From: an uncultured Clostridia bacterium
Lineage (GTDB): Bacteria > Acidobacteriota > Aminicenantia > JBFLYD01 > JBBIMS01
Assembly: GCA_964531645.1 (NCBI GenBank)
Contig: CAZHEF010000001.1
Coordinates: 88,054 to 152,053, forward strand
Direction: 5' to 3'
DNA: 64,000 nucleotides
Shown here: positions 1-64,000 of the stretch, piece after piece
Numbering within the stretch: the first letter of the stretch is position 1
Layout of the letters: each line of letters opens with the position of its first letter
Made by a program: the position numbers and the translations under genes
The notes under the pieces: model-generated
The model's input: the letters and a program-made list of their open reading frames with translations, nothing else
The model's database searches: none
What the model was told of the DNA's origin: nothing

Positions 1-70
1 CTCTATTCGGTCAGAGGCTCCCAAGGCTTCCCTTTTTCAGCAGAACTTGAGTATAATAAGATTTGTAAAA

Positions 71-1606
71 ATGATATACTTGAAAAAATATTTGTTTATT
101 TTCTTAATTCTTTTTATTGCTCTTATTTATTTTGCATACATTCCTGTAAGTTATAACTTTGACGGAACGGTTTTTAGCCACTTTTTGAGATATTCCATAA
201 TAAAAAAGGATTACATGTCAAAGATCCATCCCCATCACCTCCTTTATCTTCCTCTTGGTATTATTACCTATAAAGCCCTTTCTTTTATATCTGGAACACC
301 TCTCCTTGAATATTTTCATCTCCAGATCGTTTCTTTATTTTTTGGACTCCTTACTCTTATATTTATTTACAGAATCTTACTTTCTGTTACTTCTAAGCCC
401 TTTCTATCTATAGCTGGGGTCATAATGATTGCTTTCTCTTACTCTTTCTGGCTCTTCTCTGTTGAAGCTGAAGTTCATATGCCTGGAATATTTTTTATAA
501 TTTCAGGAATTTTTTTCTTATTCTTCCAAGAAAAACACAGCAAGAAATATTTCATATCTGCAATTCTATTTTCGCTCTCTGCGGGGTTTCATCTGACAAA
601 CATTCTAATCTTAGTTTCTGTTTTGCTCGTATTTATTGCAAGAAAAACAAAAATGAAAGAAATTTTAATTTTTTACGGAGTATATATTCCTTTTACTTTC
701 TTTCAATATTTTTTATTTTCAATTTTTAGCAAAACTGACTTAATTTCTTTTTTCAAAAATGTCCTTTTTGGCAAAGACATCTTTGCTGGCTATAGAATTA
801 GTTACTGGTCACCTATTTCTATTGAGACTTTATTTTTTTCACTAAACTCTGTAAAGAATGCCATATTTGAAGGAAGTAGCTTTTTTATCTCCTTACTACT
901 TTTCGCATTTTTACTCACATTAACAGGTGTAGTAATTGCCAAAAGGAATTTAAAATCTACCATAGATTGTTTTTTATTCTGGATGCTACCATATTTCCTT
1001 TTCTTCTCTCTATGGGATACAAAAAATATAGAATTTAAATTGAACATAGTTATCCCCCTTTTAATACTTTTTGTAATTTCAATTTCTAATCTCTCCAGAA
1101 TTGGCTATTTCATTATTGCTTTAATGATAATCTTTACATTTATTAATAATTTCTATTATGGGATAAGACCGAGAATTGAGATTCAGAATAACAGAAATCT
1201 CCTCCTGGCTGAAGCTATAGAAAAAAAGACTGATAATGACTCAATTATTGTTATTGCCGGCAACACTAAGGGATATTTATACGGAAAAATCTATATTCCA
1301 TATTTTGCCGGAAGAACCACATGGATTCTCGACTGGATATTGGGAAAGGGTTTGTCTCTAAATAATTTTAAAGACTCAATAGTGTATTCACTGTCAAAAA
1401 GGAGAAGGTTTTTTTTCCTATCGGAGCTTGTATATCTGAGTGATTCTGTGAAAGAATTGATTAAAACCCACAATTTATCAGAAAAAGATTACAACAATTT
1501 TTTAAAACAGTTAAAATTTGGAAAAAGAATTGAATTGCTCGACGGGTTCTATCTCTTGGAAGTAAGCGAAGTCTCCTCAGATGGGAATAAAGGTTTATCA
1601 CCCTGA
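71..1606 (+). CDS. Large polytopic membrane protein, at least 10 predicted TM helices, with a C-terminal soluble domain of about 150 aa. GT-C-like, possibly a PMT/ArnT-type glycosyltransferase. The track start at 47 is TTG; the ATG at 71 is preferred.
   Basis: Hydrophobicity pattern of the translated ORF, with a long run of TM segments followed by a hydrophilic tail. No diagnostic catalytic motif was recognised. Confidence 0.35.
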   Translation: MIYLKKYLFIFLILFIALIYFAYIPVSYNFDGTVFSHFLRYSIIKKDYMSKIHPHHLLYLPLGIITYKALSFISGTPLLEYFHLQIVSLFFGLLTLIFIYRILLSVTSKPFLSIAGVIMIAFSYSFWLFSVEAEVHMPGIFFIISGIFFLFFQEKHSKKYFISAILFSLSAGFHLTNILILVSVLLVFIARKTKMKEILIFYGVYIPFTFFQYFLFSIFSKTDLISFFKNVLFGKDIFAGYRISYWSPISIETLFFSLNSVKNAIFEGSSFFISLLLFAFLLTLTGVVIAKRNLKSTIDCFLFWMLPYFLFFSLWDTKNIEFKLNIVIPLLILFVISISNLSRIGYFIIALMIIFTFINNFYYGIRPRIEIQNNRNLLLAEAIEKKTDNDSIIVIAGNTKGYLYGKIYIPYFAGRTTWILDWILGKGLSLNNFKDSIVYSLSKRRRFFFLSELVYLSDSVKELIKTHNLSEKDYNNFLKQLKFGKRIELLDGFYLLEVSEVSSDGNKGLSP

Positions 1607-2143
1607 AAGAAGTATTTTAAATCCTATTAAAATCAGAATTATCCCCCCAATTAACTCCGACCATCTTTTGACAATTTTGCCAATAGCTCCACCGATGGAA
1701 AACCCAATCATGCTAACTGAGAAAGTAACAATTCCAAACAAAAATGATGGAATAATTATTCCAACTTTCAAAACTCCTATGCCCATTCCCACTCCCATGG
1801 AATCGATACTGGTGGAAATTGAAAGAAGAATAATATTTAAAATCTTATCCTTAATCATCTTGTTATTACTTTCCTTTTCAAATGATTCGTAAATCATTCT
1901 AAGTCCTATGACTAAAAGAAGTAGAAAAGCAACAATGTGGTCGTAATTTTTGATAAATGTAACTGCTGAAGAACCTGCAAGCCATCCAATTATTGCCATT
2001 AAAGATTGAAAAAATCCAAAAGATAAACTCATTTTAAAATGAAGGTTTTTGCTGAATCTTGAAGCAATTCCTCCTGCAACAGAAACTGCAAAACAATCCA
2101 TGGAGAGACTTAGGGAGATTAAAAAAATTGTAAAGAAACTCAT
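1598..2143 (-). CDS. mntP: Manganese efflux pump MntP (DUF204 tandem repeat)
   Basis: N-terminal 'SLSMDCFAVSVAGG' motif, a second half-repeat 'STSIDSMGVG', and six TM helices in about 180 aa. Confidence 0.75.
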   Translation of the reverse strand: MSFFTIFLISLSLSMDCFAVSVAGGIASRFSKNLHFKMSLSFGFFQSLMAIIGWLAGSSAVTFIKNYDHIVAFLLLLVIGLRMIYESFEKESNNKMIKDKILNIILLSISTSIDSMGVGMGIGVLKVGIIIPSFLFGIVTFSVSMIGFSIGGAIGKIVKRWSELIGGIILILIGFKILLSG

Positions 2144-2237
2144 ACCTCTAAAATTGATTCAGTATCCAATTCGGTTTTATGAAGGAAAATTATAACATCT
2201 TTTAATCTTCCACCCAAGCTTATGATATTATATTTTT

Positions 2238-3455
2238 ATGCATAAGAAATTTTTTAGAAAGTTTTCTCCCCACATAATTCTTCTCCTTCTCTTATTTTTC
2301 TTACTTTCTCCTTCTCTCAAATCATTAGATTTTACCAGCTGGCTCAAGGAACAAAACCCTTCTAACTGGGAATATGAAAAAGTGACACCGCAGGTCTATT
2401 ACAAAAAAATTTTTATATCTGAAATCCCCCTTTCAATTCATATTTTAAAAGTCAATCTGAAAAATAGAATGATTGAACTGGAACTCCAGAAAGCAGAGGA
2501 TGGAATTCCTGGAAAAAAAACATTAAAAGAGATTGTTGAGAATGAAATTAAAAAGGGGAAAAATGTTGTCGCTGGAGTGAATGCTTCCTTTTTTGAAGAA
2601 GATGGAAGACCTGTTGGACTTTTTGTTGATGAGGGGATTATTTATACTCTCAACAATAGGAGAGCCTCTTTAATAAAAACCACAGAGGGGAAATTGCTCA
2701 TTTCCAAGAGTAATGTTGAAATATTTGTAAAAACTAAAAAAGAAAGAGTAAAAATAAAAGAATTAAACAGTGAAAATTCAAAAAATAATGGAATAGCTCT
2801 GTTTAACCATGTTTATAACAGAAAGATAGAGTTGAAGGATGGTTTTATGGGAATCCTTGTAAAGATTGGAAATAAAAGATTCTCACCAACGGAAAAAGTG
2901 AAGGGATTTGTTTCGAGAATAATAAAAAATGGTGAGATTCAACTCATGAAAGGAGAGGTTTTGGTTGTGGCAAAGGAATCTGAGAAAATTCTTGAAAATA
3001 TTAAAATAAATAGTGCGGTCAATTTTGAAATTAGGAATTTATACTCTAAAGAAGATATTGAATTTGCGGTCACTGGAGCACCTCAGATTGTGAGAAAAGG
3101 TTTGAATGTTTACAAAGGTTTATCAGAAGGACTCACCTCAAGATTTGTCGATGCCCGCCATCCAAGGACTGGAATTGGAACTACAAAAAATAATGAAGAA
3201 ATATTTATAATAGCTGTTGATGGAAGACAACCCCAGATTTCAATAGGAATGACCTTGAATGAGCTTGCAGAGTTATTTATAAAACTTGAATGTCACAATT
3301 CTCTGAACCTTGATGGAGGAGGTTCAACAACAATGTGGGTAAATGGTAAAGTTGTGAACTCTCCTTCTGATCCAACAGGTGAAAGACCTGTCTCCGATGC
3401 GATACTTATAATTGAAAAATTGGGTTCTTCAATACATAAGAAGAAGCTTTTTTAA
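2238..3455 (+). CDS. Secreted phosphodiester glycosidase family protein (NAGPA-like, DUF2233)
   Basis: N-terminal signal peptide and the C-terminal 'LNLDGGGSTTMW' motif typical of the phosphodiester glycosidase family. Confidence 0.6.
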   Translation: MHKKFFRKFSPHIILLLLLFFLLSPSLKSLDFTSWLKEQNPSNWEYEKVTPQVYYKKIFISEIPLSIHILKVNLKNRMIELELQKAEDGIPGKKTLKEIVENEIKKGKNVVAGVNASFFEEDGRPVGLFVDEGIIYTLNNRRASLIKTTEGKLLISKSNVEIFVKTKKERVKIKELNSENSKNNGIALFNHVYNRKIELKDGFMGILVKIGNKRFSPTEKVKGFVSRIIKNGEIQLMKGEVLVVAKESEKILENIKINSAVNFEIRNLYSKEDIEFAVTGAPQIVRKGLNVYKGLSEGLTSRFVDARHPRTGIGTTKNNEEIFIIAVDGRQPQISIGMTLNELAELFIKLECHNSLNLDGGGSTTMWVNGKVVNSPSDPTGERPVSDAILIIEKLGSSIHKKKLF

Positions 3456-3559
3456 TAATCTATATATTATATTTTTTTCTCTCTCTTGCATTTTCTACTA
3501 CAGTATCAGGTAAGTTTTCTGAGATCGTCTCTCCAGCGGAGATAAGGCTTCATTGCAAA

Positions 3560-3617
3560 ATGCAAATTAAAAATACAAATTTAAAATTTAAAATTTTAAA
3601 TTTAAAATTTTAAATCT
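3560..3617. repeat. AT-only short tandem repeat (approximate unit aatttaaaatt, about 5 copies) in the rmuC upstream region
   Basis: Direct reading of 'aaatttaaaatttaaaattttaaatttaaaattttaaatc'. Confidence 0.6.
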
Positions 3618-3724
3618 ATTCTTTCAATTTGCATTTTAAAATCTCCAATTTTCAATGCTATTTCTCTATCTACTACATTACTACATATGTTGATGCTTTC
3701 CTGAGAAAATTATATAATTTCCTC

Positions 3725-4840
3725 ATGGGTGTAAATATAATTTTAATTGTTCTTCTGGCAGTTGTTTCCACTGCTTTTGTTTTTTTACTTTATTTTTTTC
3801 TGAGCACAAAGGAAAAAGAAAAGAACGCTTCCTTTGACCTTGTCCAGAAGCAGATGGATTCTCTAAGGTCTCAACTTAATGAAAGTCTTAGCATGACAGT
3901 TCAATCTCTTAATCAACAATTCTCAAATCTAACACAGCAAATAAACATGAGGCTAAAGGAGGTGGATGAGAAAATTTTCAGCTCCAGTAAGCATACATCA
4001 GAAATTTTTGCCAATGTTAAGGAAACCCTTGGAGCTTTATCTCAGGAAACAAAGCGAATATTTGAAGTGGGAAGGGATATTGCAACTCTTCAAGACATTT
4101 TGAAGGCTCCAAAATTGAGGGGATCCCTTGGAGAACTCCTCCTTGGAGACCTTCTTACCCAGATTCTTCCTCCCAAATTCTATACCCTTCAGTATAGATT
4201 CAGGAACAATGTCCAAGTGGACGCAGTAATAAAGCTTGCGGAAGGTTATCTTGTCCCGATCGATTCAAAATTTCCCCTTTCCAGTTTTAAACTAATCCTT
4301 GATGCAAAAACAGAGGAGGAAAGAATAAGGGCTAAGAAGAGATTCATTATGGATGTTAAGAAACATGTAGATGATATAGCAGCAAGATATATACTTCCCG
4401 AAGAGGGAACCCTTGACTTTGCTCTAATGTATATACCCGCTGAAAATGTTTACTATGAAACAATAATAAAAGATGAATCCCTCGGAGATGAAACTTCGAT
4501 ATTCTCATATTCTTTGAAGAAGAGAGTCATTCCAGTATCACCAAATTCTTTCTATGCCTATTTACAGACAATACTTTTGGGATTGAAGGGTATGGAGATA
4601 GAGGAATCTGCCAAGAGAATTCATCAGTTCCTCAATGCTTTACTTGGTGAATTCACAAAACTTGAGGATGACTTTAGAACCCTTGGCATGCATTTACAAA
4701 ATGCAAGGAAGAAGTTTGAGGACACAGAAAAGAAAATAGAAAGGCTAAAATTTAAATTGGGTGAAGCAAGTTCAGGAAAAACCCTCACTGAACCTGAAAA
4801 AAAAGAACTTCCAGCCCAGAAATCCCTTTTTGAAAAATAG
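3725..4840 (+). CDS. rmuC: DNA recombination protein RmuC. The probable true start is the ATG at 3725, not the TTG at 3629.
   Basis: N-terminal TM anchor, long coiled-coil, and a conserved C-terminal region ('PIDSKFPL', 'MYIPAENVYYE', 'VIPVSPNSFYAYLQ') matching the RmuC family. Confidence 0.7.
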   Translation: MGVNIILIVLLAVVSTAFVFLLYFFLSTKEKEKNASFDLVQKQMDSLRSQLNESLSMTVQSLNQQFSNLTQQINMRLKEVDEKIFSSSKHTSEIFANVKETLGALSQETKRIFEVGRDIATLQDILKAPKLRGSLGELLLGDLLTQILPPKFYTLQYRFRNNVQVDAVIKLAEGYLVPIDSKFPLSSFKLILDAKTEEERIRAKKRFIMDVKKHVDDIAARYILPEEGTLDFALMYIPAENVYYETIIKDESLGDETSIFSYSLKKRVIPVSPNSFYAYLQTILLGLKGMEIEESAKRIHQFLNALLGEFTKLEDDFRTLGMHLQNARKKFEDTEKKIERLKFKLGEASSGKTLTEPEKKELPAQKSLFEK

Positions 4841-4843
4841 TTT

Positions 4844-5512
4844 TCACAAAAACTCTTTTATTGCCATTCCAAGGATGGAGCGGGGAATGATAAAGGGCTC
4901 ACCTGAGATTTCCTTGAGCTTTTCCTTCAAATCAAGAGAGTATCCAATACAATCCATAACAATAAGGTCAACCTTCCTATCTTTTATCTTCTCTCCCATT
5001 TCCTCAACCTCCTGAATTGAAATGTAAGGGTTAAGTGTTTCTATAAAAACATTTAGACCTGTTCTACCCCATTTTCTCTTTGCATATTCCATCTGTTCTT
5101 TCAAAGGAACAAAAACAAGGAGATTTCCTTCAGATAGAAGAGAATTTGTCAGATTAAATATCAATCTTCCAGGCTGAATAAGAAAGATTTTTGATCTAAT
5201 CTCATTAAATTCTTCTGTGCAGAGAAGAGCACAGATTTTTATTCCCGACTTTTCAATCTCTTCTACTTTTGTCTGTATAATCGGCAGAATTTTCCTCTTT
5301 CCAACCACAACCGACGAACCATCCCTGAGTCTTGTGATCAGAGGAAAATCCTCCTTTTCAGGTTTTAATTTTTCTATTTCAATCATTGAAATTTCGTCAA
5401 GGAGTCCCCTCTCAAGAATTTCAACTTCTTCACCTAAAAGAGAGTATAAATCTTTTGTTACATCATCTCTTGGCGATTGTCCAATTGTTACTAATCCAAT
5501 TCTTCTTGACAT
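4844..5512 (-). CDS. AroM family protein (Asp/Glu/hydantoin-racemase-like fold family, function unknown)
   Basis: 'IGLVTIGQSPRDDV' N-terminus and 'DLIVMDCIGYS' match the conserved blocks of E. coli AroM. Confidence 0.6.
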   Translation of the reverse strand: MSRRIGLVTIGQSPRDDVTKDLYSLLGEEVEILERGLLDEISMIEIEKLKPEKEDFPLITRLRDGSSVVVGKRKILPIIQTKVEEIEKSGIKICALLCTEEFNEIRSKIFLIQPGRLIFNLTNSLLSEGNLLVFVPLKEQMEYAKRKWGRTGLNVFIETLNPYISIQEVEEMGEKIKDRKVDLIVMDCIGYSLDLKEKLKEISGEPFIIPRSILGMAIKEFL

Positions 5513-5522
5513 TATCGTTTAG

Positions 5523-6590
5523 TTAACAAAGGCTTTTAATAATTTTTTTAATCTTTTCTAAAAGATATGGATCCTTTACCCCCGAACCAAGAATGAGGTG
5601 ACGGGAACTGACCGTAATAATACTCACCCTGGCTTTTTCTTTTACATCAGCACTAATTATTGGTCTTGCAGTTTCATGATCAAAGGTCATAATAAGATCT
5701 GGAAAAGTTGCCAGTCTTTCTTTATCCCTTTCAAGGGTTATATACTCATTCAATACGGTAAGTTCATATTTTCCTTTCCCATTGACTATAATTTTTCCTG
5801 TGTCAAACCCCTTTTCCCTTTTTATATTTACTTTTTCCACCACTCCTGTTATCAGGAGAGAACCCTTCAGATAATTCAGAACTTTTTCAAGAGTCTCTTC
5901 TGGATTCCTTCCTTTTTCCTGCAAAATTTCCCCTACTTCTAAAGCCATTTTTATCGCACCAGGAGCGCCATTCTTCCGTACATATCTTGCTAGAACTGGA
6001 TTCCTCGCAACTGCCACCATCTCTTCTGCTATGATGGCAGATTCCTTTACAAGTTCTGAAATCTTTTCAAAAGAACCAGCTAAAAAAGCCTCAACTCGGG
6101 TTTTATTCCAGAACAAACCTCCCACTGCGGTTTGAATTGAAACGAAGCCAGTTTGCTTATGCAATTCCATTGAACCCATAAGTCCGAGAGGATGGGCTCT
6201 TCCATTGCAAGGAGCATCAACAAAAGGAATTTCAAAAATAGCGGATGGGAGCCAGCCACTGACAACTCCAGGAGCACCTATTTCACTGGGGATAAGACCA
6301 TCAACTTTTTTCTTTGATTTTTCAATGAATATATCAACAGCGAGGAAAAAATCATCTGGTTTCAACTTCCCCTTTCCAGTAGTTGGGGCTCCAACAGCAG
6401 AGATAGTGAGGGGGGTGGCATCTCCTGGCAATGCATCTAGGGAAATAATTTCAGAGAAGCCCTTTTTGAGAGCCTCCTTTGCAATTACCTTTGCATCCTC
6501 TATCCATCCTCCTCCCCCTCCACCCGGAACAGCTCCACCAAGAATAAGAGCTTCTACCTTTTCCTTATCAATCTTAATCTTCTTGCTCAT
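5523..6590 (-). CDS. DUF917-like uncharacterised protein with a poly-Gly (G6) loop. Probable start is the ATG at 6590; the track start at 6623 is TTG.
   Basis: About 355 aa with 'LILGGAVPGGGGGGW'. Family assignment is by recollection of DUF917 and its frequent adjacency to AroM and NCS1 permease genes. Not verified. Confidence 0.4.
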   Translation of the reverse strand: MSKKIKIDKEKVEALILGGAVPGGGGGGWIEDAKVIAKEALKKGFSEIISLDALPGDATPLTISAVGAPTTGKGKLKPDDFFLAVDIFIEKSKKKVDGLIPSEIGAPGVVSGWLPSAIFEIPFVDAPCNGRAHPLGLMGSMELHKQTGFVSIQTAVGGLFWNKTRVEAFLAGSFEKISELVKESAIIAEEMVAVARNPVLARYVRKNGAPGAIKMALEVGEILQEKGRNPEETLEKVLNYLKGSLLITGVVEKVNIKREKGFDTGKIIVNGKGKYELTVLNEYITLERDKERLATFPDLIMTFDHETARPIISADVKEKARVSIITVSSRHLILGSGVKDPYLLEKIKKIIKSLC

Positions 6591-6635
6591 TTCTTGCGTT
6601 AAAAAGCAGAATTTAAAATACAAAATTGCTAATCT

Positions 6636-7991
6636 TTAATTATACCATTTCTTGAAAATTTTCATCCCGAACCAGTACAGGATAATGGCTGAGATTACTC
6701 CATTGAATGTATAAATGGAAAAGGGAAAAATTTTTATTGTGAAAGGATGTCCTGATGTTACCCAGCCTACAAAAAAAGAGATTAAATAAACTCCGAGAGC
6801 AATGGGATTCCATCCCTTATTATTTTCTTTTGGATGAGGCCTCTTCATTCTTTTCAGAAGATAATAATCAGCGACAATAATTCCTCCAATAGGACTAATA
6901 CCTATGCTTAGCAGACTGAGAAAGAGGACAAGTCTCTGAAGAATTCCGAAACTTGCAAGAAGAGAAGAAATAATGCCAACAAGAATAGCAAGTTTCCACC
7001 GAGTCCATCTTATTATATTGTTGAAGGCAAGAACAGATGAGTAAAGATTACTATCATTCGTTGTCCACTGGGCAAAAGCAATGGCGAGAAGACCAACAAG
7101 TCCGAGACCTGCATATTCACGATTTATTATTATTTCAGGTAATTTCTCGTGATAAAGTCCTGTTTTCATTGCAAGGATAGAGCCTACCAATTGCATAATA
7201 GCACTTACACCCATTGAAAGGGTGGCTGAAAATAATATATCCCTGAATTTTGGTTTTGCATACCTGAATACATCTGCCGAAGTAACTGCACCAACTATAA
7301 ATCCTCCTGCAATTATTGAGGCTGCACCTCCAAGAGTGACAGGGTAAGATGAGGGAGAGTGTTTTAAAGCAAGATTTATAAGTTTGTCAGGGGATAAAAA
7401 GTTCAATTTCATTTCAAAAGCCACATAAATAAAAATTAAAACCATTGGCGGAACAACTACCCAGCTCAAAGCTTTAAGACCTCTGAAACCAAATATTGCA
7501 GGAATCATCATTAGAACCCCAGTAAAAAAAGCAAGGTAGGAGAAGGGAATGGATGTCTTAGTGTAAGGAGTCAGAGTCTCGGCAAAAAGACCTGCCTGAA
7601 CACCAAACCACCCCATAAATGAAAGAGCAAGACAGAGAGATACTATAAATGAGCCCTTTTCTCCAAAGGCAATTCTTGCAATTAATGGAGTGGAGAGCCC
7701 CGATTTTGCTCCAATATAACCTGTCAGGGTCATCATTCCAATTAAGATGAGCTCACCAAGTATATAAGCTAAAATTACTCTCCGAACAGCTCCAAGCCCC
7801 ATTCCTATCATCATCCCCCTGAGGAGAGCAGACATGACTATAGCAACTCCAATCCAGACAATTGATACATCTATCCATGATTTTCTTTTTTCCAAGGGAA
7901 CTTCTTCAAATGAATAATCCTCAAATACCTCTGGTTCCTTTTCCATAATCAGAACCCTTAAGAAATACAAATGGAATTTTAATATATTCAT
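6636..7991 (-). CDS. NCS1 family nucleobase/hydantoin-type permease (cytosine/purine/allantoin permease family). The alternative start at 7946 removes a 15-aa leader.
   Basis: Twelve predicted TM helices and a soluble N-terminus ('FEDYSFEEVPLEKRKSW') typical of NCS1/CodB-like permeases. Confidence 0.6.
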   Translation of the reverse strand: MNILKFHLYFLRVLIMEKEPEVFEDYSFEEVPLEKRKSWIDVSIVWIGVAIVMSALLRGMMIGMGLGAVRRVILAYILGELILIGMMTLTGYIGAKSGLSTPLIARIAFGEKGSFIVSLCLALSFMGWFGVQAGLFAETLTPYTKTSIPFSYLAFFTGVLMMIPAIFGFRGLKALSWVVVPPMVLIFIYVAFEMKLNFLSPDKLINLALKHSPSSYPVTLGGAASIIAGGFIVGAVTSADVFRYAKPKFRDILFSATLSMGVSAIMQLVGSILAMKTGLYHEKLPEIIINREYAGLGLVGLLAIAFAQWTTNDSNLYSSVLAFNNIIRWTRWKLAILVGIISSLLASFGILQRLVLFLSLLSIGISPIGGIIVADYYLLKRMKRPHPKENNKGWNPIALGVYLISFFVGWVTSGHPFTIKIFPFSIYTFNGVISAIILYWFGMKIFKKWYN

Positions 7992-8216
7992 TTTAATCAG
8001 GCAACAAGTGGAATTCTCAATCTCACCTATTGTTAGAAAATGAAGGGAAAAAAGAGTTTTTAAATTTTTTTGGATGTTATAGAAAATTGATAAATCATGA
8101 TTAATTTAAATAAACTTCCACCGCTAAAATAAGGTTCTAAAAGAAGAGAAGCACGGAATGAAGAACCTTTACGTGACCTTGAGACATCTTAAATTAGATT
8201 GTATAATTAAAAGACT

Positions 8217-9587
8217 ATGCCTACTATAAACTCAAACATATTTAGAGAATACGACATAAGAGGTATAGTCGGGAAGGATCTGACTCCTGAAACTGTAGAA
8301 ATTATCGGGAGAGCGTTTGGAACAATGATAAGAACAAAAGGAAAGAAGATTGTCGCTATAGGAAGGGATGCAAGAAATTCATCAAAGCCTTTTTCTCAAG
8401 CCCTTATCAGGGGCTTGCTCTCCACCGGGTGCAGTTGTGTTGATTTCGGAATGGTTCCAACCCCTGTTTTCTATTTCGGGGTTATTACAAAAAATCTGGA
8501 TGGTGGGGTAATGATAACAGGTTCCCACAATCCACCTGAATTTAATGGGTTTAAAATTATGATAGAGGGGGAGACCCTTTATGGTGAAAACATTAAAGAA
8601 ATTGAAAAAATAATTCAGAAAGAAAGATTTTTTGAGGAAAGTACAGGCTCACTTTCCTCATACCCTATAATAAAAGAATATATTGATTTTGTCACTTCTA
8701 ACATTAAGATAAAAAGAAAGCTAAAAATTGTTGTGGATGCAGGAAATGGTGTTGGTGGATTTGTTGCATCCGCAATTTATAAAGAGCTTGGAAATGAAAT
8801 TTTTGAGCTCTACTGCGATCCCGATGGAAACTTTCCCAACCATCATCCTGATCCTACAATCCCAGAGTTTCTTTCAGATTTAATTGAGAAAGTCAAAATC
8901 GAAGGTGCTGATTTAGGTATAGCATTTGATGGAGATGCCGATAGAATCGGGCTTGTTGATAATAGGGGAAAAATTCTTTGGGGTGACCAGATCATGATAA
9001 TTCTTTCAAGAGAGATTTTAAAAGATGCTCCAGGAACAAAGATTATAGGAGAGGTAAAATCTTCAAAACTCCTCTATGATGAGATAGAAAGGCTTGGCGG
9101 GATTCCCATAATGTGGAAGACAGGACATTCACTGATAAAAAAGAAAATTAAAGAGGAAAAAGCTTTACTTGCGGGCGAAATGAGTGGGCATATATTTTTT
9201 GCAGATAGATATTTTGGCTTCGATGATGCCATATATGCAGGAGCCCGAATTATCGAGATACTTTCTAATTCCGATAAACCTCTTTCAGAAATGCTAGATG
9301 ACCTTCCAAAAACCTATGTAAGTCCTGAGATTAGAGTCTCCTCCTCCGACGATTTGAAATTTAAGGTTGTTGAAGAAGTCAAAAAACATTATAAAGATTT
9401 CCCAATGATTGATGTGGATGGTGTAAGAGTTGATTTTGAAGATGGATGGGCTCTTGTAAGAGCTTCAAACACTCAACCTGTTCTTGTACTGAGATTTGAA
9501 GGATTCACACAGGAAGCTCTCAGCAGAATTAAAAATGAAGTAGAAAGAGTTGTTCAGGATTGTAAAAGGAGGGTGGGTGATCTTTGA
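8217..9587 (+). CDS. Phosphomannomutase/phosphoglucomutase (alpha-D-phosphohexomutase)
   Basis: 'FREYDIRG' N-terminal block, active-site phosphoserine loop 'TGSHNPPEFNGFK', and the metal-binding 'FDGDADR'. Confidence 0.85.
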   Translation: MPTINSNIFREYDIRGIVGKDLTPETVEIIGRAFGTMIRTKGKKIVAIGRDARNSSKPFSQALIRGLLSTGCSCVDFGMVPTPVFYFGVITKNLDGGVMITGSHNPPEFNGFKIMIEGETLYGENIKEIEKIIQKERFFEESTGSLSSYPIIKEYIDFVTSNIKIKRKLKIVVDAGNGVGGFVASAIYKELGNEIFELYCDPDGNFPNHHPDPTIPEFLSDLIEKVKIEGADLGIAFDGDADRIGLVDNRGKILWGDQIMIILSREILKDAPGTKIIGEVKSSKLLYDEIERLGGIPIMWKTGHSLIKKKIKEEKALLAGEMSGHIFFADRYFGFDDAIYAGARIIEILSNSDKPLSEMLDDLPKTYVSPEIRVSSSDDLKFKVVEEVKKHYKDFPMIDVDGVRVDFEDGWALVRASNTQPVLVLRFEGFTQEALSRIKNEVERVVQDCKRRVGDL

Positions 9588-10366
9588 GTATCCTCATTCA
9601 AGCAATAATTCTTGGGATAATTCAGGGATTAACTGAATTTTTTCCTATTTCCAGCTCTGCCCATCTTGTTATTTTTCAGTATCTTTTTGCCATAAAAAAG
9701 GATGTTGTCCTTCTTGATGTAGTTCTCCATGCAGGGACTCTTATGGCAATCATTTTTGTTTTCTGGAAAGAGATTCTGACAATTTTAAAAGAAATTCCAT
9801 TTGTCTTTAAAAAAGACAGAATGGAAAAAGAAGGCTCTAAATTGTTTTATCTTATTTTTGCAGGGACAATTCCTACTGTTCTAATGGGAGCTCTTTTTAA
9901 AAAGGAAGTTGAATCAGCGTTTCTCTCACCAAAATTAACAGGAGCTTTACTCCTCTTCACTTCATTAATTATTTTCCTTACAAAATTTACAAGGGAAAGA
10001 TCAGAAGTTAAGATAGTCCATGCATTTATTATAGGTATCTTTCAGGGGCTTGCCCTTCTTCCTGGTATTTCAAGATCTGGAGCTACAATTGCATCTGCCC
10101 TTGCTCTTGGGTGGAAGAAGGAGTACGCTTTTAAATTCTCGTTTCTTCTATCAATACCTGCTGTAGCGGCAGCAAACATTCTCGAGCTTTTTGATTTTAA
10201 GATGGTGAATATTAATCAATGGGTTGTAACAGTTGGATTTATCTCCTCATTTATTCTCGGATACCTTTCCCTTAAAATTCTCTCTCCCCTTGTAAAAAAA
10301 GGAAAATTTTATTTATTTTCAGTATATTGCCTGATCGCTGGATTGGGCATATTGATATTATTGTAA
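9584..10366 (+). CDS. uppP: Undecaprenyl-diphosphate phosphatase UppP/BacA. TTG start overlaps the upstream stop (TTGA).
   Basis: 'GLTEFFPISSSAHL' and 'PGISRSGATI' are the two signature motifs of UppP; 7-8 TM helices. Confidence 0.85.
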   Translation: MSILIQAIILGIIQGLTEFFPISSSAHLVIFQYLFAIKKDVVLLDVVLHAGTLMAIIFVFWKEILTILKEIPFVFKKDRMEKEGSKLFYLIFAGTIPTVLMGALFKKEVESAFLSPKLTGALLLFTSLIIFLTKFTRERSEVKIVHAFIIGIFQGLALLPGISRSGATIASALALGWKKEYAFKFSFLLSIPAVAAANILELFDFKMVNINQWVVTVGFISSFILGYLSLKILSPLVKKGKFYLFSVYCLIAGLGILILL

Positions 10367-10379
10367 GAAGGAGGGAAAA

Positions 10380-11456
10380 ATGGCAAACCTCTGGGCTATT
10401 ATCCTCGCCGGTGGTTATGGAACAAGATTCTGGCCCCTTTCAAGGATGAAAAGACCGAAGCAGTTCCTGCCTATAGTTTCAGAAAAGCCAATGGCTCAGG
10501 AAACGATAGAGAGGATTCTTCCCCTTGTGAGTCCTGAAAGGATTGTTGCGGTAGCACCAAAGGATTTGATTCCTATTCTCAAAAAAGAAACTTCTAAATA
10601 TAAAGGAATAAGAATTGTTGAAGAGCCGAGCGGGAAAAATACCGCTCCATCAATAATATTGGCAAGTTCATACATATCAAAATTGGATGAAGACTCTGTC
10701 GTTATTGTCCTTCCCTCAGATCATTACATAGGGAAAAAGGAAGAATTTTTGAAAGCAGTTAGCGCCTCCTTTCATCTCTCCCAGGAAATTGATTCCCTTT
10801 TCACATTTGGTATAAAGCCATCCTCTCCTGAAACAGGATACGGATACATTCAGATAAATAGAGAGAAGCTCCGTTCCTATGAAGGTGAGAGATTTTTTGA
10901 GGTTATTAGATTTGTTGAGAAGCCAAACAAGGAGGTTGCAGAAGAATATGTAAAGAGTGGTGATTATTTCTGGAATAGTGGAATGTTTTTATGGAGAATT
11001 TCTGTTTTTAAGGAGGCTTTAAAAAGATCTTCTCCTGAGTACCACGAAATTTATCAGGAAATTGAAAAACTCTCTTTAAACAAAAAAGGGAAAGTTATGG
11101 AGATATGGGATAAGATAAAACCCCTCTCCATTGACTACGCTTTGATGGAGAGAGCTTCTTCAATAATCATGGTAAGGGCAGATTTTGACTGGTCTGATGT
11201 TGGCTCCTGGAGCTCCCTTTACGAGATATGGGGAGTTGATAATCAGGAAAACTCTTTCAAAGGAGAGGTTTACACCATTGATTCTTCAGGGTGTCTTGTC
11301 TTCTCTGATGAAGAGATCATATCCTTAATAGGAGTAAAGGATATTGTTGTTATAAATACAAAGGATGCAATTCTTGTTTGCCAAAGGGATCATGTTCAGA
11401 AAGTTAAAGAACTTGTAGAGACTTTAAAGAAAAAGGGAAAAATGATATACTTATAA
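10380..11456 (+). CDS. manC: Mannose-1-phosphate guanylyltransferase (GDP-mannose pyrophosphorylase)
   Basis: Nucleotidyltransferase 'LAGGYGTRFWPLSR' motif and length of about 358 aa. Strong AGGAGG RBS. Confidence 0.75.
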   Translation: MANLWAIILAGGYGTRFWPLSRMKRPKQFLPIVSEKPMAQETIERILPLVSPERIVAVAPKDLIPILKKETSKYKGIRIVEEPSGKNTAPSIILASSYISKLDEDSVVIVLPSDHYIGKKEEFLKAVSASFHLSQEIDSLFTFGIKPSSPETGYGYIQINREKLRSYEGERFFEVIRFVEKPNKEVAEEYVKSGDYFWNSGMFLWRISVFKEALKRSSPEYHEIYQEIEKLSLNKKGKVMEIWDKIKPLSIDYALMERASSIIMVRADFDWSDVGSWSSLYEIWGVDNQENSFKGEVYTIDSSGCLVFSDEEIISLIGVKDIVVINTKDAILVCQRDHVQKVKELVETLKKKGKMIYL

Positions 11457-11516
11457 TGATAATTTTTAAAAACAAGAGGATGAAATTTCCTCTATAGTTT
11501 GAATAGGAGTGAAAAA

Positions 11517-14108
11517 ATGAGAATGGATAGATTTACTATAAAAGCGCAAGAGGCTCTTGCAGAGTCGCAAAAACTCTGTCAGAATCTCTCTCATCAGGAA
11601 ATCCTTCCTGAGCATGTTCTCCATGTATTCATGGAGGATAATCAATCAATCCCCTCTCTTATTTTGGAAAAAATAGGTATTGACCCATCCATAATCCTTC
11701 AAAAAACAAAAAAATATCTTGAAAGAGTCCCAAGGGTTCAGGGTGGGGATATATACATTTCAAAAAGATTGGCAAATGTTCTTAATAATGCTGAAGGTAT
11801 AGCGGAATCCCTGAAGGATGATTATATTTCAACTGAACATATACTTATTTCCATTTACAGAGAAGATGGCAATGAGAGCAGAATTCTAAAAGAGAGTGGA
11901 GTGACTGAAGAGAACCTTCTTGCAAGTTTAAGAGCTATAAGAGGGACACAGAGGGTAACTGACCAGAGCCCTGATGAAAAGTATCAAGCCCTACAGAGAT
12001 TTGGAAGAGATTTGACAGAACTCGCAAGGAAGGGAAAGCTTGATCCTGTAATTGGAAGGGATGATGAAATTAGAAGAGTTATGCAGGTTCTCTCAAGAAG
12101 GACGAAGAATAATCCTGTTTTAATCGGTGAACCGGGTGTTGGGAAAACAGCTGTCGTAGAAGGTCTGGCTCAGAGGATTGCAAAGGGAGATGTTCCAGAA
12201 ATTCTCAAGAACAAAAAGATAATTGCCCTTGATATAGGAGCCATTGTTGCAGGGACAAAGTATAGGGGGGAATTTGAGGATAGATTGAAAGCAGTAATAA
12301 AAGAGGTGGTTGAATCCAATGGTGAAATAATTCTTTTCATAGATGAACTCCACACAATTGTTGGAGCAGGTGCTGCTGAAGGTGCTGTGGATGCCTCAAA
12401 CATGTTAAAACCTCCCCTCGCAAGGGGTGAGTTAAGGGCAATTGGAGCAACCACTTTAACAGAATATAAAAAACATATTGAGAAAGACCCTGCCCTTGAA
12501 AGAAGGTTCCAGCCTGTTTATGTGAGTGAGCCATCTGTTGAGGATACAATCTCCATCCTTCGCGGTTTGAAAGAGAAGTATGAAGTTCATCATGGCGTTA
12601 AAATAAAAAATTCCGCTCTTGTCACAGCAGCGGTTCTCTCCAATAGATACATTTCTGATAGATTTCTTCCTGACAAAGCAATTGACTTAATTGATGAAGC
12701 AGCTGCAAGATTGAGGATGGAGATAGATTCAGTTCCTGTTGAGATTGATGAGGTAGAAAGAAAAATTCTCCAGCTTGAGATTGAAAGAGAAGCTTTGAAA
12801 AAGGAGAGTGATCCAATTTCTGCCGAGAGACTTTCAAAACTCGAGGAAGAAATAAAAGAGTTCCATTCAAAAAGGGAAGAACTCAAGGCTCACTGGCTTA
12901 AAGAGAAAGAATTGATTCAGAAAATCAGAGAAATTAAGGCAAAGATTGACCAGGCAAAGGTGGATCAGGAAATTTATGAAAGAAAGGGTGAACTGGAAAA
13001 AGTCGCTGAGATAAGGTATGGAAGACTTATAGAATTGCAGAAAGAACTTGAAAAAGTTTCCAATGAGCTATCCAAGATTCAACAGAAAGGGAAGATGTTG
13101 AAGGAAGAGGTGGATGAAGAAGATATAGCTGAAATTGTTTCTAAATGGACAGGTATACCTGTTACAAAACTTATGGAGGGTGAAAGGGAAAAGCTACTCC
13201 AGATGGAAGAAAAACTTTCTGAAAGAGTTATTGGTCAGGAAGAAGCTGTTAGGTCAGTCTCATCGGCAATAAGAAGGGTAAGGTCAGGGCTTCAGGATCC
13301 GAGAAGACCTCTCGGTTCATTTATCTTTCTTGGTCCTACTGGTGTTGGAAAAACAGAGCTTGCAAAGACTCTTACAGAGTTCCTCTTTGATGATGAAAAG
13401 GCAATGGTGAGGATTGATATGTCCGAGTACATGGAGAAACATTCTGTAGCAAAGTTGATTGGTGCACCTCCAGGATATGTTGGATATGAAGAGGGTGGAC
13501 AACTTACTGAAGCAATAAGAAGAAGACCATACTCCGTTATCCTTCTTGACGAGATTGAAAAGGCTCACCCTGAAGTTTTTGATATCCTTCTTCAGATTCT
13601 TGATGATGGAAGGTTAACAGACTCCAAAGGTAGGACAGTGGATTTTAGAAACACAGTTATTATTATGACATCCAACCTTGGTTCTCAACTAATTCAGTCC
13701 CTTATTTCCAATCCTGAACTAATGAAGCAAAAGGTCATGGAAACAGTTCGCTCCTATTTTAAACCCGAATTTTTAAATAGAATAGATGACATAATAATCT
13801 TCAAGCCTCTTTCAAAGGAAGTATTCTCAAAGATTCTTGATTTGAGACTGACAGAGGTTCAGAAAATTTTGCTCTCCAAGGATATAAAGCTTAAGTTCAC
13901 CCCTGAGTTAAAGGAAAAAATTGCAGAGATGGGATACGATCCTCAGTATGGAGCAAGACCTCTCAAAAGGGTTATTCAGAAAACCATTCAGGATCCCCTT
14001 GCAATGGAGATTATATCAGGAAGAATCCGCGAAGGGAATTCAGTAAGGGTTGGATGGAATCCTTTCAGAGAGGAAGCAATGTTTGAGGTAATCAATGGAA
14101 AAGATTGA
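11517..14108 (+). CDS. clpB: ATP-dependent chaperone ClpB. Start reassigned to the ATG at 11517, giving 'MRMDRFTIK'.
   Basis: Two AAA+ modules ('GEPGVGKT', 'GPTGVGKT') and a long middle coiled-coil; about 860 aa; canonical ClpB N-terminus. Confidence 0.9.
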
Positions 14109-15105
14109 GGAAATTCTTATCAATGAGTTGAAAAATTTGATTTCAGAATTTAGGGGCGAACCCACATCCCTCTACCTTATTCCTGAACTTGTCCTCTCAG
14201 TAATTCATAAAGTTAACAATAAAATGACCCCTCTTATTGGTTACACCCAGCTCCTTATGAAGGATTCAGAGGGAGCAGCTCAGGAGAAACTAAAAAAGAT
14301 TTACAACAGCGGCTCAATTGCGTCCTCAATTCTAAGTTCCCTTTTTGAATATCTAAAAACATTCCCATATCCAAAGAGAATGTGCGAACTTGGAGAATTT
14401 GTAAGAGAGATTGTGGAAAGTGATGAAAGGTTGAAAAACATAGATTTCAAACTCCTGGTAAATAAAACAATTACTCTTCCTATAAACAAAGTTCAGATGA
14501 AGGAAGTAATTAAGAAAATAATTGAAAATTCCCTGGAAGCTCTCGACAAGCCTGAAAAAAGGCTGGAAATAAATATTTATAAGGAAGAAAACAACGCAGT
14601 TATCGAATTCTGGGATAATGGAGAAGGAATAAATAGCGAGAATTTAAATAATGTATTTGAACCATTTTTTACTACAAAGGAAGGAAGGTCTGGTCTTGGT
14701 TTATCCTTTGTCCACGGAATTGTGAAGAATCATGGTGGAGATGCACGAGCAGAAAGTGAAAGAGGGAAATGGACAAAAATTACAATTTCCTTACCCATCA
14801 AACCATTTGATTGGAAGGAAGAGAAGATTGTTCTTCTTGCTCCTGAAAATAATTTATATGAAATTCTCTTTAAAATCTTAGAATCTGAATCAATAAAAGT
14901 AGATTGGAAAAAAGAAGAAAAGAATCTTGAAAATTACACTCATTTAATCCTTGATGAGGATTACAAAAATGCGGAAGAAATTCTTGAGCTGGCAGAAAAG
15001 CTGAATAAAAAGATAGTTTTTATTGGTAGCAAAGATAGAAAAGGAGTTATTTTTATAAGAAAACCAGCCACTCTGGTAAATATAATATCAAAATTGTATT
15101 TTTAG
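14095..15105 (+). CDS. Soluble orphan sensor histidine kinase (HisKA + HATPase_c) with an extra C-terminal domain of about 100 aa. It overlaps the clpB stop by 14 nt.
   Basis: H-box '[17 protein letters not shown]', N-box 'IENSLEAL', G1 'DNGEGI', G2 'GLGLS'. No TM segments. Confidence 0.6.
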
Positions 15106-15113
15106 GAGGACTT

Positions 15114-17834
15114 ATGAAGTACATTTACTTTTTTGCCAATGGAAAAGCTGAGGGAAACAAGGATATGAAAGATATCCTTGGAGGGAAGGGAGCTGGCCTT
15201 GCCGAAATGACAAATGCGGGTCTTCCTGTTCCACCTGGTTTTACCATATCCACCCGTGCATGTATAGAGTTTTATGAAAATGGGGAGAGAATAAGTGAAG
15301 AGCTGATAAGGCAGGTTAAGAATGCTATTAAAAAGCTTGAGGAGATAACCTCCAAAGAATTTGGCAGCAAAGATAATCCTTTACTTGTTTCTGTCCGTTC
15401 AGGGGCAAAGTTTTCAATGCCAGGGATGATGGATACAATACTCAATCTTGGACTGAATGATGAAACTGTTGAAGGGCTTGCCAAAAAAACTCAGAATAGA
15501 AAATTTGCCCTGGATTGTTATAGAAGATTCATACACATGTTTTCAGATGTAGTCCTTGGAATTCCTAAAAGATATTTTGAAGATATCCTTGATGAAATTA
15601 AAAAAGGGGAAGGACTTAAATATGATTATGAATTGGATCAAAAAAATCTTGAGGCGTTAATTTCAAGGTATAAGTCACTTGTTAAAGAAATGGCTGGTTT
15701 TGATTTCCCACAGGATGTTTATTTGCAATTAAAAATGGCAATTGAAGCTGTTTTTAAATCATGGAACAATGCGAGGGCAATAACATATAGAAAACTTTAC
15801 AAGATCCCCCATAATTTAGGAACAGCAGTAAATGTTCAGACAATGGTTTTTGGAAATTTTGGTGAGAATTCTGGGACAGGAGTTGGCTTTACAAGAAATC
15901 CTGCAACAGGTGAGAAGGAATTTTATGGAGAATTTCTCGAGAATGCCCAGGGGGAAGATGTTGTTGCTGGGATAAGAACCCCAAAGCCGATATCAAAACT
16001 TAAGGAGATAATGCAGGAAGTATTTGAGCAACTGATAGAAATTGCTCAAAAACTTGAGACCCATTACAAGGACATGCAAGATTTTGAGTTCACAATAGAA
16101 GATGGAAAAGTTTATATGTTACAAACAAGGTCTGGTAAAAGAACGGGGCTTGCCAGTGTTAAGATTGCGGTTGACATGGTTGAGGAGGGACTGATAACAG
16201 AGGAGGAAGCACTGATTATGGTTGAGCCATCATCTTTGAATCAACTCCTCCATCCAATCTTTGATCCAAAGGAGAAATCCCAGTATAATCCTTCTGCTAA
16301 AGGTCTTCCCGCTTCTCCTGGAGCAGCATCGGGAAAGATTGCTTTTGATGCGGACAAGGCAGTGGAAATGGCAAAAAATGGACCTGTTATCCTTGTCAGA
16401 GGGGAAACTTCTCCTGACGACATTCACGGAATGAGCGCCTCCCATGGTTTCTTAACAGCAAGGGGGGGACTTACTTCCCATGCAGCAGTAGTTGGAAGGC
16501 AGATGGGTAAACCAGCAGTGGTTGGATGTTCAGCACTTATAATAAATGAAAAACAGGGATCCCTTGAAGTCGATGGCAAAGTATTGAAGGAAAATGATTG
16601 GATTTCCATAGATGGAAATACCGGAGAAGTTTTCCTTGCTAAAATTTCTACCCGTCCCTCTGAAATAATACAGGTCATAAACGGAGAAATGAAAAAAGAG
16701 GAATCAGAAATCTACAAATATTTTGAGAAAATCCTCAGCTGGGCTGATAAATTCAGAAGACTCGGTGTTAGGGCGAATGCCGACATTCCAAAGGATGCAA
16801 GGATAGCAAGGGCTTTTGGTGCAGAAGGAATAGGACTTTGCAGAACTGAGCACATGTTTTTTGCTAAGGATAGACTCCCAATAATGCAAAAAATGATAAT
16901 GGCTAAAGATGAAAAGGAAAGGAGAGAAGTCCTTGAAAAACTTCTCCCCCTTCAGAGAGAAGATTTCTACGGTCTATTTAAAGAAATGGAAGGATTCCCC
17001 GTCACCATAAGAACCCTGGATCCTCCTCTTCACGAATTCTTACCCAAAAGAGAAGAGCTCATGGTAAAAATAGCTGTTCTCAAAGCAAAAGATAGGAAAA
17101 AGCATGCAAAGAAAATAAAGGAACTGGAGAAAATTCTTGCAAGGGTTGAGGAACTTCACGAATTCAATCCAATGCTTGGTCATAGAGGATGCAGGTTGGG
17201 AATAACATACCCTGAAATAACAGAAATGCAGGCAAGGGCTATTTTTGAAGCAGCTGCAAAAATAAAGAAAGAAGGGGAAAATGTTATCCCCGAGATAATG
17301 ATACCTCTTACAACATCAAAATCAGAACTCCAGAATCAGAAGGAGATAATAGATAGAGTGGCTGAAGAGGTTATGAAAAAAGAAAATGTTAAAATACAGT
17401 ATTCAGTGGGAACGATGATAGAAGTTCCAAGGGCTGCAATAACAGCTGATGAGATAGCAGAGATTGCTGAATTCTTCTCTTTCGGGACAAATGACCTCAC
17501 ACAGACCGTTTACGGAATTTCAAGGGATGACTCTGGTAGATTTACAAGGATCTATCTTGAAAGGGGAATATGGGAATTTGATCCATTCCAATCCCTTGAC
17601 CCGAATGGTGTTGGGAAGATAATGGAACGGGCAGTAAAGGAAGGAAGAAAGAGAAGACCCGATTTAAAAGTTGGTATTTGTGGAGAGCACGGAGGAGATC
17701 CTGATTCAATAAAAATTTGCCACGAGATTGGCTTGAACTATGTAAGTGCCTCTCCCTTCAGAATCCCTGTTGCGAGACTATCAGCAGCAAGGTCTGCTAT
17801 AATGGAACAAAAGAAAGTAGAAGAAGAGAAATAA
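15114..17834 (+). CDS. ppdK: Pyruvate, phosphate dikinase
   Basis: N-terminus 'YFFANGKAEGNKDMKDILGGKGAGLAEM', phosphohistidine domain 'GGLTSHAAVVGR', C-terminal PEP-utilising domain 'GTNDLTQ'; 906 aa. Confidence 0.9.
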   Translation: MKYIYFFANGKAEGNKDMKDILGGKGAGLAEMTNAGLPVPPGFTISTRACIEFYENGERISEELIRQVKNAIKKLEEITSKEFGSKDNPLLVSVRSGAKFSMPGMMDTILNLGLNDETVEGLAKKTQNRKFALDCYRRFIHMFSDVVLGIPKRYFEDILDEIKKGEGLKYDYELDQKNLEALISRYKSLVKEMAGFDFPQDVYLQLKMAIEAVFKSWNNARAITYRKLYKIPHNLGTAVNVQTMVFGNFGENSGTGVGFTRNPATGEKEFYGEFLENAQGEDVVAGIRTPKPISKLKEIMQEVFEQLIEIAQKLETHYKDMQDFEFTIEDGKVYMLQTRSGKRTGLASVKIAVDMVEEGLITEEEALIMVEPSSLNQLLHPIFDPKEKSQYNPSAKGLPASPGAASGKIAFDADKAVEMAKNGPVILVRGETSPDDIHGMSASHGFLTARGGLTSHAAVVGRQMGKPAVVGCSALIINEKQGSLEVDGKVLKENDWISIDGNTGEVFLAKISTRPSEIIQVINGEMKKEESEIYKYFEKILSWADKFRRLGVRANADIPKDARIARAFGAEGIGLCRTEHMFFAKDRLPIMQKMIMAKDEKERREVLEKLLPLQREDFYGLFKEMEGFPVTIRTLDPPLHEFLPKREELMVKIAVLKAKDRKKHAKKIKELEKILARVEELHEFNPMLGHRGCRLGITYPEITEMQARAIFEAAAKIKKEGENVIPEIMIPLTTSKSELQNQKEIIDRVAEEVMKKENVKIQYSVGTMIEVPRAAITADEIAEIAEFFSFGTNDLTQTVYGISRDDSGRFTRIYLERGIWEFDPFQSLDPNGVGKIMERAVKEGRKRRPDLKVGICGEHGGDPDSIKICHEIGLNYVSASPFRIPVARLSAARSAIMEQKKVEEEK

Positions 17835-17867
17835 TCACAGGCTAACCCTTCTACTAAGGAGTCATAA

Positions 17868-18761
17868 ATGAAAGAAAAAGAAAGGACTAATAATTTATTT
17901 TATTTAAAAAAAGGGATCCTCGTAACAGGAGCCTCCTCAGGGATAGGTTTTTCAATCTCCACTTATCTTGCAGAGAATGGATTTACAGTTTTTGCTACTG
18001 TGAGAAAAGAGTCTGATGAAGAAAGATTGAAAAGCCTTAATTTACCAGAGCTAATCCCTGTTTACCCCCTTGACCTGACAGAATTCTCTCATATTCAGCT
18101 TGCCTTAAAATTCGTCTCAGAAGAGATGAGGAAAAGAGGTATAAAGGGACTTTATGGGATTATAAACAATGCGGGAGGAGGGTTTATAGCTCCTGTAGAG
18201 CTTATGGATTTAGAAAAGTTTCGCCTTGAAATTGAAACAAGAATCTTAGGGCATTTGAGGCTTATCCAGACTTTTCTTCCAATGATAAGGGAGGTGAAAG
18301 GAAGAATAATCTGGATAACGACTCCCGCTCTTGTTCCCATACCATTTGTTTCAAGTATACATGCATGCGATTTTGCTGTTAATTGCCTTGCAAGAACTCT
18401 CAGGATTGAGCTGAGTCCCTGGAAGATTCCTGTAATAATGATCCGTTGCGGAGGAATAAAAACTCCTGCAGTGGAAAAATCGTACATTAAACTTGAAGAG
18501 TTTTTAAAGAATATTCCAGAGAACAACATATCTAAAACTTATTCCGAAATGCTAAAAAGGGAAATAGAAGATTTGAAAGAATTTGATAAAAGAAGAACAG
18601 AGCCTGTTGAAGTTGCAAAGACTGTCTTCAAAGCCCTCTCCGTCAAAAATCCTAAACGGCGTTACCAGGTTGGTTACATGTCAGATTTATCAGCTTTTCT
18701 TGAACTTTTCCCTCAATCATTTGTAGATTTTATAATGCTCAAAAGAACAAAGGCTTATTAA
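17868..18761 (+). CDS. SDR family short-chain dehydrogenase/reductase
   Basis: 'VTGASSGIGFS' Rossmann motif, 'NNAG' block. Confidence 0.7.
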   Translation: MKEKERTNNLFYLKKGILVTGASSGIGFSISTYLAENGFTVFATVRKESDEERLKSLNLPELIPVYPLDLTEFSHIQLALKFVSEEMRKRGIKGLYGIINNAGGGFIAPVELMDLEKFRLEIETRILGHLRLIQTFLPMIREVKGRIIWITTPALVPIPFVSSIHACDFAVNCLARTLRIELSPWKIPVIMIRCGGIKTPAVEKSYIKLEEFLKNIPENNISKTYSEMLKREIEDLKEFDKRRTEPVEVAKTVFKALSVKNPKRRYQVGYMSDLSAFLELFPQSFVDFIMLKRTKAY

Positions 18762-18789
18762 TCAAAGAACAAAACTTAAAATAAAGTTC

Positions 18790-19452
18790 TCAATACCAGA
18801 TTGAAACACCAACTAAAAGATGAAGTCCGCTGAGGTCAAATTTTTCAAATCCCTGAAAATCAGAAGAGAGGCTGTCCTTAAGGAAAACATACTTTGCCTC
18901 TCCAAAGAAGCCCACTGACCTGCTCATTCTCCACGAAATCCCACCACGAATGTTTGCACCCATTCCAGATGTGCTTGTCTGATAACTTCCTGAAAATACC
19001 TCCCATGTATCAAAGTCAACAAAGTCTCCTTCCTGAACATATTTCCAGAAATATATTCCAATACCTCCACCAAAATAAGGTGCAATTGGTCTGTGAGCTC
19101 CACCAGGATAAATCTTAAAGGAGCCTTCTATCGGAACAATGCTGAGGGACAGAGACTCATATATAGGAGAACCATCTTCGTATTCCCAATCTCTATAAGA
19201 TGTCGTAATTTCCCTTGAGTAGGAACCAACTTCAAGAGAAAAAGACACATTCCTTTTTACAAAAACTTCCCATTCTAAAGAGACAAAACTTCCCTCAAAA
19301 TCCTTCTTCTCGAGATAAAGATTCTCCCTGTTTATCTTCCAGAGGTCGCTATCCTGAGAAGGGCTGAACTGCCCGAGTTTTAACTTTAGTGAGTCCGAAA
19401 AAATAGGAGTTGAAATTAAAATAATTGATGCTAAAATTAGAAGTTTTTTCAT
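18790..19452 (-). CDS. Small outer-membrane beta-barrel protein with signal peptide. Preferred start is the ATG at 19452; the RBS lies within the upstream codons.
   Basis: Signal peptide 'MKKLLILASIILISTPIFS', alternating amphipathic strands, and an aromatic C-terminus '...SIWY'. Confidence 0.5.
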   Translation of the reverse strand: MKKLLILASIILISTPIFSDSLKLKLGQFSPSQDSDLWKINRENLYLEKKDFEGSFVSLEWEVFVKRNVSFSLEVGSYSREITTSYRDWEYEDGSPIYESLSLSIVPIEGSFKIYPGGAHRPIAPYFGGGIGIYFWKYVQEGDFVDFDTWEVFSGSYQTSTSGMGANIRGGISWRMSRSVGFFGEAKYVFLKDSLSSDFQGFEKFDLSGLHLLVGVSIWY

Positions 19453-19605
19453 GTCGCCTCCTTTCATATAAAATTTCTATCAAATTTGATGCCAGATTGA
19501 AATCCTTATAAATAAATGCTTTACATCCAGCAAGGTGTCATTTTTTAAGGTCAACTGTCCTTTTATAGGGGGAAAAAGGGTAGAGGAATGAGAAAAGTTT
19601 TGAGA

Positions 19606-19836
19606 TTACTTCCTTAGAAGACGGAATAAAAGTGTGAAGAGAACAGAGAAAAAAATGCTAATAATAAAAGAAGTGGTCAGAGGGAAATAAAATGTAAAAT
19701 TCTCCTTTTTTATTAAAATATCTCCGGGAAGTTTCCCAATTCTCAAAGAGCCCAAGAATCCAGCAAGAATCCCGAGAATGATAAAAAATAAACCTATTGT
19801 TAAAAAGATGAAAGAAAAAGACCTGAACATATTCAA
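19606..19836 (-). CDS. DUF2905 family small membrane protein
   Basis: 'GKLPGDILIKKENFTFYFPLTT' matches the conserved core of DUF2905; two TM helices; 76 aa. Confidence 0.6.
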   Translation of the reverse strand: MNMFRSFSFIFLTIGLFFIILGILAGFLGSLRIGKLPGDILIKKENFTFYFPLTTSFIISIFFSVLFTLLFRLLRK

Positions 19837-20126
19837 AATAATATCACTTTTGCTATTTGGAAGTAAATACGCATACCTCTATTATTTTTTGTTAGTTCCG
19901 CAAGGGTTTTTCTCATCTAAATAATTTTAAATTTTTCATTTTGCTCGCACTCACAGGAGTTTTCATCTGAGAAGATGCCTTTGGAAGAATTGATTTTCCT
20001 TTTTGCCTTAGTTATAGGTTAAATGCTGGGTTCGGGCATTTCTATAGAAAATTTTGATAAGTTACATAAACTCGACAAACTCTTTAAACCAAAAAAACTC
20101 AATTAACTCTCAATCCTTTTCTGTTT

Positions 20127-21911
20127 TTATTCTTTATAAAGATCGTCGATTATTTCTTTGTATTTCTGGTCTATGACCCTTCTCTTTACTTTTAGAGTTG
20201 GTGTTATCTCTCCTCCTTCTATAGTGAATTCATTCTCCAGTAAAGCAATCTTCTTGATTTTCTCAAAAGGAGCAAGTCCAGGTGTCACCCTTTCAACCTC
20301 TTTAAGAATAAAATCAAGAATATCATTGTTCTTTGAAAGCTCGCTCCTTGTAGAGTAGCTTATTCCTGAGTTTTTTGCATACTCTTCCAGTTTTTCCCAG
20401 TTAGGAACAATCAAAGCGGAAACAAATTTCCTTTTATCTCCAATGCAAACAACCTGATTTACATAGGGAGATGTTTTTATCATGTTTTCAATGGGTTGAG
20501 GAGCAATGTTTTTTCCACCTGATGTAACGAGAAGTTCCTTCTTCCTATCTGTTATGTAAAGGAAACCATCTTCATCAATTCTTCCTATATCTCCTGTATG
20601 GAACCAACCATCTTTAATGACCTCTTTCGTTTCCTCTTCGTTTTTGTAGTATCCCATCATGACATTGGGACCTCTAACAAGTATCTCTCCATCCTCATCT
20701 ATCGTAACTTTAACTCCAGGAAGAAGGAGCCCGACACTTCCAAATTTCAATTTTTCCTCAGTATTTACAGAGACAACAGGCGAAGTTTCCGTCAATCCAT
20801 AACCTTCGAGAACTTTTATCCCAAATGCAAAGAAAAATTCCGCAATTTCCTTTGAGAGAGGGGCTCCCCCTGAAACAAAGAATCTTATTCTTCCTCCTGT
20901 CCTCGCCCTTATCTTTGAATATACAAGTTTATCTGCAATGCTTCTTTTAATTTTCAAAAAGAATGGAGCATTTTCTTTCTTGAGAATTTTTTCTCCATAT
21001 TCCTTTCCTACCTTTACTGCCCAGTAAAAAATCTTCTGCCTCAAAGGTGGACTCGAAAGAACATTGTCCATTATTCTTGCATATATCTTTTCAAACAATC
21101 TTGGGACACCCACAACAATGGTAGGTCTTATTTCCATTAGATTCTCTCCCACAGTGTCAATACTTTCAGCATAGGCAACACTTGCGCCGAAATAGAGATA
21201 AGCGTATGTTACCATTCTTTCAAGAACATGGGCTAAAGGTAGGAATGAGAGGGTGGTGTCCTTTTCATTTATGTCCAGGATTTCCTTTACAGCAGTGACA
21301 TTGCTAATTAAATTCCTGTGGCTCAGCATCACACCCTTTGGAACCCCTGTTGTTCCTGAGGTATAAATTATTGTCATGAGGTCATTCTCACTTCCTTCCT
21401 TCAGTTTTTTATCAAAAAGCTCAGGGAATTCTTTTTCATAATTTTTCCCCAGCTCTACTAGTTTTTTAAGGGTGATCACCTCTTCTGATGGAGGTTCATC
21501 CGCGAATGTGATGTAATACTTAACAGCTGGGAGAGAATCCTTTATCATCGCAAGTTTTTTCCACTGAATAATGTCCGAGAATATCACCATTGTTGAGTCT
21601 GAATTCTCTAAAATAAACTTTATCTGCTCAGGAACAAGGGTTGGGTAAATGGGGACAGTAACTCCTCCTGCAATTATTATGCTGATGTCAGAGAATGTCC
21701 ATTCATATCTTGTCTCCGATAAAAGGGATACTTTATCAGAATTCTTCAATCCGAGAGCAAGAAGACCCAGGGTCATATACTTAACTTTATCATATAACTC
21801 ATTTGTAGAAATGTTATGGTATTTTCCGTCCTTCTTGAACATTATGTGGTTCTCTTTGTTGAAAGAATGAGTTGAATGGTAAAAGAGGTCTTTAATGGTT
21901 TTTACTTCCAT
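20127..21911 (-). CDS. Long-chain fatty-acid--CoA ligase (AMP-dependent synthetase/ligase)
   Basis: AMP-binding 'IYTSGTTGVPKGVMLSH', 'GYGLTETS', 'TGDIG'; about 594 aa; GGAGG RBS. Confidence 0.8.
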   Translation of the reverse strand: MEVKTIKDLFYHSTHSFNKENHIMFKKDGKYHNISTNELYDKVKYMTLGLLALGLKNSDKVSLLSETRYEWTFSDISIIIAGGVTVPIYPTLVPEQIKFILENSDSTMVIFSDIIQWKKLAMIKDSLPAVKYYITFADEPPSEEVITLKKLVELGKNYEKEFPELFDKKLKEGSENDLMTIIYTSGTTGVPKGVMLSHRNLISNVTAVKEILDINEKDTTLSFLPLAHVLERMVTYAYLYFGASVAYAESIDTVGENLMEIRPTIVVGVPRLFEKIYARIMDNVLSSPPLRQKIFYWAVKVGKEYGEKILKKENAPFFLKIKRSIADKLVYSKIRARTGGRIRFFVSGGAPLSKEIAEFFFAFGIKVLEGYGLTETSPVVSVNTEEKLKFGSVGLLLPGVKVTIDEDGEILVRGPNVMMGYYKNEEETKEVIKDGWFHTGDIGRIDEDGFLYITDRKKELLVTSGGKNIAPQPIENMIKTSPYVNQVVCIGDKRKFVSALIVPNWEKLEEYAKNSGISYSTRSELSKNNDILDFILKEVERVTPGLAPFEKIKKIALLENEFTIEGGEITPTLKVKRRVIDQKYKEIIDDLYKE

Positions 21912-21949
21912 TCTTCCTCCTTTCTTATATTTTCAAATAAAATTTTATT

Positions 21950-21969
21950 AAAGGGGTGAAACCCCTTTA
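21950..21969 (-). terminator. GC-rich perfect hairpin (aaaggggtgaaacccctttaa) downstream of gyrA. Likely intrinsic terminator of the gyrB-gyrA operon; it sits in the fadD-like leader on the opposite strand.
   Basis: Inverted repeat AAAGGGG-TGAAA-CCCCTTT read directly. On the minus strand it is followed by an A/T-rich stretch. Confidence 0.5.
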
Positions 21970-22032
21970 ATTATTTATAAATCCAGAAGGACTATGAAGG
22001 AAGATTTTAGGCTTATTATTTCCGAAAGTAAA

Positions 22033-24468
22033 TTATGACTGATTGCTGATGGCTGTGAAAGATGCGACTCTGTCCCCCTCTTCAAGGGATATGAGTTTAA
22101 CTCCCTGAGCGTACCTCCCCATCGGTCTGATGGCTTCGGTCTTAATCTTGATGACCTTACCATTGTTAGTGGCAATAATTATATCATCATAATCAGAAAT
22201 AGATGTCAAGCCACAAACTTTACCTGTTTTGGCTGTCACTCTAAGATTAATTATTCCCATCCCCCCTCTCCTCTGAGCCCTGTAATCACTGACAAGGGTT
22301 TTCTTACCATAACCCCTTTCTGTTACAGTGAATAAATATTTATGATCTTCAGAGACTGACTCCATACCTATTATCTCATCGTTCCCCTTCAATCTCATAC
22401 TTTTGACACCCCTTGCACTTCTTCCCATATCCCTTACATCCTTCTCATTAAATCTAAGAACAATCCCATTGGCGGTTCCCACTATAATATCCATCTTACC
22501 ATCGGTCTTTATACAGGCGAGAAGAGAATCATCAGAATCTATACCTATTGCAGTTGTCCCTGTGGAACGAGGATTTTTAAAAGCTGAAATGTGAGTCTTT
22601 TTTATAAATCCTTTCTTTGTAATCATTAAAAGGTAAGAATCTTCTGCCTGAAGGTCTCTAACAGAAACAACGGATTTAACATTCTCATCTTCCCTCAATT
22701 TTATAAGATTGGAGATGTGCTTCCCCCTACCCGCTGTTCCAACATCAGGTATGTCTAAAACCCTCAGCCAGTAAAGTCTTCCTTTGTCAGAAAGAAGAAG
22801 TAAATAGGAATGGGAAGAGGCAATAAATATTTCTGCAACCTCATCTTCCTCTTTAACCTTCATCCCCATCTTTCCCTTCCCACCTCTTCCCTGATATCTA
22901 TAAGCAGAAAGAGGTGTTCTTTTAACATATCCCGATGAGGTGTATATAATTACATAATCCTCCTCAGGAATAGTGTCTTCAAGCCTAATCTCCTTATCCT
23001 CATGCTCAAGGATTTCTGTCCTTCTTCCATCTCCATAGGACTCTTTGAGCTTTAAAAGCTCCTCCTTTATTAAATTCATTATCAATCTTTCATCCTGAAG
23101 TATTGCCTTAAGTCTCTCTATTTCCTTTCTCAGCGATTCCTCCTCTTTTAATATTTTTTCCCTTTCGAGGTTTGTAAGTCTGCCCAGTTGCATTTCAAGG
23201 ATTGCCTGAGCTTGAATCTTAGTGAGATGGAAATTCTTCATTAAAGATTGGGATGCTTCATCTGTATTCTTTGATTTTTTTATTATTTCAACAACTCTTT
23301 CTATATTATTTATGCAAACTATTAACCCCTGAAGAATGTGAACCCTTGCTTCTGCCTTCTCCTTGTCAAAAGTTAGTCTTTTTCTTACAATTTCCTTCCT
23401 TCTTAAAAGGAAGTACTGGAGGAGCTCTGACAGAGTGAAGAGCTTTGGCTGATTGTCTGTAACAGCCAAGAAAATTATTCCAAATGTTGTCTGAAGGGAT
23501 GTGTGCTTGTAAAGATAATTCAAAATCACCTGCGGTGAAGAATCCTTTTTGAGCTCAAGGACAACCCTTATTCCATCCCTATCAGATTCATCCCTTATTT
23601 CTGAAACCCCTTCGAGTCCCTTTCCTCTCATCAGCTCTCCAATCTTTTCTAAAATTTTTGCCTTGCTGACCTGATAGGGGATCTCAGAAATTACAATATT
23701 TTCCTTGCCTGATTTTGTCTTTTCAATGAATGCTTTCGCCCTTATGGTTATAAGCCCCTTCCCTGTGCTATACGCTTCTTTAACACCCTCCTTCCCAATT
23801 ATATATGCACCTGTCGGAAAATCTGGACCCTTTATGAAATTCATCAACTCGTCAACAGTTGCTTCAGGATTATCAATAAGATAAACAAGAGCATCTATTG
23901 CCTCGCCGAAATTGTGGGGTGGAATATTTGTAGCCATTCCAACTGCAATTCCCGCTGAACCATTGATAAGGAGTCCTGGAAATCTTGCGGGAAGGAAGAG
24001 AGGTTCCTTTAAAGTATTGTCGTAGTTTGATGTAAAAGGAACTGTATTTTTTTCTAACTCTTCAAGGAGTTCCTTTGATAGTTTCTCGAGCCTTACCTCT
24101 GTGTATCTCATCGCAGCAGGAGGGTCTCCATCCACTGAACCAAAGTTACCCTGTCCATCTATCAGAGGATATCTCATTGTGAAATCCTGAGCCATCCTCA
24201 CAAGAGCATCGTAAACAGCTGCATCTCCATGGGGATGATATTTACCGATCACATCTCCAACAATCCTTGCTGACTTCTTGAAGGGTTTATCCCAAGTTGT
24301 GTTTGATTCCCACATTGCCCAGAGAATTCTTCTGTGAACAGGCTTTAGACCATCAAAGGCATCTGGCAAAGCCCTGCCAATGATTACGCTCATGGCGTAA
24401 TCGAGATAGGACCTTTTCATTTCATCTTCAAGGCTAACAGGAACAAATCTTTCAGTTCTCTCTTCCAT
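22033..24468 (-). CDS. gyrA: DNA gyrase subunit A
   Basis: N-terminus '[28 protein letters not shown]', active-site region, C-terminal beta-pinwheel repeats; 811 aa. Confidence 0.92.
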
Positions 24469-24538
24469 TTTTAGTATCCTTTGTTATTTCCTTTTTCACT
24501 CGTCTCGCCCATCTCGAATTTCTCGCTTTTCTCGCTCA

Positions 24539-26983
<2,445 letters not shown>

Positions 26984-27101
26984 TTAAAATATTTTTGAAA
27001 TGAATTATTCGAAAACCTGGGCGAAAAATAATCTCTGGTTTCCATTATCTGAAGGGTAAAATATAAGAAAATTTTAAAAGAAAATTTATGGATATATAAT
27101 T

Positions 27102-28040
27102 CTACCAGATTATTATTTTCCTTGGCTCTTTTCTGTCGAGTCTTTTAAGGCCTGCCTCATTTGCAAAGTTTATTGCATCCTCAAACTCTTTATAATTTAT
27201 CCTTCTTGAAATAGAAATATGATCGAATGCTTTATAGCAGGGATAATACTGATCCATAATGTTGACATAAGTGTTTTTGGAAATCTCGTCAGCAATAAAT
27301 CTCATTGCTTCCTTTGTTCCTGCAAGACCATTGGGAAGAACAAGATGTCGAACAAGAAGACCTCTCACAGCAACCCCATCTTCATTTATAACCAGATCCC
27401 CAACCTGTCTGTGCATCTCCTTTATTGCTTTTTTAACAATCTCTGGATAATCCTCAGCAGATGAAAATTTCTTTGCTGGCTCAGGATTCATATACTTTAT
27501 ATCGGGCATGTAAATATCAAAGATTCCATCAAGGAGTTGAAGGGCTTCAACAGAATCGTATCCACTGGAGTTGTAAACGAGAGGGATATCCAGCCCCATT
27601 TTGATTGCAATTTCAAGACCTTTGAGGATCTGAGGAACCTGGTGGGTAGGGGTTACAAAATTTATATTGTGACACCCCCTTTTCTGAAGAGAGACCATCA
27701 TCCTTGCAAGCTCTTCAAAGGAGCATTCCTCCCCTTCCATAAGATGGGAAATTGTATAGTTCTGACAATAAATACAGAGAAGGTTGCACGATGTCAAAAA
27801 TATTGTTCCTGAGCCATATCTTCCAACAAGGGGGGATTCTTCCCCGAAATGAGGATGAACACTTGAGACATATGGGAGAGAGCCTACTTTACAGGTTCCT
27901 TTTTCACCTTTCAGCCTGTTCTTTTTACAATTTCTTGGACAAAGATTGCAATTCTCAAGGATTGCCCATGCTTTCTCAATCCTTTCAATTAGACTCCCTT
28001 TCTCCTGTAGGAAAATGTAGGAAGGAGTAAATCTCTTCAT
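27102..28040 (-). CDS. Radical SAM protein, PflX-like (COG1313; homolog of pyruvate-formate-lyase activating enzymes)
   Basis: 'CNLLCIYCQN' CxxxCxxC cluster plus N-terminal 'CNLCPRNC...GTC' cysteines; about 312 aa. Confidence 0.6.
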   Translation of the reverse strand: MKRFTPSYIFLQEKGSLIERIEKAWAILENCNLCPRNCKKNRLKGEKGTCKVGSLPYVSSVHPHFGEESPLVGRYGSGTIFLTSCNLLCIYCQNYTISHLMEGEECSFEELARMMVSLQKRGCHNINFVTPTHQVPQILKGLEIAIKMGLDIPLVYNSSGYDSVEALQLLDGIFDIYMPDIKYMNPEPAKKFSSAEDYPEIVKKAIKEMHRQVGDLVINEDGVAVRGLLVRHLVLPNGLAGTKEAMRFIADEISKNTYVNIMDQYYPCYKAFDHISISRRINYKEFEDAINFANEAGLKRLDRKEPRKIIIW

Positions 28041-28777
28041 ATTCCAGAGCTCAATCTGCTCGCAAGCATTTGTGGGAGGCCTGCTTCAAGGATCTTGGAT
28101 TGAGCTGTTGAAATATCGTAAGGTATTCTATGAATTGTTATAATTTTCTTTTTGGAATCATAAATAAGAAATGAAGATAAGGGATTTCCATCTCTTGGCT
28201 GACCAATTGAACCAGGGTTTATTAAGTATCGGTTCCCATCCTCTATCTTCAATCTGGATGGAAATTTACCAGGGTAAATTGTTTTTACATCATCATTTTT
28301 AAGAATGTGAATAGCAGGAAAATGAGTGTGCCCAAAAAAACATATTCTCGAATCGAAAATAGAAAAGGCTTCAAAAGCATCAAATTTGTTAAACATGTAG
28401 TAGTCTTCATCCCATGGCGAGCCATGGCATATGGTCATTTCCTCATTTATCTTTAAAGGACCCCTGTTAAGTTTTTTAATAAATTGAAGATTATCAGGTT
28501 TTATATTTTTTGAAGTCCACATAACTGCAAGAGCAGCAACAGGATTGAAGTAATCAAGACTTGTAAGTCCTGCAACAGCTTTATCATGATTTCCCCTCAC
28601 GATGTAAAGAGGTGAAATTTTCTTAATCTCCTCTATCACCTCATTAGGATTTGCTCCATATCCAACGATGTCTCCAAGAAAAATGAATTGCTCGAATTTT
28701 CTATTTTTTATGAATTCAATCATAGCCTTGAGTGCTTCGAGGTTTGAATGAACATCACTGAAAATCAAATATCTCAA
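28037..28777 (-). CDS. Metallophosphoesterase (YfcE/calcineurin-like phosphodiesterase). Non-ATG start.
   Basis: 'IFSDVHSN', 'FLGDIVGYG', 'GNHD', 'GHTH' metal-ligand motifs. Confidence 0.7.
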   Translation of the reverse strand: MRYLIFSDVHSNLEALKAMIEFIKNRKFEQFIFLGDIVGYGANPNEVIEEIKKISPLYIVRGNHDKAVAGLTSLDYFNPVAALAVMWTSKNIKPDNLQFIKKLNRGPLKINEEMTICHGSPWDEDYYMFNKFDAFEAFSIFDSRICFFGHTHFPAIHILKNDDVKTIYPGKFPSRLKIEDGNRYLINPGSIGQPRDGNPLSSFLIYDSKKKIITIHRIPYDISTAQSKILEAGLPQMLASRLSSGI

Positions 28778-29619
28778 ACCAAAATCTCCGCTTTATAAGA
28801 AGATCTTACAAGAGGACCAGAATGGACATGTTTAAAACCAAATCTCAAGGCAATCTTTTTTAATTTTTCAAACTCCTCTGGATGATAGAACCTTTCAACT
28901 GGAAGAAGGTTTTTTGAAGGGGTCAAATACTGCCCTATTGTTAGAATCTCACATCCAGTGCTGGAAATATCATAAAAGGTCTCAAAAATATCTTCGGGCT
29001 CTTCTCCTAAACCCACTATAATTCCTGATTTAGTCAAAAAACCCATATTGGAAAACCAGCTCAAAAGATTAAGTGAGGTATGATACTGTTTTGCATCTCT
29101 TCCAATTTTTCTGTATAACTTTCGCGGAACCTCAATATTATGGGATATAACATTGGGTTTGCAACCGGCAATGGTGAAAAAGGAATTCTTCCTTCCCTTG
29201 AAATCAGGAATTAAAACCTCTACTTTTGTTTTAGGAGAAAGTGTCTTTATATTTATAACTGTCTCTGCAAAGATAGAAGCACCTCCATCTTCAAGGTCAT
29301 CCCTTGTAACAGATGTTATAACAGCATAATTTAATGCAAGGGCTAAAACTGCCTTCGCTACTCTCTCAGGCTCTTCTCGAGAGGGCTGTGAGGGGACTCC
29401 TTTTTTTACTGAACAAAATCCACATGCTCTTGTGCAGACATCACCGAGTATCAAAAAGGTAGCACTTCTCGAATTCCAGCACTCAAATATATTAGGACAT
29501 CTTGCTTCTTCACAAACTGTATTTATCTTATTCTCTTTGAGAATCCTCCTTATTTCTACAAAATCTTCCTCTTCCCTTCTATTTATTTTTAGCCATTCGG
29601 GTTTTCTTTTCTCTTCCAA
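28774..29619 (-). CDS. lipA: Lipoyl synthase (TTG start)
   Basis: 'CEEARCPNIFEC' auxiliary cluster and 'CTRACGFC' radical-SAM cluster; about 281 aa. Confidence 0.85.
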   Translation of the reverse strand: MEEKRKPEWLKINRREEEDFVEIRRILKENKINTVCEEARCPNIFECWNSRSATFLILGDVCTRACGFCSVKKGVPSQPSREEPERVAKAVLALALNYAVITSVTRDDLEDGGASIFAETVINIKTLSPKTKVEVLIPDFKGRKNSFFTIAGCKPNVISHNIEVPRKLYRKIGRDAKQYHTSLNLLSWFSNMGFLTKSGIIVGLGEEPEDIFETFYDISSTGCEILTIGQYLTPSKNLLPVERFYHPEEFEKLKKIALRFGFKHVHSGPLVRSSYKAEILV

Positions 29620-29642
29620 TTATTTTAAATGCTCCTCTCAGA

Positions 29643-29846
29643 TCAAAGTTCCATCTGTTCTCTCTTCATCCTTCTTCTCATTCTCTTTAGAGCCATTGCC
29701 TCCTTCATCCTTTTCCTCTCGCCCGGCTTCAGATAAACACTGTGTTTCTTAATCTCTTTGATAATGGCTTCCTGCTGAACCTTTCTCTTGAATCTCTTTA
29801 ACGCGCTCTCAAAACTTTCACCATCTTGAATTATTACATGAGCCAA
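29643..29846 (-). CDS. rpsU: 30S ribosomal protein S21 (TTG start)
   Basis: 'ESFESALKRFKRKVQQEAIIKEIKKHSVYLKPGERKRMKEAMALKRMRRR'; 67 aa; basic C-terminus. Confidence 0.85.
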   Translation of the reverse strand: MAHVIIQDGESFESALKRFKRKVQQEAIIKEIKKHSVYLKPGERKRMKEAMALKRMRRRMKREQMEL

Positions 29847-30501
29847 CTCTTTTCACCTCCTTTCTGACTAATTTTGAAAGCTTTCCCAGCTTTAAATTAA
29901 AAAGAATCATTTATTATTCTATTAAGAAAGAAAAAAGATGTCAATCTCTGTAAGAAGCAAAATGATAAAGTCCTCTTTGAGCAAATAAAATGTCCTCTTT
30001 TGCTAAAATTAGATGCAACGGAGGACAGAAGGGAAGAGGAGATTGCCAAAATGAGGGAGAGAGAATTAAAGCATTTGGAAGTGATTTGAAAAGTTTTAGA
30101 GAAAAGAATGTCTCGAAAAGAGGCACCCTCGCTCCTTTCTCTTTTCTGAAGGCAGATAAGAAGACTCTGTAAGAGGATAAAGATTCACTGTGAGATTGCT
30201 ATAGTTCACGGTCACAGAGGTAGACCCTAAAAGAGGAAATTTCTGAGGAATTTAAAGAGATGGTTATAGAGGTTGTAAAAGACAGGTATTATAACTTTGA
30301 CCCAAAACTTGCCTCAGAAAGTGGATGATCGAAGAGCAAATATGGATACCGAAAAAACTGAGGCTAAAAGAAAGAATCCATAAATGAAGGAAGAGGAAGG
30401 AATGTTTTGGGGAGATGGAAATTCTAATTTGGAAGAGTTTAATTCTTTGATATAATAAAAAAGATGAAGAATTTTCTTTTTGGAAAGAATTGGAGGTAAA
30501 A

Positions 30502-30684
30502 ATGTTCAGAACTTTAGGTCTTCCTGAAATCCTTATTATTCTTCTGATAGTCCTCCTCCTCTTTGGAGCTAAGAGACTCCCTGAGATTGGAAGAGGTCTT
30601 GGAGAGGGGATAAAGAGTTTCAAGAAAGCCCTTTCCGGTAAAGAAGAGAAAGAGGAAAAATCTGATCAGATATTGAAGAATTAA
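30502..30684 (+). CDS. tatA: Sec-independent protein translocase TatA/E (ATG at 30502, with a GGAGG RBS)
   Basis: '[43 protein letters not shown]', the classic TatA TM helix plus amphipathic helix. Confidence 0.85.
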
Positions 30685-31859
30685 TGGATCCTTTAATTTT
30701 AAAAAAGCTGGCAGAAGAACGGGAGATAGAAGAGGGTAAATTTAAATCCCATCTTGAGAAAATAGATAGATTCTTGTTAGACTTCAGAATTAATTCTGAA
30801 AATGTTTTAAATTCATTGAGAAGATTGAAGGAGGAGATTGAGTCGAAAAAAAAGAATGAATCCCAGTTTTTTCTCCCTCTTATCAATGGATTGGAGAAAA
30901 TTTATGAAAATCAGAAAATCTTTTCCGATCTTGTTCAGGAAACACTACACTCCATTCTTTCAATGGTTGATGCAAAGGAGAGGGAATGGGATGCGCTTGG
31001 ATCAAACCATGTTGGAATTCTTTTTGATTCCCTCAACTGGAAAATAGAAAATCTTAAAATTCAGAAGGAAAAAATTGAAGGTGCACTTCAGACATTTTTA
31101 AGCATAAAGAAAGAAATAGAGGAGTTCTCAACCCTTCTTAAGGCAAAAGAGAAGCCATCCCTTGAAGAGATAGAAAAATTTGAAAAAAGATTTGAAGATA
31201 TTGGATATAGATTTTTCGAGGCAGGTTTCAGGGGGTGGGAAGAGGATATAAAGGAGAGACAGAAAGTCTATATTGATTATTTTAAAGGGCTGGAAAATGT
31301 CCTTGATTTTGGTTGTGGCAGAGGGGGATTTTTAGAGCTGTTGAGGGAGAATAAAATTGATGGTTATGGGATCGAAATAAATGATGAAATGGTTAGAATT
31401 TGCAGGGAGAAGGGTCTCAAATGCATAAATGAGGATATACTCCTCCATCTCTCATCTTTGAATGACGAGGCTCTCGGGGGATTCTTCTCCTCCCAAGTTG
31501 TTGAGCACCTTGAACCTGTCCTTTTAAGAAAAATTTTCGATATTCTTTATTTCAAGCTTAAAAAAGGTTCTTTTGCTATCATAGAAACAGTTAACCCAAC
31601 TTCTCTTTACACCCTCTCAGATGTTTTCTGGAGAGATCCAACCCATAAAAATCCCGTCCATCCTGAAACTTTAAAATTCCTTATGGAGACATCTGGTTTC
31701 AGAGTTGATGAAATAAAGTATCTCTCCCCGACAAAAGAAGATTTGAAAGATATTCCTGAAGATACTGATGTCATGAGAAGAATCTCTTACAATTTTAAAC
31801 TTCTCGAGAAAATTATCTTTGGATTTCAGGATTACGCAATTATCGCAAGAAAACCATGA
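30684..31859 (+). CDS. Class I SAM-dependent methyltransferase with an N-terminal coiled-coil domain of about 190 aa and unknown function. ATG overlaps the tatA stop (TAATG).
   Basis: Motif I 'VLDFGCGRGGF', post-I acidic residue, 'FFSSQVVEHL'. The N-terminal half is heptad-rich. Confidence 0.6.
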   Translation: MDPLILKKLAEEREIEEGKFKSHLEKIDRFLLDFRINSENVLNSLRRLKEEIESKKKNESQFFLPLINGLEKIYENQKIFSDLVQETLHSILSMVDAKEREWDALGSNHVGILFDSLNWKIENLKIQKEKIEGALQTFLSIKKEIEEFSTLLKAKEKPSLEEIEKFEKRFEDIGYRFFEAGFRGWEEDIKERQKVYIDYFKGLENVLDFGCGRGGFLELLRENKIDGYGIEINDEMVRICREKGLKCINEDILLHLSSLNDEALGGFFSSQVVEHLEPVLLRKIFDILYFKLKKGSFAIIETVNPTSLYTLSDVFWRDPTHKNPVHPETLKFLMETSGFRVDEIKYLSPTKEDLKDIPEDTDVMRRISYNFKLLEKIIFGFQDYAIIARKP

Positions 31860-32761
31860 GCTGGATAGGATTTGATATTGGTGGAACTGCCATAAAATCA
31901 TGTATTCTTGATGAAGAAGAAAATATTAAAAAGGAAATAAGTGAACCGACCCCGAAGGATGCAAACTCTCTCAAAAATAAGATTTCTGAAATTTTCAAGA
32001 AATTCTCGTCCATTGAGAAGATATCTGGTACTGGAATAGGTATAGCAGGTTTCATAGATATGAAGGAATGGATATTGAGAAGATCTCCAAATATGAGATT
32101 TCTTGATGGTGTAAATCTTATTGATTTTTTCAGAGAGGCAATGGATGTCCCATTTACAGTAGATAACGATGCCAACATGGCAGCATGGGGTGAATTCAAA
32201 AAAGGAGTAGGTGTTGGAGTCAAAAATATGATCCATATTACCCTTGGGACAGGTATCGGCTCAGGTATAGTGATTAATGGAAATTTATTCCATGGCTCAT
32301 CAGGACTTGGAGCAGAGTTTGGTCACACAGTTGTTAATCCCGATGGCCTTCCATGTAATTGTGGAGGAAAAGGTTGTGTGGAGACAGAGGCTTCTGCCTC
32401 AAAAATAGTAAAGAATTATCTTGAACTTTCAGGTAAAGGGGATAACTTAACATCTGAGGATGTATATTATCTTGCAAAGAATGGAGATTCTTTTGCTGTA
32501 GAAGCTTTCAGGCTTGCGGGATACTATCTTGGAATAGGACTTTCCAATTTAATAAATCTACTAAATCCTGAGCTCATAGTCATCGGTGGTGGAGTATCAG
32601 AAGCAGGAGAATTTATTATGAAGCCTGTTATGGAAGAAATTAAAAAAAGGGCAATAAAATTTTCCTTTGATAAAGTGAAGATTGTTTATGCTCAACTTGG
32701 GAATAAAGCGGGAATGCTGGGAGCAGGGCTCTGGGGAATTGAGAATATATTGAAGAAATAA
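31856..32761 (+). CDS. ROK family sugar kinase (glucokinase-like). ATGA overlap with the upstream gene.
   Basis: 'IGFDIGGTAIK', zinc motif 'CNCGGKGCVE', 'GHTVV'. Confidence 0.75.
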   Translation: MSWIGFDIGGTAIKSCILDEEENIKKEISEPTPKDANSLKNKISEIFKKFSSIEKISGTGIGIAGFIDMKEWILRRSPNMRFLDGVNLIDFFREAMDVPFTVDNDANMAAWGEFKKGVGVGVKNMIHITLGTGIGSGIVINGNLFHGSSGLGAEFGHTVVNPDGLPCNCGGKGCVETEASASKIVKNYLELSGKGDNLTSEDVYYLAKNGDSFAVEAFRLAGYYLGIGLSNLINLLNPELIVIGGGVSEAGEFIMKPVMEEIKKRAIKFSFDKVKIVYAQLGNKAGMLGAGLWGIENILKK

Positions 32762-32859
32762 AAAACCAGAGCAGCATACAAACCAAGGACTCACAGCTTT
32801 AATGGAAAGTGGCTAATTAATTTTGACTTTTAAAGGTTTATTCTGTAATCTTTTCTAAT

Positions 32860-34254
32860 ATGACAGGAATGGACAGCGAAAAAGCCAAAAAAAATGTAGT
32901 TTTAATAGTTGCGACTCTCTCATCCTTTCTGACCCCTTTCATGGGCTCATCCATTAATGTTGCTCTTCCGTCAATGGGGAGTGAATTCAAAATGAGCGCA
33001 ATACTCCTTGCATGGGTTGCCACCGCTTATCTCCTTTCTGCATCAGTCTTTCTTGTTCCTGTGGGAAGGATAGCAGATATTTACGGAAGAAAGAAAATAT
33101 TTCTGATTGGAATAACTATTTTTACTTTATCCTCCTTTCTTTCTGGTGTTGCCAGTTCTTCGTCTCAGATAATTATTTTTAGAATAATGCAAGGAATTGG
33201 CGGTTCAATGGTTCTGGGGACAGGAGTTGCTCTATTAACATCAACATTCCCTCCAGGAGAAAGGGGGAAAGCCCTTGGAATTAATTCCGCATCGGTTTAT
33301 TTAGGGCTTTCCCTCGGACCTTTTATCGGAGGAATCCTTACCCAACATTTTGGATGGAGGAATGTCTTTTTGGTCAATATTCCCATAGGAATCTTCATAA
33401 TATTCTTTGTTATGGGAAGATTAAAAGGAGAATGGGCTGGTGCAAAGGGCGAGAAATTTGATATTAAAGGCTCTCTAATTTATGGATTATCAATAATTTC
33501 GTTGATGTATGGCTTCTCCCGTCTTCCTTCAAGAACAGGCTTTTTGTTGATTTTTGCAGGGGTTGCAGGAATTATAATTTTCATAATTATAGGGTCCTCT
33601 TTGATCCATCCAGTCATGAATATAAAACTTTTTACCAACAGCAGAACCTTCGCTTTCTCAAATGTAGCAGCACTTATAAATTATTGTGCGACATCAGCGG
33701 TTGGTTTTCTTCTAAGTTTATATCTCCAGTATATTAAGGGGTTAACTCCAAGGGTTTCTGGGTCCATTCTTGTGGCTCAGCCAGTTGTAATGGCTCTATT
33801 CTCACCCTTTGCTGGAAGATTGTCAGATAAAATTGAACCAAGAGTTGTTGCATCTTTGGGGATGGGGATATCAGCTTTGGGTTTATCACTCCTAATTCCT
33901 TTGAATTTAAGCACATCAATTTACTACATTGTCTCTGTTCTTTTTATTCTGGGCTTCGGGTTTGCTCTTTTCTCCTCCCCCAATACAAATGCTGTTATGA
34001 GCTCAGTTGAAAAAAAGTTTTATGGAACCTCCTCAGGAATTCTTGCCACAATGAGACTTTTAGGACAGATGTTGAGTATGGGGATTGCTACTTTGATTTT
34101 TTCAACCTATAATTTAAGGGTTCAAATCACACCAAAGTATTACCCTGCATTCCTCCAGACCCTCAAGGTCTCCTTTTTAATTTTTTCTGGACTCTGCTTT
34201 CTTGGAATTTCTGCATCCCTTGCGAGGGGAGGAATCCACAATAGCAAATCCTGA
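32860..34254 (+). CDS. MFS transporter, DHA2 (EmrB/QacA) type, 14 TM segments
   Basis: Hydropathy pattern, MFS motif A-like 'GRIADIYGRKK', about 464 aa. Confidence 0.7.
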   Translation: MTGMDSEKAKKNVVLIVATLSSFLTPFMGSSINVALPSMGSEFKMSAILLAWVATAYLLSASVFLVPVGRIADIYGRKKIFLIGITIFTLSSFLSGVASSSSQIIIFRIMQGIGGSMVLGTGVALLTSTFPPGERGKALGINSASVYLGLSLGPFIGGILTQHFGWRNVFLVNIPIGIFIIFFVMGRLKGEWAGAKGEKFDIKGSLIYGLSIISLMYGFSRLPSRTGFLLIFAGVAGIIIFIIIGSSLIHPVMNIKLFTNSRTFAFSNVAALINYCATSAVGFLLSLYLQYIKGLTPRVSGSILVAQPVVMALFSPFAGRLSDKIEPRVVASLGMGISALGLSLLIPLNLSTSIYYIVSVLFILGFGFALFSSPNTNAVMSSVEKKFYGTSSGILATMRLLGQMLSMGIATLIFSTYNLRVQITPKYYPAFLQTLKVSFLIFSGLCFLGISASLARGGIHNSKS

Positions 34255-34307
34255 TTTCCAATTGACTCACTTGACAAAAATCTTTGTTGATAAGATATTA
34301 GTTTTTG

Positions 34308-35075
34308 ATGGTGGATTTGGATTTTAAGATAAAAGAGAAAAAAGTTTTTAACTCCTATGTAATTCTTTCCCTTAAATCAGAGGAGAGATTCCCTGAGCCG
34401 AAACCGGGGCAATTCATAATGGTTAAGATTCCTTCCTTAGAGCTTATTCTCAGAAGGCCATTGTCAATTTTTAATTTTGACGGAAAGAAATTAGAAATCC
34501 TTTTTCAAGTATGCGGAAAGGGAACATTGACTCTGTCCAGGTTAAAAGAAGGAGAAATTTTAAAAATTCTTGGACCTCTTGGAAATGGATACAAATTTGA
34601 AAAATCAGGTATTCATCTTCTTGTTGGAGGCGGAAGAGGGATTGCTCCTCTCTTTTTTCTGTCAAAAGTATTTTTAAAAGAGAAAATAAAGTTTAAAATT
34701 CTTTATGGTGGGAGAAGTGTTCCGGACCTCGCAGCATTGAATTATTTCAAAAATGAAGGGATAGAGCCAATTATTACAACGGAGGACGGCTCAAAAGGTA
34801 CAAAAGGATTGGTTACAGATCTCATTGAAAAAATTTTTACCTCAGAAAAAATTTCCTATATTTACGCCTGTGGACCGATGGAAATGATGAGGAAAGTTTT
34901 CAATATAGCTAAAGAATTTTCTATTCCATCTCAATTTTCTCTTGAAGAGAGAATGGGTTGTGGATTTGGAGCTTGCTGGGGGTGCGTTGCAAGGATAAGA
35001 AGAAATGGAAAGGAAGAGTGGGTTAAAATATGCCAGGAGGGCCCTGTTTTCAACGGGGAGGAGATAATATGGTAG
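34308..35075 (+). CDS. pyrK: Dihydroorotate dehydrogenase electron-transfer subunit PyrK
   Basis: FAD/NAD-binding fold and C-terminal 2Fe-2S motif 'ACGPMEMM...CGFGACWGC'. Confidence 0.8.
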   Translation: MVDLDFKIKEKKVFNSYVILSLKSEERFPEPKPGQFIMVKIPSLELILRRPLSIFNFDGKKLEILFQVCGKGTLTLSRLKEGEILKILGPLGNGYKFEKSGIHLLVGGGRGIAPLFFLSKVFLKEKIKFKILYGGRSVPDLAALNYFKNEGIEPIITTEDGSKGTKGLVTDLIEKIFTSEKISYIYACGPMEMMRKVFNIAKEFSIPSQFSLEERMGCGFGACWGCVARIRRNGKEEWVKICQEGPVFNGEEIIW

Positions 35076-35980
35076 ATTTATCCGTTAATCTTGGATTTAT
35101 AAAATTGAAAAACCCTATCCTTACCGCCAGTGGAACATTTGGATACGGTCTTGAATTCAGCTCTTTTTTCGACCTTTCAATCTTAGGAGGGATAATAACA
35201 AAGGGAATTTTTATGAATCCAAAAGAGGGGAACCCTCCTCCGAGAATCTGGGAGACCTCTTCTGGAATGCTCAACTCAATTGGACTTCAGGGGATAGGAG
35301 TTGAAAGATTTGCAAGGGAAATTCTTCCTGAGTTAAGAAAATTTAATACCCACATAATTGTGAATGTATGTGGACACAATGATGAAGAGTATGCTGAAGT
35401 TTCTTCCTATTTAAGTAAAGAGGAGGGAATATCAGCCTTTGAGCTTAACATTTCGTGTCCAAATATCCATAGAAATGGATTGTGTCCTGCCATGGAGCCA
35501 GAATGGACATACAGAATTGTCAAAATGGTAAAGGAGGTTACATCTGTCCCTCTAATTGTAAAACTTTCCCCAAATGTATCAGATATTAGTTCAATTGCAA
35601 TCTCAGCTCAGGAGGGAGGAGCTGATGCAATATCTTTAATAAACACAGTTCTTGCCATGGGTGTTGACTGGAGGACAAGGAAGTCAAGATTGGGGAATGT
35701 AATGGGTGGACTTTCTGGTCCTGCAATAAAGCCCATTGCCCTGAAAATGGTTTTTCAGGTAGTAAGAAGTGTAAAAATCCCAGTTATAGGTATTGGAGGA
35801 ATAATGACAGGAGAGGATGTAATGGAATTTCTCGTAGTTGGAGCAAAAGCTGTGGAAGTTGGCACTGCAAACTTTTCAGACCCTCACGCCTGTGCGAGAA
35901 TAATAAAAGAGATAGAGGAAATATGTAAAAGGGAGGGGATAAAAAGAATTGAGGATATAATTGGAACTCTTGAAGTATAG
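35069..35980 (+). CDS. pyrD: Dihydroorotate dehydrogenase catalytic subunit PyrD (class 1B). ATG at 35069 overlaps the pyrK stop.
   Basis: 'LKNPILTASGTFGYG', 'IIVNV', 'ELNISCPN', 'IGIGGI' blocks. Confidence 0.85.
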   Translation: MVDLSVNLGFIKLKNPILTASGTFGYGLEFSSFFDLSILGGIITKGIFMNPKEGNPPPRIWETSSGMLNSIGLQGIGVERFAREILPELRKFNTHIIVNVCGHNDEEYAEVSSYLSKEEGISAFELNISCPNIHRNGLCPAMEPEWTYRIVKMVKEVTSVPLIVKLSPNVSDISSIAISAQEGGADAISLINTVLAMGVDWRTRKSRLGNVMGGLSGPAIKPIALKMVFQVVRSVKIPVIGIGGIMTGEDVMEFLVVGAKAVEVGTANFSDPHACARIIKEIEEICKREGIKRIEDIIGTLEV

Positions 35981-35989
35981 AGGTGAAAA

Positions 35990-36688
35990 ATGGAAATATT
36001 AAAAAAAGTAATAGTTGCTCTTGATGTCGATGGGATGGAAGAAGTTAAAAAATTTGTTAATTTATTATCCGGAATAGAGATATTTAAGATTGGTCCCAGA
36101 TTATTTTTAAAATATGGAGCTGAAATCGTTAATTTTCTTCAAGAGAAAGGAAAAGAAGCTTTTCTTGACTTAAAATTTCACGATATTCCCAACACAGTCT
36201 ATCACTCTGTAAAGGAAGCAACAAAATTAGGAGTCTCAATGCTGACAATTCATGCCCTTGGTGGAAAGGAGATGATAAAGAGTGCCGTTAAAGGAGCGGA
36301 AGAGGAGAGCTTGAGATTAGGGATTGAAAGACCAAAAATAATGGGAGTTACAATTCTTACAAGTATGGATGAAAAAAATGCAAAGGAGGTTGGATTCGGA
36401 CATGAAATTGAAAAAATGGTAAAAAAGCTCACTCTCCTTGCCTTTGAAAGTGGAGCGGATGGAGTAATAGCATCTCCAAGAGAGATAAAGATTATAAGAG
36501 AAGTGGCAGGAGAAAATTTCTTGATTGCAACTCCTGGAATAAGATTTGAGGAAGGAAAAGATGACCAGAAAAGAACCCTCTCTCCATCAGAGGCTTTCAG
36601 TTTCGGAGCAAACTACATAATAATTGGAAGACCAATTCTAAATCAACCTCAACAAGTCGTTGAGGAGCTTCTGAAAATAAAAATTTAG
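35990..36688 (+). CDS. pyrF: Orotidine 5'-phosphate decarboxylase
   Basis: 'VALDV', 'FKIGP', 'DLKFHDIPNTV', and C-terminal 'IIIGRPI'. Confidence 0.85.
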   Translation: MEILKKVIVALDVDGMEEVKKFVNLLSGIEIFKIGPRLFLKYGAEIVNFLQEKGKEAFLDLKFHDIPNTVYHSVKEATKLGVSMLTIHALGGKEMIKSAVKGAEEESLRLGIERPKIMGVTILTSMDEKNAKEVGFGHEIEKMVKKLTLLAFESGADGVIASPREIKIIREVAGENFLIATPGIRFEEGKDDQKRTLSPSEAFSFGANYIIIGRPILNQPQQVVEELLKIKI

Positions 36689-36692
36689 AGAA

Positions 36693-37292
36693 TTAAAATG
36701 TTACTCCTGCTTTTCCTGCTACAAAAACTGCACCCGCAATGACGCCTACAACAAAATAAACAATAACATTAACTACAATCACAACAATTACATAACCAAT
36801 TGCCTTATCCTTAGGAGTGTCCATAAGTTCAGGAAGACCTATGAAAAGAAGATATAACCCGTAAATTACTGCTAAAAGAACAAGAATCCCAAGAAAAGGA
36901 ATTATGTAAAGAATTCCAGCAACCCAGACTGGAGTCATCGAATAAACAACCGCTTTGAAAGCATTTACAAAATTCTTCTGGGAGCCAAAACTTGGAGCAA
37001 GGGAATCAGCTATAAAAGCTGTAAGGGCAAGACCAGCAAGACCTAAGACATACCAGAAGATTGCATAACCTAAGGCTGTTCCAATTGACCATCTGAAATG
37101 AACCCCTAAAACAGATGTTCCAACCAAAGCTTTCCCTATAAACTGAGCAATTGCAGGAATTGCTGCAAGGATTACAGCATATGAAAGATAAATATTCTGA
37201 ACTGTTGTCTGCTCAGCTTTAATCTCAGCCCATGCTTCTTTTGGGCTTAAAATAATCTTCTTCACCCTTTCAACAATATTCATATTTCTCAC
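36693..37292 (-). CDS. Yip1-domain membrane protein (5 TM). Probable ATG start at 37283.
   Basis: Hydropathy and Yip1-like organisation: short soluble N-terminus followed by five TM helices. Confidence 0.45.
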   Translation of the reverse strand: MRNMNIVERVKKIILSPKEAWAEIKAEQTTVQNIYLSYAVILAAIPAIAQFIGKALVGTSVLGVHFRWSIGTALGYAIFWYVLGLAGLALTAFIADSLAPSFGSQKNFVNAFKAVVYSMTPVWVAGILYIIPFLGILVLLAVIYGLYLLFIGLPELMDTPKDKAIGYVIVVIVVNVIVYFVVGVIAGAVFVAGKAGVTF

Positions 37293-37412
37293 TCCTTTCT
37301 TTCATTAATCTTCTTAAGTGTAAAGTAAAAAATTCCTCCTGTCAAATGAAATATGAAATTCAATTGAATTCATTGAAATAAAAATTTAAAATTATATAGT
37401 GGGAGGTGAAAT

Positions 37413-38434
37413 TTGAAGAGGCTTTTTTCTTCTTTTGTTTTATATTTGATAATTTTGTTCATACCTTTAGAGGGAAAGGATTTTATTCTGAAACTCGAAA
37501 AAGAATTTGAGGTTGACTACGGAGTTACTTCTTTTGACTATCACAATGGAAAATTCTATCTTTCAAATTCTTTGCTGAACCAAATTGTAATTTGCAATGA
37601 AAAAGGTGAGGAAGTTGAGAAGAACAGGGGAAAGAAGGTGTTGGACCGGCTGAGTTCGGAATACAATCTCCGGGAGCACTCATTATTATAGGAGAAAAAA
37701 TTTTTGTGAATGACCCAGTGAATTTCAGAATTCAAATTTTAGACCTTGAAGGAAATTTCTTAAAACAGATGAAATTCTGGAGTGAGATTCCTTTGATAAC
37801 ACTCGTGAAAATTTATCCAATTAACAATAAGATGATAGGGTTATACGGTTATTCCATGGAAACAAAAGAAAATGAGGCTAAAATGAATCACAAATTTATA
37901 ATTTTAAATTTGGAAGATTGACAAAGAAAGCATGCGATCCTTCAACCCTTTTCAGGGATATTTTCCTCCTGTCATCGTAAAAAATATGATTTTTCAGGCA
38001 GACAGGGAAGATTTTATTGTTGGTGTTTATAATATGGAAGGGAAAAAGTTAAAAGATATAAAGAAAAAGGCGAAGAATATCCCTCTATCAGAGGACTTGA
38101 AAAAATATTTCTCGGAAATGGAAGAGTTTGAAATGGCAAAAAAACTTTCTCAAGGAATGGTTGATTTTTCTTTCCCCTCCCATCTTCCAATAATAAGAAG
38201 TATTCTTGCTATTGAAGATAATTTGATTGTTTTAACCTGGAAAGACTGGTATGAGGAAAATTTCAAAGGCAAGTGAAAGAAATTCACGTAGAAATATTCA
38301 ATTTGAATGGAGAATATCTTGGAAAAGGAAAGACAAATTTTCTTCCTGATGAGGTCGTAATGGTAAAAGGGAAAAATGTTTTTATTCTCCATGAAGAAGA
38401 GAAAAGGAAAATATTAGAAGTAATGAGGTTGTAA
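37413..38434 (+). pseudogene. Secreted NHL-repeat (6-bladed beta-propeller) protein gene disrupted by at least 3 frameshifts. Frames run 0 -> 2 -> 0 -> 2.
   Basis: Four collinear ORF fragments with a signal peptide at the first. The alternative frame reads the NHL-type repeat 'GVGPAEFGIQSPGALIIIGEKIFVNDPVNFRIQILDLEGNF' across the first break. Confidence 0.6.
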
Positions 38435-38567
38435 GTTTAAATGGGAAAGAAAGGCAAGGAAAGCAGCCTTGTAAAAGCTACTCAAAGTTTAAGGCTGAAT
38501 GGAAAAGAAGAAAAAATCAAAATTAGCGTGCTGAAAGAAGCGAGCTCTGAGCTTTTAGCTTTTTAAA

Positions 38568-38653
38568 TGCCGGAGGAGGGAGTCGAACCCTCACGCTCCC
38601 GAAGGAGCCCAAGATTTTGAGTCTTGTGCGTCTGCCAATTTCGCCACTCCGGC
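38568..38653 (-). tRNA. tRNA-Leu (anticodon CAA), type II with long variable arm; CCA not encoded
   Basis: Manual fold of the reverse complement: acceptor GCCGGAG/CTCCGGC, anticodon stem CAAGA/TCTTG, loop CTCAAAA, T-loop TTCGACT, variable-arm hairpin GGCTCC-TTCG-GGAGC. Confidence 0.85.
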
Positions 38654-38797
38654 ATCTTTTCAAATTTTATCATTTAGTGGTTATTTCTTCAATAGTTCGA
38701 ATATAAACTTATGTAATGTACTATACGGTCGGGAAATTTAATCCAATTTGCTGATTTTTGACTTTTGTTTCTTATATTTTTATAATAGTTTGGACTT

Positions 38798-39745
38798 ATG
38801 CGAAAATTTTTATTATATCTTCTATTCTTTGTCATTCTGATTGCTTTTTTTACTGATATTTATTTCTTTTTTTTTCTTTTTAATCGGAATCTTGAAGATG
38901 CAAATAGATTGAGGGAAGCATCCTTAGCCCTGAAAAATATTTCAACGAGTTCAACAAAAATATACAGTGGGCTTGATGTTTCCAATAGTATAGTTGAAAT
39001 AAAGGAAAACAAAGATAAATTTGAAAGTTTTCTAATGAGAAGGAATTTAGCAGGGATCAATTTTGAAACTTTTTCTTCCCTCTGGAGGGAGACTAATGGC
39101 AATATTGCTACTCTGGTAAAGAATGAAAGGAGCTCAGGAGATTTCTTCAGAGCATATAGCGATATTAATAGCTCAATTTCCCCGATGGTTGAAAGGCTTG
39201 AAATAATTGAAAAACAATGCAGAAAAAAGGCAAAATTTTATATTTTTGTATTTGGCATAATTAATATTTTAATTATCATAAGTTTGTCTTTGTTTTTGGT
39301 TCTTCTGCAAAGGAAAAGATTCTCTGATTTCGAAAAGAAAAGATTGGCTGTTAAAAACCTTCTTGAAAATCTAAACAAAGAAGTGGAGGAAGTGGCTGAT
39401 GAGATTGAAGAGATTTCTACAAAGACAATTAAACTTTCCCTCAGAAAAAGTGAAAATGGTTATTCCTTAATAACTTCATCCCTTGAAGAGATGAGAAAGA
39501 GGATAGATTCTTTTCTCGATGAGTCATTTGTAACTGAAGGAGAAGATTCCAAAGGTAACCTTCAAAAACTTATAGATTCCCTTTCTTTATCCCTTAATAA
39601 CATCATTGCAAATACAATTGTTGAGATGGAAAAATTCAAAGAGACTGAGAAGAGTATTGAAAAGATAAGTGGAAAACTTTCTTTTTTGAAAAAGAAAGTG
39701 GCTGAAATATCCTTATCTATTAGAAACAAAGAAAAAGAGTTGTAA
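38798..39745 (+). CDS. Hypothetical membrane protein: two TM helices flanking a periplasmic segment of about 120 aa, then a cytoplasmic coiled-coil
   Basis: Hydropathy ('LLYLLFFVILIAFFTDIYFFFFLF' and 'FYIFVFGIINILIIISLSLFLVLL') and a heptad-rich C-terminus. No recognisable catalytic motif. Confidence 0.4.
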   Translation: MRKFLLYLLFFVILIAFFTDIYFFFFLFNRNLEDANRLREASLALKNISTSSTKIYSGLDVSNSIVEIKENKDKFESFLMRRNLAGINFETFSSLWRETNGNIATLVKNERSSGDFFRAYSDINSSISPMVERLEIIEKQCRKKAKFYIFVFGIINILIIISLSLFLVLLQRKRFSDFEKKRLAVKNLLENLNKEVEEVADEIEEISTKTIKLSLRKSENGYSLITSSLEEMRKRIDSFLDESFVTEGEDSKGNLQKLIDSLSLSLNNIIANTIVEMEKFKETEKSIEKISGKLSFLKKKVAEISLSIRNKEKEL

Positions 39746-41701
39746 CTATTTTTTCAAAACCCATTTTTCCAGCCATTCCAGCTCTTTTTTCATTTTGTAT
39801 AATTGATGTTTTGGTTCTCTCAATCCATGGGGCTCTCTTGGAAATATTACAAGTTCTGTTTCAACCCCATTTTTCAAAAGTCCCATGTGGAGTTCTTTAC
39901 TCTGGGGTAAAGGAACCCTCTCGTCTTCCTCTCCACACAAAATTAAAGTAGGAGTCTTAACATTTTTTACATATAGTATAGGAGAATATTTAAGATATAA
40001 AGCAACTTTATTCCATGGCTTATCCAGGAAATAGAATTCTCTTGTATACTGAATATCTGTCTGAGCATACATGGAAATCCAGTTGGCAGTTCCTGCTCCA
40101 GAGCATGCTCCTTTGAATAAATCGGGATAGTGAGTAATAAGCCAGTTGGTCATGTGTCCACCCGCACTCCATCCCATAACACCAAGTCTCTCTTTATCCA
40201 CAAATCCTTCTTTTATAAGGGATTCAATTCCTGAAACAATGTCATCTATGCTCCTGTCAAAGTATCTTCCTGCAATCTCTTTCATAAAAGTTTCCCCATA
40301 TCCTGTTGAGCCTCTATAATTAGGCTGAAAAACAACCCATCCTCTTCCAGTAAAGACATGGGAGTAAATAGAGATCTCCGATGGGAAAGAGAGCATATAA
40401 GCGGAAGCAGGTCCTCCGTGAAGTTGAACAATAAGGGGATATTTTTTGCCCTTCTCAAAATCATGGGGTAACCCTAAAACGCCCTCAACAATTTTACCAT
40501 CCTTGCTTTTCCATCTATAGGGCTTGAACTCGCCGAGATAGAACACATCCATTTGAGGATTTAAATCTACTAATTTTACAGGCTTAAAATCATCTATTGA
40601 TGTAATATAGATTGAAGGAGGAGATTTCGTATCTGTGAAAGTGCAAACAATTTTATTTTCATTTTTTATGATTATGGAATTTTTGAATACACCCTCTTCC
40701 TTTGAAATGGGAGAGATTGTATTCTTATTTAAATCCAGTTTGTAGAAATTAGCTGTTACTCCAATATTACCTGTGAAAACAATTGTGTCGTTGGTAAACC
40801 ATTCATAGGAGGAAACCTCTCCAACAAACGAAGAGGATACCGGTCTTACTTTCATATCTTTCAGGTTTAATAAAAACAGCTTGGAGGAACCAGGAGTTCT
40901 AAGATTCAAATCAGATGATGAAACAAAAGATATAAATGCACGGTCTGGAGAGAAGTTAAATGACCTCTCGGAAGCCATATTGTTTGTCAATCTTTTTGGT
41001 TCTCCGCCATCAATAGAGATTAAGTAAAGCTCGCTAAATATTAAATCGTCAACCCTGGGAGATGGCGAAGCAGAATAAAGTATCTCTTTAGCGTCAGGAG
41101 AAATTTGGAATTGGGAGACATGGAAATTTCCATTTGTTAATTTTTTATTTTCTTTTCCGTCAATTGAGATTTTCCAGATATGGGAATTTTTTAAATTTTT
41201 AAAGAGAGAATACGCATCGTCCTTCTCTTTGAGCTTCTTTTCCTCTCCTTCCGTTTTTGGATCCTTCATAAGATAGACAATGTGTTTAGAATCGGATACC
41301 CATTCAAAACTTTCAACTCCAGTGGGAGAATCTGTTAGCTTCCATGGCTCTCCCATATCTGTTCTCATAATATAAATTTGATTTTTCCCGTCCCTGTTGG
41401 AGATAAAAGCTATTAGCTTCCCATCGGGAGACCATCTTGGAGAAGTATCCTGTTTTGGAGATTGGGTTAATTTTGAAAGGGAGCCATTTTCAATGTTGAG
41501 GAGCCAGATATCTGTGTTATACTCGTTTTCTTTTAAATTGCATTCCCTAACAGTAAAAAGAACCTTTTTCCCATCTGGAGATAAATTTAAATCTGAAATC
41601 CCTTTTATCCCGATTATATCTTCTGGCTCCATAACTCTTTTTTCTGTATATAAGGGCATAATAATTATCAAAAAGGAGATTAAAAACAAAAATCTCTTCA
41701 T
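39746..41701 (-). CDS. Secreted S9 family serine peptidase (prolyl oligopeptidase/acylaminoacyl-peptidase type) with an N-terminal TolB-like beta-propeller. Preferred start is the ATG at 41701.
   Basis: Nucleophile elbow 'GWSAGGHM', 'SPDGK' propeller repeats, signal peptide 'MKRFLFLISFLIIIMPLYT'. Confidence 0.75.
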   Translation of the reverse strand: MKRFLFLISFLIIIMPLYTEKRVMEPEDIIGIKGISDLNLSPDGKKVLFTVRECNLKENEYNTDIWLLNIENGSLSKLTQSPKQDTSPRWSPDGKLIAFISNRDGKNQIYIMRTDMGEPWKLTDSPTGVESFEWVSDSKHIVYLMKDPKTEGEEKKLKEKDDAYSLFKNLKNSHIWKISIDGKENKKLTNGNFHVSQFQISPDAKEILYSASPSPRVDDLIFSELYLISIDGGEPKRLTNNMASERSFNFSPDRAFISFVSSSDLNLRTPGSSKLFLLNLKDMKVRPVSSSFVGEVSSYEWFTNDTIVFTGNIGVTANFYKLDLNKNTISPISKEEGVFKNSIIIKNENKIVCTFTDTKSPPSIYITSIDDFKPVKLVDLNPQMDVFYLGEFKPYRWKSKDGKIVEGVLGLPHDFEKGKKYPLIVQLHGGPASAYMLSFPSEISIYSHVFTGRGWVVFQPNYRGSTGYGETFMKEIAGRYFDRSIDDIVSGIESLIKEGFVDKERLGVMGWSAGGHMTNWLITHYPDLFKGACSGAGTANWISMYAQTDIQYTREFYFLDKPWNKVALYLKYSPILYVKNVKTPTLILCGEEDERVPLPQSKELHMGLLKNGVETELVIFPREPHGLREPKHQLYKMKKELEWLEKWVLKK

Positions 41702-41781
41702 ACTTACCTCCATTTTTAAATACTATTTTAAGACAAAATTGTTTAATTTAAAATGTTTATTAAAAAGCTTATAATTATTTA

Positions 41782-42759
41782 ATGAAGGCTTTTCTGCTCG
41801 GCTCAACAGGACTAATAGGGAATCACACAGCAAGGGAACTCTTGAATAATGGATATGAAGTCAGGGCTCTTGTAAGAAAAGAAACCAAAAGAGAACTTCT
41901 CCAAGGGCTAAATCTTGAGATATTTGAAGGGGATATAAACGAAAAGGAGTCCTTAGTATCAGGGATGAAAGATTGCGATATAGTTGTCCATTGCGCCGCT
42001 TATTACCCTAAATTTTCTATCAGAAAAGAAGTTGAAACAGAGAATGCCTTAAAGGAAATTCGGAATGTGATGGAAGCATGTGTTGAATCTGGAGTGAAAA
42101 AGATGCTTTATGTAAGCTCAGTTGGAACAATCTGGAAGGATAAAAATGGTATAGGAAGGGAGAGCATACCCTTTGATTTTGATAGGATAAAAGGTGTATA
42201 TCACAGAATAAAATTTTTGTTGGAAGAGGAGACAAAAAGATATTCAGAAAAGGGGATTGAGATTATAATCGTGAATCCAACTTTATGCATTGGAGAATAT
42301 GAAACAAAGCCAATCCAGTTTTGTTTAATCCCAAGGGTTCTAAAAATTTTACCCTTTTATACTGATGGAAAGATGAATGCTGTAGATGTAAGGGATGTTG
42401 CAAAGGGGATAGTTCTTGCCATGGAAAGAGGGAAAAACTTAGAAAGATATATTCTCGGAGGAGAAAATCTTACTGTGAAAGAATTCTTAAAAAAAATTGC
42501 AAAAATTGCAAAGGCTCCACCTCCCAAAATAAAAATCCCCTGGTGGGTTTCCCTTTACGGAGCATACATATCAGAGTTTTTATCCTATTATATTCTTAAA
42601 AATTATCCCTCAATTCCTCTGAGCGGTATACACATGGCTAAATACAGCTTCTTTGTGAACACAGAGAAAGCGGAAAATGAACTTGGATTCAAACTTTCTC
42701 CCATTGATGATTCAATTAAAAGAGCACTGGACTGGTTTAAGAAGATTGGCTATATTTAA
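41782..42759 (+). CDS. NAD-dependent epimerase/dehydratase family protein (extended SDR)
   Basis: 'LGSTGLIGNH' Rossmann motif, 'YVSS', and catalytic 'YHRIK' (YxxxK). Confidence 0.65.
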   Translation: MKAFLLGSTGLIGNHTARELLNNGYEVRALVRKETKRELLQGLNLEIFEGDINEKESLVSGMKDCDIVVHCAAYYPKFSIRKEVETENALKEIRNVMEACVESGVKKMLYVSSVGTIWKDKNGIGRESIPFDFDRIKGVYHRIKFLLEEETKRYSEKGIEIIIVNPTLCIGEYETKPIQFCLIPRVLKILPFYTDGKMNAVDVRDVAKGIVLAMERGKNLERYILGGENLTVKEFLKKIAKIAKAPPPKIKIPWWVSLYGAYISEFLSYYILKNYPSIPLSGIHMAKYSFFVNTEKAENELGFKLSPIDDSIKRALDWFKKIGYI

Positions 42760-43392
42760 ATGAAGGTTTTAAAGGTTGCCCTTACAGGTGGAATTGCAAC
42801 GGGTAAATCTGTAATTTCTGAATATCTAAAGAAAAAAGGTTGTTATGTCTGTCATTCAGACCTTTTAGCCCATGAATTAATGGAACCCGGAAATTTTGCC
42901 TGGGAAAAGATTGTTGAACATTTCGGAAAATCAATAATTTTGGCTGATGGAAAAATTGACAGAAAAAAGTTAGGAGATATTGTCTTTAATTCAGAAGAGG
43001 AAAGAAAATTTCTCAACAATTTGATGCATCCCCTTGTTCTGGAAAGGAAGAAAAAGATTGTTGAGGAGCTTGAGAGGACAGAAAAGGGAAAGATTTTTGT
43101 CTCTGAAGCAGCTCTAACCATAGAGGCTGGTTTTCACAGTTTTTACCATAGAGTAATTGTTGCCCATGCACCTCTTGAAATTAGATTAAAAAGATTGATG
43201 GAAAGGGATGGAATTGGACCGGAACTCGCTTTGAAAAAAATAAACTCTCAACTTCCCAACGAAGAAAAATTAAAATATGCCCATTACATAATTGATACAT
43301 CGGGAAAGATAAAAGAAACATTGAAATGGACAAAAAGAGTTTTTAAGAGGCTTTTAGAAGATTGGGAAAAGTTGAATAACGAAGAATTGTGA
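42760..43392 (+). CDS. coaE: Dephospho-CoA kinase
   Basis: P-loop 'ALTGGIATGKS' in a protein of about 200 aa with CoaE-like layout. ATG abuts the upstream stop. Confidence 0.75.
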   Translation: MKVLKVALTGGIATGKSVISEYLKKKGCYVCHSDLLAHELMEPGNFAWEKIVEHFGKSIILADGKIDRKKLGDIVFNSEEERKFLNNLMHPLVLERKKKIVEELERTEKGKIFVSEAALTIEAGFHSFYHRVIVAHAPLEIRLKRLMERDGIGPELALKKINSQLPNEEKLKYAHYIIDTSGKIKETLKWTKRVFKRLLEDWEKLNNEEL

Positions 43393-43431
43393 GCGGGTTT
43401 CGAAAGAAATTCTGAAAGTCTAAAAATAGTT

Positions 43432-44745
43432 TCATCTTTCAGGAGCTGTCTCCTCTACAATTTCAATTGCTCTTTCAAAATTGCCTGTTTTAGCTATCTC
43501 ATTCACAACAATAAAAACAGCATTTCCACGCATATCCTCATCAATTATTTTGTTTGCAATCTCTAAGGCTTGATCAAATTTACCGGCTTTAGCCATATCT
43601 TCTATAATGTATCTTAATGTCCAGAATCGCTCTTTATAGTCTGATATACTCTTTGCAAGCTTAAAAGCCATCTCAAATTCACCCACATCAGCCATATCCA
43701 TCCAATGTACCTGAGCTTATCAAATCGTTTTTCTGAGTCCAGTATTCTTTGAGCAGTTTCAATGGCTTTATTAAATAGAAGATGCTTCCTGTCTATTTCC
43801 TCTCATTGCCATGTTTTTAGCAATTGAAGTGAGGGCATTAATAAGAAAACTTTCATCCCTTATCCTGTGACAAATTTCAAGAGCCTTATGAAACTCTCCC
43901 CTCTTTGCAAGCCAGGGGGGAGTTTTAATACCTTCAACAAGTTCAAGAGCCTTATCAAAGTAACCAGTAAAGGGCAGAATAGCTACTATCTTCTTCCATG
44001 CTTAGAACAATCTCAGTTGCTTTTTCAAAGTTTCCTGCCTTTGCAAGTTTTTTTACTATTTCAGCGATCGCCCTATCGCATCTTTTTTTATCAGACATTT
44101 TTGAGGTTAATTCAATGGCTTGTTCAAATCTATCCCTTTCACAAGGGAAAAAGCAATTGAACAAAGGATGGAGTATTGGAAATCTGGATCACTAACCTTT
44201 TGAGAAACCTCAAAAGCCTCTCTAAATTTCCCTTTCTCAACCATAATTTCTGCAATGGTCTCAAAAAGACTTTAACGGGTATCTTCTTTAGGGATTTTCT
44301 TCGCAATTTCAAGATCATGCTTGAAAAAAACCGCTTTCAGCCAATTCCCTCACAATATAATATCGGGCACATTTACATTCTTCAGACTCTCCTTATTTAA
44401 CCATCTTCTCTATAATAGATTTAAATGCCCCATAGTTATACTCCTCATCAGTTATTTTAAGGGAAAGTTCAATGGCTTCATTAAATTTTCCTTTTTCAGC
44501 CATATAAGATGCAATTGTATAGAATGCGGAAGAGCGGGAATAATTCGGCAATGCAGGAGCCGCCATAGATAAAACTTCTTCAGGTTCTTCTTTCTCAACT
44601 TCCCCTGAAACATCTATCGGAATAAGCTCCTTAAGGGATTTATTAGTATGTCGGTAATAATATCCTATGCTAATTAAGACTATTCCTACTGTGAAAAGAA
44701 CAATAAAAAATATTAACCTTATTTTCTTCTTGTGTAGAAACTTAA
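43432..44745 (-). pseudogene. Membrane-anchored repeat protein with about 10 tandem 34-38-aa repeats (consensus A-K-x-G-K/N-F-E/D-x-A-I/L-E-I/L), broken by multiple frameshifts and stops
   Basis: Minus-strand translation gives 'LAKAGNFEKATEIV', 'IAKTGNFERAIEIVEE', 'MAKAGKFDQALEIANKI', 'MAEKGKFNEAIELSLKI', 'VEKGKFREA' in at least three different frames. An N-terminal TM segment is encoded near 44650-44720. Confidence 0.55.
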
Positions 44746-44905
44746 CCCTTTCATTCCTTCAATCTCCCTTTTCAAATATATGTAAGATTTTTTATGATGT
44801 AAAATCAACTTTTCTTTTTAACTAATATATAAACTACGGTTAGAAAAATAAAAATGGGTGAAAACCAAATAGCTTACAGCTGTTAGTTCATAGCTGTCAG
44901 CTAAT

Positions 44906-44940
44906 ATTGACAATTTTGTAGTATTGGATTATTTTATTAA
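44906..44940 (+). promoter_or_regulatory. Candidate sigma70-type promoter for tRNA-Val (TTGACA, then about 17 nt, then TATTTT)
   Basis: 'ttgacaattttgtagtattggattatttt' read directly upstream of the tRNA. Confidence 0.3.
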
Positions 44941-44946
44941 TTGTTT

Positions 44947-45021
44947 GGGCGGTTAGCTCAGCGGTAGAGCACTGGTCTTACACGCCGGGGGTCAGAGGTT
45001 CAAATCCTCTACCGCCCACCA
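44947..45021 (+). tRNA. tRNA-Val (anticodon TAC) with encoded 3' CCA
   Basis: Manual fold: acceptor GGGCGGT/ACCGCCC, D-arm GCTC-AGCGGTA-GAGC, anticodon loop CTTACAC, T-arm AGAGG-TTCAAAT-CCTCT, terminal ACCA. Confidence 0.85.
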
Positions 45022-45342
45022 TGATATTTATTTAAAGGGTGCTCTTTTATAATAGGTTGGTTCCTCTAAAAATCCGATCATAATATCCACTTTTATTTCG
45101 TCTTCCCATAGGGGAAAGGATTGATGTGAGAGGGAGTAAAAATAAGGAAAAGGTTTGCTCCTTTGAACCAAAATAGCTTTAGCTAGGAGCTGTTCGCTGT
45201 TAACCATTCTGGGGAGAGTATTTTGGAAAAACTAACCTGATATATTTTTATTCCTTGAAGAAAATTTATGGTGTAATGTAGCTTGTGTTCTTGATTACTT
45301 TATAATTTATTAAATAATATATAAATTTGGAAGGAGGAATAA

Positions 45343-45540
45343 ATGTCTAAAGCACAAGCAAAATTAACACCCGTTGAAATTATAAGAGCGATTGAGAATC
45401 TTACTCCTGATGAGTTGGAGACTTTATTTATAATGCTTGATAGAGAGCTTGCTGGCGAGCTTCTGCTCAGGAGAGAGGAGGCAAAAGAAGAATTTAGAAA
45501 GGATGAGCTTCGGACAAAAGAAGAGATTTTTAAAGATTGA
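45343..45540 (+). CDS. Type II antitoxin, putative addiction-module component (TIGR02574-like)
   Basis: 65-aa acidic protein 'LTPVEIIRAIENLTPDELETLFIMLDREL' with a strong AAGGAGG RBS. It sits immediately upstream of, and overlaps, a ParE/RelE-like reading frame. Confidence 0.5.
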   Translation: MSKAQAKLTPVEIIRAIENLTPDELETLFIMLDRELAGELLLRREEAKEEFRKDELRTKEEIFKD

Positions 45541-45831
45541 TTGAGTTAAAATTCTCAATAGCTACAGAGAAAGATATAAAAAAAATTAGATAAAAAGATT
45601 TAAACAGTTCTTCTAAATGAGCATATACCTAAAATTGAGAAAAATTCATATTGTGGATTTGCATTAAAATATGGATTTGAGGGGCTTTATTCCTATCACT
45701 TTAGTTATGGTGGAAATCAGTATCGAATCGTTTATGAAATTTACAAAGAATATAAAATCGCGGTGGTCATCATGGTTGGTCCGAGAGAGCGATTTTATGA
45801 ACGCCTTCGTCAAAGGATAAGTAATAAATAA
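45537..45831 (+). pseudogene. RelE/ParE family toxin, disrupted. The N-terminal 18 codons are in one frame and the C-terminal 76 codons in another, with stops in all three frames in between.
   Basis: Frame 0 'LIELKFSIATEKDIKKIR*'. Frame +1 '...LNEHIPKIEKNSYCGFALKYGFEGLYSYHFSYGGNQYRIVYEIYKEYKIAVVIMVGPRERFYERLRQRISNK*'. An A8 homopolymer lies at the junction (45578-45585). Confidence 0.55.
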
Positions 45832-45903
45832 TTTTAAAGCATGACCTTACTCCTTTGATTTGTTTAATGAATTTGATAAAATTTACATGAAAGGCAAGAA
45901 AAG

Positions 45904-47457
45904 ATGAAAATATTGAATTCTTTTCAAATGAGGGAGGTGGATAGGAAAGCAATAAATGAATTGGGAATTCCAGGTGTTGTATTGATGGAGAATGCCGGAA
46001 GGTCCGCTTTTGAAGAGATTGCAAGAAGATTTCCTGATTTTAGAAAGAAGAAAATTTCCATCCTTTGCGGGAAAGGAAACAATGGAGGTGATGGTTTCGT
46101 AATTGCCCGCCATTTGATTAATAATGGCTCAAACCCGGATGTTTATCTTTTTGGTAATGAGGAGGATGTCAAAGGTGATGCAAGAATAAATCTTTTTATT
46201 CTTTCAAAAATGGGAATAAAAATAAAAAAAATCAACCAGGAAGAAGATTGGGAAATATTTAAAGGAGAAGTGAAGGAATCTGAGATAATTATTGATTCTA
46301 TTTTTGGAACAGGTTTTCAGGGAAGAATTGAAGGATTACTGGAAAGAATCTTCTCAGATATAAACACTTTTCAGGGATATAAGATTTCAATTGATATTCC
46401 TTCAGGGCTTTCATCCGATACCTTTATGGTAAAGGAACCATCTCTTAAGGCAGACCTCACAATAACTATGGCAGCCCCCAAATTACCTCATATTTTTTCC
46501 CCTGCATCAGAGAAAGTTGGAGAATTTGTGGTTGCAGATATTGGTATTCCAGAGTCCTTGTTTGAAAATCCATCATATTTTTTGGAATTGATCACAGAAA
46601 AAAGGATTGCAAATTCAAAAATATTTAAAAGGAGGAAAAGGGATTCCCATAAAGGAGACTATGGTCATGTTTTAGTTATAGCAGGTTCTTTTGGAAAGAC
46701 AGGAGCTGCTGTCCTTGCAGGTCTTGCTGTCTTAAAGGCTGGCGCTGCCCTTGTCACAATCGCTACTCCAAAATCTTGTCTTCCCATAATTGCCTCTTCT
46801 GCACCTGAGCTTATGACATTCCCCCTTGATGAGAGTGAGGAAGGGACTATTTCTGAAAGTGCCATTTCATCTGTCTTGAAATTTGCAGAGGATAAAGATG
46901 CAATTATTCTTGGACCAGGTATTACAACCAATTCCTCAACAGTAGAATTTGTGATTGAGTTTATTAAAAAAATTGAAATACCGTGCATTGTCGATGCGGA
47001 TGGAGTTAATTCCCTCGCCTCTTTTCCTTCTGTTGTAAGGGGGAAATCCAATATTGCTCTTACCCCTCATCCCGGGGAGTTAGGAAGGGTCCTCAAAATT
47101 ACTCCGAGGGATATTTTAAATAATAGAATTGAAATTGTGAGAAACTTTGCCCTGGAAAATGGTTGCTACATTTCCCTTAAAGGATGGAGGACATTGATAG
47201 GTGAGCCGAAGGGAGGTGTTTTTGTGAATCCCACTGGAAACCCTGGAATGGCTACAGGAGGTTCAGGAGATGTTCTTTCAGGTATTTTAGGAGGTTTTCT
47301 TGCCCAGACAGGAGATATTCTTGAATCTCTCATTTCAGGAGTTTATTTGCATGGTTTGAGCGGTGATATTGGAGCTGAAAAGAGAGGAGAGATTTCCCTT
47401 ACTGCAATGGATATTCTTGAGAATTTACCAGATGCCATTGGAAGATTTTTACAATAA
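45904..47457 (+). CDS. nnr: Bifunctional NAD(P)H-hydrate repair enzyme Nnr (YjeF-N epimerase + YjeF-C ADP-dependent dehydratase)
   Basis: 'ILCGKGNNGGDGFVIARHL' YjeF-N motif. C-terminal carbohydrate-kinase-like domain with 'GSGDVLSG'. Confidence 0.85.
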   Translation: MKILNSFQMREVDRKAINELGIPGVVLMENAGRSAFEEIARRFPDFRKKKISILCGKGNNGGDGFVIARHLINNGSNPDVYLFGNEEDVKGDARINLFILSKMGIKIKKINQEEDWEIFKGEVKESEIIIDSIFGTGFQGRIEGLLERIFSDINTFQGYKISIDIPSGLSSDTFMVKEPSLKADLTITMAAPKLPHIFSPASEKVGEFVVADIGIPESLFENPSYFLELITEKRIANSKIFKRRKRDSHKGDYGHVLVIAGSFGKTGAAVLAGLAVLKAGAALVTIATPKSCLPIIASSAPELMTFPLDESEEGTISESAISSVLKFAEDKDAIILGPGITTNSSTVEFVIEFIKKIEIPCIVDADGVNSLASFPSVVRGKSNIALTPHPGELGRVLKITPRDILNNRIEIVRNFALENGCYISLKGWRTLIGEPKGGVFVNPTGNPGMATGGSGDVLSGILGGFLAQTGDILESLISGVYLHGLSGDIGAEKRGEISLTAMDILENLPDAIGRFLQ

Positions 47458-47869
47458 AACATTTTTTTCTGAATCTGAAGAAGAAACCCTTTCATTGGCA
47501 AGGGAAATAGGGAGAGAACTTAAAGGGAAAGAGATTATATTACTGGAAGGGGAACTGGGAGCAGGTAAAACTTTATTTGTTAAAGGTCTTGCTGAAGGAG
47601 CTGGTGTGGATGACCCTGATGAGGTCACTTCTCCATCCTTCACAATTTTGAATATTTATTATGGGAAATTTCCCATCTATCATTTCGATTTTTACAGGGT
47701 TGAGGATGACCCTGAAACAGAGCTTACTGATTTCCTTGGAGAAGGGGTTGTAGTGGTAGAATGGGCGGACAGACTGAGGAGAGAATTAAACGGGATTTAC
47801 ATTAAAATTGAAATTTTAGACGAAAGCAAGAGAATGATTTATATTTCTATCAGTCGATTTTATGGATAA
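47432..47869 (+). CDS. tsaE: tRNA threonylcarbamoyladenosine biosynthesis protein TsaE. Internal ATG start; overlaps the nnr 3' end.
   Basis: 'LEGELGAGKTLFVKGL' P-loop, 'SPSFTI', about 145 aa. Confidence 0.75.
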   Translation: MPLEDFYNKTFFSESEEETLSLAREIGRELKGKEIILLEGELGAGKTLFVKGLAEGAGVDDPDEVTSPSFTILNIYYGKFPIYHFDFYRVEDDPETELTDFLGEGVVVVEWADRLRRELNGIYIKIEILDESKRMIYISISRFYG

Positions 47870-47979
47870 TAGTTTAGTTCTTTCAAAAATCTGATTTATA
47901 TGAGGCAAAATAGATAAAAAGTTAAATAGCATTCCTCAAAATTGCTGTCAGATGTAAGCTGTAAGATTTGCGGTAGAAA

Positions 47980-49302
47980 CTATTTCAACTCTTTGGAAAT
48001 AATCTCTCCTTTCCTACGAGGTGGCATTATGTAAATGGAAATTAGACTTTCAAATCCGTTTTTTCCAACTGCTGAGACTCCGAATGTCCAGTCATCTATT
48101 GAAACATCCTTTAAAATAAATTCCAGCTCCTTCCCTGCTGAAAAACTCCTCTCCCAGAAGGGTGATTTTGTATCTCTTATATAAACTTTAAATTCAGATA
48201 TTTTTTCCATATCTTCATCCAATTTCCATCTAAGATGGGCATCGTAACCTTTGCCTCTTCCTATTAAAGGATTGTTATTTTCATCATTGACTTCAGGAGC
48301 TTTAGGAGCCATGGCGAGGGAGAGAAGGGAGACAGCCACAATTCTTGCAACATTTGCGCAGTATGGAACAGAGAGATTTTCAATTGTGTCCTGAGGGGAA
48401 TGTTGATTGGAATAATTTTCCCTTGCCTCAGTGAATCTAATTCCTGGAAAACCTTCAAGAACAAAGGGAGTGTGGTCTCCACCCCTTCCGAATCTGTCTG
48501 CTCTAAAAATTAAATCAACATTCATTGATGGAACAATTATTTCTGAAATTCTTTTCACATATCGAGCAAGTTCCCTTGAAGGCGAATCATTGGGGTCATC
48601 GGAGAATACCCTAACCCTTCCAGATTCTAAGAAACCATTGCCTGCCAATACATTTGATATCATGTCCATTGTTATAACTGCTTTGATATCTTTAGAAAGG
48701 GATTTCATCTTCCCTGCATAAAGGGTGCTTCCAACAAGACCCTGTTCCTCACCTGCAAAAGCAATAAAATGAATGGTTGCTTCTGTATCAAATTCACTTA
48801 TTACCTTTGCTATTTCGATTAAAGCAGAGATGCCCGATGCATCGTCATTGGCTCCAGGAGCAGGAGTATTCCAGTCTTCGTAATTAAATTTTCCATCCTT
48901 TGATACTGAGATTGTATCATAATGGGCATTGACTATAATTATTCTCTCCTTCTTTGATTTCCCTTCTTTTATTGCAACAATGTTGTGAAGCTCTGTGTCT
49001 TTAACTATTCTTCTACCCTGCTTTGGAAGAAAATAACTGTCATAACTAACTTTAAGCCCCTTTATTTTTGAAAATTCATTAAATATCCATCTTCTTGCTC
49101 CACCTATTCCGAATTTCTCTGAATTCTGTTCTGAAAGGGTATTTCTCGTTCCAAAACTCTGAAGAGCTTTTATTGTCTTTGCAATATTTTCCTCTGAAAT
49201 AGCGCCAGCTACTTTCCTTAAAATGGCATCCCTTTCAAATTCTGTGGAGAAACTCAAGGATGTAAAAATTGACAATACTATGAATATTATTGTCTTTCTC
49301 AT
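47980..49302 (-). CDS. Secreted M28 family zinc aminopeptidase with a C-terminal Fn3-like domain
   Basis: Signal peptide. Zinc ligand blocks 'NAHYDT', 'GANDDASGISALIE', 'FIAFAGEEQGLVGS', 'DMIS'. Confidence 0.75.
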   Translation of the reverse strand: MRKTIIFIVLSIFTSLSFSTEFERDAILRKVAGAISEENIAKTIKALQSFGTRNTLSEQNSEKFGIGGARRWIFNEFSKIKGLKVSYDSYFLPKQGRRIVKDTELHNIVAIKEGKSKKERIIIVNAHYDTISVSKDGKFNYEDWNTPAPGANDDASGISALIEIAKVISEFDTEATIHFIAFAGEEQGLVGSTLYAGKMKSLSKDIKAVITMDMISNVLAGNGFLESGRVRVFSDDPNDSPSRELARYVKRISEIIVPSMNVDLIFRADRFGRGGDHTPFVLEGFPGIRFTEARENYSNQHSPQDTIENLSVPYCANVARIVAVSLLSLAMAPKAPEVNDENNNPLIGRGKGYDAHLRWKLDEDMEKISEFKVYIRDTKSPFWERSFSAGKELEFILKDVSIDDWTFGVSAVGKNGFESLISIYIMPPRRKGEIISKELK

Positions 49303-49305
49303 TTT

Positions 49306-52300
49306 TTATTTCTTTGGATACGGAGGAACTGGAGGAAGTTTCTGCTCCTTTGTCTTCAACTCATCAAGAATCACCTCAATTGCCTTTTCAAGTTGTTGGT
49401 CTACACCCTCAAATTCCTTTGCAGGGTCATTGTCAACAAATATATCGGGTTCAACACCTTGTCCTTCTATTATCCATTTCCCTTCAAGTCCGAAAGTTGC
49501 AAATTCGGGTTTGTTCAAATATCCACCATCAGTAAGGGGTAAAGTTCCTCTAATACCAATAACTCCACCCCATGTTCTTTTACCTATCAATTTTCCGAGA
49601 TTATATTTTCTGAATCTATATGGGAATATATCTCCATCTGAGGCAGAGAATTCATCAATAAGACAGACCTTTGGACCCATTAAAAGGGCTGAAGGGTCAG
49701 GCTGAGGAATTGAGCCCCTTGCAATATCAACCATTGCAACTTCCCTTGCAAGTCTCTCTATTATCATTGGTGAAACATTTCCTCCTCCATTCCCTCTAAC
49801 ATCAATGATTAAAGCCTTCTTTCTAAGCTGGGGATAGAAGTGCTTTACAAACTCATTCAACCCTCTAACTCCCATATCAGGGATGTGGATATACCCAACT
49901 TTTCCATTTGTCGCTTTATCAACTTTTTCTATGTTCTTCTGAACCCAGTTGTAATAGTAGAGATTATTTTCATTCTCTATTGGAATTACAACGACATCCC
50001 TTGCTCCCGCTTCAGATGGCTTGCTATTCACTTTTATAGTAACTTGCTTTCCAGCTGTAGTAACGAGGGATTCATAAATATTCTCCATTTTATTTGTTAG
50101 ATTCCCATTTACAGCAATTATCCAATCGCCTTCTTTAACATTTATTCCAAGTTCAGTTAATGGAGACCTTAACGATTTATCCCAATTCTGTCCTTTCAAT
50201 ATTTTCTTTATTCGATAAAAACCTGTTTCCTTATCTTTTTCCAGCTGAGCTCCAAGCATTCCAATATTAACCCTTTTTACCTGAGGTAGATCTCCTCCTC
50301 CGACATATGTGTGTCCTGCGTTGAGCTCACCAATCATTTCTCCAATAACATATGTCAGGTCTGCCCTGTGATTTACAGCCTTTGCCAGTGACTCATACTG
50401 CTTTTTTACTTTTTCCCAGTTAACACCATGCATATTCGGGTCATAGAAAAAGTCTTTCATTTGCCTCCAGCACTCTTCAAATATCTGTGCCCATTCAGCC
50501 TTTCTATCAAGTTTCATTTCCATATTAGAAAGGTCGAGTTTTTCATCTATTTTTATTGGTGCGGTGGGAAGGTCTATTATTGCAAAGGTTCTCTCCTGGG
50601 AGACGAGCATTTTTTTGCCATCCTTAGAGATAACAAATGAATTTACACTTCCAAGTTCCTTCTCTTCTTGCTTTTTCAAATCGTAGAATTTTAAAACAGC
50701 CCTTTGGTCCCTGTCGCCCCTCTTCATGTAATAGAGCTTATCTCCCACAGATGATAGATTCAAGTAATTAGCAACTTCTATGGGCAATCCAACAATTCTA
50801 TCCTTAATTTCTTCAGGGTCAACCTTTATAGATTTTGGTTTTTCCGCTTCTTTTTTAGTCTCTTCTTTTTTTACATCCTGTTTTTCAGGAGTTGGACTCT
50901 TTTGCTTTTCTGAAATCTCCACCTCATCACTCTTTGGCTCAAAGGGGGACTTTTCTTCTACAGATAATGTGACAAGATAAATCCTTGACATGGAAAGATA
51001 GGCATGATTAAACTCAGTCCTGCTGTAAACAGGATTGAAATCTCTGTCTGAAACAAAGAATAGATATTTTCCATCAGAGCTGAAATGGGGAGATGTAGAG
51101 TTATACCAGCCATCAGTTACCTCATAGGTCTTTTTGTTGGTCAGGGAATAAAGATAGATCTTTGTCATTCCTTCCACTTCTGGTTTTGCATAAGCAATCC
51201 AGTTGCTATCAGGAGACCATGTGTAGGAACGGATCTCCCAGCTTGTCCCTTTTGCAACTTCCACAGCATCCTTTGAATCAATATCAACATAATTTAATCG
51301 GAAATTCCTGTCAGACCACATTATCTTTTTGCTATCAGGTGACCAAATAATATCATATTTGTATGTATCAGCATCCTTTGTTATCTTAATTGGTTCTTTT
51401 GAACCATCCTGGGGCATTATGTATATTTCATCCCTTCCAGTTCTATCTGAAATAAATGCTATCCATTTACCGTCAGGAGACCAATTGGGGTCTCTTTCAT
51501 GAATTCCTGATGAATTTGTCAAATTCCTTGTATTTCCATGTTTTGCAGGAACTGTGAAAATTTCCCCCCTCGCTCCAAAAAGTGCTCTCTTTCCATCTGG
51601 GGAAATGTCAAAATAATTTATTTTGTCAGAGACTTTTACGATTTCCTCCCTTCCGGTGATTTGGTCATCAGCAATGTAGATTGTAATTTTTGAAGCTTTT
51701 TCAGTTTTAAGGTCAAATTTATAAATGAACCCTCCATTTTCAAAAACTATTGTATCAAGCCCAATCGATGGAAATTTTATATCGTAATCTTCAAAATTCG
51801 TAAGCTTTCTAATCTTCTTCGTTGGAATTTCGTAGACATAAAGATTCATCCTTGCATTTTCATCTCTGTCAGATAGAAAGTAAATCTTGTCTCCGTGCCA
51901 CATGGGTATTATATCAAGAGCAGGATTGTTAGTTATATTCTCAATCTTTTTTGTCTGAAAATCGTAAATCCACACATCATCAGCCATCCCACCCCTGTAT
52001 CTCTTCCAGGTTCTGAATTCCCGAAAGATTCTATTGTAAGCGAGCTTTTTTCCATCTGGAGAGAATGAACAGAAACCGCCCCTTGGAAAGGGAAGTTGCT
52101 CTGGAAGTCCACCATTTTTTGAAACAGTATAAAGTTGCCCGTTGAAATCGTTCCACTCCCTCATTCTTGAGCGAAAAATTATTTTCTCTCCATCAGGGGT
52201 CCATCCCATAACAATATTGTTTGGTCCCATTCTATCGGAGATATCGTCTCTGCTTAAAACTGGTGTGTAGGTCAATCTTTTTGGAATTCCACCCTCTGAA

Positions 52301-52572
52301 GGAACTAAATAAACCTCGCGATTCCCATCATACTCTCCTGTAAATGCAATGTATTTTCCATCAGGAGAGAATCTTGCAAAACATTCATATCCAGAATGAG
52401 ATGTAAGTTTTCTTGCAATTCCGCCACTCACGGGAACAATGTATAAATCTCCAGCGTAGGTGAAAACTATCTGGTCTTTGTAAATCGCTGGAAACCTCAA
52501 AACCCTTGCCTCTTCAAGGGCAAAGGAAAATGAAATTAAAAAGAAAAATAATAAAAAATAAAACTTCTTCAT
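49306..52572 (-). CDS. Tricorn protease homolog. Has a signal peptide, tandem TolB-like beta-propellers, PDZ, and a C-terminal S41-like peptidase domain. Preferred start is the ATG at 52572.
   Basis: About 1090 aa with repeated 'SPDGK' propeller blades in the N-terminal two thirds and a C-terminal tail-specific-protease-like domain ('IIDVRGNGGG', 'VCLIDEFSASDGDIF'). Confidence 0.7.
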   Translation of the reverse strand: MKKFYFLLFFFLISFSFALEEARVLRFPAIYKDQIVFTYAGDLYIVPVSGGIARKLTSHSGYECFARFSPDGKYIAFTGEYDGNREVYLVPSEGGIPKRLTYTPVLSRDDISDRMGPNNIVMGWTPDGEKIIFRSRMREWNDFNGQLYTVSKNGGLPEQLPFPRGGFCSFSPDGKKLAYNRIFREFRTWKRYRGGMADDVWIYDFQTKKIENITNNPALDIIPMWHGDKIYFLSDRDENARMNLYVYEIPTKKIRKLTNFEDYDIKFPSIGLDTIVFENGGFIYKFDLKTEKASKITIYIADDQITGREEIVKVSDKINYFDISPDGKRALFGARGEIFTVPAKHGNTRNLTNSSGIHERDPNWSPDGKWIAFISDRTGRDEIYIMPQDGSKEPIKITKDADTYKYDIIWSPDSKKIMWSDRNFRLNYVDIDSKDAVEVAKGTSWEIRSYTWSPDSNWIAYAKPEVEGMTKIYLYSLTNKKTYEVTDGWYNSTSPHFSSDGKYLFFVSDRDFNPVYSRTEFNHAYLSMSRIYLVTLSVEEKSPFEPKSDEVEISEKQKSPTPEKQDVKKEETKKEAEKPKSIKVDPEEIKDRIVGLPIEVANYLNLSSVGDKLYYMKRGDRDQRAVLKFYDLKKQEEKELGSVNSFVISKDGKKMLVSQERTFAIIDLPTAPIKIDEKLDLSNMEMKLDRKAEWAQIFEECWRQMKDFFYDPNMHGVNWEKVKKQYESLAKAVNHRADLTYVIGEMIGELNAGHTYVGGGDLPQVKRVNIGMLGAQLEKDKETGFYRIKKILKGQNWDKSLRSPLTELGINVKEGDWIIAVNGNLTNKMENIYESLVTTAGKQVTIKVNSKPSEAGARDVVVIPIENENNLYYYNWVQKNIEKVDKATNGKVGYIHIPDMGVRGLNEFVKHFYPQLRKKALIIDVRGNGGGNVSPMIIERLAREVAMVDIARGSIPQPDPSALLMGPKVCLIDEFSASDGDIFPYRFRKYNLGKLIGKRTWGGVIGIRGTLPLTDGGYLNKPEFATFGLEGKWIIEGQGVEPDIFVDNDPAKEFEGVDQQLEKAIEVILDELKTKEQKLPPVPPYPKK

Positions 52573-52616
52573 TTTTCCCTCCATACCCTTATTACGAAAT
52601 TTTTATTACAATTGTT

Positions 52617-53624
52617 CTATGTGCTCTCCTCCATCAAAATCTTCATAATCTTTTTCGCATATTCAGCACTTTCAGAATCGACACCCTTAATTTTTATCTG
52701 AGAGGGAGACCTTACGCCCAAACCAAGTTCCACAGCCCTTGCAATTTGCTCCTGTTCAAAAATCTTCTTCTCCATAATATTCTTGTTGCTTCCAATTTCT
52801 TTTAGAATTGCCACCCCAACTGCATCAATTGCAATTCTGTCTGTTCCTGCAAGAAAGACCTTTGCATTTCTTCTCTCACCCTCCATGGGTCCACCATCAA
52901 CAAAAACTTCAATCCCATCAACAACAATTAAAGATGGTTTGTATGCATAGTTTATCTCAGCTATCATTTTCCTCATGTTGGGAGAGGAGTGAAGTTCTCT
53001 CATGAATGGGTGACCTTTTCTTGGAACTATTCCAACAGAATTTTTCAAAGATACTGTGAAAATTCCTCCAAACTGATGGGTTTTTATACAACATGTGGAA
53101 ACAATACATTCAGCTTCCAGGATTGGCTTTGCCACAAGAAATCCATCCTTCCAGTGGGAATCAGGTGGAAAAATCTTTTCATATCCAACCTCTCCAAGCT
53201 CATCAAAATTGATTACCTCTGCATCAAACTCCTTGGCAAGTTCATAGATATTTTTCTTTCTCAAAACCTGCTCTGTTGGTTCTGGTCCTGATCTGTCTCC
53301 AATCTTGATTTTCTTTCCTCCCATATCCTTTATCAAAGCCATTAGTTCTCTCAGAGTATCGTTATGGGTTGAACCTGGTGTAGGATCAGAAGTGTTAAAA
53401 TTAGGTTTGATGAGGACATCTTTATTCTTGAAGGGATTTATTCCGAAAACCTCAACAGATTTTCTAACTCCAAGCTTTCTATCCTGGCATTTTATAAGGA
53501 CCACCTCTGAAAAATTTTCTTCTTGACCGTTCCCCTCAAAATGGAAATTTTTCACAAAACCAATCCCAATCAATCCTGCACCTCCTGCAATCAAAAATTC
53601 TCTTCTGCTTATTTTCCTTTCCAT
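52617..53624 (-). CDS. DUF362-like protein with a twin-arginine (Tat) signal peptide and a Cys-rich segment
   Basis: 'SRREFLIAGGAGLIGIGF' Tat motif; 'VSTCCIKTHQFGG'. DUF362 family assignment is by recollection only. Confidence 0.4.
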   Translation of the reverse strand: MERKISRREFLIAGGAGLIGIGFVKNFHFEGNGQEENFSEVVLIKCQDRKLGVRKSVEVFGINPFKNKDVLIKPNFNTSDPTPGSTHNDTLRELMALIKDMGGKKIKIGDRSGPEPTEQVLRKKNIYELAKEFDAEVINFDELGEVGYEKIFPPDSHWKDGFLVAKPILEAECIVSTCCIKTHQFGGIFTVSLKNSVGIVPRKGHPFMRELHSSPNMRKMIAEINYAYKPSLIVVDGIEVFVDGGPMEGERRNAKVFLAGTDRIAIDAVGVAILKEIGSNKNIMEKKIFEQEQIARAVELGLGVRSPSQIKIKGVDSESAEYAKKIMKILMEEST

Positions 53625-53875
53625 ATTTACCTCCTCATTTCAGATTTTGTATAACACAAATATAATTTGCAGGATTCTCCATAATATTTATTATCCATTT
53701 TTAAACTCTTCCTTTTACTCCATCTTAGAGAAGATTCTGTTTGTTTCTTCTGCAATCCAGATCATTCCACCCTGAATTATTGGATATTTAATTGAAAAAA
53801 GCTCAGATACACTTGTTTTTATTCCATCTTTACCCATATTAAAAATTTTACAGCATTTTTAAGGGATTCCAAAGC

Positions 53876-53904
53876 TTGACTCAAACGAATAATAAATTTA
53901 TAAA
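53876..53904 (+). promoter_or_regulatory. Candidate sigma70 promoter of mutS (TTGACT, 17 nt, TATAAA). The TTGACT is what the ORF track took as a TTG start.
   Basis: 'ttgactcaaacgaataataaatttataaattc' read directly. The canonical MutS N-terminus 'MEELTPLMKQY' starts at the ATG at 53912. Confidence 0.45.
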
Positions 53905-53911
53905 TTCTTTG

Positions 53912-56530
53912 ATGGAAGAATTAACTCCTTTAATGAAACAGTACAATGAAATAAAAAAAGACTTCCCTGACTCTATTCTTTTGTTCAGGCTTGGTGATTT
54001 TTACGAGATGTTTGGTGAGGATGCAATTAAAGCATCAAAAATCCTTAACATTGCTCTAACGACAAGGGATAGGGGTAAGGAAAATCCAGTTCCCATGTGC
54101 GGAGTCCCTTATCACTCTGTGGATATTTATATTTCAAGACTCCTAAAAGCAGGCTTTAAGGTTGCTATTTGCGAGCAGATGGAGGAGCCTGGACTTTCAA
54201 GGGGTCCTGTTAGAAGGGAGGTTACCAAAATTCTTACTCCCGGAACTGCCATAGAGATTGAAGATGTTCCATCGGAATTTTTGAAAATTTCCTCCATTAT
54301 AAAGGGAGGAAATAGAATTGCCTTCTCTTATATTGACCTCCAAACATGGGAAGCAAAATGTTCAGAACTTGACCTTGATAGCAAAATAAAACTGGAGGAT
54401 TTGATTGCTCAGATAAACCCTAAAGAAATAATAGTGCCTAAATCCCAAGCGGAGGAAATTTCAAAGACTCTTTATCTGGAAGATGGATTCTCTCTAACAG
54501 AGCTTGAAGATACCTACTTTGATCCCTTCAAAGGAGAGATAAATCTCAAAAACCATCTCGGTGTTACTTCTCTGTATGGAATAGGTCTTTCAGGGAAACC
54601 ACTTTTAATATCAAACCTATCAGCTCTTTTGCAATACTTAAAAGAGCTAAGAAGGGATGATTTAAGTTTTCTCAGGAGAATTTCCCTCCATTCTTATACT
54701 GATTTCATGATTCTTGACTCTGTTTGTATAAGAAATCTGGAGTTAATAAAAAATATAAGGGATGGAAGCAAAGAGGGTTCTCTGTACGGAATTTTAGACA
54801 TTACGAGAACTTCCTTAGGAAGCAGAATGTTGAAGGAATGGATACTTCATCCTTTACTTTTAAAAGAAGAGATAGAAAAAAGACTTGATGCAGTTGAGGA
54901 ATTTCTATCAAATCATTCAAAAAGGAGAGAACTCGGGAAGATTTTTGATGGAATTTCAGACCTTGAAAGACTCCTTTCTAAACTTGTTCTTAATGTTGCC
55001 AATCCACGGGATATAGTGGCACTGAAAAACTCAATTGCACCTTTCCCATCCATAAAGAACCTTCTGGCTGATTTTAAATCAGAACTTGTAAAAGAAAAGA
55101 TTTTTAGCTGGGATTCCCTTGAAGATGTTAAAGAAAAAATTGAAAGAGCAATTGTTGAAGACCCACCATCAGTTATTACAGAGGGTGGAATAATAAAGGA
55201 GGGATTTGATCCATCCATAGATGAATTGAGGAAACTCTCCAGGGAAGGGAAAGAATTCATTGCAAGGCTGGAGAAAAAGGAGAGGGAGAGAACAGGTATA
55301 AACTCCCTGAAAATCAAATACAACAAAGTCTTTGGTTACTCCATTGAAGTTACAAAGCCCAATCTTCATCTCGTCCCCCAAGACTATATAAGAAAGCAAA
55401 CCCTTGTAAATGCTGAAAGATTTATAACAATGGAACTAAAAGAATGGGAAGAAAAGATTCTTTCTGCAGAAGAAAGAAGTAAAGAGCTTGAATATGAATT
55501 GTTCTTGAAAATCAGGGAAGAAATTGCAAGGGAGAGGGAGAGAATACAGAGGACAGCAAAGATTATTGCAGAACTGGATTGTCTTTCTACCCTTGCTGAG
55601 GTTGCTTACCTCAGGAAATACTCAAAGCCAAAAATCCATGAGGGAGAAAAAATTTTAATAATAGAAGGCAGGCATCCTGTAATAGAAGCTCTTAGAAAAG
55701 AGGAACCCTTCATTCCCAATGATGCTGAGATAGATTGCGATGAGAATCAGATACTTATAATTACAGGACCAAATATGGGTGGGAAATCAACATATTTAAG
55801 ACAGATTGCCCTTATAGTAATAATGGCTCAGATAGGTTCTTTTGTCCCTGCAAAATCTGCTGAAATAGGAATAGTTGATAGAATATTCACAAGAATTGGA
55901 GCAACAGATTATCTTATAGCCGGGCAATCCACATTTCTCGTAGAAATGCACGAATCCTCTTCAATCCTTCACAATGCAACAAGAAAAAGTCTCGTTCTTC
56001 TTGATGAGATAGGAAGAGGGACTTCAACCTTTGATGGAATATCCATAGCATGGGCTGTGATTGAATATGTTCATGAGAAACTTTTCTGCAGAACTCTTTT
56101 TGCAACCCATTACCACGAGCTGACAGAGCTTACCCAGACTTTAAAGAGGGCAAAGAATTTCCATGTTTCCGTTAAAGAAACAAAGGATGAAGTTATATTT
56201 TTGAGAAAGATAAAAGAGGGGCCATCAGACAGAAGCTTTGGGATCCAGGTGGCAAAACTTGCAGGAATTCCAAGGGAAGTAATTTTTCGTGCAAAAGACA
56301 TACTCCTTGATCTCGAAAGAAAGGAAAGAGAAGAAATAAGCAAAAAAAGGTCTACAAGATTCAGAAGGGAAACTGATCCCAATCAGATTCCCCTTTTTCC
56401 AGAGCTTAGACAGGAGGAAAAAATCAAGAAGCTGAAAGAAAAACTTAGTTCAATTGATATAAATAAAATAACCCCCCTTCAGGCACTCCTAATTTTGAAT
56501 GAGCTCAAAGATGAACTGGAGAGGGAATAG
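53912..56530 (+). CDS. mutS: DNA mismatch repair protein MutS (start reassigned to the ATG at 53912)
   Basis: N-terminal 'LTPLMKQYNEIK', Walker A 'GPNMGGKST', 'DEIGRGTST', C-terminal 'PLQALLILNELK'. Confidence 0.9.
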   Translation: MEELTPLMKQYNEIKKDFPDSILLFRLGDFYEMFGEDAIKASKILNIALTTRDRGKENPVPMCGVPYHSVDIYISRLLKAGFKVAICEQMEEPGLSRGPVRREVTKILTPGTAIEIEDVPSEFLKISSIIKGGNRIAFSYIDLQTWEAKCSELDLDSKIKLEDLIAQINPKEIIVPKSQAEEISKTLYLEDGFSLTELEDTYFDPFKGEINLKNHLGVTSLYGIGLSGKPLLISNLSALLQYLKELRRDDLSFLRRISLHSYTDFMILDSVCIRNLELIKNIRDGSKEGSLYGILDITRTSLGSRMLKEWILHPLLLKEEIEKRLDAVEEFLSNHSKRRELGKIFDGISDLERLLSKLVLNVANPRDIVALKNSIAPFPSIKNLLADFKSELVKEKIFSWDSLEDVKEKIERAIVEDPPSVITEGGIIKEGFDPSIDELRKLSREGKEFIARLEKKERERTGINSLKIKYNKVFGYSIEVTKPNLHLVPQDYIRKQTLVNAERFITMELKEWEEKILSAEERSKELEYELFLKIREEIARERERIQRTAKIIAELDCLSTLAEVAYLRKYSKPKIHEGEKILIIEGRHPVIEALRKEEPFIPNDAEIDCDENQILIITGPNMGGKSTYLRQIALIVIMAQIGSFVPAKSAEIGIVDRIFTRIGATDYLIAGQSTFLVEMHESSSILHNATRKSLVLLDEIGRGTSTFDGISIAWAVIEYVHEKLFCRTLFATHYHELTELTQTLKRAKNFHVSVKETKDEVIFLRKIKEGPSDRSFGIQVAKLAGIPREVIFRAKDILLDLERKEREEISKKRSTRFRRETDPNQIPLFPELRQEEKIKKLKEKLSSIDINKITPLQALLILNELKDELERE

Positions 56531-56732
56531 TCATTTTAGGACTTATTATTAGTTTTATGAAATTACCTTTTGTTTGAATAAATTCATCCAGCAAAGATTA
56601 GAAAATACCATTCACAGAAGCAGATCCGATGAGGAAATATCAAATTTAATTGATTTTGCTTTGGATATCGAATTTTCTATGATAAAATAAAAATTAATTG
56701 TTAATTTTAGAAATGATTTTTTTAGTTCTTGT

Positions 56733-59700
56733 ATGATTTATACCTTGACCTGCACAGGAAAAAGAATTTTCAAGTTAATTAAGCAGACAATCATTTTCCT
56801 TTTATGTTTGATTCCTCTTCTTCAAGCTCAGCATAATGTTCGATTTCAGCACCTCTCAATTGAACATGGGCTTTCCCAGTATTCAGTGCATTGCATTATT
56901 CAGGACAAAAAAGGGTTTATGTGGTTTGGGACAGAAACAGGCTTGAACAGATATGATGGCTATGAATTTACTATCTACAATCCTGAACTTGGAAACCCTA
57001 ACAGCCTCAGCAACAATTGGATAAACGCATTATATGAAGATCGTTTTGGTTATTTATGGATTGGCACCGACAATGGTCTGAATAAGTTTGATAGAGAGAC
57101 TGAAAGATTCACAAGATATTTTCACAGAGAGGATGACCCATATAGCCTGAGTAACAACAGAATTTTTTCCATCTACGAAGATAAATCTGGAAATTTATGG
57201 ATTGGAACGGAAGACGGTTTAAATAGATTTGACTGGCAAACCGGGAGATTCTACCATTACAAAAATAATCCTGAAGATCCCCAAAGCCTGAGTCACAATG
57301 CTGTCAGGGCTATATGCGAAGATGAAAAAGGAAATCTCTGGATTGGAACATTTGGTGGAGGACTAAATAGATACGACCCGACTACAAACCAATTCACTCA
57401 TTACAAGAGTAATTCCAAAAATCCTGATAGCTTGAGCGATGATCAAATCCTATCCATCGCAATAGACTCCTCCGGAAACCTATGGATGGGAACTAGAGGC
57501 GGTGGGTTGAACAAATTTGACCCTTTAACAGGCAAATTTAAAAATTATAAAAGCAATCCCAAAGACCCTAACAGTCTCAGCGATAACTGGATCAATTGTC
57601 TTTATGTTGATGAAAATGGGATCCTCTGGATAGGCACAAACAGTGGTGGTCTTAATATGTTTAACCCGAAAACCGAGAGATTTGTGGTTTATAAAAATGA
57701 CCCCGCAGATCGGTTCTCCTTAAGCGGCAATAGAATTTTAACAGTCTATAAAGACCGATCTGAAATATTATGGGTTGGATCATATGAAGGCGGGTTAAGT
57801 AAATACGCTATGAAAAAAGACTATTTCTTGCTATTTGAACCTAACCCAAATGACCCTCTCAGCCTGAGCTATTCTGCAGTCCGTTCATTCTATGAGACAG
57901 AAGATGGTATTCTGTGGGTAGGAACAGATGGTGGCGGGATAACAGTTTTTAATAGAAAGGAAGGGAAGACCATTTATTATAAATACAACCCAAATGATCC
58001 TTTCAGCTTGAGCAGTGATAGAGTCTTCTCTATAATAAGAGATGAAACAGGAACTTTCTGGATTGGAACTTATGGTGGAGGACTCAACCGGTTTGAACCT
58101 AAAACCGGAAGATTTGTTCATTATCGACATAATCCAGGAAATCCTTTCAGTATCAGCGATGACAGAATCAGAACCATCTACCTTAGTAACTCAGGAGTTT
58201 TATGGATAGGAACGGATGGAGGAGGACTCAATAAATTTGATAGAAAAACCAATAAATTCATCCGATATATTCATAATCCATATAAAAAGAACAGTCTAAG
58301 TAGTAATCGAGTATGGGCAATAAGAGAAGACAATTCCGGAATATTATGGATAGGAACTTTCGGAGGTGGTCTTAACAAATTCGATCCAGAAAAGGAAGAA
58401 TTTTCCCATTTTAAGCATGATCCTGAAAATCCAAATAGTTTAAGTAATAACTATATTATGACACTTCATATGGATTCAAATGGTTATCTCTGGATTGGGA
58501 CAAGCGCTGGCGGTCTAAACAAATTCGACCCTAAAAATGAACTTTTCACCACTTACACTCGTAAAAAAGGCCTTCCAGATGATGTAATATATGGTATTCT
58601 TGAAGACAAAGAAGGAAATCTCTGGATAAGTTCAAATAAGGGAATAATAAAATTCAATCCTCACAGAAAAGAGATAAAAAGCTATGATATGAACGATGGA
58701 CTTCAATCCAATGAGTTCAATGGCGGATCATATTTTAAGAGTAAGACTGGCTGGATGTATTTTGGAGGGCCTAAAGGTTTCAATGCATTTTTACCTGAAA
58801 ATGTCAAAGAAAGCTCCTACATTCCATCCATAGTGATAACAGATTTCAAGATCTTCGGCAAATCTGTGCCAACAGGAAGAACTTCTGCCGGAAGAGTAAT
58901 TCTTGAAAAATCAATCACCGAAACTGATTACATAAAACTATCACATAAAGACCGTGTAATCTCTTTTTCTTTTACTGCCCTTGACTATACTGCTCCTGAA
59001 AACAATCAATATGCTTATATGATGAAAGGAATTGATAATGACTGGAACTATGTTGGAAAAAGTCGCTATGCCAACTACAATAACATTCCACCAGGCAAAT
59101 ATGTTTTCAGGGTAAAGGGAACAAACAGCGATGGGGTCTGGAATGAAGAGGGCATATTATTGAAGATAGAGATCGCTCCACCTTTCTGGAAAACATGGTG
59201 GTTTTATCTGACATCTGGTTTATTTGTTTTATTTACTTTATTTGGAATATATCTATTAAGAATTAGCCAGCTCCATAGAGCCAAGGAAAAATTAGAAGCA
59301 TTGGTTAATGAAAAAACCAAACAATTAGCAGAAGCCAATAAAAAATTGGAATTACTCTCAACTACTGATGAATTAACGGGCATACCTAACTACCGAAAAT
59401 TCAAGGAATTTTTCCAGCGTGAATGGCTAAGAGCTATTCGAAATAAAACCCCAATAGCTGTGATTTTAATTGACATAGATAATTTCAAGCTCTACAACGA
59501 TACTTATGGACATCAAGCTGGAGATATTTGTTTGAGAAGAATTGCTGAGGCGATATATGAAAATGTCAAACGACCGGGTGACATGGCCGCGCGTTATGGC
59601 GGAGAAGAATTTATCATTGTCCTATCGGAAACGGATTCCTTTGGAGCTTTCACCGTGGCAGAAAGAATAAGAAAACAAGTTGAATCACTGAAAATTTCCC

Positions 59701-59876
59701 ATGAAAAGTCGGCTGTCTCTGATGTCGTTACCATTAGCCTTGGCTATGCCACGGCAATTCCGAATGGAGAGATTGTGGCAGATTGGATGATTAACCTTGC
59801 TGATCAGGCATTATATGAAGCCAAAAAAAATGGTAAGAATCAAACTTGCGAAGCGATTAGTTCTATTTTAAAGTGA
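56733..59876 (+). CDS. Sensor diguanylate cyclase. Has a signal peptide, a periplasmic two-component-regulator-propeller (Reg_prop) double beta-propeller plus Y_Y_Y domain, one TM, a coiled coil, and a cytoplasmic GGDEF domain.
   Basis: At least 14 repeats of 'GxLWIGTxxGGLNxFD', TM 'WWFYLTSGLFVLFTLFGIYLL', and a GGDEF active site 'RYGGEEF' with upstream 'DIDNFKLYNDTYGHQAGD'. Confidence 0.8.
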   Translation: MIYTLTCTGKRIFKLIKQTIIFLLCLIPLLQAQHNVRFQHLSIEHGLSQYSVHCIIQDKKGFMWFGTETGLNRYDGYEFTIYNPELGNPNSLSNNWINALYEDRFGYLWIGTDNGLNKFDRETERFTRYFHREDDPYSLSNNRIFSIYEDKSGNLWIGTEDGLNRFDWQTGRFYHYKNNPEDPQSLSHNAVRAICEDEKGNLWIGTFGGGLNRYDPTTNQFTHYKSNSKNPDSLSDDQILSIAIDSSGNLWMGTRGGGLNKFDPLTGKFKNYKSNPKDPNSLSDNWINCLYVDENGILWIGTNSGGLNMFNPKTERFVVYKNDPADRFSLSGNRILTVYKDRSEILWVGSYEGGLSKYAMKKDYFLLFEPNPNDPLSLSYSAVRSFYETEDGILWVGTDGGGITVFNRKEGKTIYYKYNPNDPFSLSSDRVFSIIRDETGTFWIGTYGGGLNRFEPKTGRFVHYRHNPGNPFSISDDRIRTIYLSNSGVLWIGTDGGGLNKFDRKTNKFIRYIHNPYKKNSLSSNRVWAIREDNSGILWIGTFGGGLNKFDPEKEEFSHFKHDPENPNSLSNNYIMTLHMDSNGYLWIGTSAGGLNKFDPKNELFTTYTRKKGLPDDVIYGILEDKEGNLWISSNKGIIKFNPHRKEIKSYDMNDGLQSNEFNGGSYFKSKTGWMYFGGPKGFNAFLPENVKESSYIPSIVITDFKIFGKSVPTGRTSAGRVILEKSITETDYIKLSHKDRVISFSFTALDYTAPENNQYAYMMKGIDNDWNYVGKSRYANYNNIPPGKYVFRVKGTNSDGVWNEEGILLKIEIAPPFWKTWWFYLTSGLFVLFTLFGIYLLRISQLHRAKEKLEALVNEKTKQLAEANKKLELLSTTDELTGIPNYRKFKEFFQREWLRAIRNKTPIAVILIDIDNFKLYNDTYGHQAGDICLRRIAEAIYENVKRPGDMAARYGGEEFIIVLSETDSFGAFTVAERIRKQVESLKISHEKSAVSDVVTISLGYATAIPNGEIVADWMINLADQALYEAKKNGKNQTCEAISSILK

Positions 59877-59923
59877 TGATGAAACAATATTCCTGGATTG
59901 AAATTAATATAGAGTGAGGATAT

Positions 59924-60619
59924 ATGAATAAGAATCAAAAAGTTTTGAATTTAGTGTTGATAGTTAGGGACGATTCTGACAGAGCCTTTTATGGATCTCT
60001 TCTGGCTACTTATCAAGACATCTCCCTTGAATCATACACCTCTCTTCAGCAATTCTGGGAAAGTCTTGAAGACAGACTCTATTCAGGAGTCTTAATCGAC
60101 CTTCATACTCTTATCATCTCGTCAACCTCAGAAAAAGAATTTTATTATTCAATCCGCAAAGGCTTTCCTGTGATCAGGCTAAACAGAAGTGCTGACAAAA
60201 AAGAGCTGGATTTTTTTATTGAAGAGCAAAAGGCAAGAGCCCTAAAAGGTAAAGAACTTCTGGATTATTTCATATATAATCTGTGCGCCAGCAGAAGTGC
60301 CAGGAAAATCAGAAGACATGCAAGAAAGAATTTATATTTCAATGTTAATTTGCATTTTACTGATGGACATTCTATAAAAACGAACCTTTTGGACCTCTCC
60401 CAAGGGGGTTGTTTTGTTCTGACCAACGAAGAGCCTCCCGCAGATAAAATTGTCTATCTTATTATCAATGAATTGACAGACAAAACACCCATCCCTGCTG
60501 AAGTAAAATGGAATGTCCCGTGGGGGAAGACCATAAAACATCTGCCTGGGCTTGGGCTGGCATTTAAAAAAATGTTAACCAGTCAGATAGAAGAAATTAA
60601 GAAAGCACTCGAGTCTTAA
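59924..60619 (+). CDS. PilZ-domain c-di-GMP receptor with an N-terminal receiver-like domain
   Basis: C-terminal 'RRHARK' (RxxxR) followed by 'DLSQGG' (DxSxxG), the two PilZ c-di-GMP-binding motifs. The N-terminal half has a REC-like alternation ('VLIVRDDSD', 'GVLIDL'). Confidence 0.6.
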   Translation: MNKNQKVLNLVLIVRDDSDRAFYGSLLATYQDISLESYTSLQQFWESLEDRLYSGVLIDLHTLIISSTSEKEFYYSIRKGFPVIRLNRSADKKELDFFIEEQKARALKGKELLDYFIYNLCASRSARKIRRHARKNLYFNVNLHFTDGHSIKTNLLDLSQGGCFVLTNEEPPADKIVYLIINELTDKTPIPAEVKWNVPWGKTIKHLPGLGLAFKKMLTSQIEEIKKALES

Positions 60620-60775
60620 ACATAATCATATAGTCTTTAATTAGTGTAGGATTTATAATTGAAAGTGAAAGAGGGGTTGAGAGTTAAAGAAAGGTTTTTA
60701 TAAAAAGATATTTTGATTTCTGGTATTGATTTTGAATGAATTCTTCTTTGATTATTTAATAGTTCAGAAATTCAA

Positions 60776-60825
60776 TTGACAATAAATTTTGAAATAAATT
60801 AAAATTATATGTAGTTATATGTAGT
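60776..60825 (+). promoter_or_regulatory. Candidate promoter (TTGACA, 17 nt, TTAAAA) followed by a perfect tandem 10-mer (tatatgtagt x2) just upstream of the decaheme cytochrome RBS
   Basis: 'ttgacaataaattttgaaataaattaaaattatatgtagttatatgtagtaatgaaggagg' read directly. Confidence 0.35.
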
Positions 60826-60842
60826 AATGAAGGAGGTTATGG

Positions 60843-61733
60843 ATGAGTTTGCAGAAAGTTTCTTTATGTATTGCCTCTGCCTCCGCCATTCTCCTCTGGT
60901 TCTTATTCTCAAACCCTCTAAAAGTATCAGCTCAGGGAGAATATGCAGGTATTGAACAATGCGCCATGTGTCATGAAGATATTGTAAAGTCCTTTAAAGC
61001 CTCAATCCACGGCAAAAAAGGTTTTGAACTCCGCTCTGATAAAGCCTGTGAAACCTGCCACGGTCCCAGCGCTGCCCATGTCGAAGCAGGAGGAGATAAG
61101 ACAAAAATCCAGATTATAAAAGCTCTTTCTGCTGAAGAGAAATCAGATATGTGTCTCCAGTGTCATGAAAGAGGAACACAGATGTTTTGGAATGGAGGTG
61201 CTCATGAGTTAAGGGGTTTAAGCTGTCTAACCTGTCATTCTGTCCATCATCCAAAGGATGAAAAAGCCCAGTTAATTTCAAAAGAATCCGAACTTTGCTT
61301 TGATTGCCACAAGAAAAACAGATCTCAATTTTTGAGAGCATCCCATCATCCCATCAGAGAAGGAAAAATGAACTGTTCTGATTGTCATAATCCCCATGGA
61401 ACCCAGACAGAAAAACTGATCTCTGCCAATTCGATTACCGAAAAGTGTTATGAATGCCACACTGAAAAAAGAGGTCCTTTTCTCTGGGAACATGTTCCAG
61501 TTAGAGAAGATTGTTCAAACTGCCACGAACCTCATGGAACAAACCATATCAAAATGCTCAATGCAAAAATGCCATTCCTCTGCCAGAGATGTCATTCAGA
61601 CCAAAGACATCCTGGAACCATTTACGACCAGACCCAGATTGTCTCCAACAGGTTATTTAACAGATCTTGTACCAACTGTCACTCCACAATCCATGGATCC
61701 AATCATCCATCAGGAAAAACATTCTTGAGATAA
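60843..61733 (+). CDS. Periplasmic decaheme c-type cytochrome, MtrA/DmsE/MtoA/PioA family
   Basis: Signal peptide plus exactly ten CxxCH motifs (CAMCH, CETCH, CLQCH, CLTCH, CFDCH, CSDCH, CYECH, CSNCH, CQRCH, CTNCH) in 296 aa, the size and heme count of MtrA/MtoA. AAGGAGG RBS. Confidence 0.8.
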   Translation: MSLQKVSLCIASASAILLWFLFSNPLKVSAQGEYAGIEQCAMCHEDIVKSFKASIHGKKGFELRSDKACETCHGPSAAHVEAGGDKTKIQIIKALSAEEKSDMCLQCHERGTQMFWNGGAHELRGLSCLTCHSVHHPKDEKAQLISKESELCFDCHKKNRSQFLRASHHPIREGKMNCSDCHNPHGTQTEKLISANSITEKCYECHTEKRGPFLWEHVPVREDCSNCHEPHGTNHIKMLNAKMPFLCQRCHSDQRHPGTIYDQTQIVSNRLFNRSCTNCHSTIHGSNHPSGKTFLR

Positions 61734-61745
61734 GGAGGTGTGAAA

Positions 61746-63926
61746 ATGAAAAAAGCTTTTTTAATTTTGTTAACATTTGTATTTTTCATTGGATTCTCCG
61801 GTGCAGGTCTTTTTGCTGAAGAGAAAGAAGAAACAAAGGTGAATGGCAAAATAGTCACAGGTGCTCAAGATATTCAGGTTGATGCGAAATCTTCAAAATT
61901 CTTTGAATACAGAGATGTTCCAAGGGGGTTCACATTTGGAGTCTTTAATGTCAATATTGAAAATGGGAATAGATATTTTAACTTCAACTTTACCAATTTG
62001 AAGCAGAGGGATGGAAGATACAACCTCAATTTTGGAGAGTATGGGAAGTTAGATTTAAATTTCCTATGGGACAAAACTCCTCACAGATTCAGCTTTGACG
62101 GGAAGACTCTCTATGTAGGTAGAGAGGAAGGCGGGGTCTACTATTACACCCTTTCTGACCAGATTCAACTCGATGCCCAGAATGCTCCCACCATTACAGA
62201 TACAAGAAAACTTATCTCCAGTTTTCTAACAGGAGCTCAGGAAAAAGGTCTTGAGCTTATAAGAAATAAAGGAGTTCTTGACATTAAATTTACTCCTTCA
62301 GTTCCATTAACATTAAGAATTAATGCCCAAAGAGAGACAAGAAATGGAACAAGACCTTTCGGAGCATCATTTGGATTCAATCATGTTGTTGAAGTTCCAG
62401 AGCCAATTGATTATAAGACATCCAATGTTAATTTCAATGCAGAGTATTCGAAAAAATGGGGAACAGTAGTTGCTGGATTTAATTATTCAAATTTTGATAA
62501 TAACCTTCAGACACTTATATGGGATAACCCCTTCAGATTAACTGACAACCCTAAAGGCTCTTATATTAACGGCGATTCGAGTGCCTTCGGAAGAATGGCT
62601 CTTTCCCCAGACAACTCTGCAAATCAATTCTATTTTAAAGGCTCTATCAAACCTTTGAAGAACGCAAGGATAAACGTCTCGATCTCCTTTGGAACTTTCA
62701 CTCAGGATGAGAAACTCCTTCCTTATACAATTAATACAGTTCTTACCTCCTACGATTCAGGCGCTTTAAACCCTCCGAGGGATACTGCAAAAGCAGAAGC
62801 TGATATTGCTTCAATCGATTTAAGCCTTAACACTAAAATAATTGAAAATCTTTGTTTTAATGCTGGCTACAGTTCTTACGATTTCAAAAATAAAACTGAA
62901 GAATTGCATCTCCCGGGATATACAAGATTTGATCAGTCATGGGTCTCAGCAGTATCCGTTGAACCCTATAGCTTCAAGAGAGAAAAATACTATGGAGAGC
63001 TTACTTATAATTTCCTGAAAAAAGCCTTTCTTAAACTTGGCCTTACTTCCTCAAGCATTGAAAGAGAGCTTGGGCATGAGGATGAAGGAAAGAGTGATGA
63101 GACAGCCTATCACGCCTCTATTGACTCCAATCTTACAGACTGGCTACTTTTTAGAATTTCTTATCTGAGCTCTTCGAGAGAATGGTCTCTTGATGATGTA
63201 AAGAAAATTTATCCAACCTTCAATTTTAAGAGATACCATGAAGCTACAAGGGACAGAGAGGGACTGAATCTTCTTGTTTCATTTTCTCCTATTGCAAATC
63301 TTGACCTTTCTGCTTCCTACATGCAAGGTAAAGATGATTATACAAAATCTGAATACGGTTTGAGGAATCAAGATTTCACAAATTATTCCTTTGACCTTTC
63401 TTATATCTTGAAAAAAGGGAGTTCATTGTATGTATTTTACTCCAATGAAGTATATAAAGGAGTCCAGAGGTCAAGGCAGTCTGGTGCAACCTATTCAATA
63501 GATGTTCGAGATGACTGGTCTGCTGAGCTGAAGGATACAATTGATTCTTACGGAGCTGGAATCAACGCAGTTCTCAAAAAGAATAAACTCAATTTTGATC
63601 TTTCCTACATTTACTCAAAAGCTGACGGAACATCCTTTCTTGACTCCCCTCCCGGAAGAACTGCTGGCCCTGACCTTGCAGTTAATTTCAAAAAGAAGAT
63701 AGATACAACAACCCTTCAGAGCATAAGAGCAAAATTGCTATGGAAGTTGCAACCTCGCGTGACCATGGCAATAGGTTACTGGTATGAGCAATATGGCCTT
63801 GAGGATATTACTCGTAATGACTTAAAAGTGGATATGCTTCTGACTGGAATGGCAATGTATCTTGGCGCCCTTGAACCCGGGTACAAGTATCATACTGGTT
63901 TTGTAAAATTAATATATTCTTTCTGA
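61746..63926 (+). CDS. MtrB/PioB/MtoB family decaheme-associated outer-membrane beta-barrel porin. ATG at 61746; the track GTG is at 61740.
   Basis: About 727 aa, signal peptide 'MKKAFLILLTFVFFIGFSGAGLFA', beta-rich composition, C-terminal '...KLIYSF' with terminal Phe. Immediately downstream of, and co-oriented with, the decaheme cytochrome. No N-terminal CxxC, so MtoB/PioB-like. Confidence 0.6.
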   Translation: MKKAFLILLTFVFFIGFSGAGLFAEEKEETKVNGKIVTGAQDIQVDAKSSKFFEYRDVPRGFTFGVFNVNIENGNRYFNFNFTNLKQRDGRYNLNFGEYGKLDLNFLWDKTPHRFSFDGKTLYVGREEGGVYYYTLSDQIQLDAQNAPTITDTRKLISSFLTGAQEKGLELIRNKGVLDIKFTPSVPLTLRINAQRETRNGTRPFGASFGFNHVVEVPEPIDYKTSNVNFNAEYSKKWGTVVAGFNYSNFDNNLQTLIWDNPFRLTDNPKGSYINGDSSAFGRMALSPDNSANQFYFKGSIKPLKNARINVSISFGTFTQDEKLLPYTINTVLTSYDSGALNPPRDTAKAEADIASIDLSLNTKIIENLCFNAGYSSYDFKNKTEELHLPGYTRFDQSWVSAVSVEPYSFKREKYYGELTYNFLKKAFLKLGLTSSSIERELGHEDEGKSDETAYHASIDSNLTDWLLFRISYLSSSREWSLDDVKKIYPTFNFKRYHEATRDREGLNLLVSFSPIANLDLSASYMQGKDDYTKSEYGLRNQDFTNYSFDLSYILKKGSSLYVFYSNEVYKGVQRSRQSGATYSIDVRDDWSAELKDTIDSYGAGINAVLKKNKLNFDLSYIYSKADGTSFLDSPPGRTAGPDLAVNFKKKIDTTTLQSIRAKLLWKLQPRVTMAIGYWYEQYGLEDITRNDLKVDMLLTGMAMYLGALEPGYKYHTGFVKLIYSF

Positions 63927-64000
63927 GATTTTCGGGATAAGATTTTGGGCAAGGGGTAAACTTCCTGCCCCTTTTATTTTGCAATTTAGTCCCTAACTCT

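Follow-up and report, generated by a model that had tools for sequence, protein, structure and literature searches.

In a 64,000-nt stretch of DNA (the window) from an uncultured Aminicenantes-type bacterium, genes for a sensor diguanylate cyclase and a PilZ-domain protein lie directly upstream of the porin-cytochrome genes mtrAB, and this arrangement probably arose when two separate units became neighbours in one lineage, the cyclase-PilZ pair displacing an ancestral two-component cassette. Their sequences support the reading of cyclase and PilZ protein as a cognate c-di-GMP sender/receiver pair; a functional link of this pair to mtrAB is possible but not supported. The initial annotation had proposed that an environmental ligand is wired through c-di-GMP and PilZ to the electron conduit: the cognate sender/receiver part of this proposal held, the link to the conduit did not. 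The four-gene anatomy that it described (cyclase, REC-like-PilZ protein, decaheme cytochrome, porin) was borne out by the ORFs and domain matches (Table 1), with gaps of 47 nt between cyclase and PilZ, 223 nt between PilZ and mtrA and 6 nt between mtrA and mtrB. The mutS gene to their left is 82-85% identical to mutS of the related loci L012-L014, where it likewise precedes the mtrAB region.

Table 1. Features of the mutS-mtrAB region, in window coordinates.
Feature	Coordinates	Strand	Basis or remark
mutS	53876..56530	+	Conserved anchor to the left of the variable slot; MutS_I-V domains in public gene call
Sensor diguanylate cyclase	56733..59876	+	Pfam and NCBIfam matches; 1047 aa
REC-like-PilZ c-di-GMP receptor/adaptor, predicted	59924..60619	+	Pfam PilZ match, motifs, AF2 model and Foldseek; 231 aa
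Lineage-specific part of PilZ-mtrA spacer	60620..60689	+	Without counterpart in L012-L014 (alignment)
Sigma-54-like promoter core remnant TGGTATTGATTTTGAA	60721..60736	+	Conserved alignment block and motif scans
Sigma-70-like promoter TTGACA-18-TAAAAT	60776..60805	+	Promoter scan; 11/12 matches, consensus match only
Perfect 10-nt tandem duplication (TATATGTAGT x2)	60806..60825	+	Between -10 element and ribosome-binding site
MtrA/DmsE-family periplasmic decaheme c-type cytochrome	60843..61733	+	10 CxxCH; TIGR03508; 296 aa
MtrB/PioB-family outer-membrane beta-barrel porin	61740..63926	+	PF11854 MtrB_PioB
Terminator-like hairpin and T-run closing the mtrAB unit	63951..63973	+	Terminator scan

The cyclase consists, in order, of an N-terminal hydrophobic signal or TM segment, a periplasmic Reg_prop double propeller (11 matched stretches, E 8e-78), a Y_Y_Y domain (E 5e-19), a TM segment, a coiled coil and a GGDEF domain (residues 877-1037, E 4e-50; PF00990 170 bits, cutoff 23.8; TIGR00254 171 bits, cutoff 37.4), and the propeller blades are visible in the gene itself as a 141-144-nt DNA periodicity. 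As first annotated, this is a Reg_prop/Y_Y_Y-GGDEF protein with an intact RYGGEEF active site, and profile searches found neither an EAL nor an HD-GYP match in it. An RPGD (RxxD I-site) lies five residues N-terminal of RYGGEEF in the translation, which also holds FKLYNDTYGHQAGD with the guanine-specifying residues; in the light of work on PleD and Hypr GGDEF proteins, we take the N...D pair to mark a canonical rather than a Hypr-type enzyme. The protein would be expected to synthesise c-di-GMP. Its periplasmic double beta-propeller, Y_Y_Y domain, TM segment and cytoplasmic output are those of the Reg_prop/Y_Y_Y sensors of Bacteroides hybrid two-component systems, but the output here is GGDEF instead of kinase/receiver/AraC. 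To our knowledge, glycan binding by such sensors is known for Bacteroides proteins only. Xanthomonas and Lysobacter are also listed as having Reg_prop-GGDEF proteins (PMC6637768, PMC6182147).

The second protein joins an N-terminal domain (residues 1 to ~125) to a PilZ domain (130-229; PF07238 41.1 bits, cutoff 22.5). Its RxxxR and DxSxxG motifs are intact, as the initial annotation stated: none of the 10 close homologues departs from R130, R134, D157, S159 or G162, and among 33 members of the family, which comprises at least 310 clusters, conservation of R130, R134, S159 and G162 is at least 90%. The protein is predicted to bind c-di-GMP. The AF2 model is confident for residues 1-130 (pLDDT ~80-90) and poor for the PilZ domain (pLDDT <50). 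Foldseek matches of the N-domain are almost all receiver domains (probability 0.98-1.0, E ~1e-2, TM ~0.5-0.6 on target), and no Pfam family matched it, even at E up to 10. We rejected a true REC by sequence, as there is no Response_reg match and the T/K positions are unrecognisable, though a conserved D59 follows strand 3; the predicted resemblance is one of fold only. The N-domain is duplicated in some family members.

Like YcgR, MotI/YpfA, PlzD and Xanthomonas PilZ, the protein has its PilZ domain, which contains RxxxR and DxSxxG, at the C-terminal end and before it an N-terminal domain, which in those proteins serves partner interaction, and like other stand-alone PilZ adaptors it is small, cytoplasmic and without an enzymatic or DNA-binding domain; it differs in that its N-domain is receiver-like in fold, belongs to no Pfam family and is not PilZN/YcgR-N. 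Across the family, no DNA-binding, HTH or AAA+ domain was found, and the pI varies from 4.7 to 9.6, not uniformly basic. A PDB profile search returned the protein-binding adaptors MotI/YpfA and Xanthomonas PilZ as the nearest solved relatives and detected no sequence similarity to MrkH. The adaptor probably acts on a partner encoded elsewhere.

We consider cyclase and PilZ protein a cognate pair because their motifs are intact, the 47-nt gap holds no terminator and the pair is kept at 61-62% identity in another lineage. There, in L002-L010, L078 and L079, the orthologues (cyclase 61% identical, over 1025 aa for that of L002; PilZ 62%) keep a short gap of 55-85 nt and are followed by a PAS-HD-GYP phosphodiesterase gene; lysine-biosynthesis genes also adjoin, and no mtrAB occurs within these contigs. 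A distant family member (P0168, 29% identical) likewise lies directly downstream of a GGDEF gene. The pair is itself conserved as a unit, most likely a portable one. It is patchily distributed, with 3 clusters at 90% identity in a word-indexed search of 5.8 billion proteins and 2 metagenome loci, both from one lineage, which would suit inactive or decaying rearrangement cargo with no present function. This is very improbable, since both ORFs are intact with all catalytic and binding motifs kept, the identity to the orthologous pair extends over the full length, and the GC content of the pair matches its flanks (0.375 vs 0.368).

The second unit is an mtrAB-type conduit. MtrA scores 277 bits against the DmsE-family decaheme model TIGR03508 (cutoff 192), has all ten CxxCH in its translation and is 86% identical to the relatives' counterparts. 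MtrB matches PF11854 over residues 48-728 (299.6 bits, cutoff 23) and TIGR03509 at 237.5, marginally below the cutoff of 240.05; public gene calls place its start at ATG 61746 (726 aa), and it shares 82-88% identity with P0013-P0018 and with the MtrB of L012-L014. Both genes are under strong purifying selection (dN/dS 0.03-0.06 for mtrA and 0.05-0.07 for mtrB, equal to mutS), and in a survey of 63 genome loci almost every locus has the two side by side. MtoAB, PioAB and MtrAB modules share this layout, with the gene of a periplasmic decaheme cytochrome directly before that of an MtrB/PioB porin, and here both products match the family models; the present locus, in an uncultured host, differs in having no adjacent MtrC/OmcA-type gene. 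No gene for such an outer decaheme cytochrome was found upstream in the window, which ends 74 nt past the porin, and in close relatives mtrB is followed by a reverse-strand radical-SAM/MoaA-like gene; a complete MtrCAB-type metal-reducing system was rejected on both counts.

What precedes mtrAB differs between the window and its relatives. All six close relatives (L012-L014 and L075-L077; MtrB 82-88% identical) have mutS, a haem-sensor histidine kinase, a sigma-54 activator and then mtrAB. Since all six carry this two-component system, and since mutS and mtrA of the window are closest to L075 among four relatives compared, we infer that it was ancestral at the slot. The order kinase, activator, mtrAB is seen again in 17 of 65 loci from several phyla; in another clade, an ECF sigma/anti-sigma pair stands upstream of mtrAB. 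The cyclase-PilZ pair occurs directly upstream of mtrAB in one species only (3 contigs with an identical PilZ protein). The four-gene synteny, proposed to be conserved, was found in 0/6 close relatives and 0/63 genome loci from other species; it is unique here and the GGDEF-PilZ pair sits elsewhere in relatives, the very pattern that the initial annotation had named as refuting. None of the 63 species-level loci from other species has a PilZ family member within 10 kb of mtrAB, and no Reg_prop-GGDEF gene was found near any other mtrAB locus surveyed. A GGDEF gene occurs near mtrAB in one distant clade only, with reverse-strand genes between. Upstream of mutS, gene content is not the same in the window, L013 and L075, indicating a rearrangement-prone neighbourhood. 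As a point against two unrelated units, a PAS-GGDEF gene is also kept ~3 kb from mtrAB in a separate Aminicenantes clade.

The occupation of this slot raises the question of whether the pair took over mtrAB control from the lost kinase and sigma-54 activator. The c-di-GMP-bound REC-like-PilZ protein would then raise or lower mtrAB transcription, either in the manner of MrkH at the sigma-70-type promoter or via a partner transcription factor, and a periplasmic or surface cue would switch the conduit on along with a sessile state. We hold this to be unlikely, if worth weighing. It would account for a regulatory cassette swapped in situ, in a slot that is often regulatory, and mtrAB must be expressed somehow because it is still under purifying selection. 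MrkH of Klebsiella, a PilZ-domain c-di-GMP-dependent transcription activator (PMC3161979, PMC5055493), offers a precedent: it too is small, joins a PilZ domain to an additional N-domain and is encoded next to an operon for a surface structure, with genes of c-di-GMP turnover close by (PMC3161979). Against this stand the receiver-like N-domain, the variable pI, the lack of HTH/AAA+ domains and of MrkH similarity, an orthologous pair that works with no mtrAB nearby, and the rearrangement-prone neighbourhood; there is also no replication, because the arrangement is known from a single species, and adjacency in that species is what the sequence case for a take-over amounts to. That in this Aminicenantes lineage the ligand-sensing cyclase and REC-like-PilZ protein became the dedicated MtrAB controller in place of the haem-sensing kinase and sigma-54 activator is, as a specific claim, doubtful. 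If true, extracellular electron transfer (EET) would have been switched, by a natural replacement in situ, from redox-sensing two-component control to control by c-di-GMP, and a protein instead of a riboswitch would carry the c-di-GMP signal to a porin-cytochrome operon.

The PilZ-mtrA spacer points both ways. No terminator was predicted between PilZ and mtrA (60620-60843), which would allow co-transcription, yet within this spacer lie a strong sigma-70-like site and a sigma-54-like core. The final ~150 nt ahead of mtrA are homologous to relatives, so that mtrAB has its own conserved promoter region, a further point against the proposed wiring. The sigma-54-like core TGGTATTGATTTTGAA corresponds to TGGCAT-N5-TTGA before mtrA in relatives, which have no cyclase-PilZ pair. 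In the six close relatives, GTGAAATAACCCA and the mtrA promoter downstream of it are 61-64 nt apart; their kinase gene has a canonical sigma-54 promoter in front, with GTGAAATAACCCA upstream of this promoter in L012-L014 only. Alignment and motif scans found GTGAAATAACCCA absent upstream of the mtrA promoter in the window. The sigma-70-like promoter ends 38 nt before the mtrA start, and -35/-10-like elements occur at the aligned position in L012-L014. Only the window has the TATATGTAGT duplication, which appears as 14 inserted nt when aligned with L012-L014. The pair lies in the former regulator slot, in the same orientation and with no terminator before mtrA; a functional replacement would look so, and this counts against the two-unit account, as does the low confidence of the model for the PilZ domain.

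If read-through occurs, all four genes would be expressed together, which also suits a post-translational or spatial coupling, in which the c-di-GMP-loaded PilZ protein acts on envelope assembly, MtrAB localisation or an adhesion/matrix system and adjacency lets surface attachment and electron transfer be expressed jointly. Most stand-alone PilZ adaptors act by protein-protein contact, a periplasmic cyclase sensor fits surface or polymer sensing, and in Geobacter deletion of a PilZ gene alters biofilm conductivity (PMC8683041). We nevertheless judge such coupling improbable: the synteny is not conserved, and no direct PilZ-MtrA/MtrB contact is expected because the PilZ protein is cytoplasmic, MtrA periplasmic and MtrB in the outer membrane. 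The annotated ORFs of the 64-kb window are housekeeping, with no adhesion, pilus or exopolysaccharide genes among them.

In the two-unit account that we prefer, the first unit (56733-60619) would be a pair complete in itself for c-di-GMP signalling. Binding of a ligand, by analogy perhaps a glycan or surface polymer, to the double-propeller/Y_Y_Y sensor would activate the cytoplasmic GGDEF domain; the c-di-GMP made, limited by feedback through the RxxD I-site, would be bound by the PilZ domain of the adaptor (231 aa, co-transcribed with the cyclase), whose receiver-like N-domain would then engage a protein partner encoded elsewhere. The second unit (60721-63973) would be the conduit, which has a promoter region and a terminator to itself. 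Ancestrally, the haem-sensing kinase and its sigma-54 enhancer-binding response regulator, between mutS and mtrAB, would have activated mtrAB as well as the operon that encodes them, through a common upstream motif. In the lineage of the window, the cyclase-PilZ pair would have taken the place of cassette and motif; transcription of mtrAB would now probably start at the sigma-70-like promoter, and read-through from the pair may add to it. A dedicated PilZ-to-Mtr link would then be absent.

The initial annotation regarded a c-di-GMP architecture as undescribed for Mtr loci, which appears right: the literature searched yielded no mtr locus with a cyclase-PilZ pair set into it. Cyclic-dinucleotide control of EET genes in general is already known, as GGDEF-derived second messengers influence cytochrome/EET gene expression in Shewanella and Geobacter (PMC7533324, PMC8683041); the known Geobacter routes are GEMM-I riboswitches, whereas no riboswitch was found in the spacers here. 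In Shewanella oneidensis, raised c-di-GMP increases mtrCAB expression (PMC7533324), a second precedent for regulator replacement; this effect makes a link between c-di-GMP and the conduit biologically plausible and also counts against the two-unit account.

A portable cyclase-receptor pair that displaced an ancestral redox-sensing two-component cassette beside mtrAB (the decaheme cytochrome gene mtrA and the MtrB/PioB porin gene mtrB), in a single lineage, is the best-supported reading of this block. All four block proteins are ordinary members of known families. Their genes are co-oriented on the forward strand and separated by 47, 223 and 6 nt in that order, as the initial annotation had placed them, and its reading of the motifs also holds. 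In the cyclase, Pfam and NCBIfam match Reg_prop over 11 stretches, together with Y_Y_Y and GGDEF, and no EAL or HD-GYP domain; its translation has a hydrophobic segment at the N-terminus, a transmembrane one past Y_Y_Y and an intact RYGGEEF, with an RPGD I-site five residues upstream. We take its N...D guanine-binding pair to be canonical, judging from PleD and Hypr GGDEF enzymes. In the PilZ protein, the PilZ domain occupies residues 130-229 of 231 and both of its motifs, R130xxxR134 and D157xS159xxG162, are intact and invariant in ten close homologues. The cytochrome, with its ten CxxCH motifs, reaches 277 bits against the DmsE-family decaheme model (cutoff 192), and the porin is covered end to end by an MtrB_PioB match (300 bits).

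Table. Coordinates of the block, of promoter-like elements ahead of mtrA and of the two-component genes at compared loci (L-numbers)
Feature	Location	Strand	Basis or remark
Cyclase, 1047 aa	window:56733-59876	+	ORF; Pfam/NCBIfam
PilZ protein, 231 aa	window:59924-60619	+	ORF; PilZ match
Cytochrome, 296 aa	window:60843-61733	+	ORF; DmsE-family decaheme model
Porin, 728 aa	window:61740-63926	+	ORF; MtrB_PioB match
Sigma-54-like remnant TGGTATTGATTTTGAA	window:60721-60736		-24 element with a C-to-T change
Sigma-70-like TTGACA-18-TAAAAT	window:60776-60805		11/12 matches; aligned counterparts in relatives
Kinase and activator, close relatives	L012:5951-9001, L013:5963-9012, L014:5974-9021, L075:6015-8993, L077:134-3117		
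Kinase and activator, more distant loci	L032, L033, L038, L039, L042, L044, L046, L050, L056, L058, L060, L074		0.5-4 kb upstream of mtrA

Conservation of the four-gene order was surveyed with a profile of Aminicenantes-type porins, which yielded 63 species-level genome loci with flanks of up to 10 kb, mtrA and mtrB being adjacent in nearly all of them. Near mtrAB in these loci, phmmer searches with the window cyclase and PilZ protein returned no PilZ or Reg_prop-GGDEF gene and the family HMM returned no REC-like-PilZ member; GGDEF appeared in one distant clade only, as a PAS-GGDEF gene ~3 kb away. The synteny is thus not conserved, and the orthologous pair lies elsewhere. The initial annotation had proposed a c-di-GMP output wired to the conduit; the receiver is linked to the conduit only by position, and the finding of the pair elsewhere in relatives, which the annotation itself had named as evidence that would refute it, speaks against that proposal. 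Its remark that the arrangement is undescribed for Mtr loci stands in that we found no description in the literature searched, but this is a one-species juxtaposition. In the distant clade with the PAS-GGDEF gene, also of Aminicenantes (L021:5264-8879; likewise L023, L024, L026, L049 and L030; rearranged in L025), a different regulator set occupies the same side of mtrAB and diverges from it: an ECF sigma factor, a zf-HC2/TonB_C anti-sigma protein and an unknown gene, beyond which a 317-aa PAS-GGDEF gene forms a second, non-adjacent GGDEF association. As independent support this gene carries little weight, since three reverse-strand genes separate it from mtrA and it is found in a single clade.

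The six closest relatives, three from genomes (L012-L014) and three from read-archive assemblies (L075-L077), are 82-88% (MtrB), about 86% (MtrA) and 82-85% (MutS) identical to the window. In all six, the gene order is mutS, histidine kinase, sigma-54 activator, mtrA, mtrB and then a reverse-strand MoaA-like gene. In the kinase (488-493 aa), a periplasmic Mcp40H-20-type sensor bearing a CxxCH haem motif precedes HAMP, HisKA and HATPase_c, and the activator (461-470 aa) is a REC/sigma-54-activator/HTH_8 response regulator. Because the cassette is present in 6/6 relatives and the window mutS and mtrA are closest to those of one of them (L075, by pairwise distances to four relatives), the two-component cassette is by parsimony ancestral and the cyclase-PilZ pair derived. 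Close relatives included, 17 of 65 loci have a kinase and a sigma-54 activator immediately ahead of mtrAB and co-oriented with it. They come from Acidobacteriota, Bacteroidota, Ignavibacteria, Latescibacterota, Gemmatimonadota and Deltaproteobacteria (a Geobacter among these last); a small receiver-only gene is often found between activator and mtrA. When the two ORFs ahead of mtrA were tallied by Pfam family, Response_reg (16), Sigma54_activat (12) and HisKA/HATPase_c (9) came out on top, and neither PilZ nor GGDEF was among the 25 commonest families.

Ahead of the kinase gene the relatives have a canonical sigma-54 promoter (CTGGCAC-N5-TTGCT), and a variant (CTGGCAT-N5-TTGA) is found 56-112 nt before mtrA. 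All six relatives carry the motif GTGAAATAACCCA 61-64 nt ahead of this sigma-54-type mtrA promoter, and the three genome-derived loci repeat it, equally spaced, ahead of the kinase promoter; we infer that the activator binds this motif and controls its own operon as well as mtrAB. That the TTGA variant is seen again at a third intergenic site in the relatives' loci suggests that it is a real promoter form of the lineage. Further TGGCAY-N5-TTGA copies occur in the window at 19480-19494 (-), just upstream of a reverse-strand ORF (18790-19467), and at 26023-26037 (+), and in relatives (L012:13350-13364, L014:13527-13541, L075:13349-13363) upstream of a ComGF-like gene cluster with a second sigma-54 activator. 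Altogether, the relatives' kinase and activator look like an autoregulated redox-sensing two-component system driving the conduit; no description of such control of mtrAB was found in the literature searched. A haem-sensor kinase with a sigma-54 activator, marked by a recognisable putative binding motif, is the predicted widespread default at mtrAB.

Homology between the window and the relatives stops shortly past the mutS stop codon and restarts ~150 nt before mtrA; the intervening segment, now lost, must have held the kinase promoter, the kinase and activator genes, and the motif ahead of the mtrA promoter. A sigma-54-like remnant and a sigma-70-like element are present ahead of mtrA in the window. 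Between the latter's -10-like element and the mtrA ribosome-binding site there is also a perfect 10-nt tandem duplication (TATATGTAGT twice, window:60806-60825), absent from L012-L014. The dN/dS of mtrA and mtrB is 0.03-0.07 against every relative, the same as for mutS; purifying selection has therefore continued to act on the conduit after the swap. Past the porin gene there is a terminator-like hairpin, and none is predicted between the PilZ gene and mtrA, so that read-through into mtrA is possible. This, together with the pair sitting exactly in the regulator's slot and the increased Mtr expression seen physiologically, without known mechanism, when c-di-GMP is raised in Shewanella (PMC7533324; review PMC8683041), would fit a pair that took over control of mtrAB, an outcome to which we give a low though appreciable probability. 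Such control would supply the missing protein-level c-di-GMP link to Mtr-type conduits; on present evidence, the value of the locus is more modest. More reusable than the juxtaposition itself are the widespread arrangement of kinase, sigma-54 activator and mtrAB with an upstream motif in two copies, the finding that regulator cassettes beside mtrAB can be exchanged, and the REC-like-PilZ family.

The PilZ protein is rare: three clusters in a word-indexed database of 5.8 billion proteins, and two loci of one lineage in a metagenome scan. In the lineage with a 62%-identical form (L002-L010, L078, L079), directly upstream, after a similarly short gap (55-85 nt), is a 1059-aa protein 61% identical to the window cyclase over 1025 residues, which makes the pair an orthologous unit. 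A sender-receiver relationship inside the pair is well supported, and its genes are intact and conserved, which makes it unlikely that displacement of the two-component cassette merely brought in inactive cargo. No mtrAB was found on these contigs. The pair is preceded there by lysine-biosynthesis genes and followed by small reverse-strand ORFs and a PAS-PAS-HD-GYP protein with the motif HHERWDGSGYP, predicted to be a c-di-GMP phosphodiesterase; the locus is therefore predicted to encode a c-di-GMP maker, breaker and receiver. At L002:6246-8033, L009:5782-7569 and L007:12013-13799 this HD-GYP protein, ~1.3 kb downstream of the pair, was read as triple-PAS.

By name, the nearest porin homologues and genome loci are from Candidatus Aminicenantes (Acidobacteriota), and the remaining annotated window ORFs are chromosomal housekeeping genes (gyrA, gyrB, clpB, pyruvate phosphate dikinase, mutS). 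Among them there are no pilus, flagellum or polysaccharide synthase genes, the obvious c-di-GMP outputs; coupling of the pair to the conduit through attachment or envelope processes is a less likely explanation. No sigma-54 activator or HD-GYP gene was found in the 64-kb window, and the sole match to a relocated two-component system, an HATPase protein (14095-15105), is unrelated. Rfam was searched for a c-di-GMP/cGAMP (GEMM) riboswitch in the spacers, at the gathering threshold for the whole window and to an E-value of 10 for 56400-61000; only noise was returned, and the block therefore has none. Signs of a mobile element around the pair were looked for, and neither meaningful flanking repeats nor a GC deviation was seen. 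The region upstream of mutS is rearrangement-prone, which weakens any inference from adjacency, and a gene adjacency seen just once, in a metagenome-assembled genome, is a poor guide to function. Upstream of mutS are a Tricorn-like protease and DUF362 in the window (49306-53624), an M28 peptidase and NMO in L075:1-3231, and homologues of window genes 30684-32761 in L013:1-1948.

The analysis also brings to light an uncharacterised family of REC-like-PilZ adaptors, commonly paired with cyclases. The AF2 model of the PilZ protein is confident for residues 1-130 only, an alternating strand-helix domain for which Foldseek against the PDB retrieved receiver domains almost exclusively (high probability, E at best 7e-3, TM 0.5-0.6 on target). 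Pfam has no family that matches this domain with an E-value of 10 or lower; by its predicted fold it is receiver-like, but membership of the REC family is not demonstrable. The protein does belong to a real two-domain family: exhaustive profile searching gave 490 family representatives overall, with at least 310 cluster representatives (50% identity) of the ~230-aa two-domain form at E up to 1e-10; a profile search of the word-indexed database gave 5 proteins. The family pI ranges from 4.7 to 9.6, and the nearest solved sequences are MotI/YpfA and a Xanthomonas PilZ, which favours a protein-binding adaptor, on sequence grounds, over a DNA-binding activator. MrkH shows no similarity to the window protein and is not among the nearest solved sequences; MrkH-like DNA binding is unlikely given this and the variable pI. 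A 36%-identical member (L011) has response-regulator and Hpt genes as neighbours and no cyclase, and a 29%-identical one (L080) immediately follows a GGDEF gene. In a subgroup of about 350 aa the N-domain is duplicated. Across the family (proteins P0132-P0279), the N-domain (window:59924-60298) shows near-invariant D59 and P82 and a C-terminal W-x3-W...LPGxG signature.

Follow-up and report, generated by a model that had tools for sequence, protein, structure and literature searches.

An MtrAB-family porin-cytochrome module in a two-gene operon of a low-GC member of Aminicenantia

Two adjacent genes at the 3′ end of the window (the whole 64-kb stretch of DNA analyzed here) encode a porin-cytochrome module of the MtrAB/MtoAB/PioAB family, as seen from family membership, fold, heme complement, and operon structure. 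A decaheme cytochrome threaded through a porin is the standard bacterial device for moving electrons across the outer membrane. An earlier note on this DNA had made the same family call, which our analysis bears out. The window has a GC content of 31 to 41% per 2 kb (mostly 35 to 39%) and also encodes a tricorn protease, PPDK, and a DUF362 protein, as had been noted. The pair and its upstream neighbors comprise these features:

56733..59876, + strand: Reg_prop beta-propeller/Y_Y_Y sensor (secreted or periplasmic) with a TM helix and a GGDEF diguanylate cyclase (Pfam: Reg_prop, 11 repeats; Y_Y_Y; GGDEF)
59924..60619, + strand: 231-aa protein with a C-terminal PilZ domain (PF07238; E 2.4e-10; residues 130-229)
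60721..60735, + strand: candidate sigma-54-like -24/-12 element (TGGTAT-N5-TTGA), 108 nt 5′ of the cytochrome ATG
60776..60805, + strand: sigma-70-like promoter (TTGACA-18-TAAAAT; 11/12 consensus positions), ending 38 nt 5′ of the ATG
60843..61733, + strand: mtrA/mtoA-like periplasmic decaheme c-type cytochrome (296 aa), with the Shine-Dalgarno sequence AAGGAGGT at 60830-60837
61746..63926, + strand: mtrB/mtoB/pioB-like outer-membrane beta-barrel (726 aa) with a signal peptide
63947..63980, + strand: intrinsic-terminator-like hairpin with a T-run (scan: stem at 63951-63973, tail TTATTTTGCA)

The cytochrome carries exactly ten CxxCH motifs, the number given in the earlier note (residues 40, 69, 104, 128, 152, 178, 202, 224, 247, and 276), behind a Sec signal peptide of about 30 aa that ends in VSA before QG. 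Elsewhere in the 64-kb window, no open reading frame has two or more such motifs. The protein scored 277.1 bits against TIGR03508 (cut-off of 192.2), and its residues 7 to 294 matched MtrA (6r2q_A) with an E value of 9e-66. Ten CxxCH motifs were present in 118 of 119 homologues, and 13 His residues outside the motifs were at least 97% conserved, which is enough for bis-His ligation of ten hemes. The AlphaFold model of the cytochrome had a mean pLDDT of 64, with the C-terminal half below 50, as expected for a model that lacks the hemes. Owing to this low confidence, we used only the top Foldseek match of the model.

The porin starts with a signal-like helix (H2-22 in the AF2 model) and ends in ...LIYSF, that is, with the C-terminal Phe that had been pointed out before. 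It contains a single cysteine (residue 370) and no CxxC motif. Against Pfam MtrB_PioB (PF11854), it scored 299.6 bits (cut-off of 23); against TIGR03509, it reached 237.5 bits, 2.5 bits short of the curated cut-off of 240.05. Of the two family models proposed as a check in the earlier note, the one for the cytochrome was thus passed clearly and the one for the porin was narrowly missed. Sequence comparison with MtrB (6r2q_B) gave an E value of 3.8e-17, and the AF2 model (pLDDT of 89.4) had the same chain as its top Foldseek match (E 6.7e-36; TM scores of 0.79/0.88), with the next matches, including 22-strand transporters, at TM scores of 0.42 or lower. DSSP assigned 26 to 28 long strands to the model, the range that had been predicted, with the exact number not fixed. 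In both sequence and fold, MtrA and MtrB of 6R2Q led all solved structures, and no other came near them as a strong match to the pair.

The two genes form a self-contained operon, each with a strong Shine-Dalgarno sequence, and with a gap of 12 nt, promoter-like elements, and a conserved terminator hairpin. The TAA stop codon of the cytochrome gene (61731-61733) is overlapped by the Shine-Dalgarno sequence of the porin gene (AAGGAGGT, 61732-61739). Because the GTG at 61740, which the ORF tool had listed, sits inside this Shine-Dalgarno sequence and is an improbable start, we placed the start at the ATG at 61746, giving a porin of 726 aa (about 727 in the earlier note). Upstream of the operon, the sigma-54-like element differs by a C-to-T change in the -24 box from TGGCAT-N5-TTGA, which is kept 57 to 115 nt 5′ of mtrA in related loci L001, L002, L003, L009, L010, L014, and L016. 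TGGYAT-N5-TTGA occurs three times in the window (0.48 expected), and a sigma-54 function of the element at 60721..60735 is putative. The sigma-70-like promoter is a consensus match only; the number of such sites in the region was not above the shuffled expectation. At the other end of the operon, a hairpin homologous to that of the window (GGGCAGGGG-loop-CCCCTGCCC-Tn) follows mtrB in L001, L003, and L009. In all 13 distinct related loci, mtrA lies directly 5′ of mtrB, over a porin identity range of 43 to 88%. As both proteins match paired family models and the pair recurs in every one of these loci, chance falls far short of explaining the pairing.

Only 74 nt separate the porin stop codon from the end of the window, and the earlier note had suggested that partner genes might lie just past this point. 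This now seems unlikely because of the conserved terminator and because the next gene in the relatives is either a convergent MoaA gene (five close relatives) or ResB/CcsA, the latter immediately 3′ of mtrB in a relative with 77% identity. Neither CymA/MtoD nor MtrC was encoded at this position in any relative. A 16.7-kb Logan contig with both proteins stops 93 nt after the porin, and its additional 19 nt are unlike the MoaA C terminus of the relatives. Within the 64-kb window, we found no quinol dehydrogenase, terminal oxidase, or carbon-fixation genes and no second multiheme cytochrome.

The diguanylate cyclase upstream of the operon has an intact GGEEF motif at residue 956, preceded by RPGD, an RxxD I-site, and is a candidate regulator. 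Its neighbor with the PilZ domain is a candidate c-di-GMP receptor with a putative link to mtrAB expression; a PDB search with this protein, aimed at its N-terminal half, returned nothing below an E value of 0.6. A search for terminal repeats flanking the two genes revealed only the internal 141- to 144-nt periodicity of the propeller blades and no mobile-element boundary. In close relatives, mtrAB lies behind a histidine kinase, whose periplasmic domain has a conserved CxxCH, and a sigma-54 activator, with a sigma-54-like promoter 5′ of mtrA, which points to redox-responsive control. The diguanylate cyclase holds the slot of this kinase, and the PilZ protein holds that of the sigma-54 response regulator. 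The low-GC sublineage includes relatives with mtrAB under a heme-c sensor kinase and sigma-54, and the window, where mtrAB stands beside a c-di-GMP module (presumed surface-sensing diguanylate cyclase plus PilZ).

More distantly, five loci whose porins fall in the same clade (43 to 54% identity; GC content of 49 to 66%, with three high-GC loci at 62 to 66%) have a cytochrome gene island that abuts mtrAB, which speaks for a respiratory role of the conduit. The island encodes ResB/CcsA, a 17-heme cytochrome with a NapC/NirT domain, a Rieske protein, cytochrome b, and 9- and 4-heme cytochromes. Three of the five loci (L008, L012, and L013) add 6- to 9-heme and 11-heme cytochromes and a Ni_hydr_CYTB b-type subunit, a putative second b-type quinol module. 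In these three loci the 11-heme protein, whose match to PF22113 is at the domain level only, adjoins the b-type subunit.

The earlier note had proposed an apparently deep-branching, undescribed lineage with extracellular electron transfer (EET). This proposal fell away: GyrB and the closest loci place the host in a low-GC sublineage of the class Aminicenantia (formerly OP8), with a GyrB 84% identical to that of named Aminicenantia. The proteins of the relatives are already named by the NCBI and JGI pipelines, as "DmsE family decaheme c-type cytochrome" and [quoted passage not shown] and FeGenie surveys have called Aminicenantia putative iron reducers; their metagenome-assembled genomes have been flagged both for putative Fe(III) reduction and for fermenting buried organic matter (PMC11631310, PMC12740246). 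Our literature search found no gene-level description of an MtrAB pair in Aminicenantes/Aminicenantia, only a mention of cyc2 and the FeGenie category calls. Identity tiers ran in parallel for GyrB (91/90/84/67/~62%) and the porin (88/87/84/59/~47%), on which ground we rejected recent horizontal acquisition into the window genome. Across the class, inheritance of the MtrAB conduit appears to be vertical. In one distant relative (L015), the pair adjoins integrases.

How would such a module work? We lean toward an MtrAB-family complex that serves this low-GC member of Aminicenantia, from its two-gene operon, as a wire running mainly outward. The cytochrome would be exported by the Sec pathway, loaded with ten bis-His c-type hemes, and placed in the lumen of the roughly 26-stranded, MtrB-like barrel; the solved MtrCAB structure suggests by analogy that it is threaded through the barrel. 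The heme chain would then form an insulated wire across the outer membrane, with the first heme facing the periplasm and the last one exposed at the surface. As the pair has no neighboring gene for an MtrC-type surface cytochrome, the exposed MtrA-like end would react directly with external partners. In an anaerobic heterotrophic lineage, electrons would flow mainly outward, to a respiratory or fermentative sink, and likely acceptors would be Fe(III)/Mn(IV) complexes or minerals, humic quinones, or a partner cell. This direction and these substrates are suggested by the ecology of the lineage and the gene neighborhoods of the relatives. A precedent is Magnetospirillum AMB-1, for which MtrAB without MtrC has been proposed to function in iron reduction (PMC7005843).

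MtrAB, MtoAB, and PioAB are homologous, and MtoA and PioA do not form function-specific clades (PMC8805035), so that sequence does not fix which way electrons flow; FeGenie deliberately gives pairs that lack MtrC an ambiguous label (PMC7005843). Electrons could instead pass inward, as in MtoAB/PioAB: the module would draw them from Fe(II) outside the cell, from reduced minerals, or from a partner cell, and the periplasm would receive them for lithotrophic energy conservation. We regard this as unlikely, although several observations speak for it. The gene content is that of MtoAB/PioAB, a two-gene module, with MtrC beside the pair in none of the 13 distinct related loci and no MtrC/OmcA-type surface decaheme cytochrome anywhere in the window. 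The iron-oxidation marker cyc2 has been reported in an Aminicenantes genome, and uphill electron flow could also be served by the Rieske/cytochrome b complex that five relatives encode beside mtrAB. The earlier note had favored the iron-oxidizing MtoB/PioB type because the porin lacks CxxC. Its premise stands, but the conclusion does not follow: CxxC was missing from all 75 porin homologues (including those of Thermoanaerobaculia, Fischerbacteria, and other Acidobacteriota), which makes the motif uninformative outside Shewanella-type MtrB, also on electron direction. The usual inward partners are absent as well. Neither monoheme MtoD nor a NapC/NirT-type CymA/MtoC is encoded in the window 5′ of the pair or in close relatives, the operon has no third gene for the HiPIP PioC, and neither the window nor any relative has a homologue of any of these next to the pair. 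The 296-aa cytochrome also lacks the long N-terminal extension of PioA, the window lacks oxidase and carbon-fixation genes, and published descriptions of Aminicenantia are of anaerobic fermenters or putative Fe(III) reducers.

Two other readings were weighed. The wire could feed a surface reductase that is not a cytochrome, such as an extracellular DMSO reductase molybdoenzyme, rather than minerals (DmsEF-type use). The top NCBIfam name of the cytochrome ("DmsE family") and the convergent MoaA gene, for molybdenum-cofactor biosynthesis, in five close relatives would fit; however, TIGR03508 is a subfamily model that spans MtrA, MtoA, and DmsE alike, and MoaA is a general housekeeping gene on the opposite strand, past the terminator, that the tail of the window does not resemble. 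As neither the window nor any related locus examined has a DmsA/DmsB or other molybdopterin oxidoreductase gene within 10 kb of the pair, we consider this use very improbable. A soluble NrfB/c3-like periplasmic carrier that merely adjoins an unrelated porin or transporter can be regarded as effectively refuted. The cytochrome does show weak secondary matches to NrfB, NrfH, and c3 models, and the C-terminal half of its own model is of low confidence. However, it exceeded the TIGR03508 cut-off by 85 bits, whereas its NrfB and NrfH scores were far below theirs (50 versus 184 bits and 48 versus 134 bits; E 2e-13 for NrfB). MtrA was its sole significant fold match (39% identity in the alignment), with NrfB at an E value of 0.2. 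The TM score of 0.88 between the barrel and MtrB, far above that of the 22-strand transporters, and the invariant adjacency of the two genes likewise argue against a chance neighbor. Neither of the outcomes that the earlier note had set against its own family call, an unrelated porin or a cytochrome closer to NrfB, was what we found.

Few uncultured bacteria of anoxic and ferruginous sediments and of the subsurface are as abundant as Aminicenantia, which are mostly modeled as fermenters. The pair is a further example of the MtrAB family, solid but fairly ordinary: it leaves the known conduit mechanism unchanged, and standard pipelines already name the proteins correctly. Its value is that a conserved MtrAB, tied in some members to a large quinol-oxidizing cytochrome island, gives the iron reduction, or electron exchange with minerals or partners, claimed from surveys a concrete molecular footing: two genes open to testing by heterologous complementation. 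A bolder possibility, which we hold only tentatively, is that Aminicenantia own a lineage-specific, undescribed EET chain in which an outer MtrC-less MtrAB is joined to an inner Rieske/cytochrome b complex, the membrane-anchored 17-heme NapC/NirT cytochrome, and the 9- and 4-heme cytochromes, with the outer module uncoupled from the island in the low-GC sublineage. If so, the abundant Aminicenantia of anoxic sediments, taken for "fermentative," would in fact be electroactive and respire.

Among known systems, the Geobacter porin-cytochrome complexes (OmaB-OmbB-OmcB; GSU2203/GSU2204) embody the same functional idea, but the window pair has no outer lipoprotein cytochrome. Membership in the GSU2203/GSU2204 family (NF041028, NF041027) was rejected: the cytochrome scored 263.5 bits on the GSU2203 decaheme model (cut-off of 325) and the porin 35.7 bits on the GSU2204 model (cut-off of 350). 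MtoAB of Sideroxydans/Gallionella and PioAB of Rhodopseudomonas palustris TIE-1, which we compared by family models and descriptions and not by sequence identity, belong to the same Pfam/TIGRFAM families and are likewise two-component systems with no outer cytochrome and a porin without CxxC. In contrast to these systems, mtoD/cymA (mtoC) or pioC is absent from the operon, the window vicinity, and all relatives, and the host ecology is anoxic and heterotrophic. PioA has a long N-terminal nonheme extension and a total length of about 540 aa (PMC10654088), whereas the first heme motif of the shorter cytochrome described here is already at residue 40. MtrAB without MtrC occurs outside the classic models, as in our window, in the MtrAB-only pair of Magnetospirillum magneticum AMB-1, a type classed by FeGenie as "probable iron reduction" (PMC7005843), and an MtrB-type porin-cytochrome complex has been reported in the acidobacterium Holophaga (PMC7399161), so that the module is not new to the wider Acidobacteria; these reports do not cover Aminicenantia. 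The closest solved counterpart is Shewanella MtrCAB (PDB accession no. 6R2Q, from S. baltica). Compared with this gammaproteobacterial system, the pair from an anaerobic member of Aminicenantia has no adjacent MtrC/OmcA-type surface decaheme cytochrome and no CymA nearby, its porin lacks the N-terminal CxxC and is 19% identical to MtrB, and its mature cytochrome is about 33 residues shorter than MtrA. Nevertheless, the gene order from cytochrome to porin is the same, the cytochrome aligns end to end with MtrA, and the barrel has the MtrB fold.

By sequence and predicted fold, a decahaem cytochrome gene and the porin gene behind it are a genuine, well-conserved porin-cytochrome operon of the MtrAB/MtoAB/PioAB family in Aminicenantia. 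Its features are as follows.

60721-60735, sigma-54-like element upstream of the cytochrome gene
60776-60805, sigma-70-like TTGACA-18-TAAAAT, between the sigma-54-like element and the cytochrome gene
directly before the cytochrome gene, Shine-Dalgarno sequence
60843-61733, plus strand, cytochrome open reading frame (ORF), 296 aa
61731-61733, cytochrome stop codon TAA, overlapping the porin Shine-Dalgarno sequence
61732-61739, strong porin Shine-Dalgarno sequence, AAGGAGGT
about 63947-63980, G+C-rich hairpin and T-run 3' of the porin gene

The earlier note had described a cytochrome with ten CxxCH motifs, a 12-nt gap, and a signal-peptide barrel ending in Phe, and had taken the two for such a pair; both the description and the pairing held. 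The cytochrome has exactly ten CxxCH motifs (residues 40, 69, 104, 128, 152, 178, 202, 224, 247, and 276), and no other reading frame in the whole 64-kb window contained more than one. In the search suggested earlier with TIGR03508, the model for DmsE/MtrA-family decahaem proteins, it scored 277 bits (cutoff, 192); the NrfB, NrfH, and c3 models gave subthreshold scores only. When all PDB sequences were searched, we obtained one strong match, MtrA of the Shewanella baltica MtrCAB complex (6R2Q chain A), which aligned with residues 7 to 294 (E = 9e-66) at every haem motif. Ten CxxCH motifs were present in 118 of 119 aligned homologues, and 13 further His residues were at least 97% conserved, sufficient for bis-His ligation of ten haems. 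The AlphaFold model was mediocre (pLDDT, 64). Its sole significant structural match was MtrA (E = 5e-11, versus 0.2 for NrfB), which argues against the NrfB-type cytochrome that had been considered as an alternative. At least 7926 relatives were found at E ≤ 1e-10.

The porin most likely starts at ATG 61746, 12 nt past the cytochrome stop codon, giving 726 aa; an alternative GTG, at 61740 in the ORF listing, falls within the Shine-Dalgarno sequence and is an unlikely start. The protein begins with a signal-peptide-like helix, ends in LIYSF, contains a single Cys, and, as had been read from the sequence, lacks an N-terminal CxxC; none occurs elsewhere in it. It matched Pfam MtrB_PioB strongly (299.6 bits; cutoff, 23). 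The suggested TIGR03509 search gave 237.5 bits, 2.5 bits below the curated cutoff. The AlphaFold model was confident (pLDDT, 89.4; pTM, 0.83), with the anticipated 26 to 28 long strands, and superposed on MtrB (6r2q_B; TM, 0.79/0.88; E = 6.7e-36), which argues against an unrelated or soluble protein. Runner-up structures were 22-strand TonB-dependent transporters (TM ≤ 0.42). The local PDB sequence file misleadingly names 6r2q A "Cystathionine beta-synthase" and B "Uncharacterized protein" (they are MtrA and MtrB); the Foldseek library title is "Structure of the Mtr complex." Porin homologues fell into about 68 clusters (90% identity) at 43 to 88% identity, with an additional tier at 24 to 32%. 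In a representative library of 1.84 billion proteins, 2028 belonged to the MtrB/PioB family at E ≤ 1e-3; tightening the threshold to 1e-30 left 384.

Judged from the closest porin loci and GyrB identities, the host is a low-GC (~35 to 38%) sublineage of class Aminicenantia, former candidate phylum OP8, ranked as phylum Aminicenantota at NCBI and as a class of Acidobacteriota in the Lake Towuti papers (PMC11631310, PMC12740246). The closest loci, from species-representative genomes (82 to 84% porin identity), include one "Candidatus Aminicenantes bacterium" MAG (L001). The window's GyrB was 84% identical to that of "Candidatus Aminicenantia bacterium" and 60 to 65% identical to many Aminicenantes, Aminicenantales, and Saccharicenans entries. 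Two related loci labeled "uncultured Clostridia bacterium" (L002 and L003) share gene order and 82 to 84% porin identity with L001 and the window, and these labels are probably wrong. Identity tiers of GyrB (91/90/84/67/~62%) and porin (88/87/84/59/~47%) run in parallel, which argues for vertical inheritance of the pair within the class and not for recent transfer. In a distant Aminicenantales relative (L015), the region immediately before mtrAB (3317-7226) contains three phage-type integrases as well as IS91/Y2 transposase fragments, hinting that the module is occasionally mobile. The remaining window is ordinary chromosome (ClpB, PPDK, GyrA/B, pyrD/F, tricorn protease, MutS) with two tRNAs.

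38567-38654, minus strand, tRNA-Leu(CAA), inside the ORF-poor stretch 37293-38797
44947-45021, plus strand, tRNA-Val(TAC), inside the ORF-poor stretch 43393-45903

These stretches (1.5 to 2.5 kb) contain no ORF of 120 aa or more, and a 315-aa ORF at 38798-39745 (plus strand) had no Pfam match.

The promoter-like elements, the two Shine-Dalgarno sequences, and the hairpin, which has a homologous counterpart (GGGCAGGGG-loop-CCCCTGCCC-Tn) 3' of mtrB in L001, L003, and the related locus L009, give the unit the appearance of a complete operon of two genes. Past the porin stop codon, 74 nt remain in the window, and partner genes had been suggested just beyond. This suggestion found no support: the hairpin appears to close the operon, and the gene after mtrB is a convergent MoaA in five close relatives; in L014 (77% porin identity) ResB and CcsA follow directly on the same strand (12329-15078). 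ResB/CcsA (system II) serve cytochrome c maturation, not electron carriage. On the far side of the convergent MoaA, relatives have clustered genes for prepilin-like small proteins (L003, 13527-16229 and 16263-17624; L001, 13350-13364; L009, 13541-17455); TGGCAT-N5-TTGA precedes this cluster, and a second sigma-54 response regulator comes after it.

On the upstream side, the gene order MutS, histidine kinase, sigma-54 response regulator, mtrA, mtrB is found in L001, L002, L003, L009/L010, and L014. The kinases lie as follows.

L001, 6039-7520, histidine kinase with CYGCH
L002, 6055-7533, histidine kinase with CYGCH
L003, 6061-7542, histidine kinase with CYGCH
L009, 6043-7509, histidine kinase with CYGCH
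L014, 6079-7557, histidine kinase with CYGCH

This haem-c motif (CxxCH) occurs at residue 148/149 of the periplasmic sensor domain in all five sequences examined, which suggests that the kinase may be a haem-c redox sensor controlling the conduit. TGGCAT-N5-TTGA is conserved 57 to 115 nt upstream of mtrA in the same loci and also occurs in a Fischerbacteria locus (L016). The window's sigma-54-like element is a TGGTAT variant with the near-consensus sigma-70-like promoter downstream, and its MutS-mtrA slot holds a Reg_prop/Y_Y_Y sensor-GGDEF diguanylate cyclase fusion (GGEEF and RxxD I-site intact) and a PilZ-domain protein. The regulatory cassette is swapped at one chromosomal slot (window, 56733-60619, versus ~6040-8950 in L001, L002, L003, L009, L010, and L014), with no flanking repeats at its borders. 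Repeats of 141 to 144 nt at 56995-58627, inside the diguanylate cyclase gene, are Reg_prop beta-propeller blades and not a repeat element of their own. In L008, L012, and L013, which are high in GC, PAS-GGDEF genes are again found ~3 kb before mtrAB, and together with the GGDEF/PilZ slot they make a link between c-di-GMP and the operon suggestive. In Shewanella, raised c-di-GMP is reported to increase Mtr expression (PMC7533324). Elsewhere in the window, a 225-aa ORF with no Pfam match (18790-19467, minus strand) has a sigma-54-like TGGCATCAAATTTGA (19480-19494, minus strand) 13 nt before its start.

The pair stands alone in the low-GC clade (window, L001 to L003, L009 to L011, and L014). Five loci that belong to the same porin clade (43 to 54% identity; three at 62 to 66% GC, two at 49% GC) have mtrAB next to a conserved cytochrome island.

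L006 and L007, 308-7301, island
L008, 12202-22214, island
L012, 12220-22232, island
L013, 12284-22244, island

All five encode ResB/CcsA, a membrane-anchored NapC/NirT-domain cytochrome with 17 CxxCH motifs (660 to 685 aa), a Rieske protein, cytochrome b, and a 9-haem cytochrome. In L008, L012, and L013 we also counted a 4-haem c554-like cytochrome, and a cut-off c554-like gene sits at the L006/L007 edge. The former three further encode one cytochrome with 6 to 9 haems, one with 11, and a Ni_hydr_CYTB b-type subunit. As a link from the inner membrane to the periplasm, the island could plausibly feed the conduit; it differs in kind from the CymA/MtoD-like partners foreseen in the earlier note.

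The direction of electron flow is not readable from the pair's sequences. The earlier note had likened the porin to the iron-oxidising type for want of an N-terminal CxxC; however, no CxxC occurred anywhere in any of the 75 aligned porin homologues, so the motif has no discriminating value beyond the Shewanella-type proteins, where it has been studied (PMC12175506). MtoA and PioA do not separate into clades by function (PMC8805035), FeGenie treats MtrC-less pairs as ambiguous, and iron reduction by MtrAB alone has been proposed for Magnetospirillum AMB-1 (PMC7005843). We infer that outward flow is somewhat favored, and consider inward flow unlikely, because the lineage is described as anaerobic, heterotrophic, and a putative Fe(III) reducer (PMC11631310, PMC12740246), because MtoD, CymA, and PioC are absent beside the pair, both in the window and in all related loci examined, and because the relatives' neighbors are large multihaem, quinol-oxidase-like modules as in metal reducers.

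Where sources name the homologues, they are already "MtrB/PioB family decaheme-associated outer membrane protein" and "DmsE family decaheme c-type cytochrome," from Aminicenantia, Aminicenantales, Acidobacteriota, Thermoanaerobaculia, and Fischerbacteria MAGs. FeGenie-based Lake Towuti surveys list Aminicenantia as potential iron reducers (PMC11631310, PMC12740246), and an MtrB-type complex in Acidobacteria (Holophaga) was reported in 2020 (PMC7399161). The FeGenie paper itself brings up Aminicenantes solely in connection with cyc2 or sulfocyanin, and a large MtrCAB survey required MtrC (PMC8805035), so MtrC-less pairs would be missed. In the literature searched, we found no gene-level description of an MtrAB pair in Aminicenantia. 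Annotation pipelines already name the pair correctly, and the "undescribed EET lineage" of the earlier note was an overstatement; under-described is the better word. Of greater interest than the pair itself are the relatives' cytochrome island and the regulatory cassette swap. The pair agrees with the broad MtrAB/MtoAB/PioAB family in every sequence and fold criterion, and falls outside the specific MtrCAB, MtoAB-MtoD-CymA, PioABC, DmsEFAB, and Geobacter Pcc systems, whose defining accessory features it lacks.
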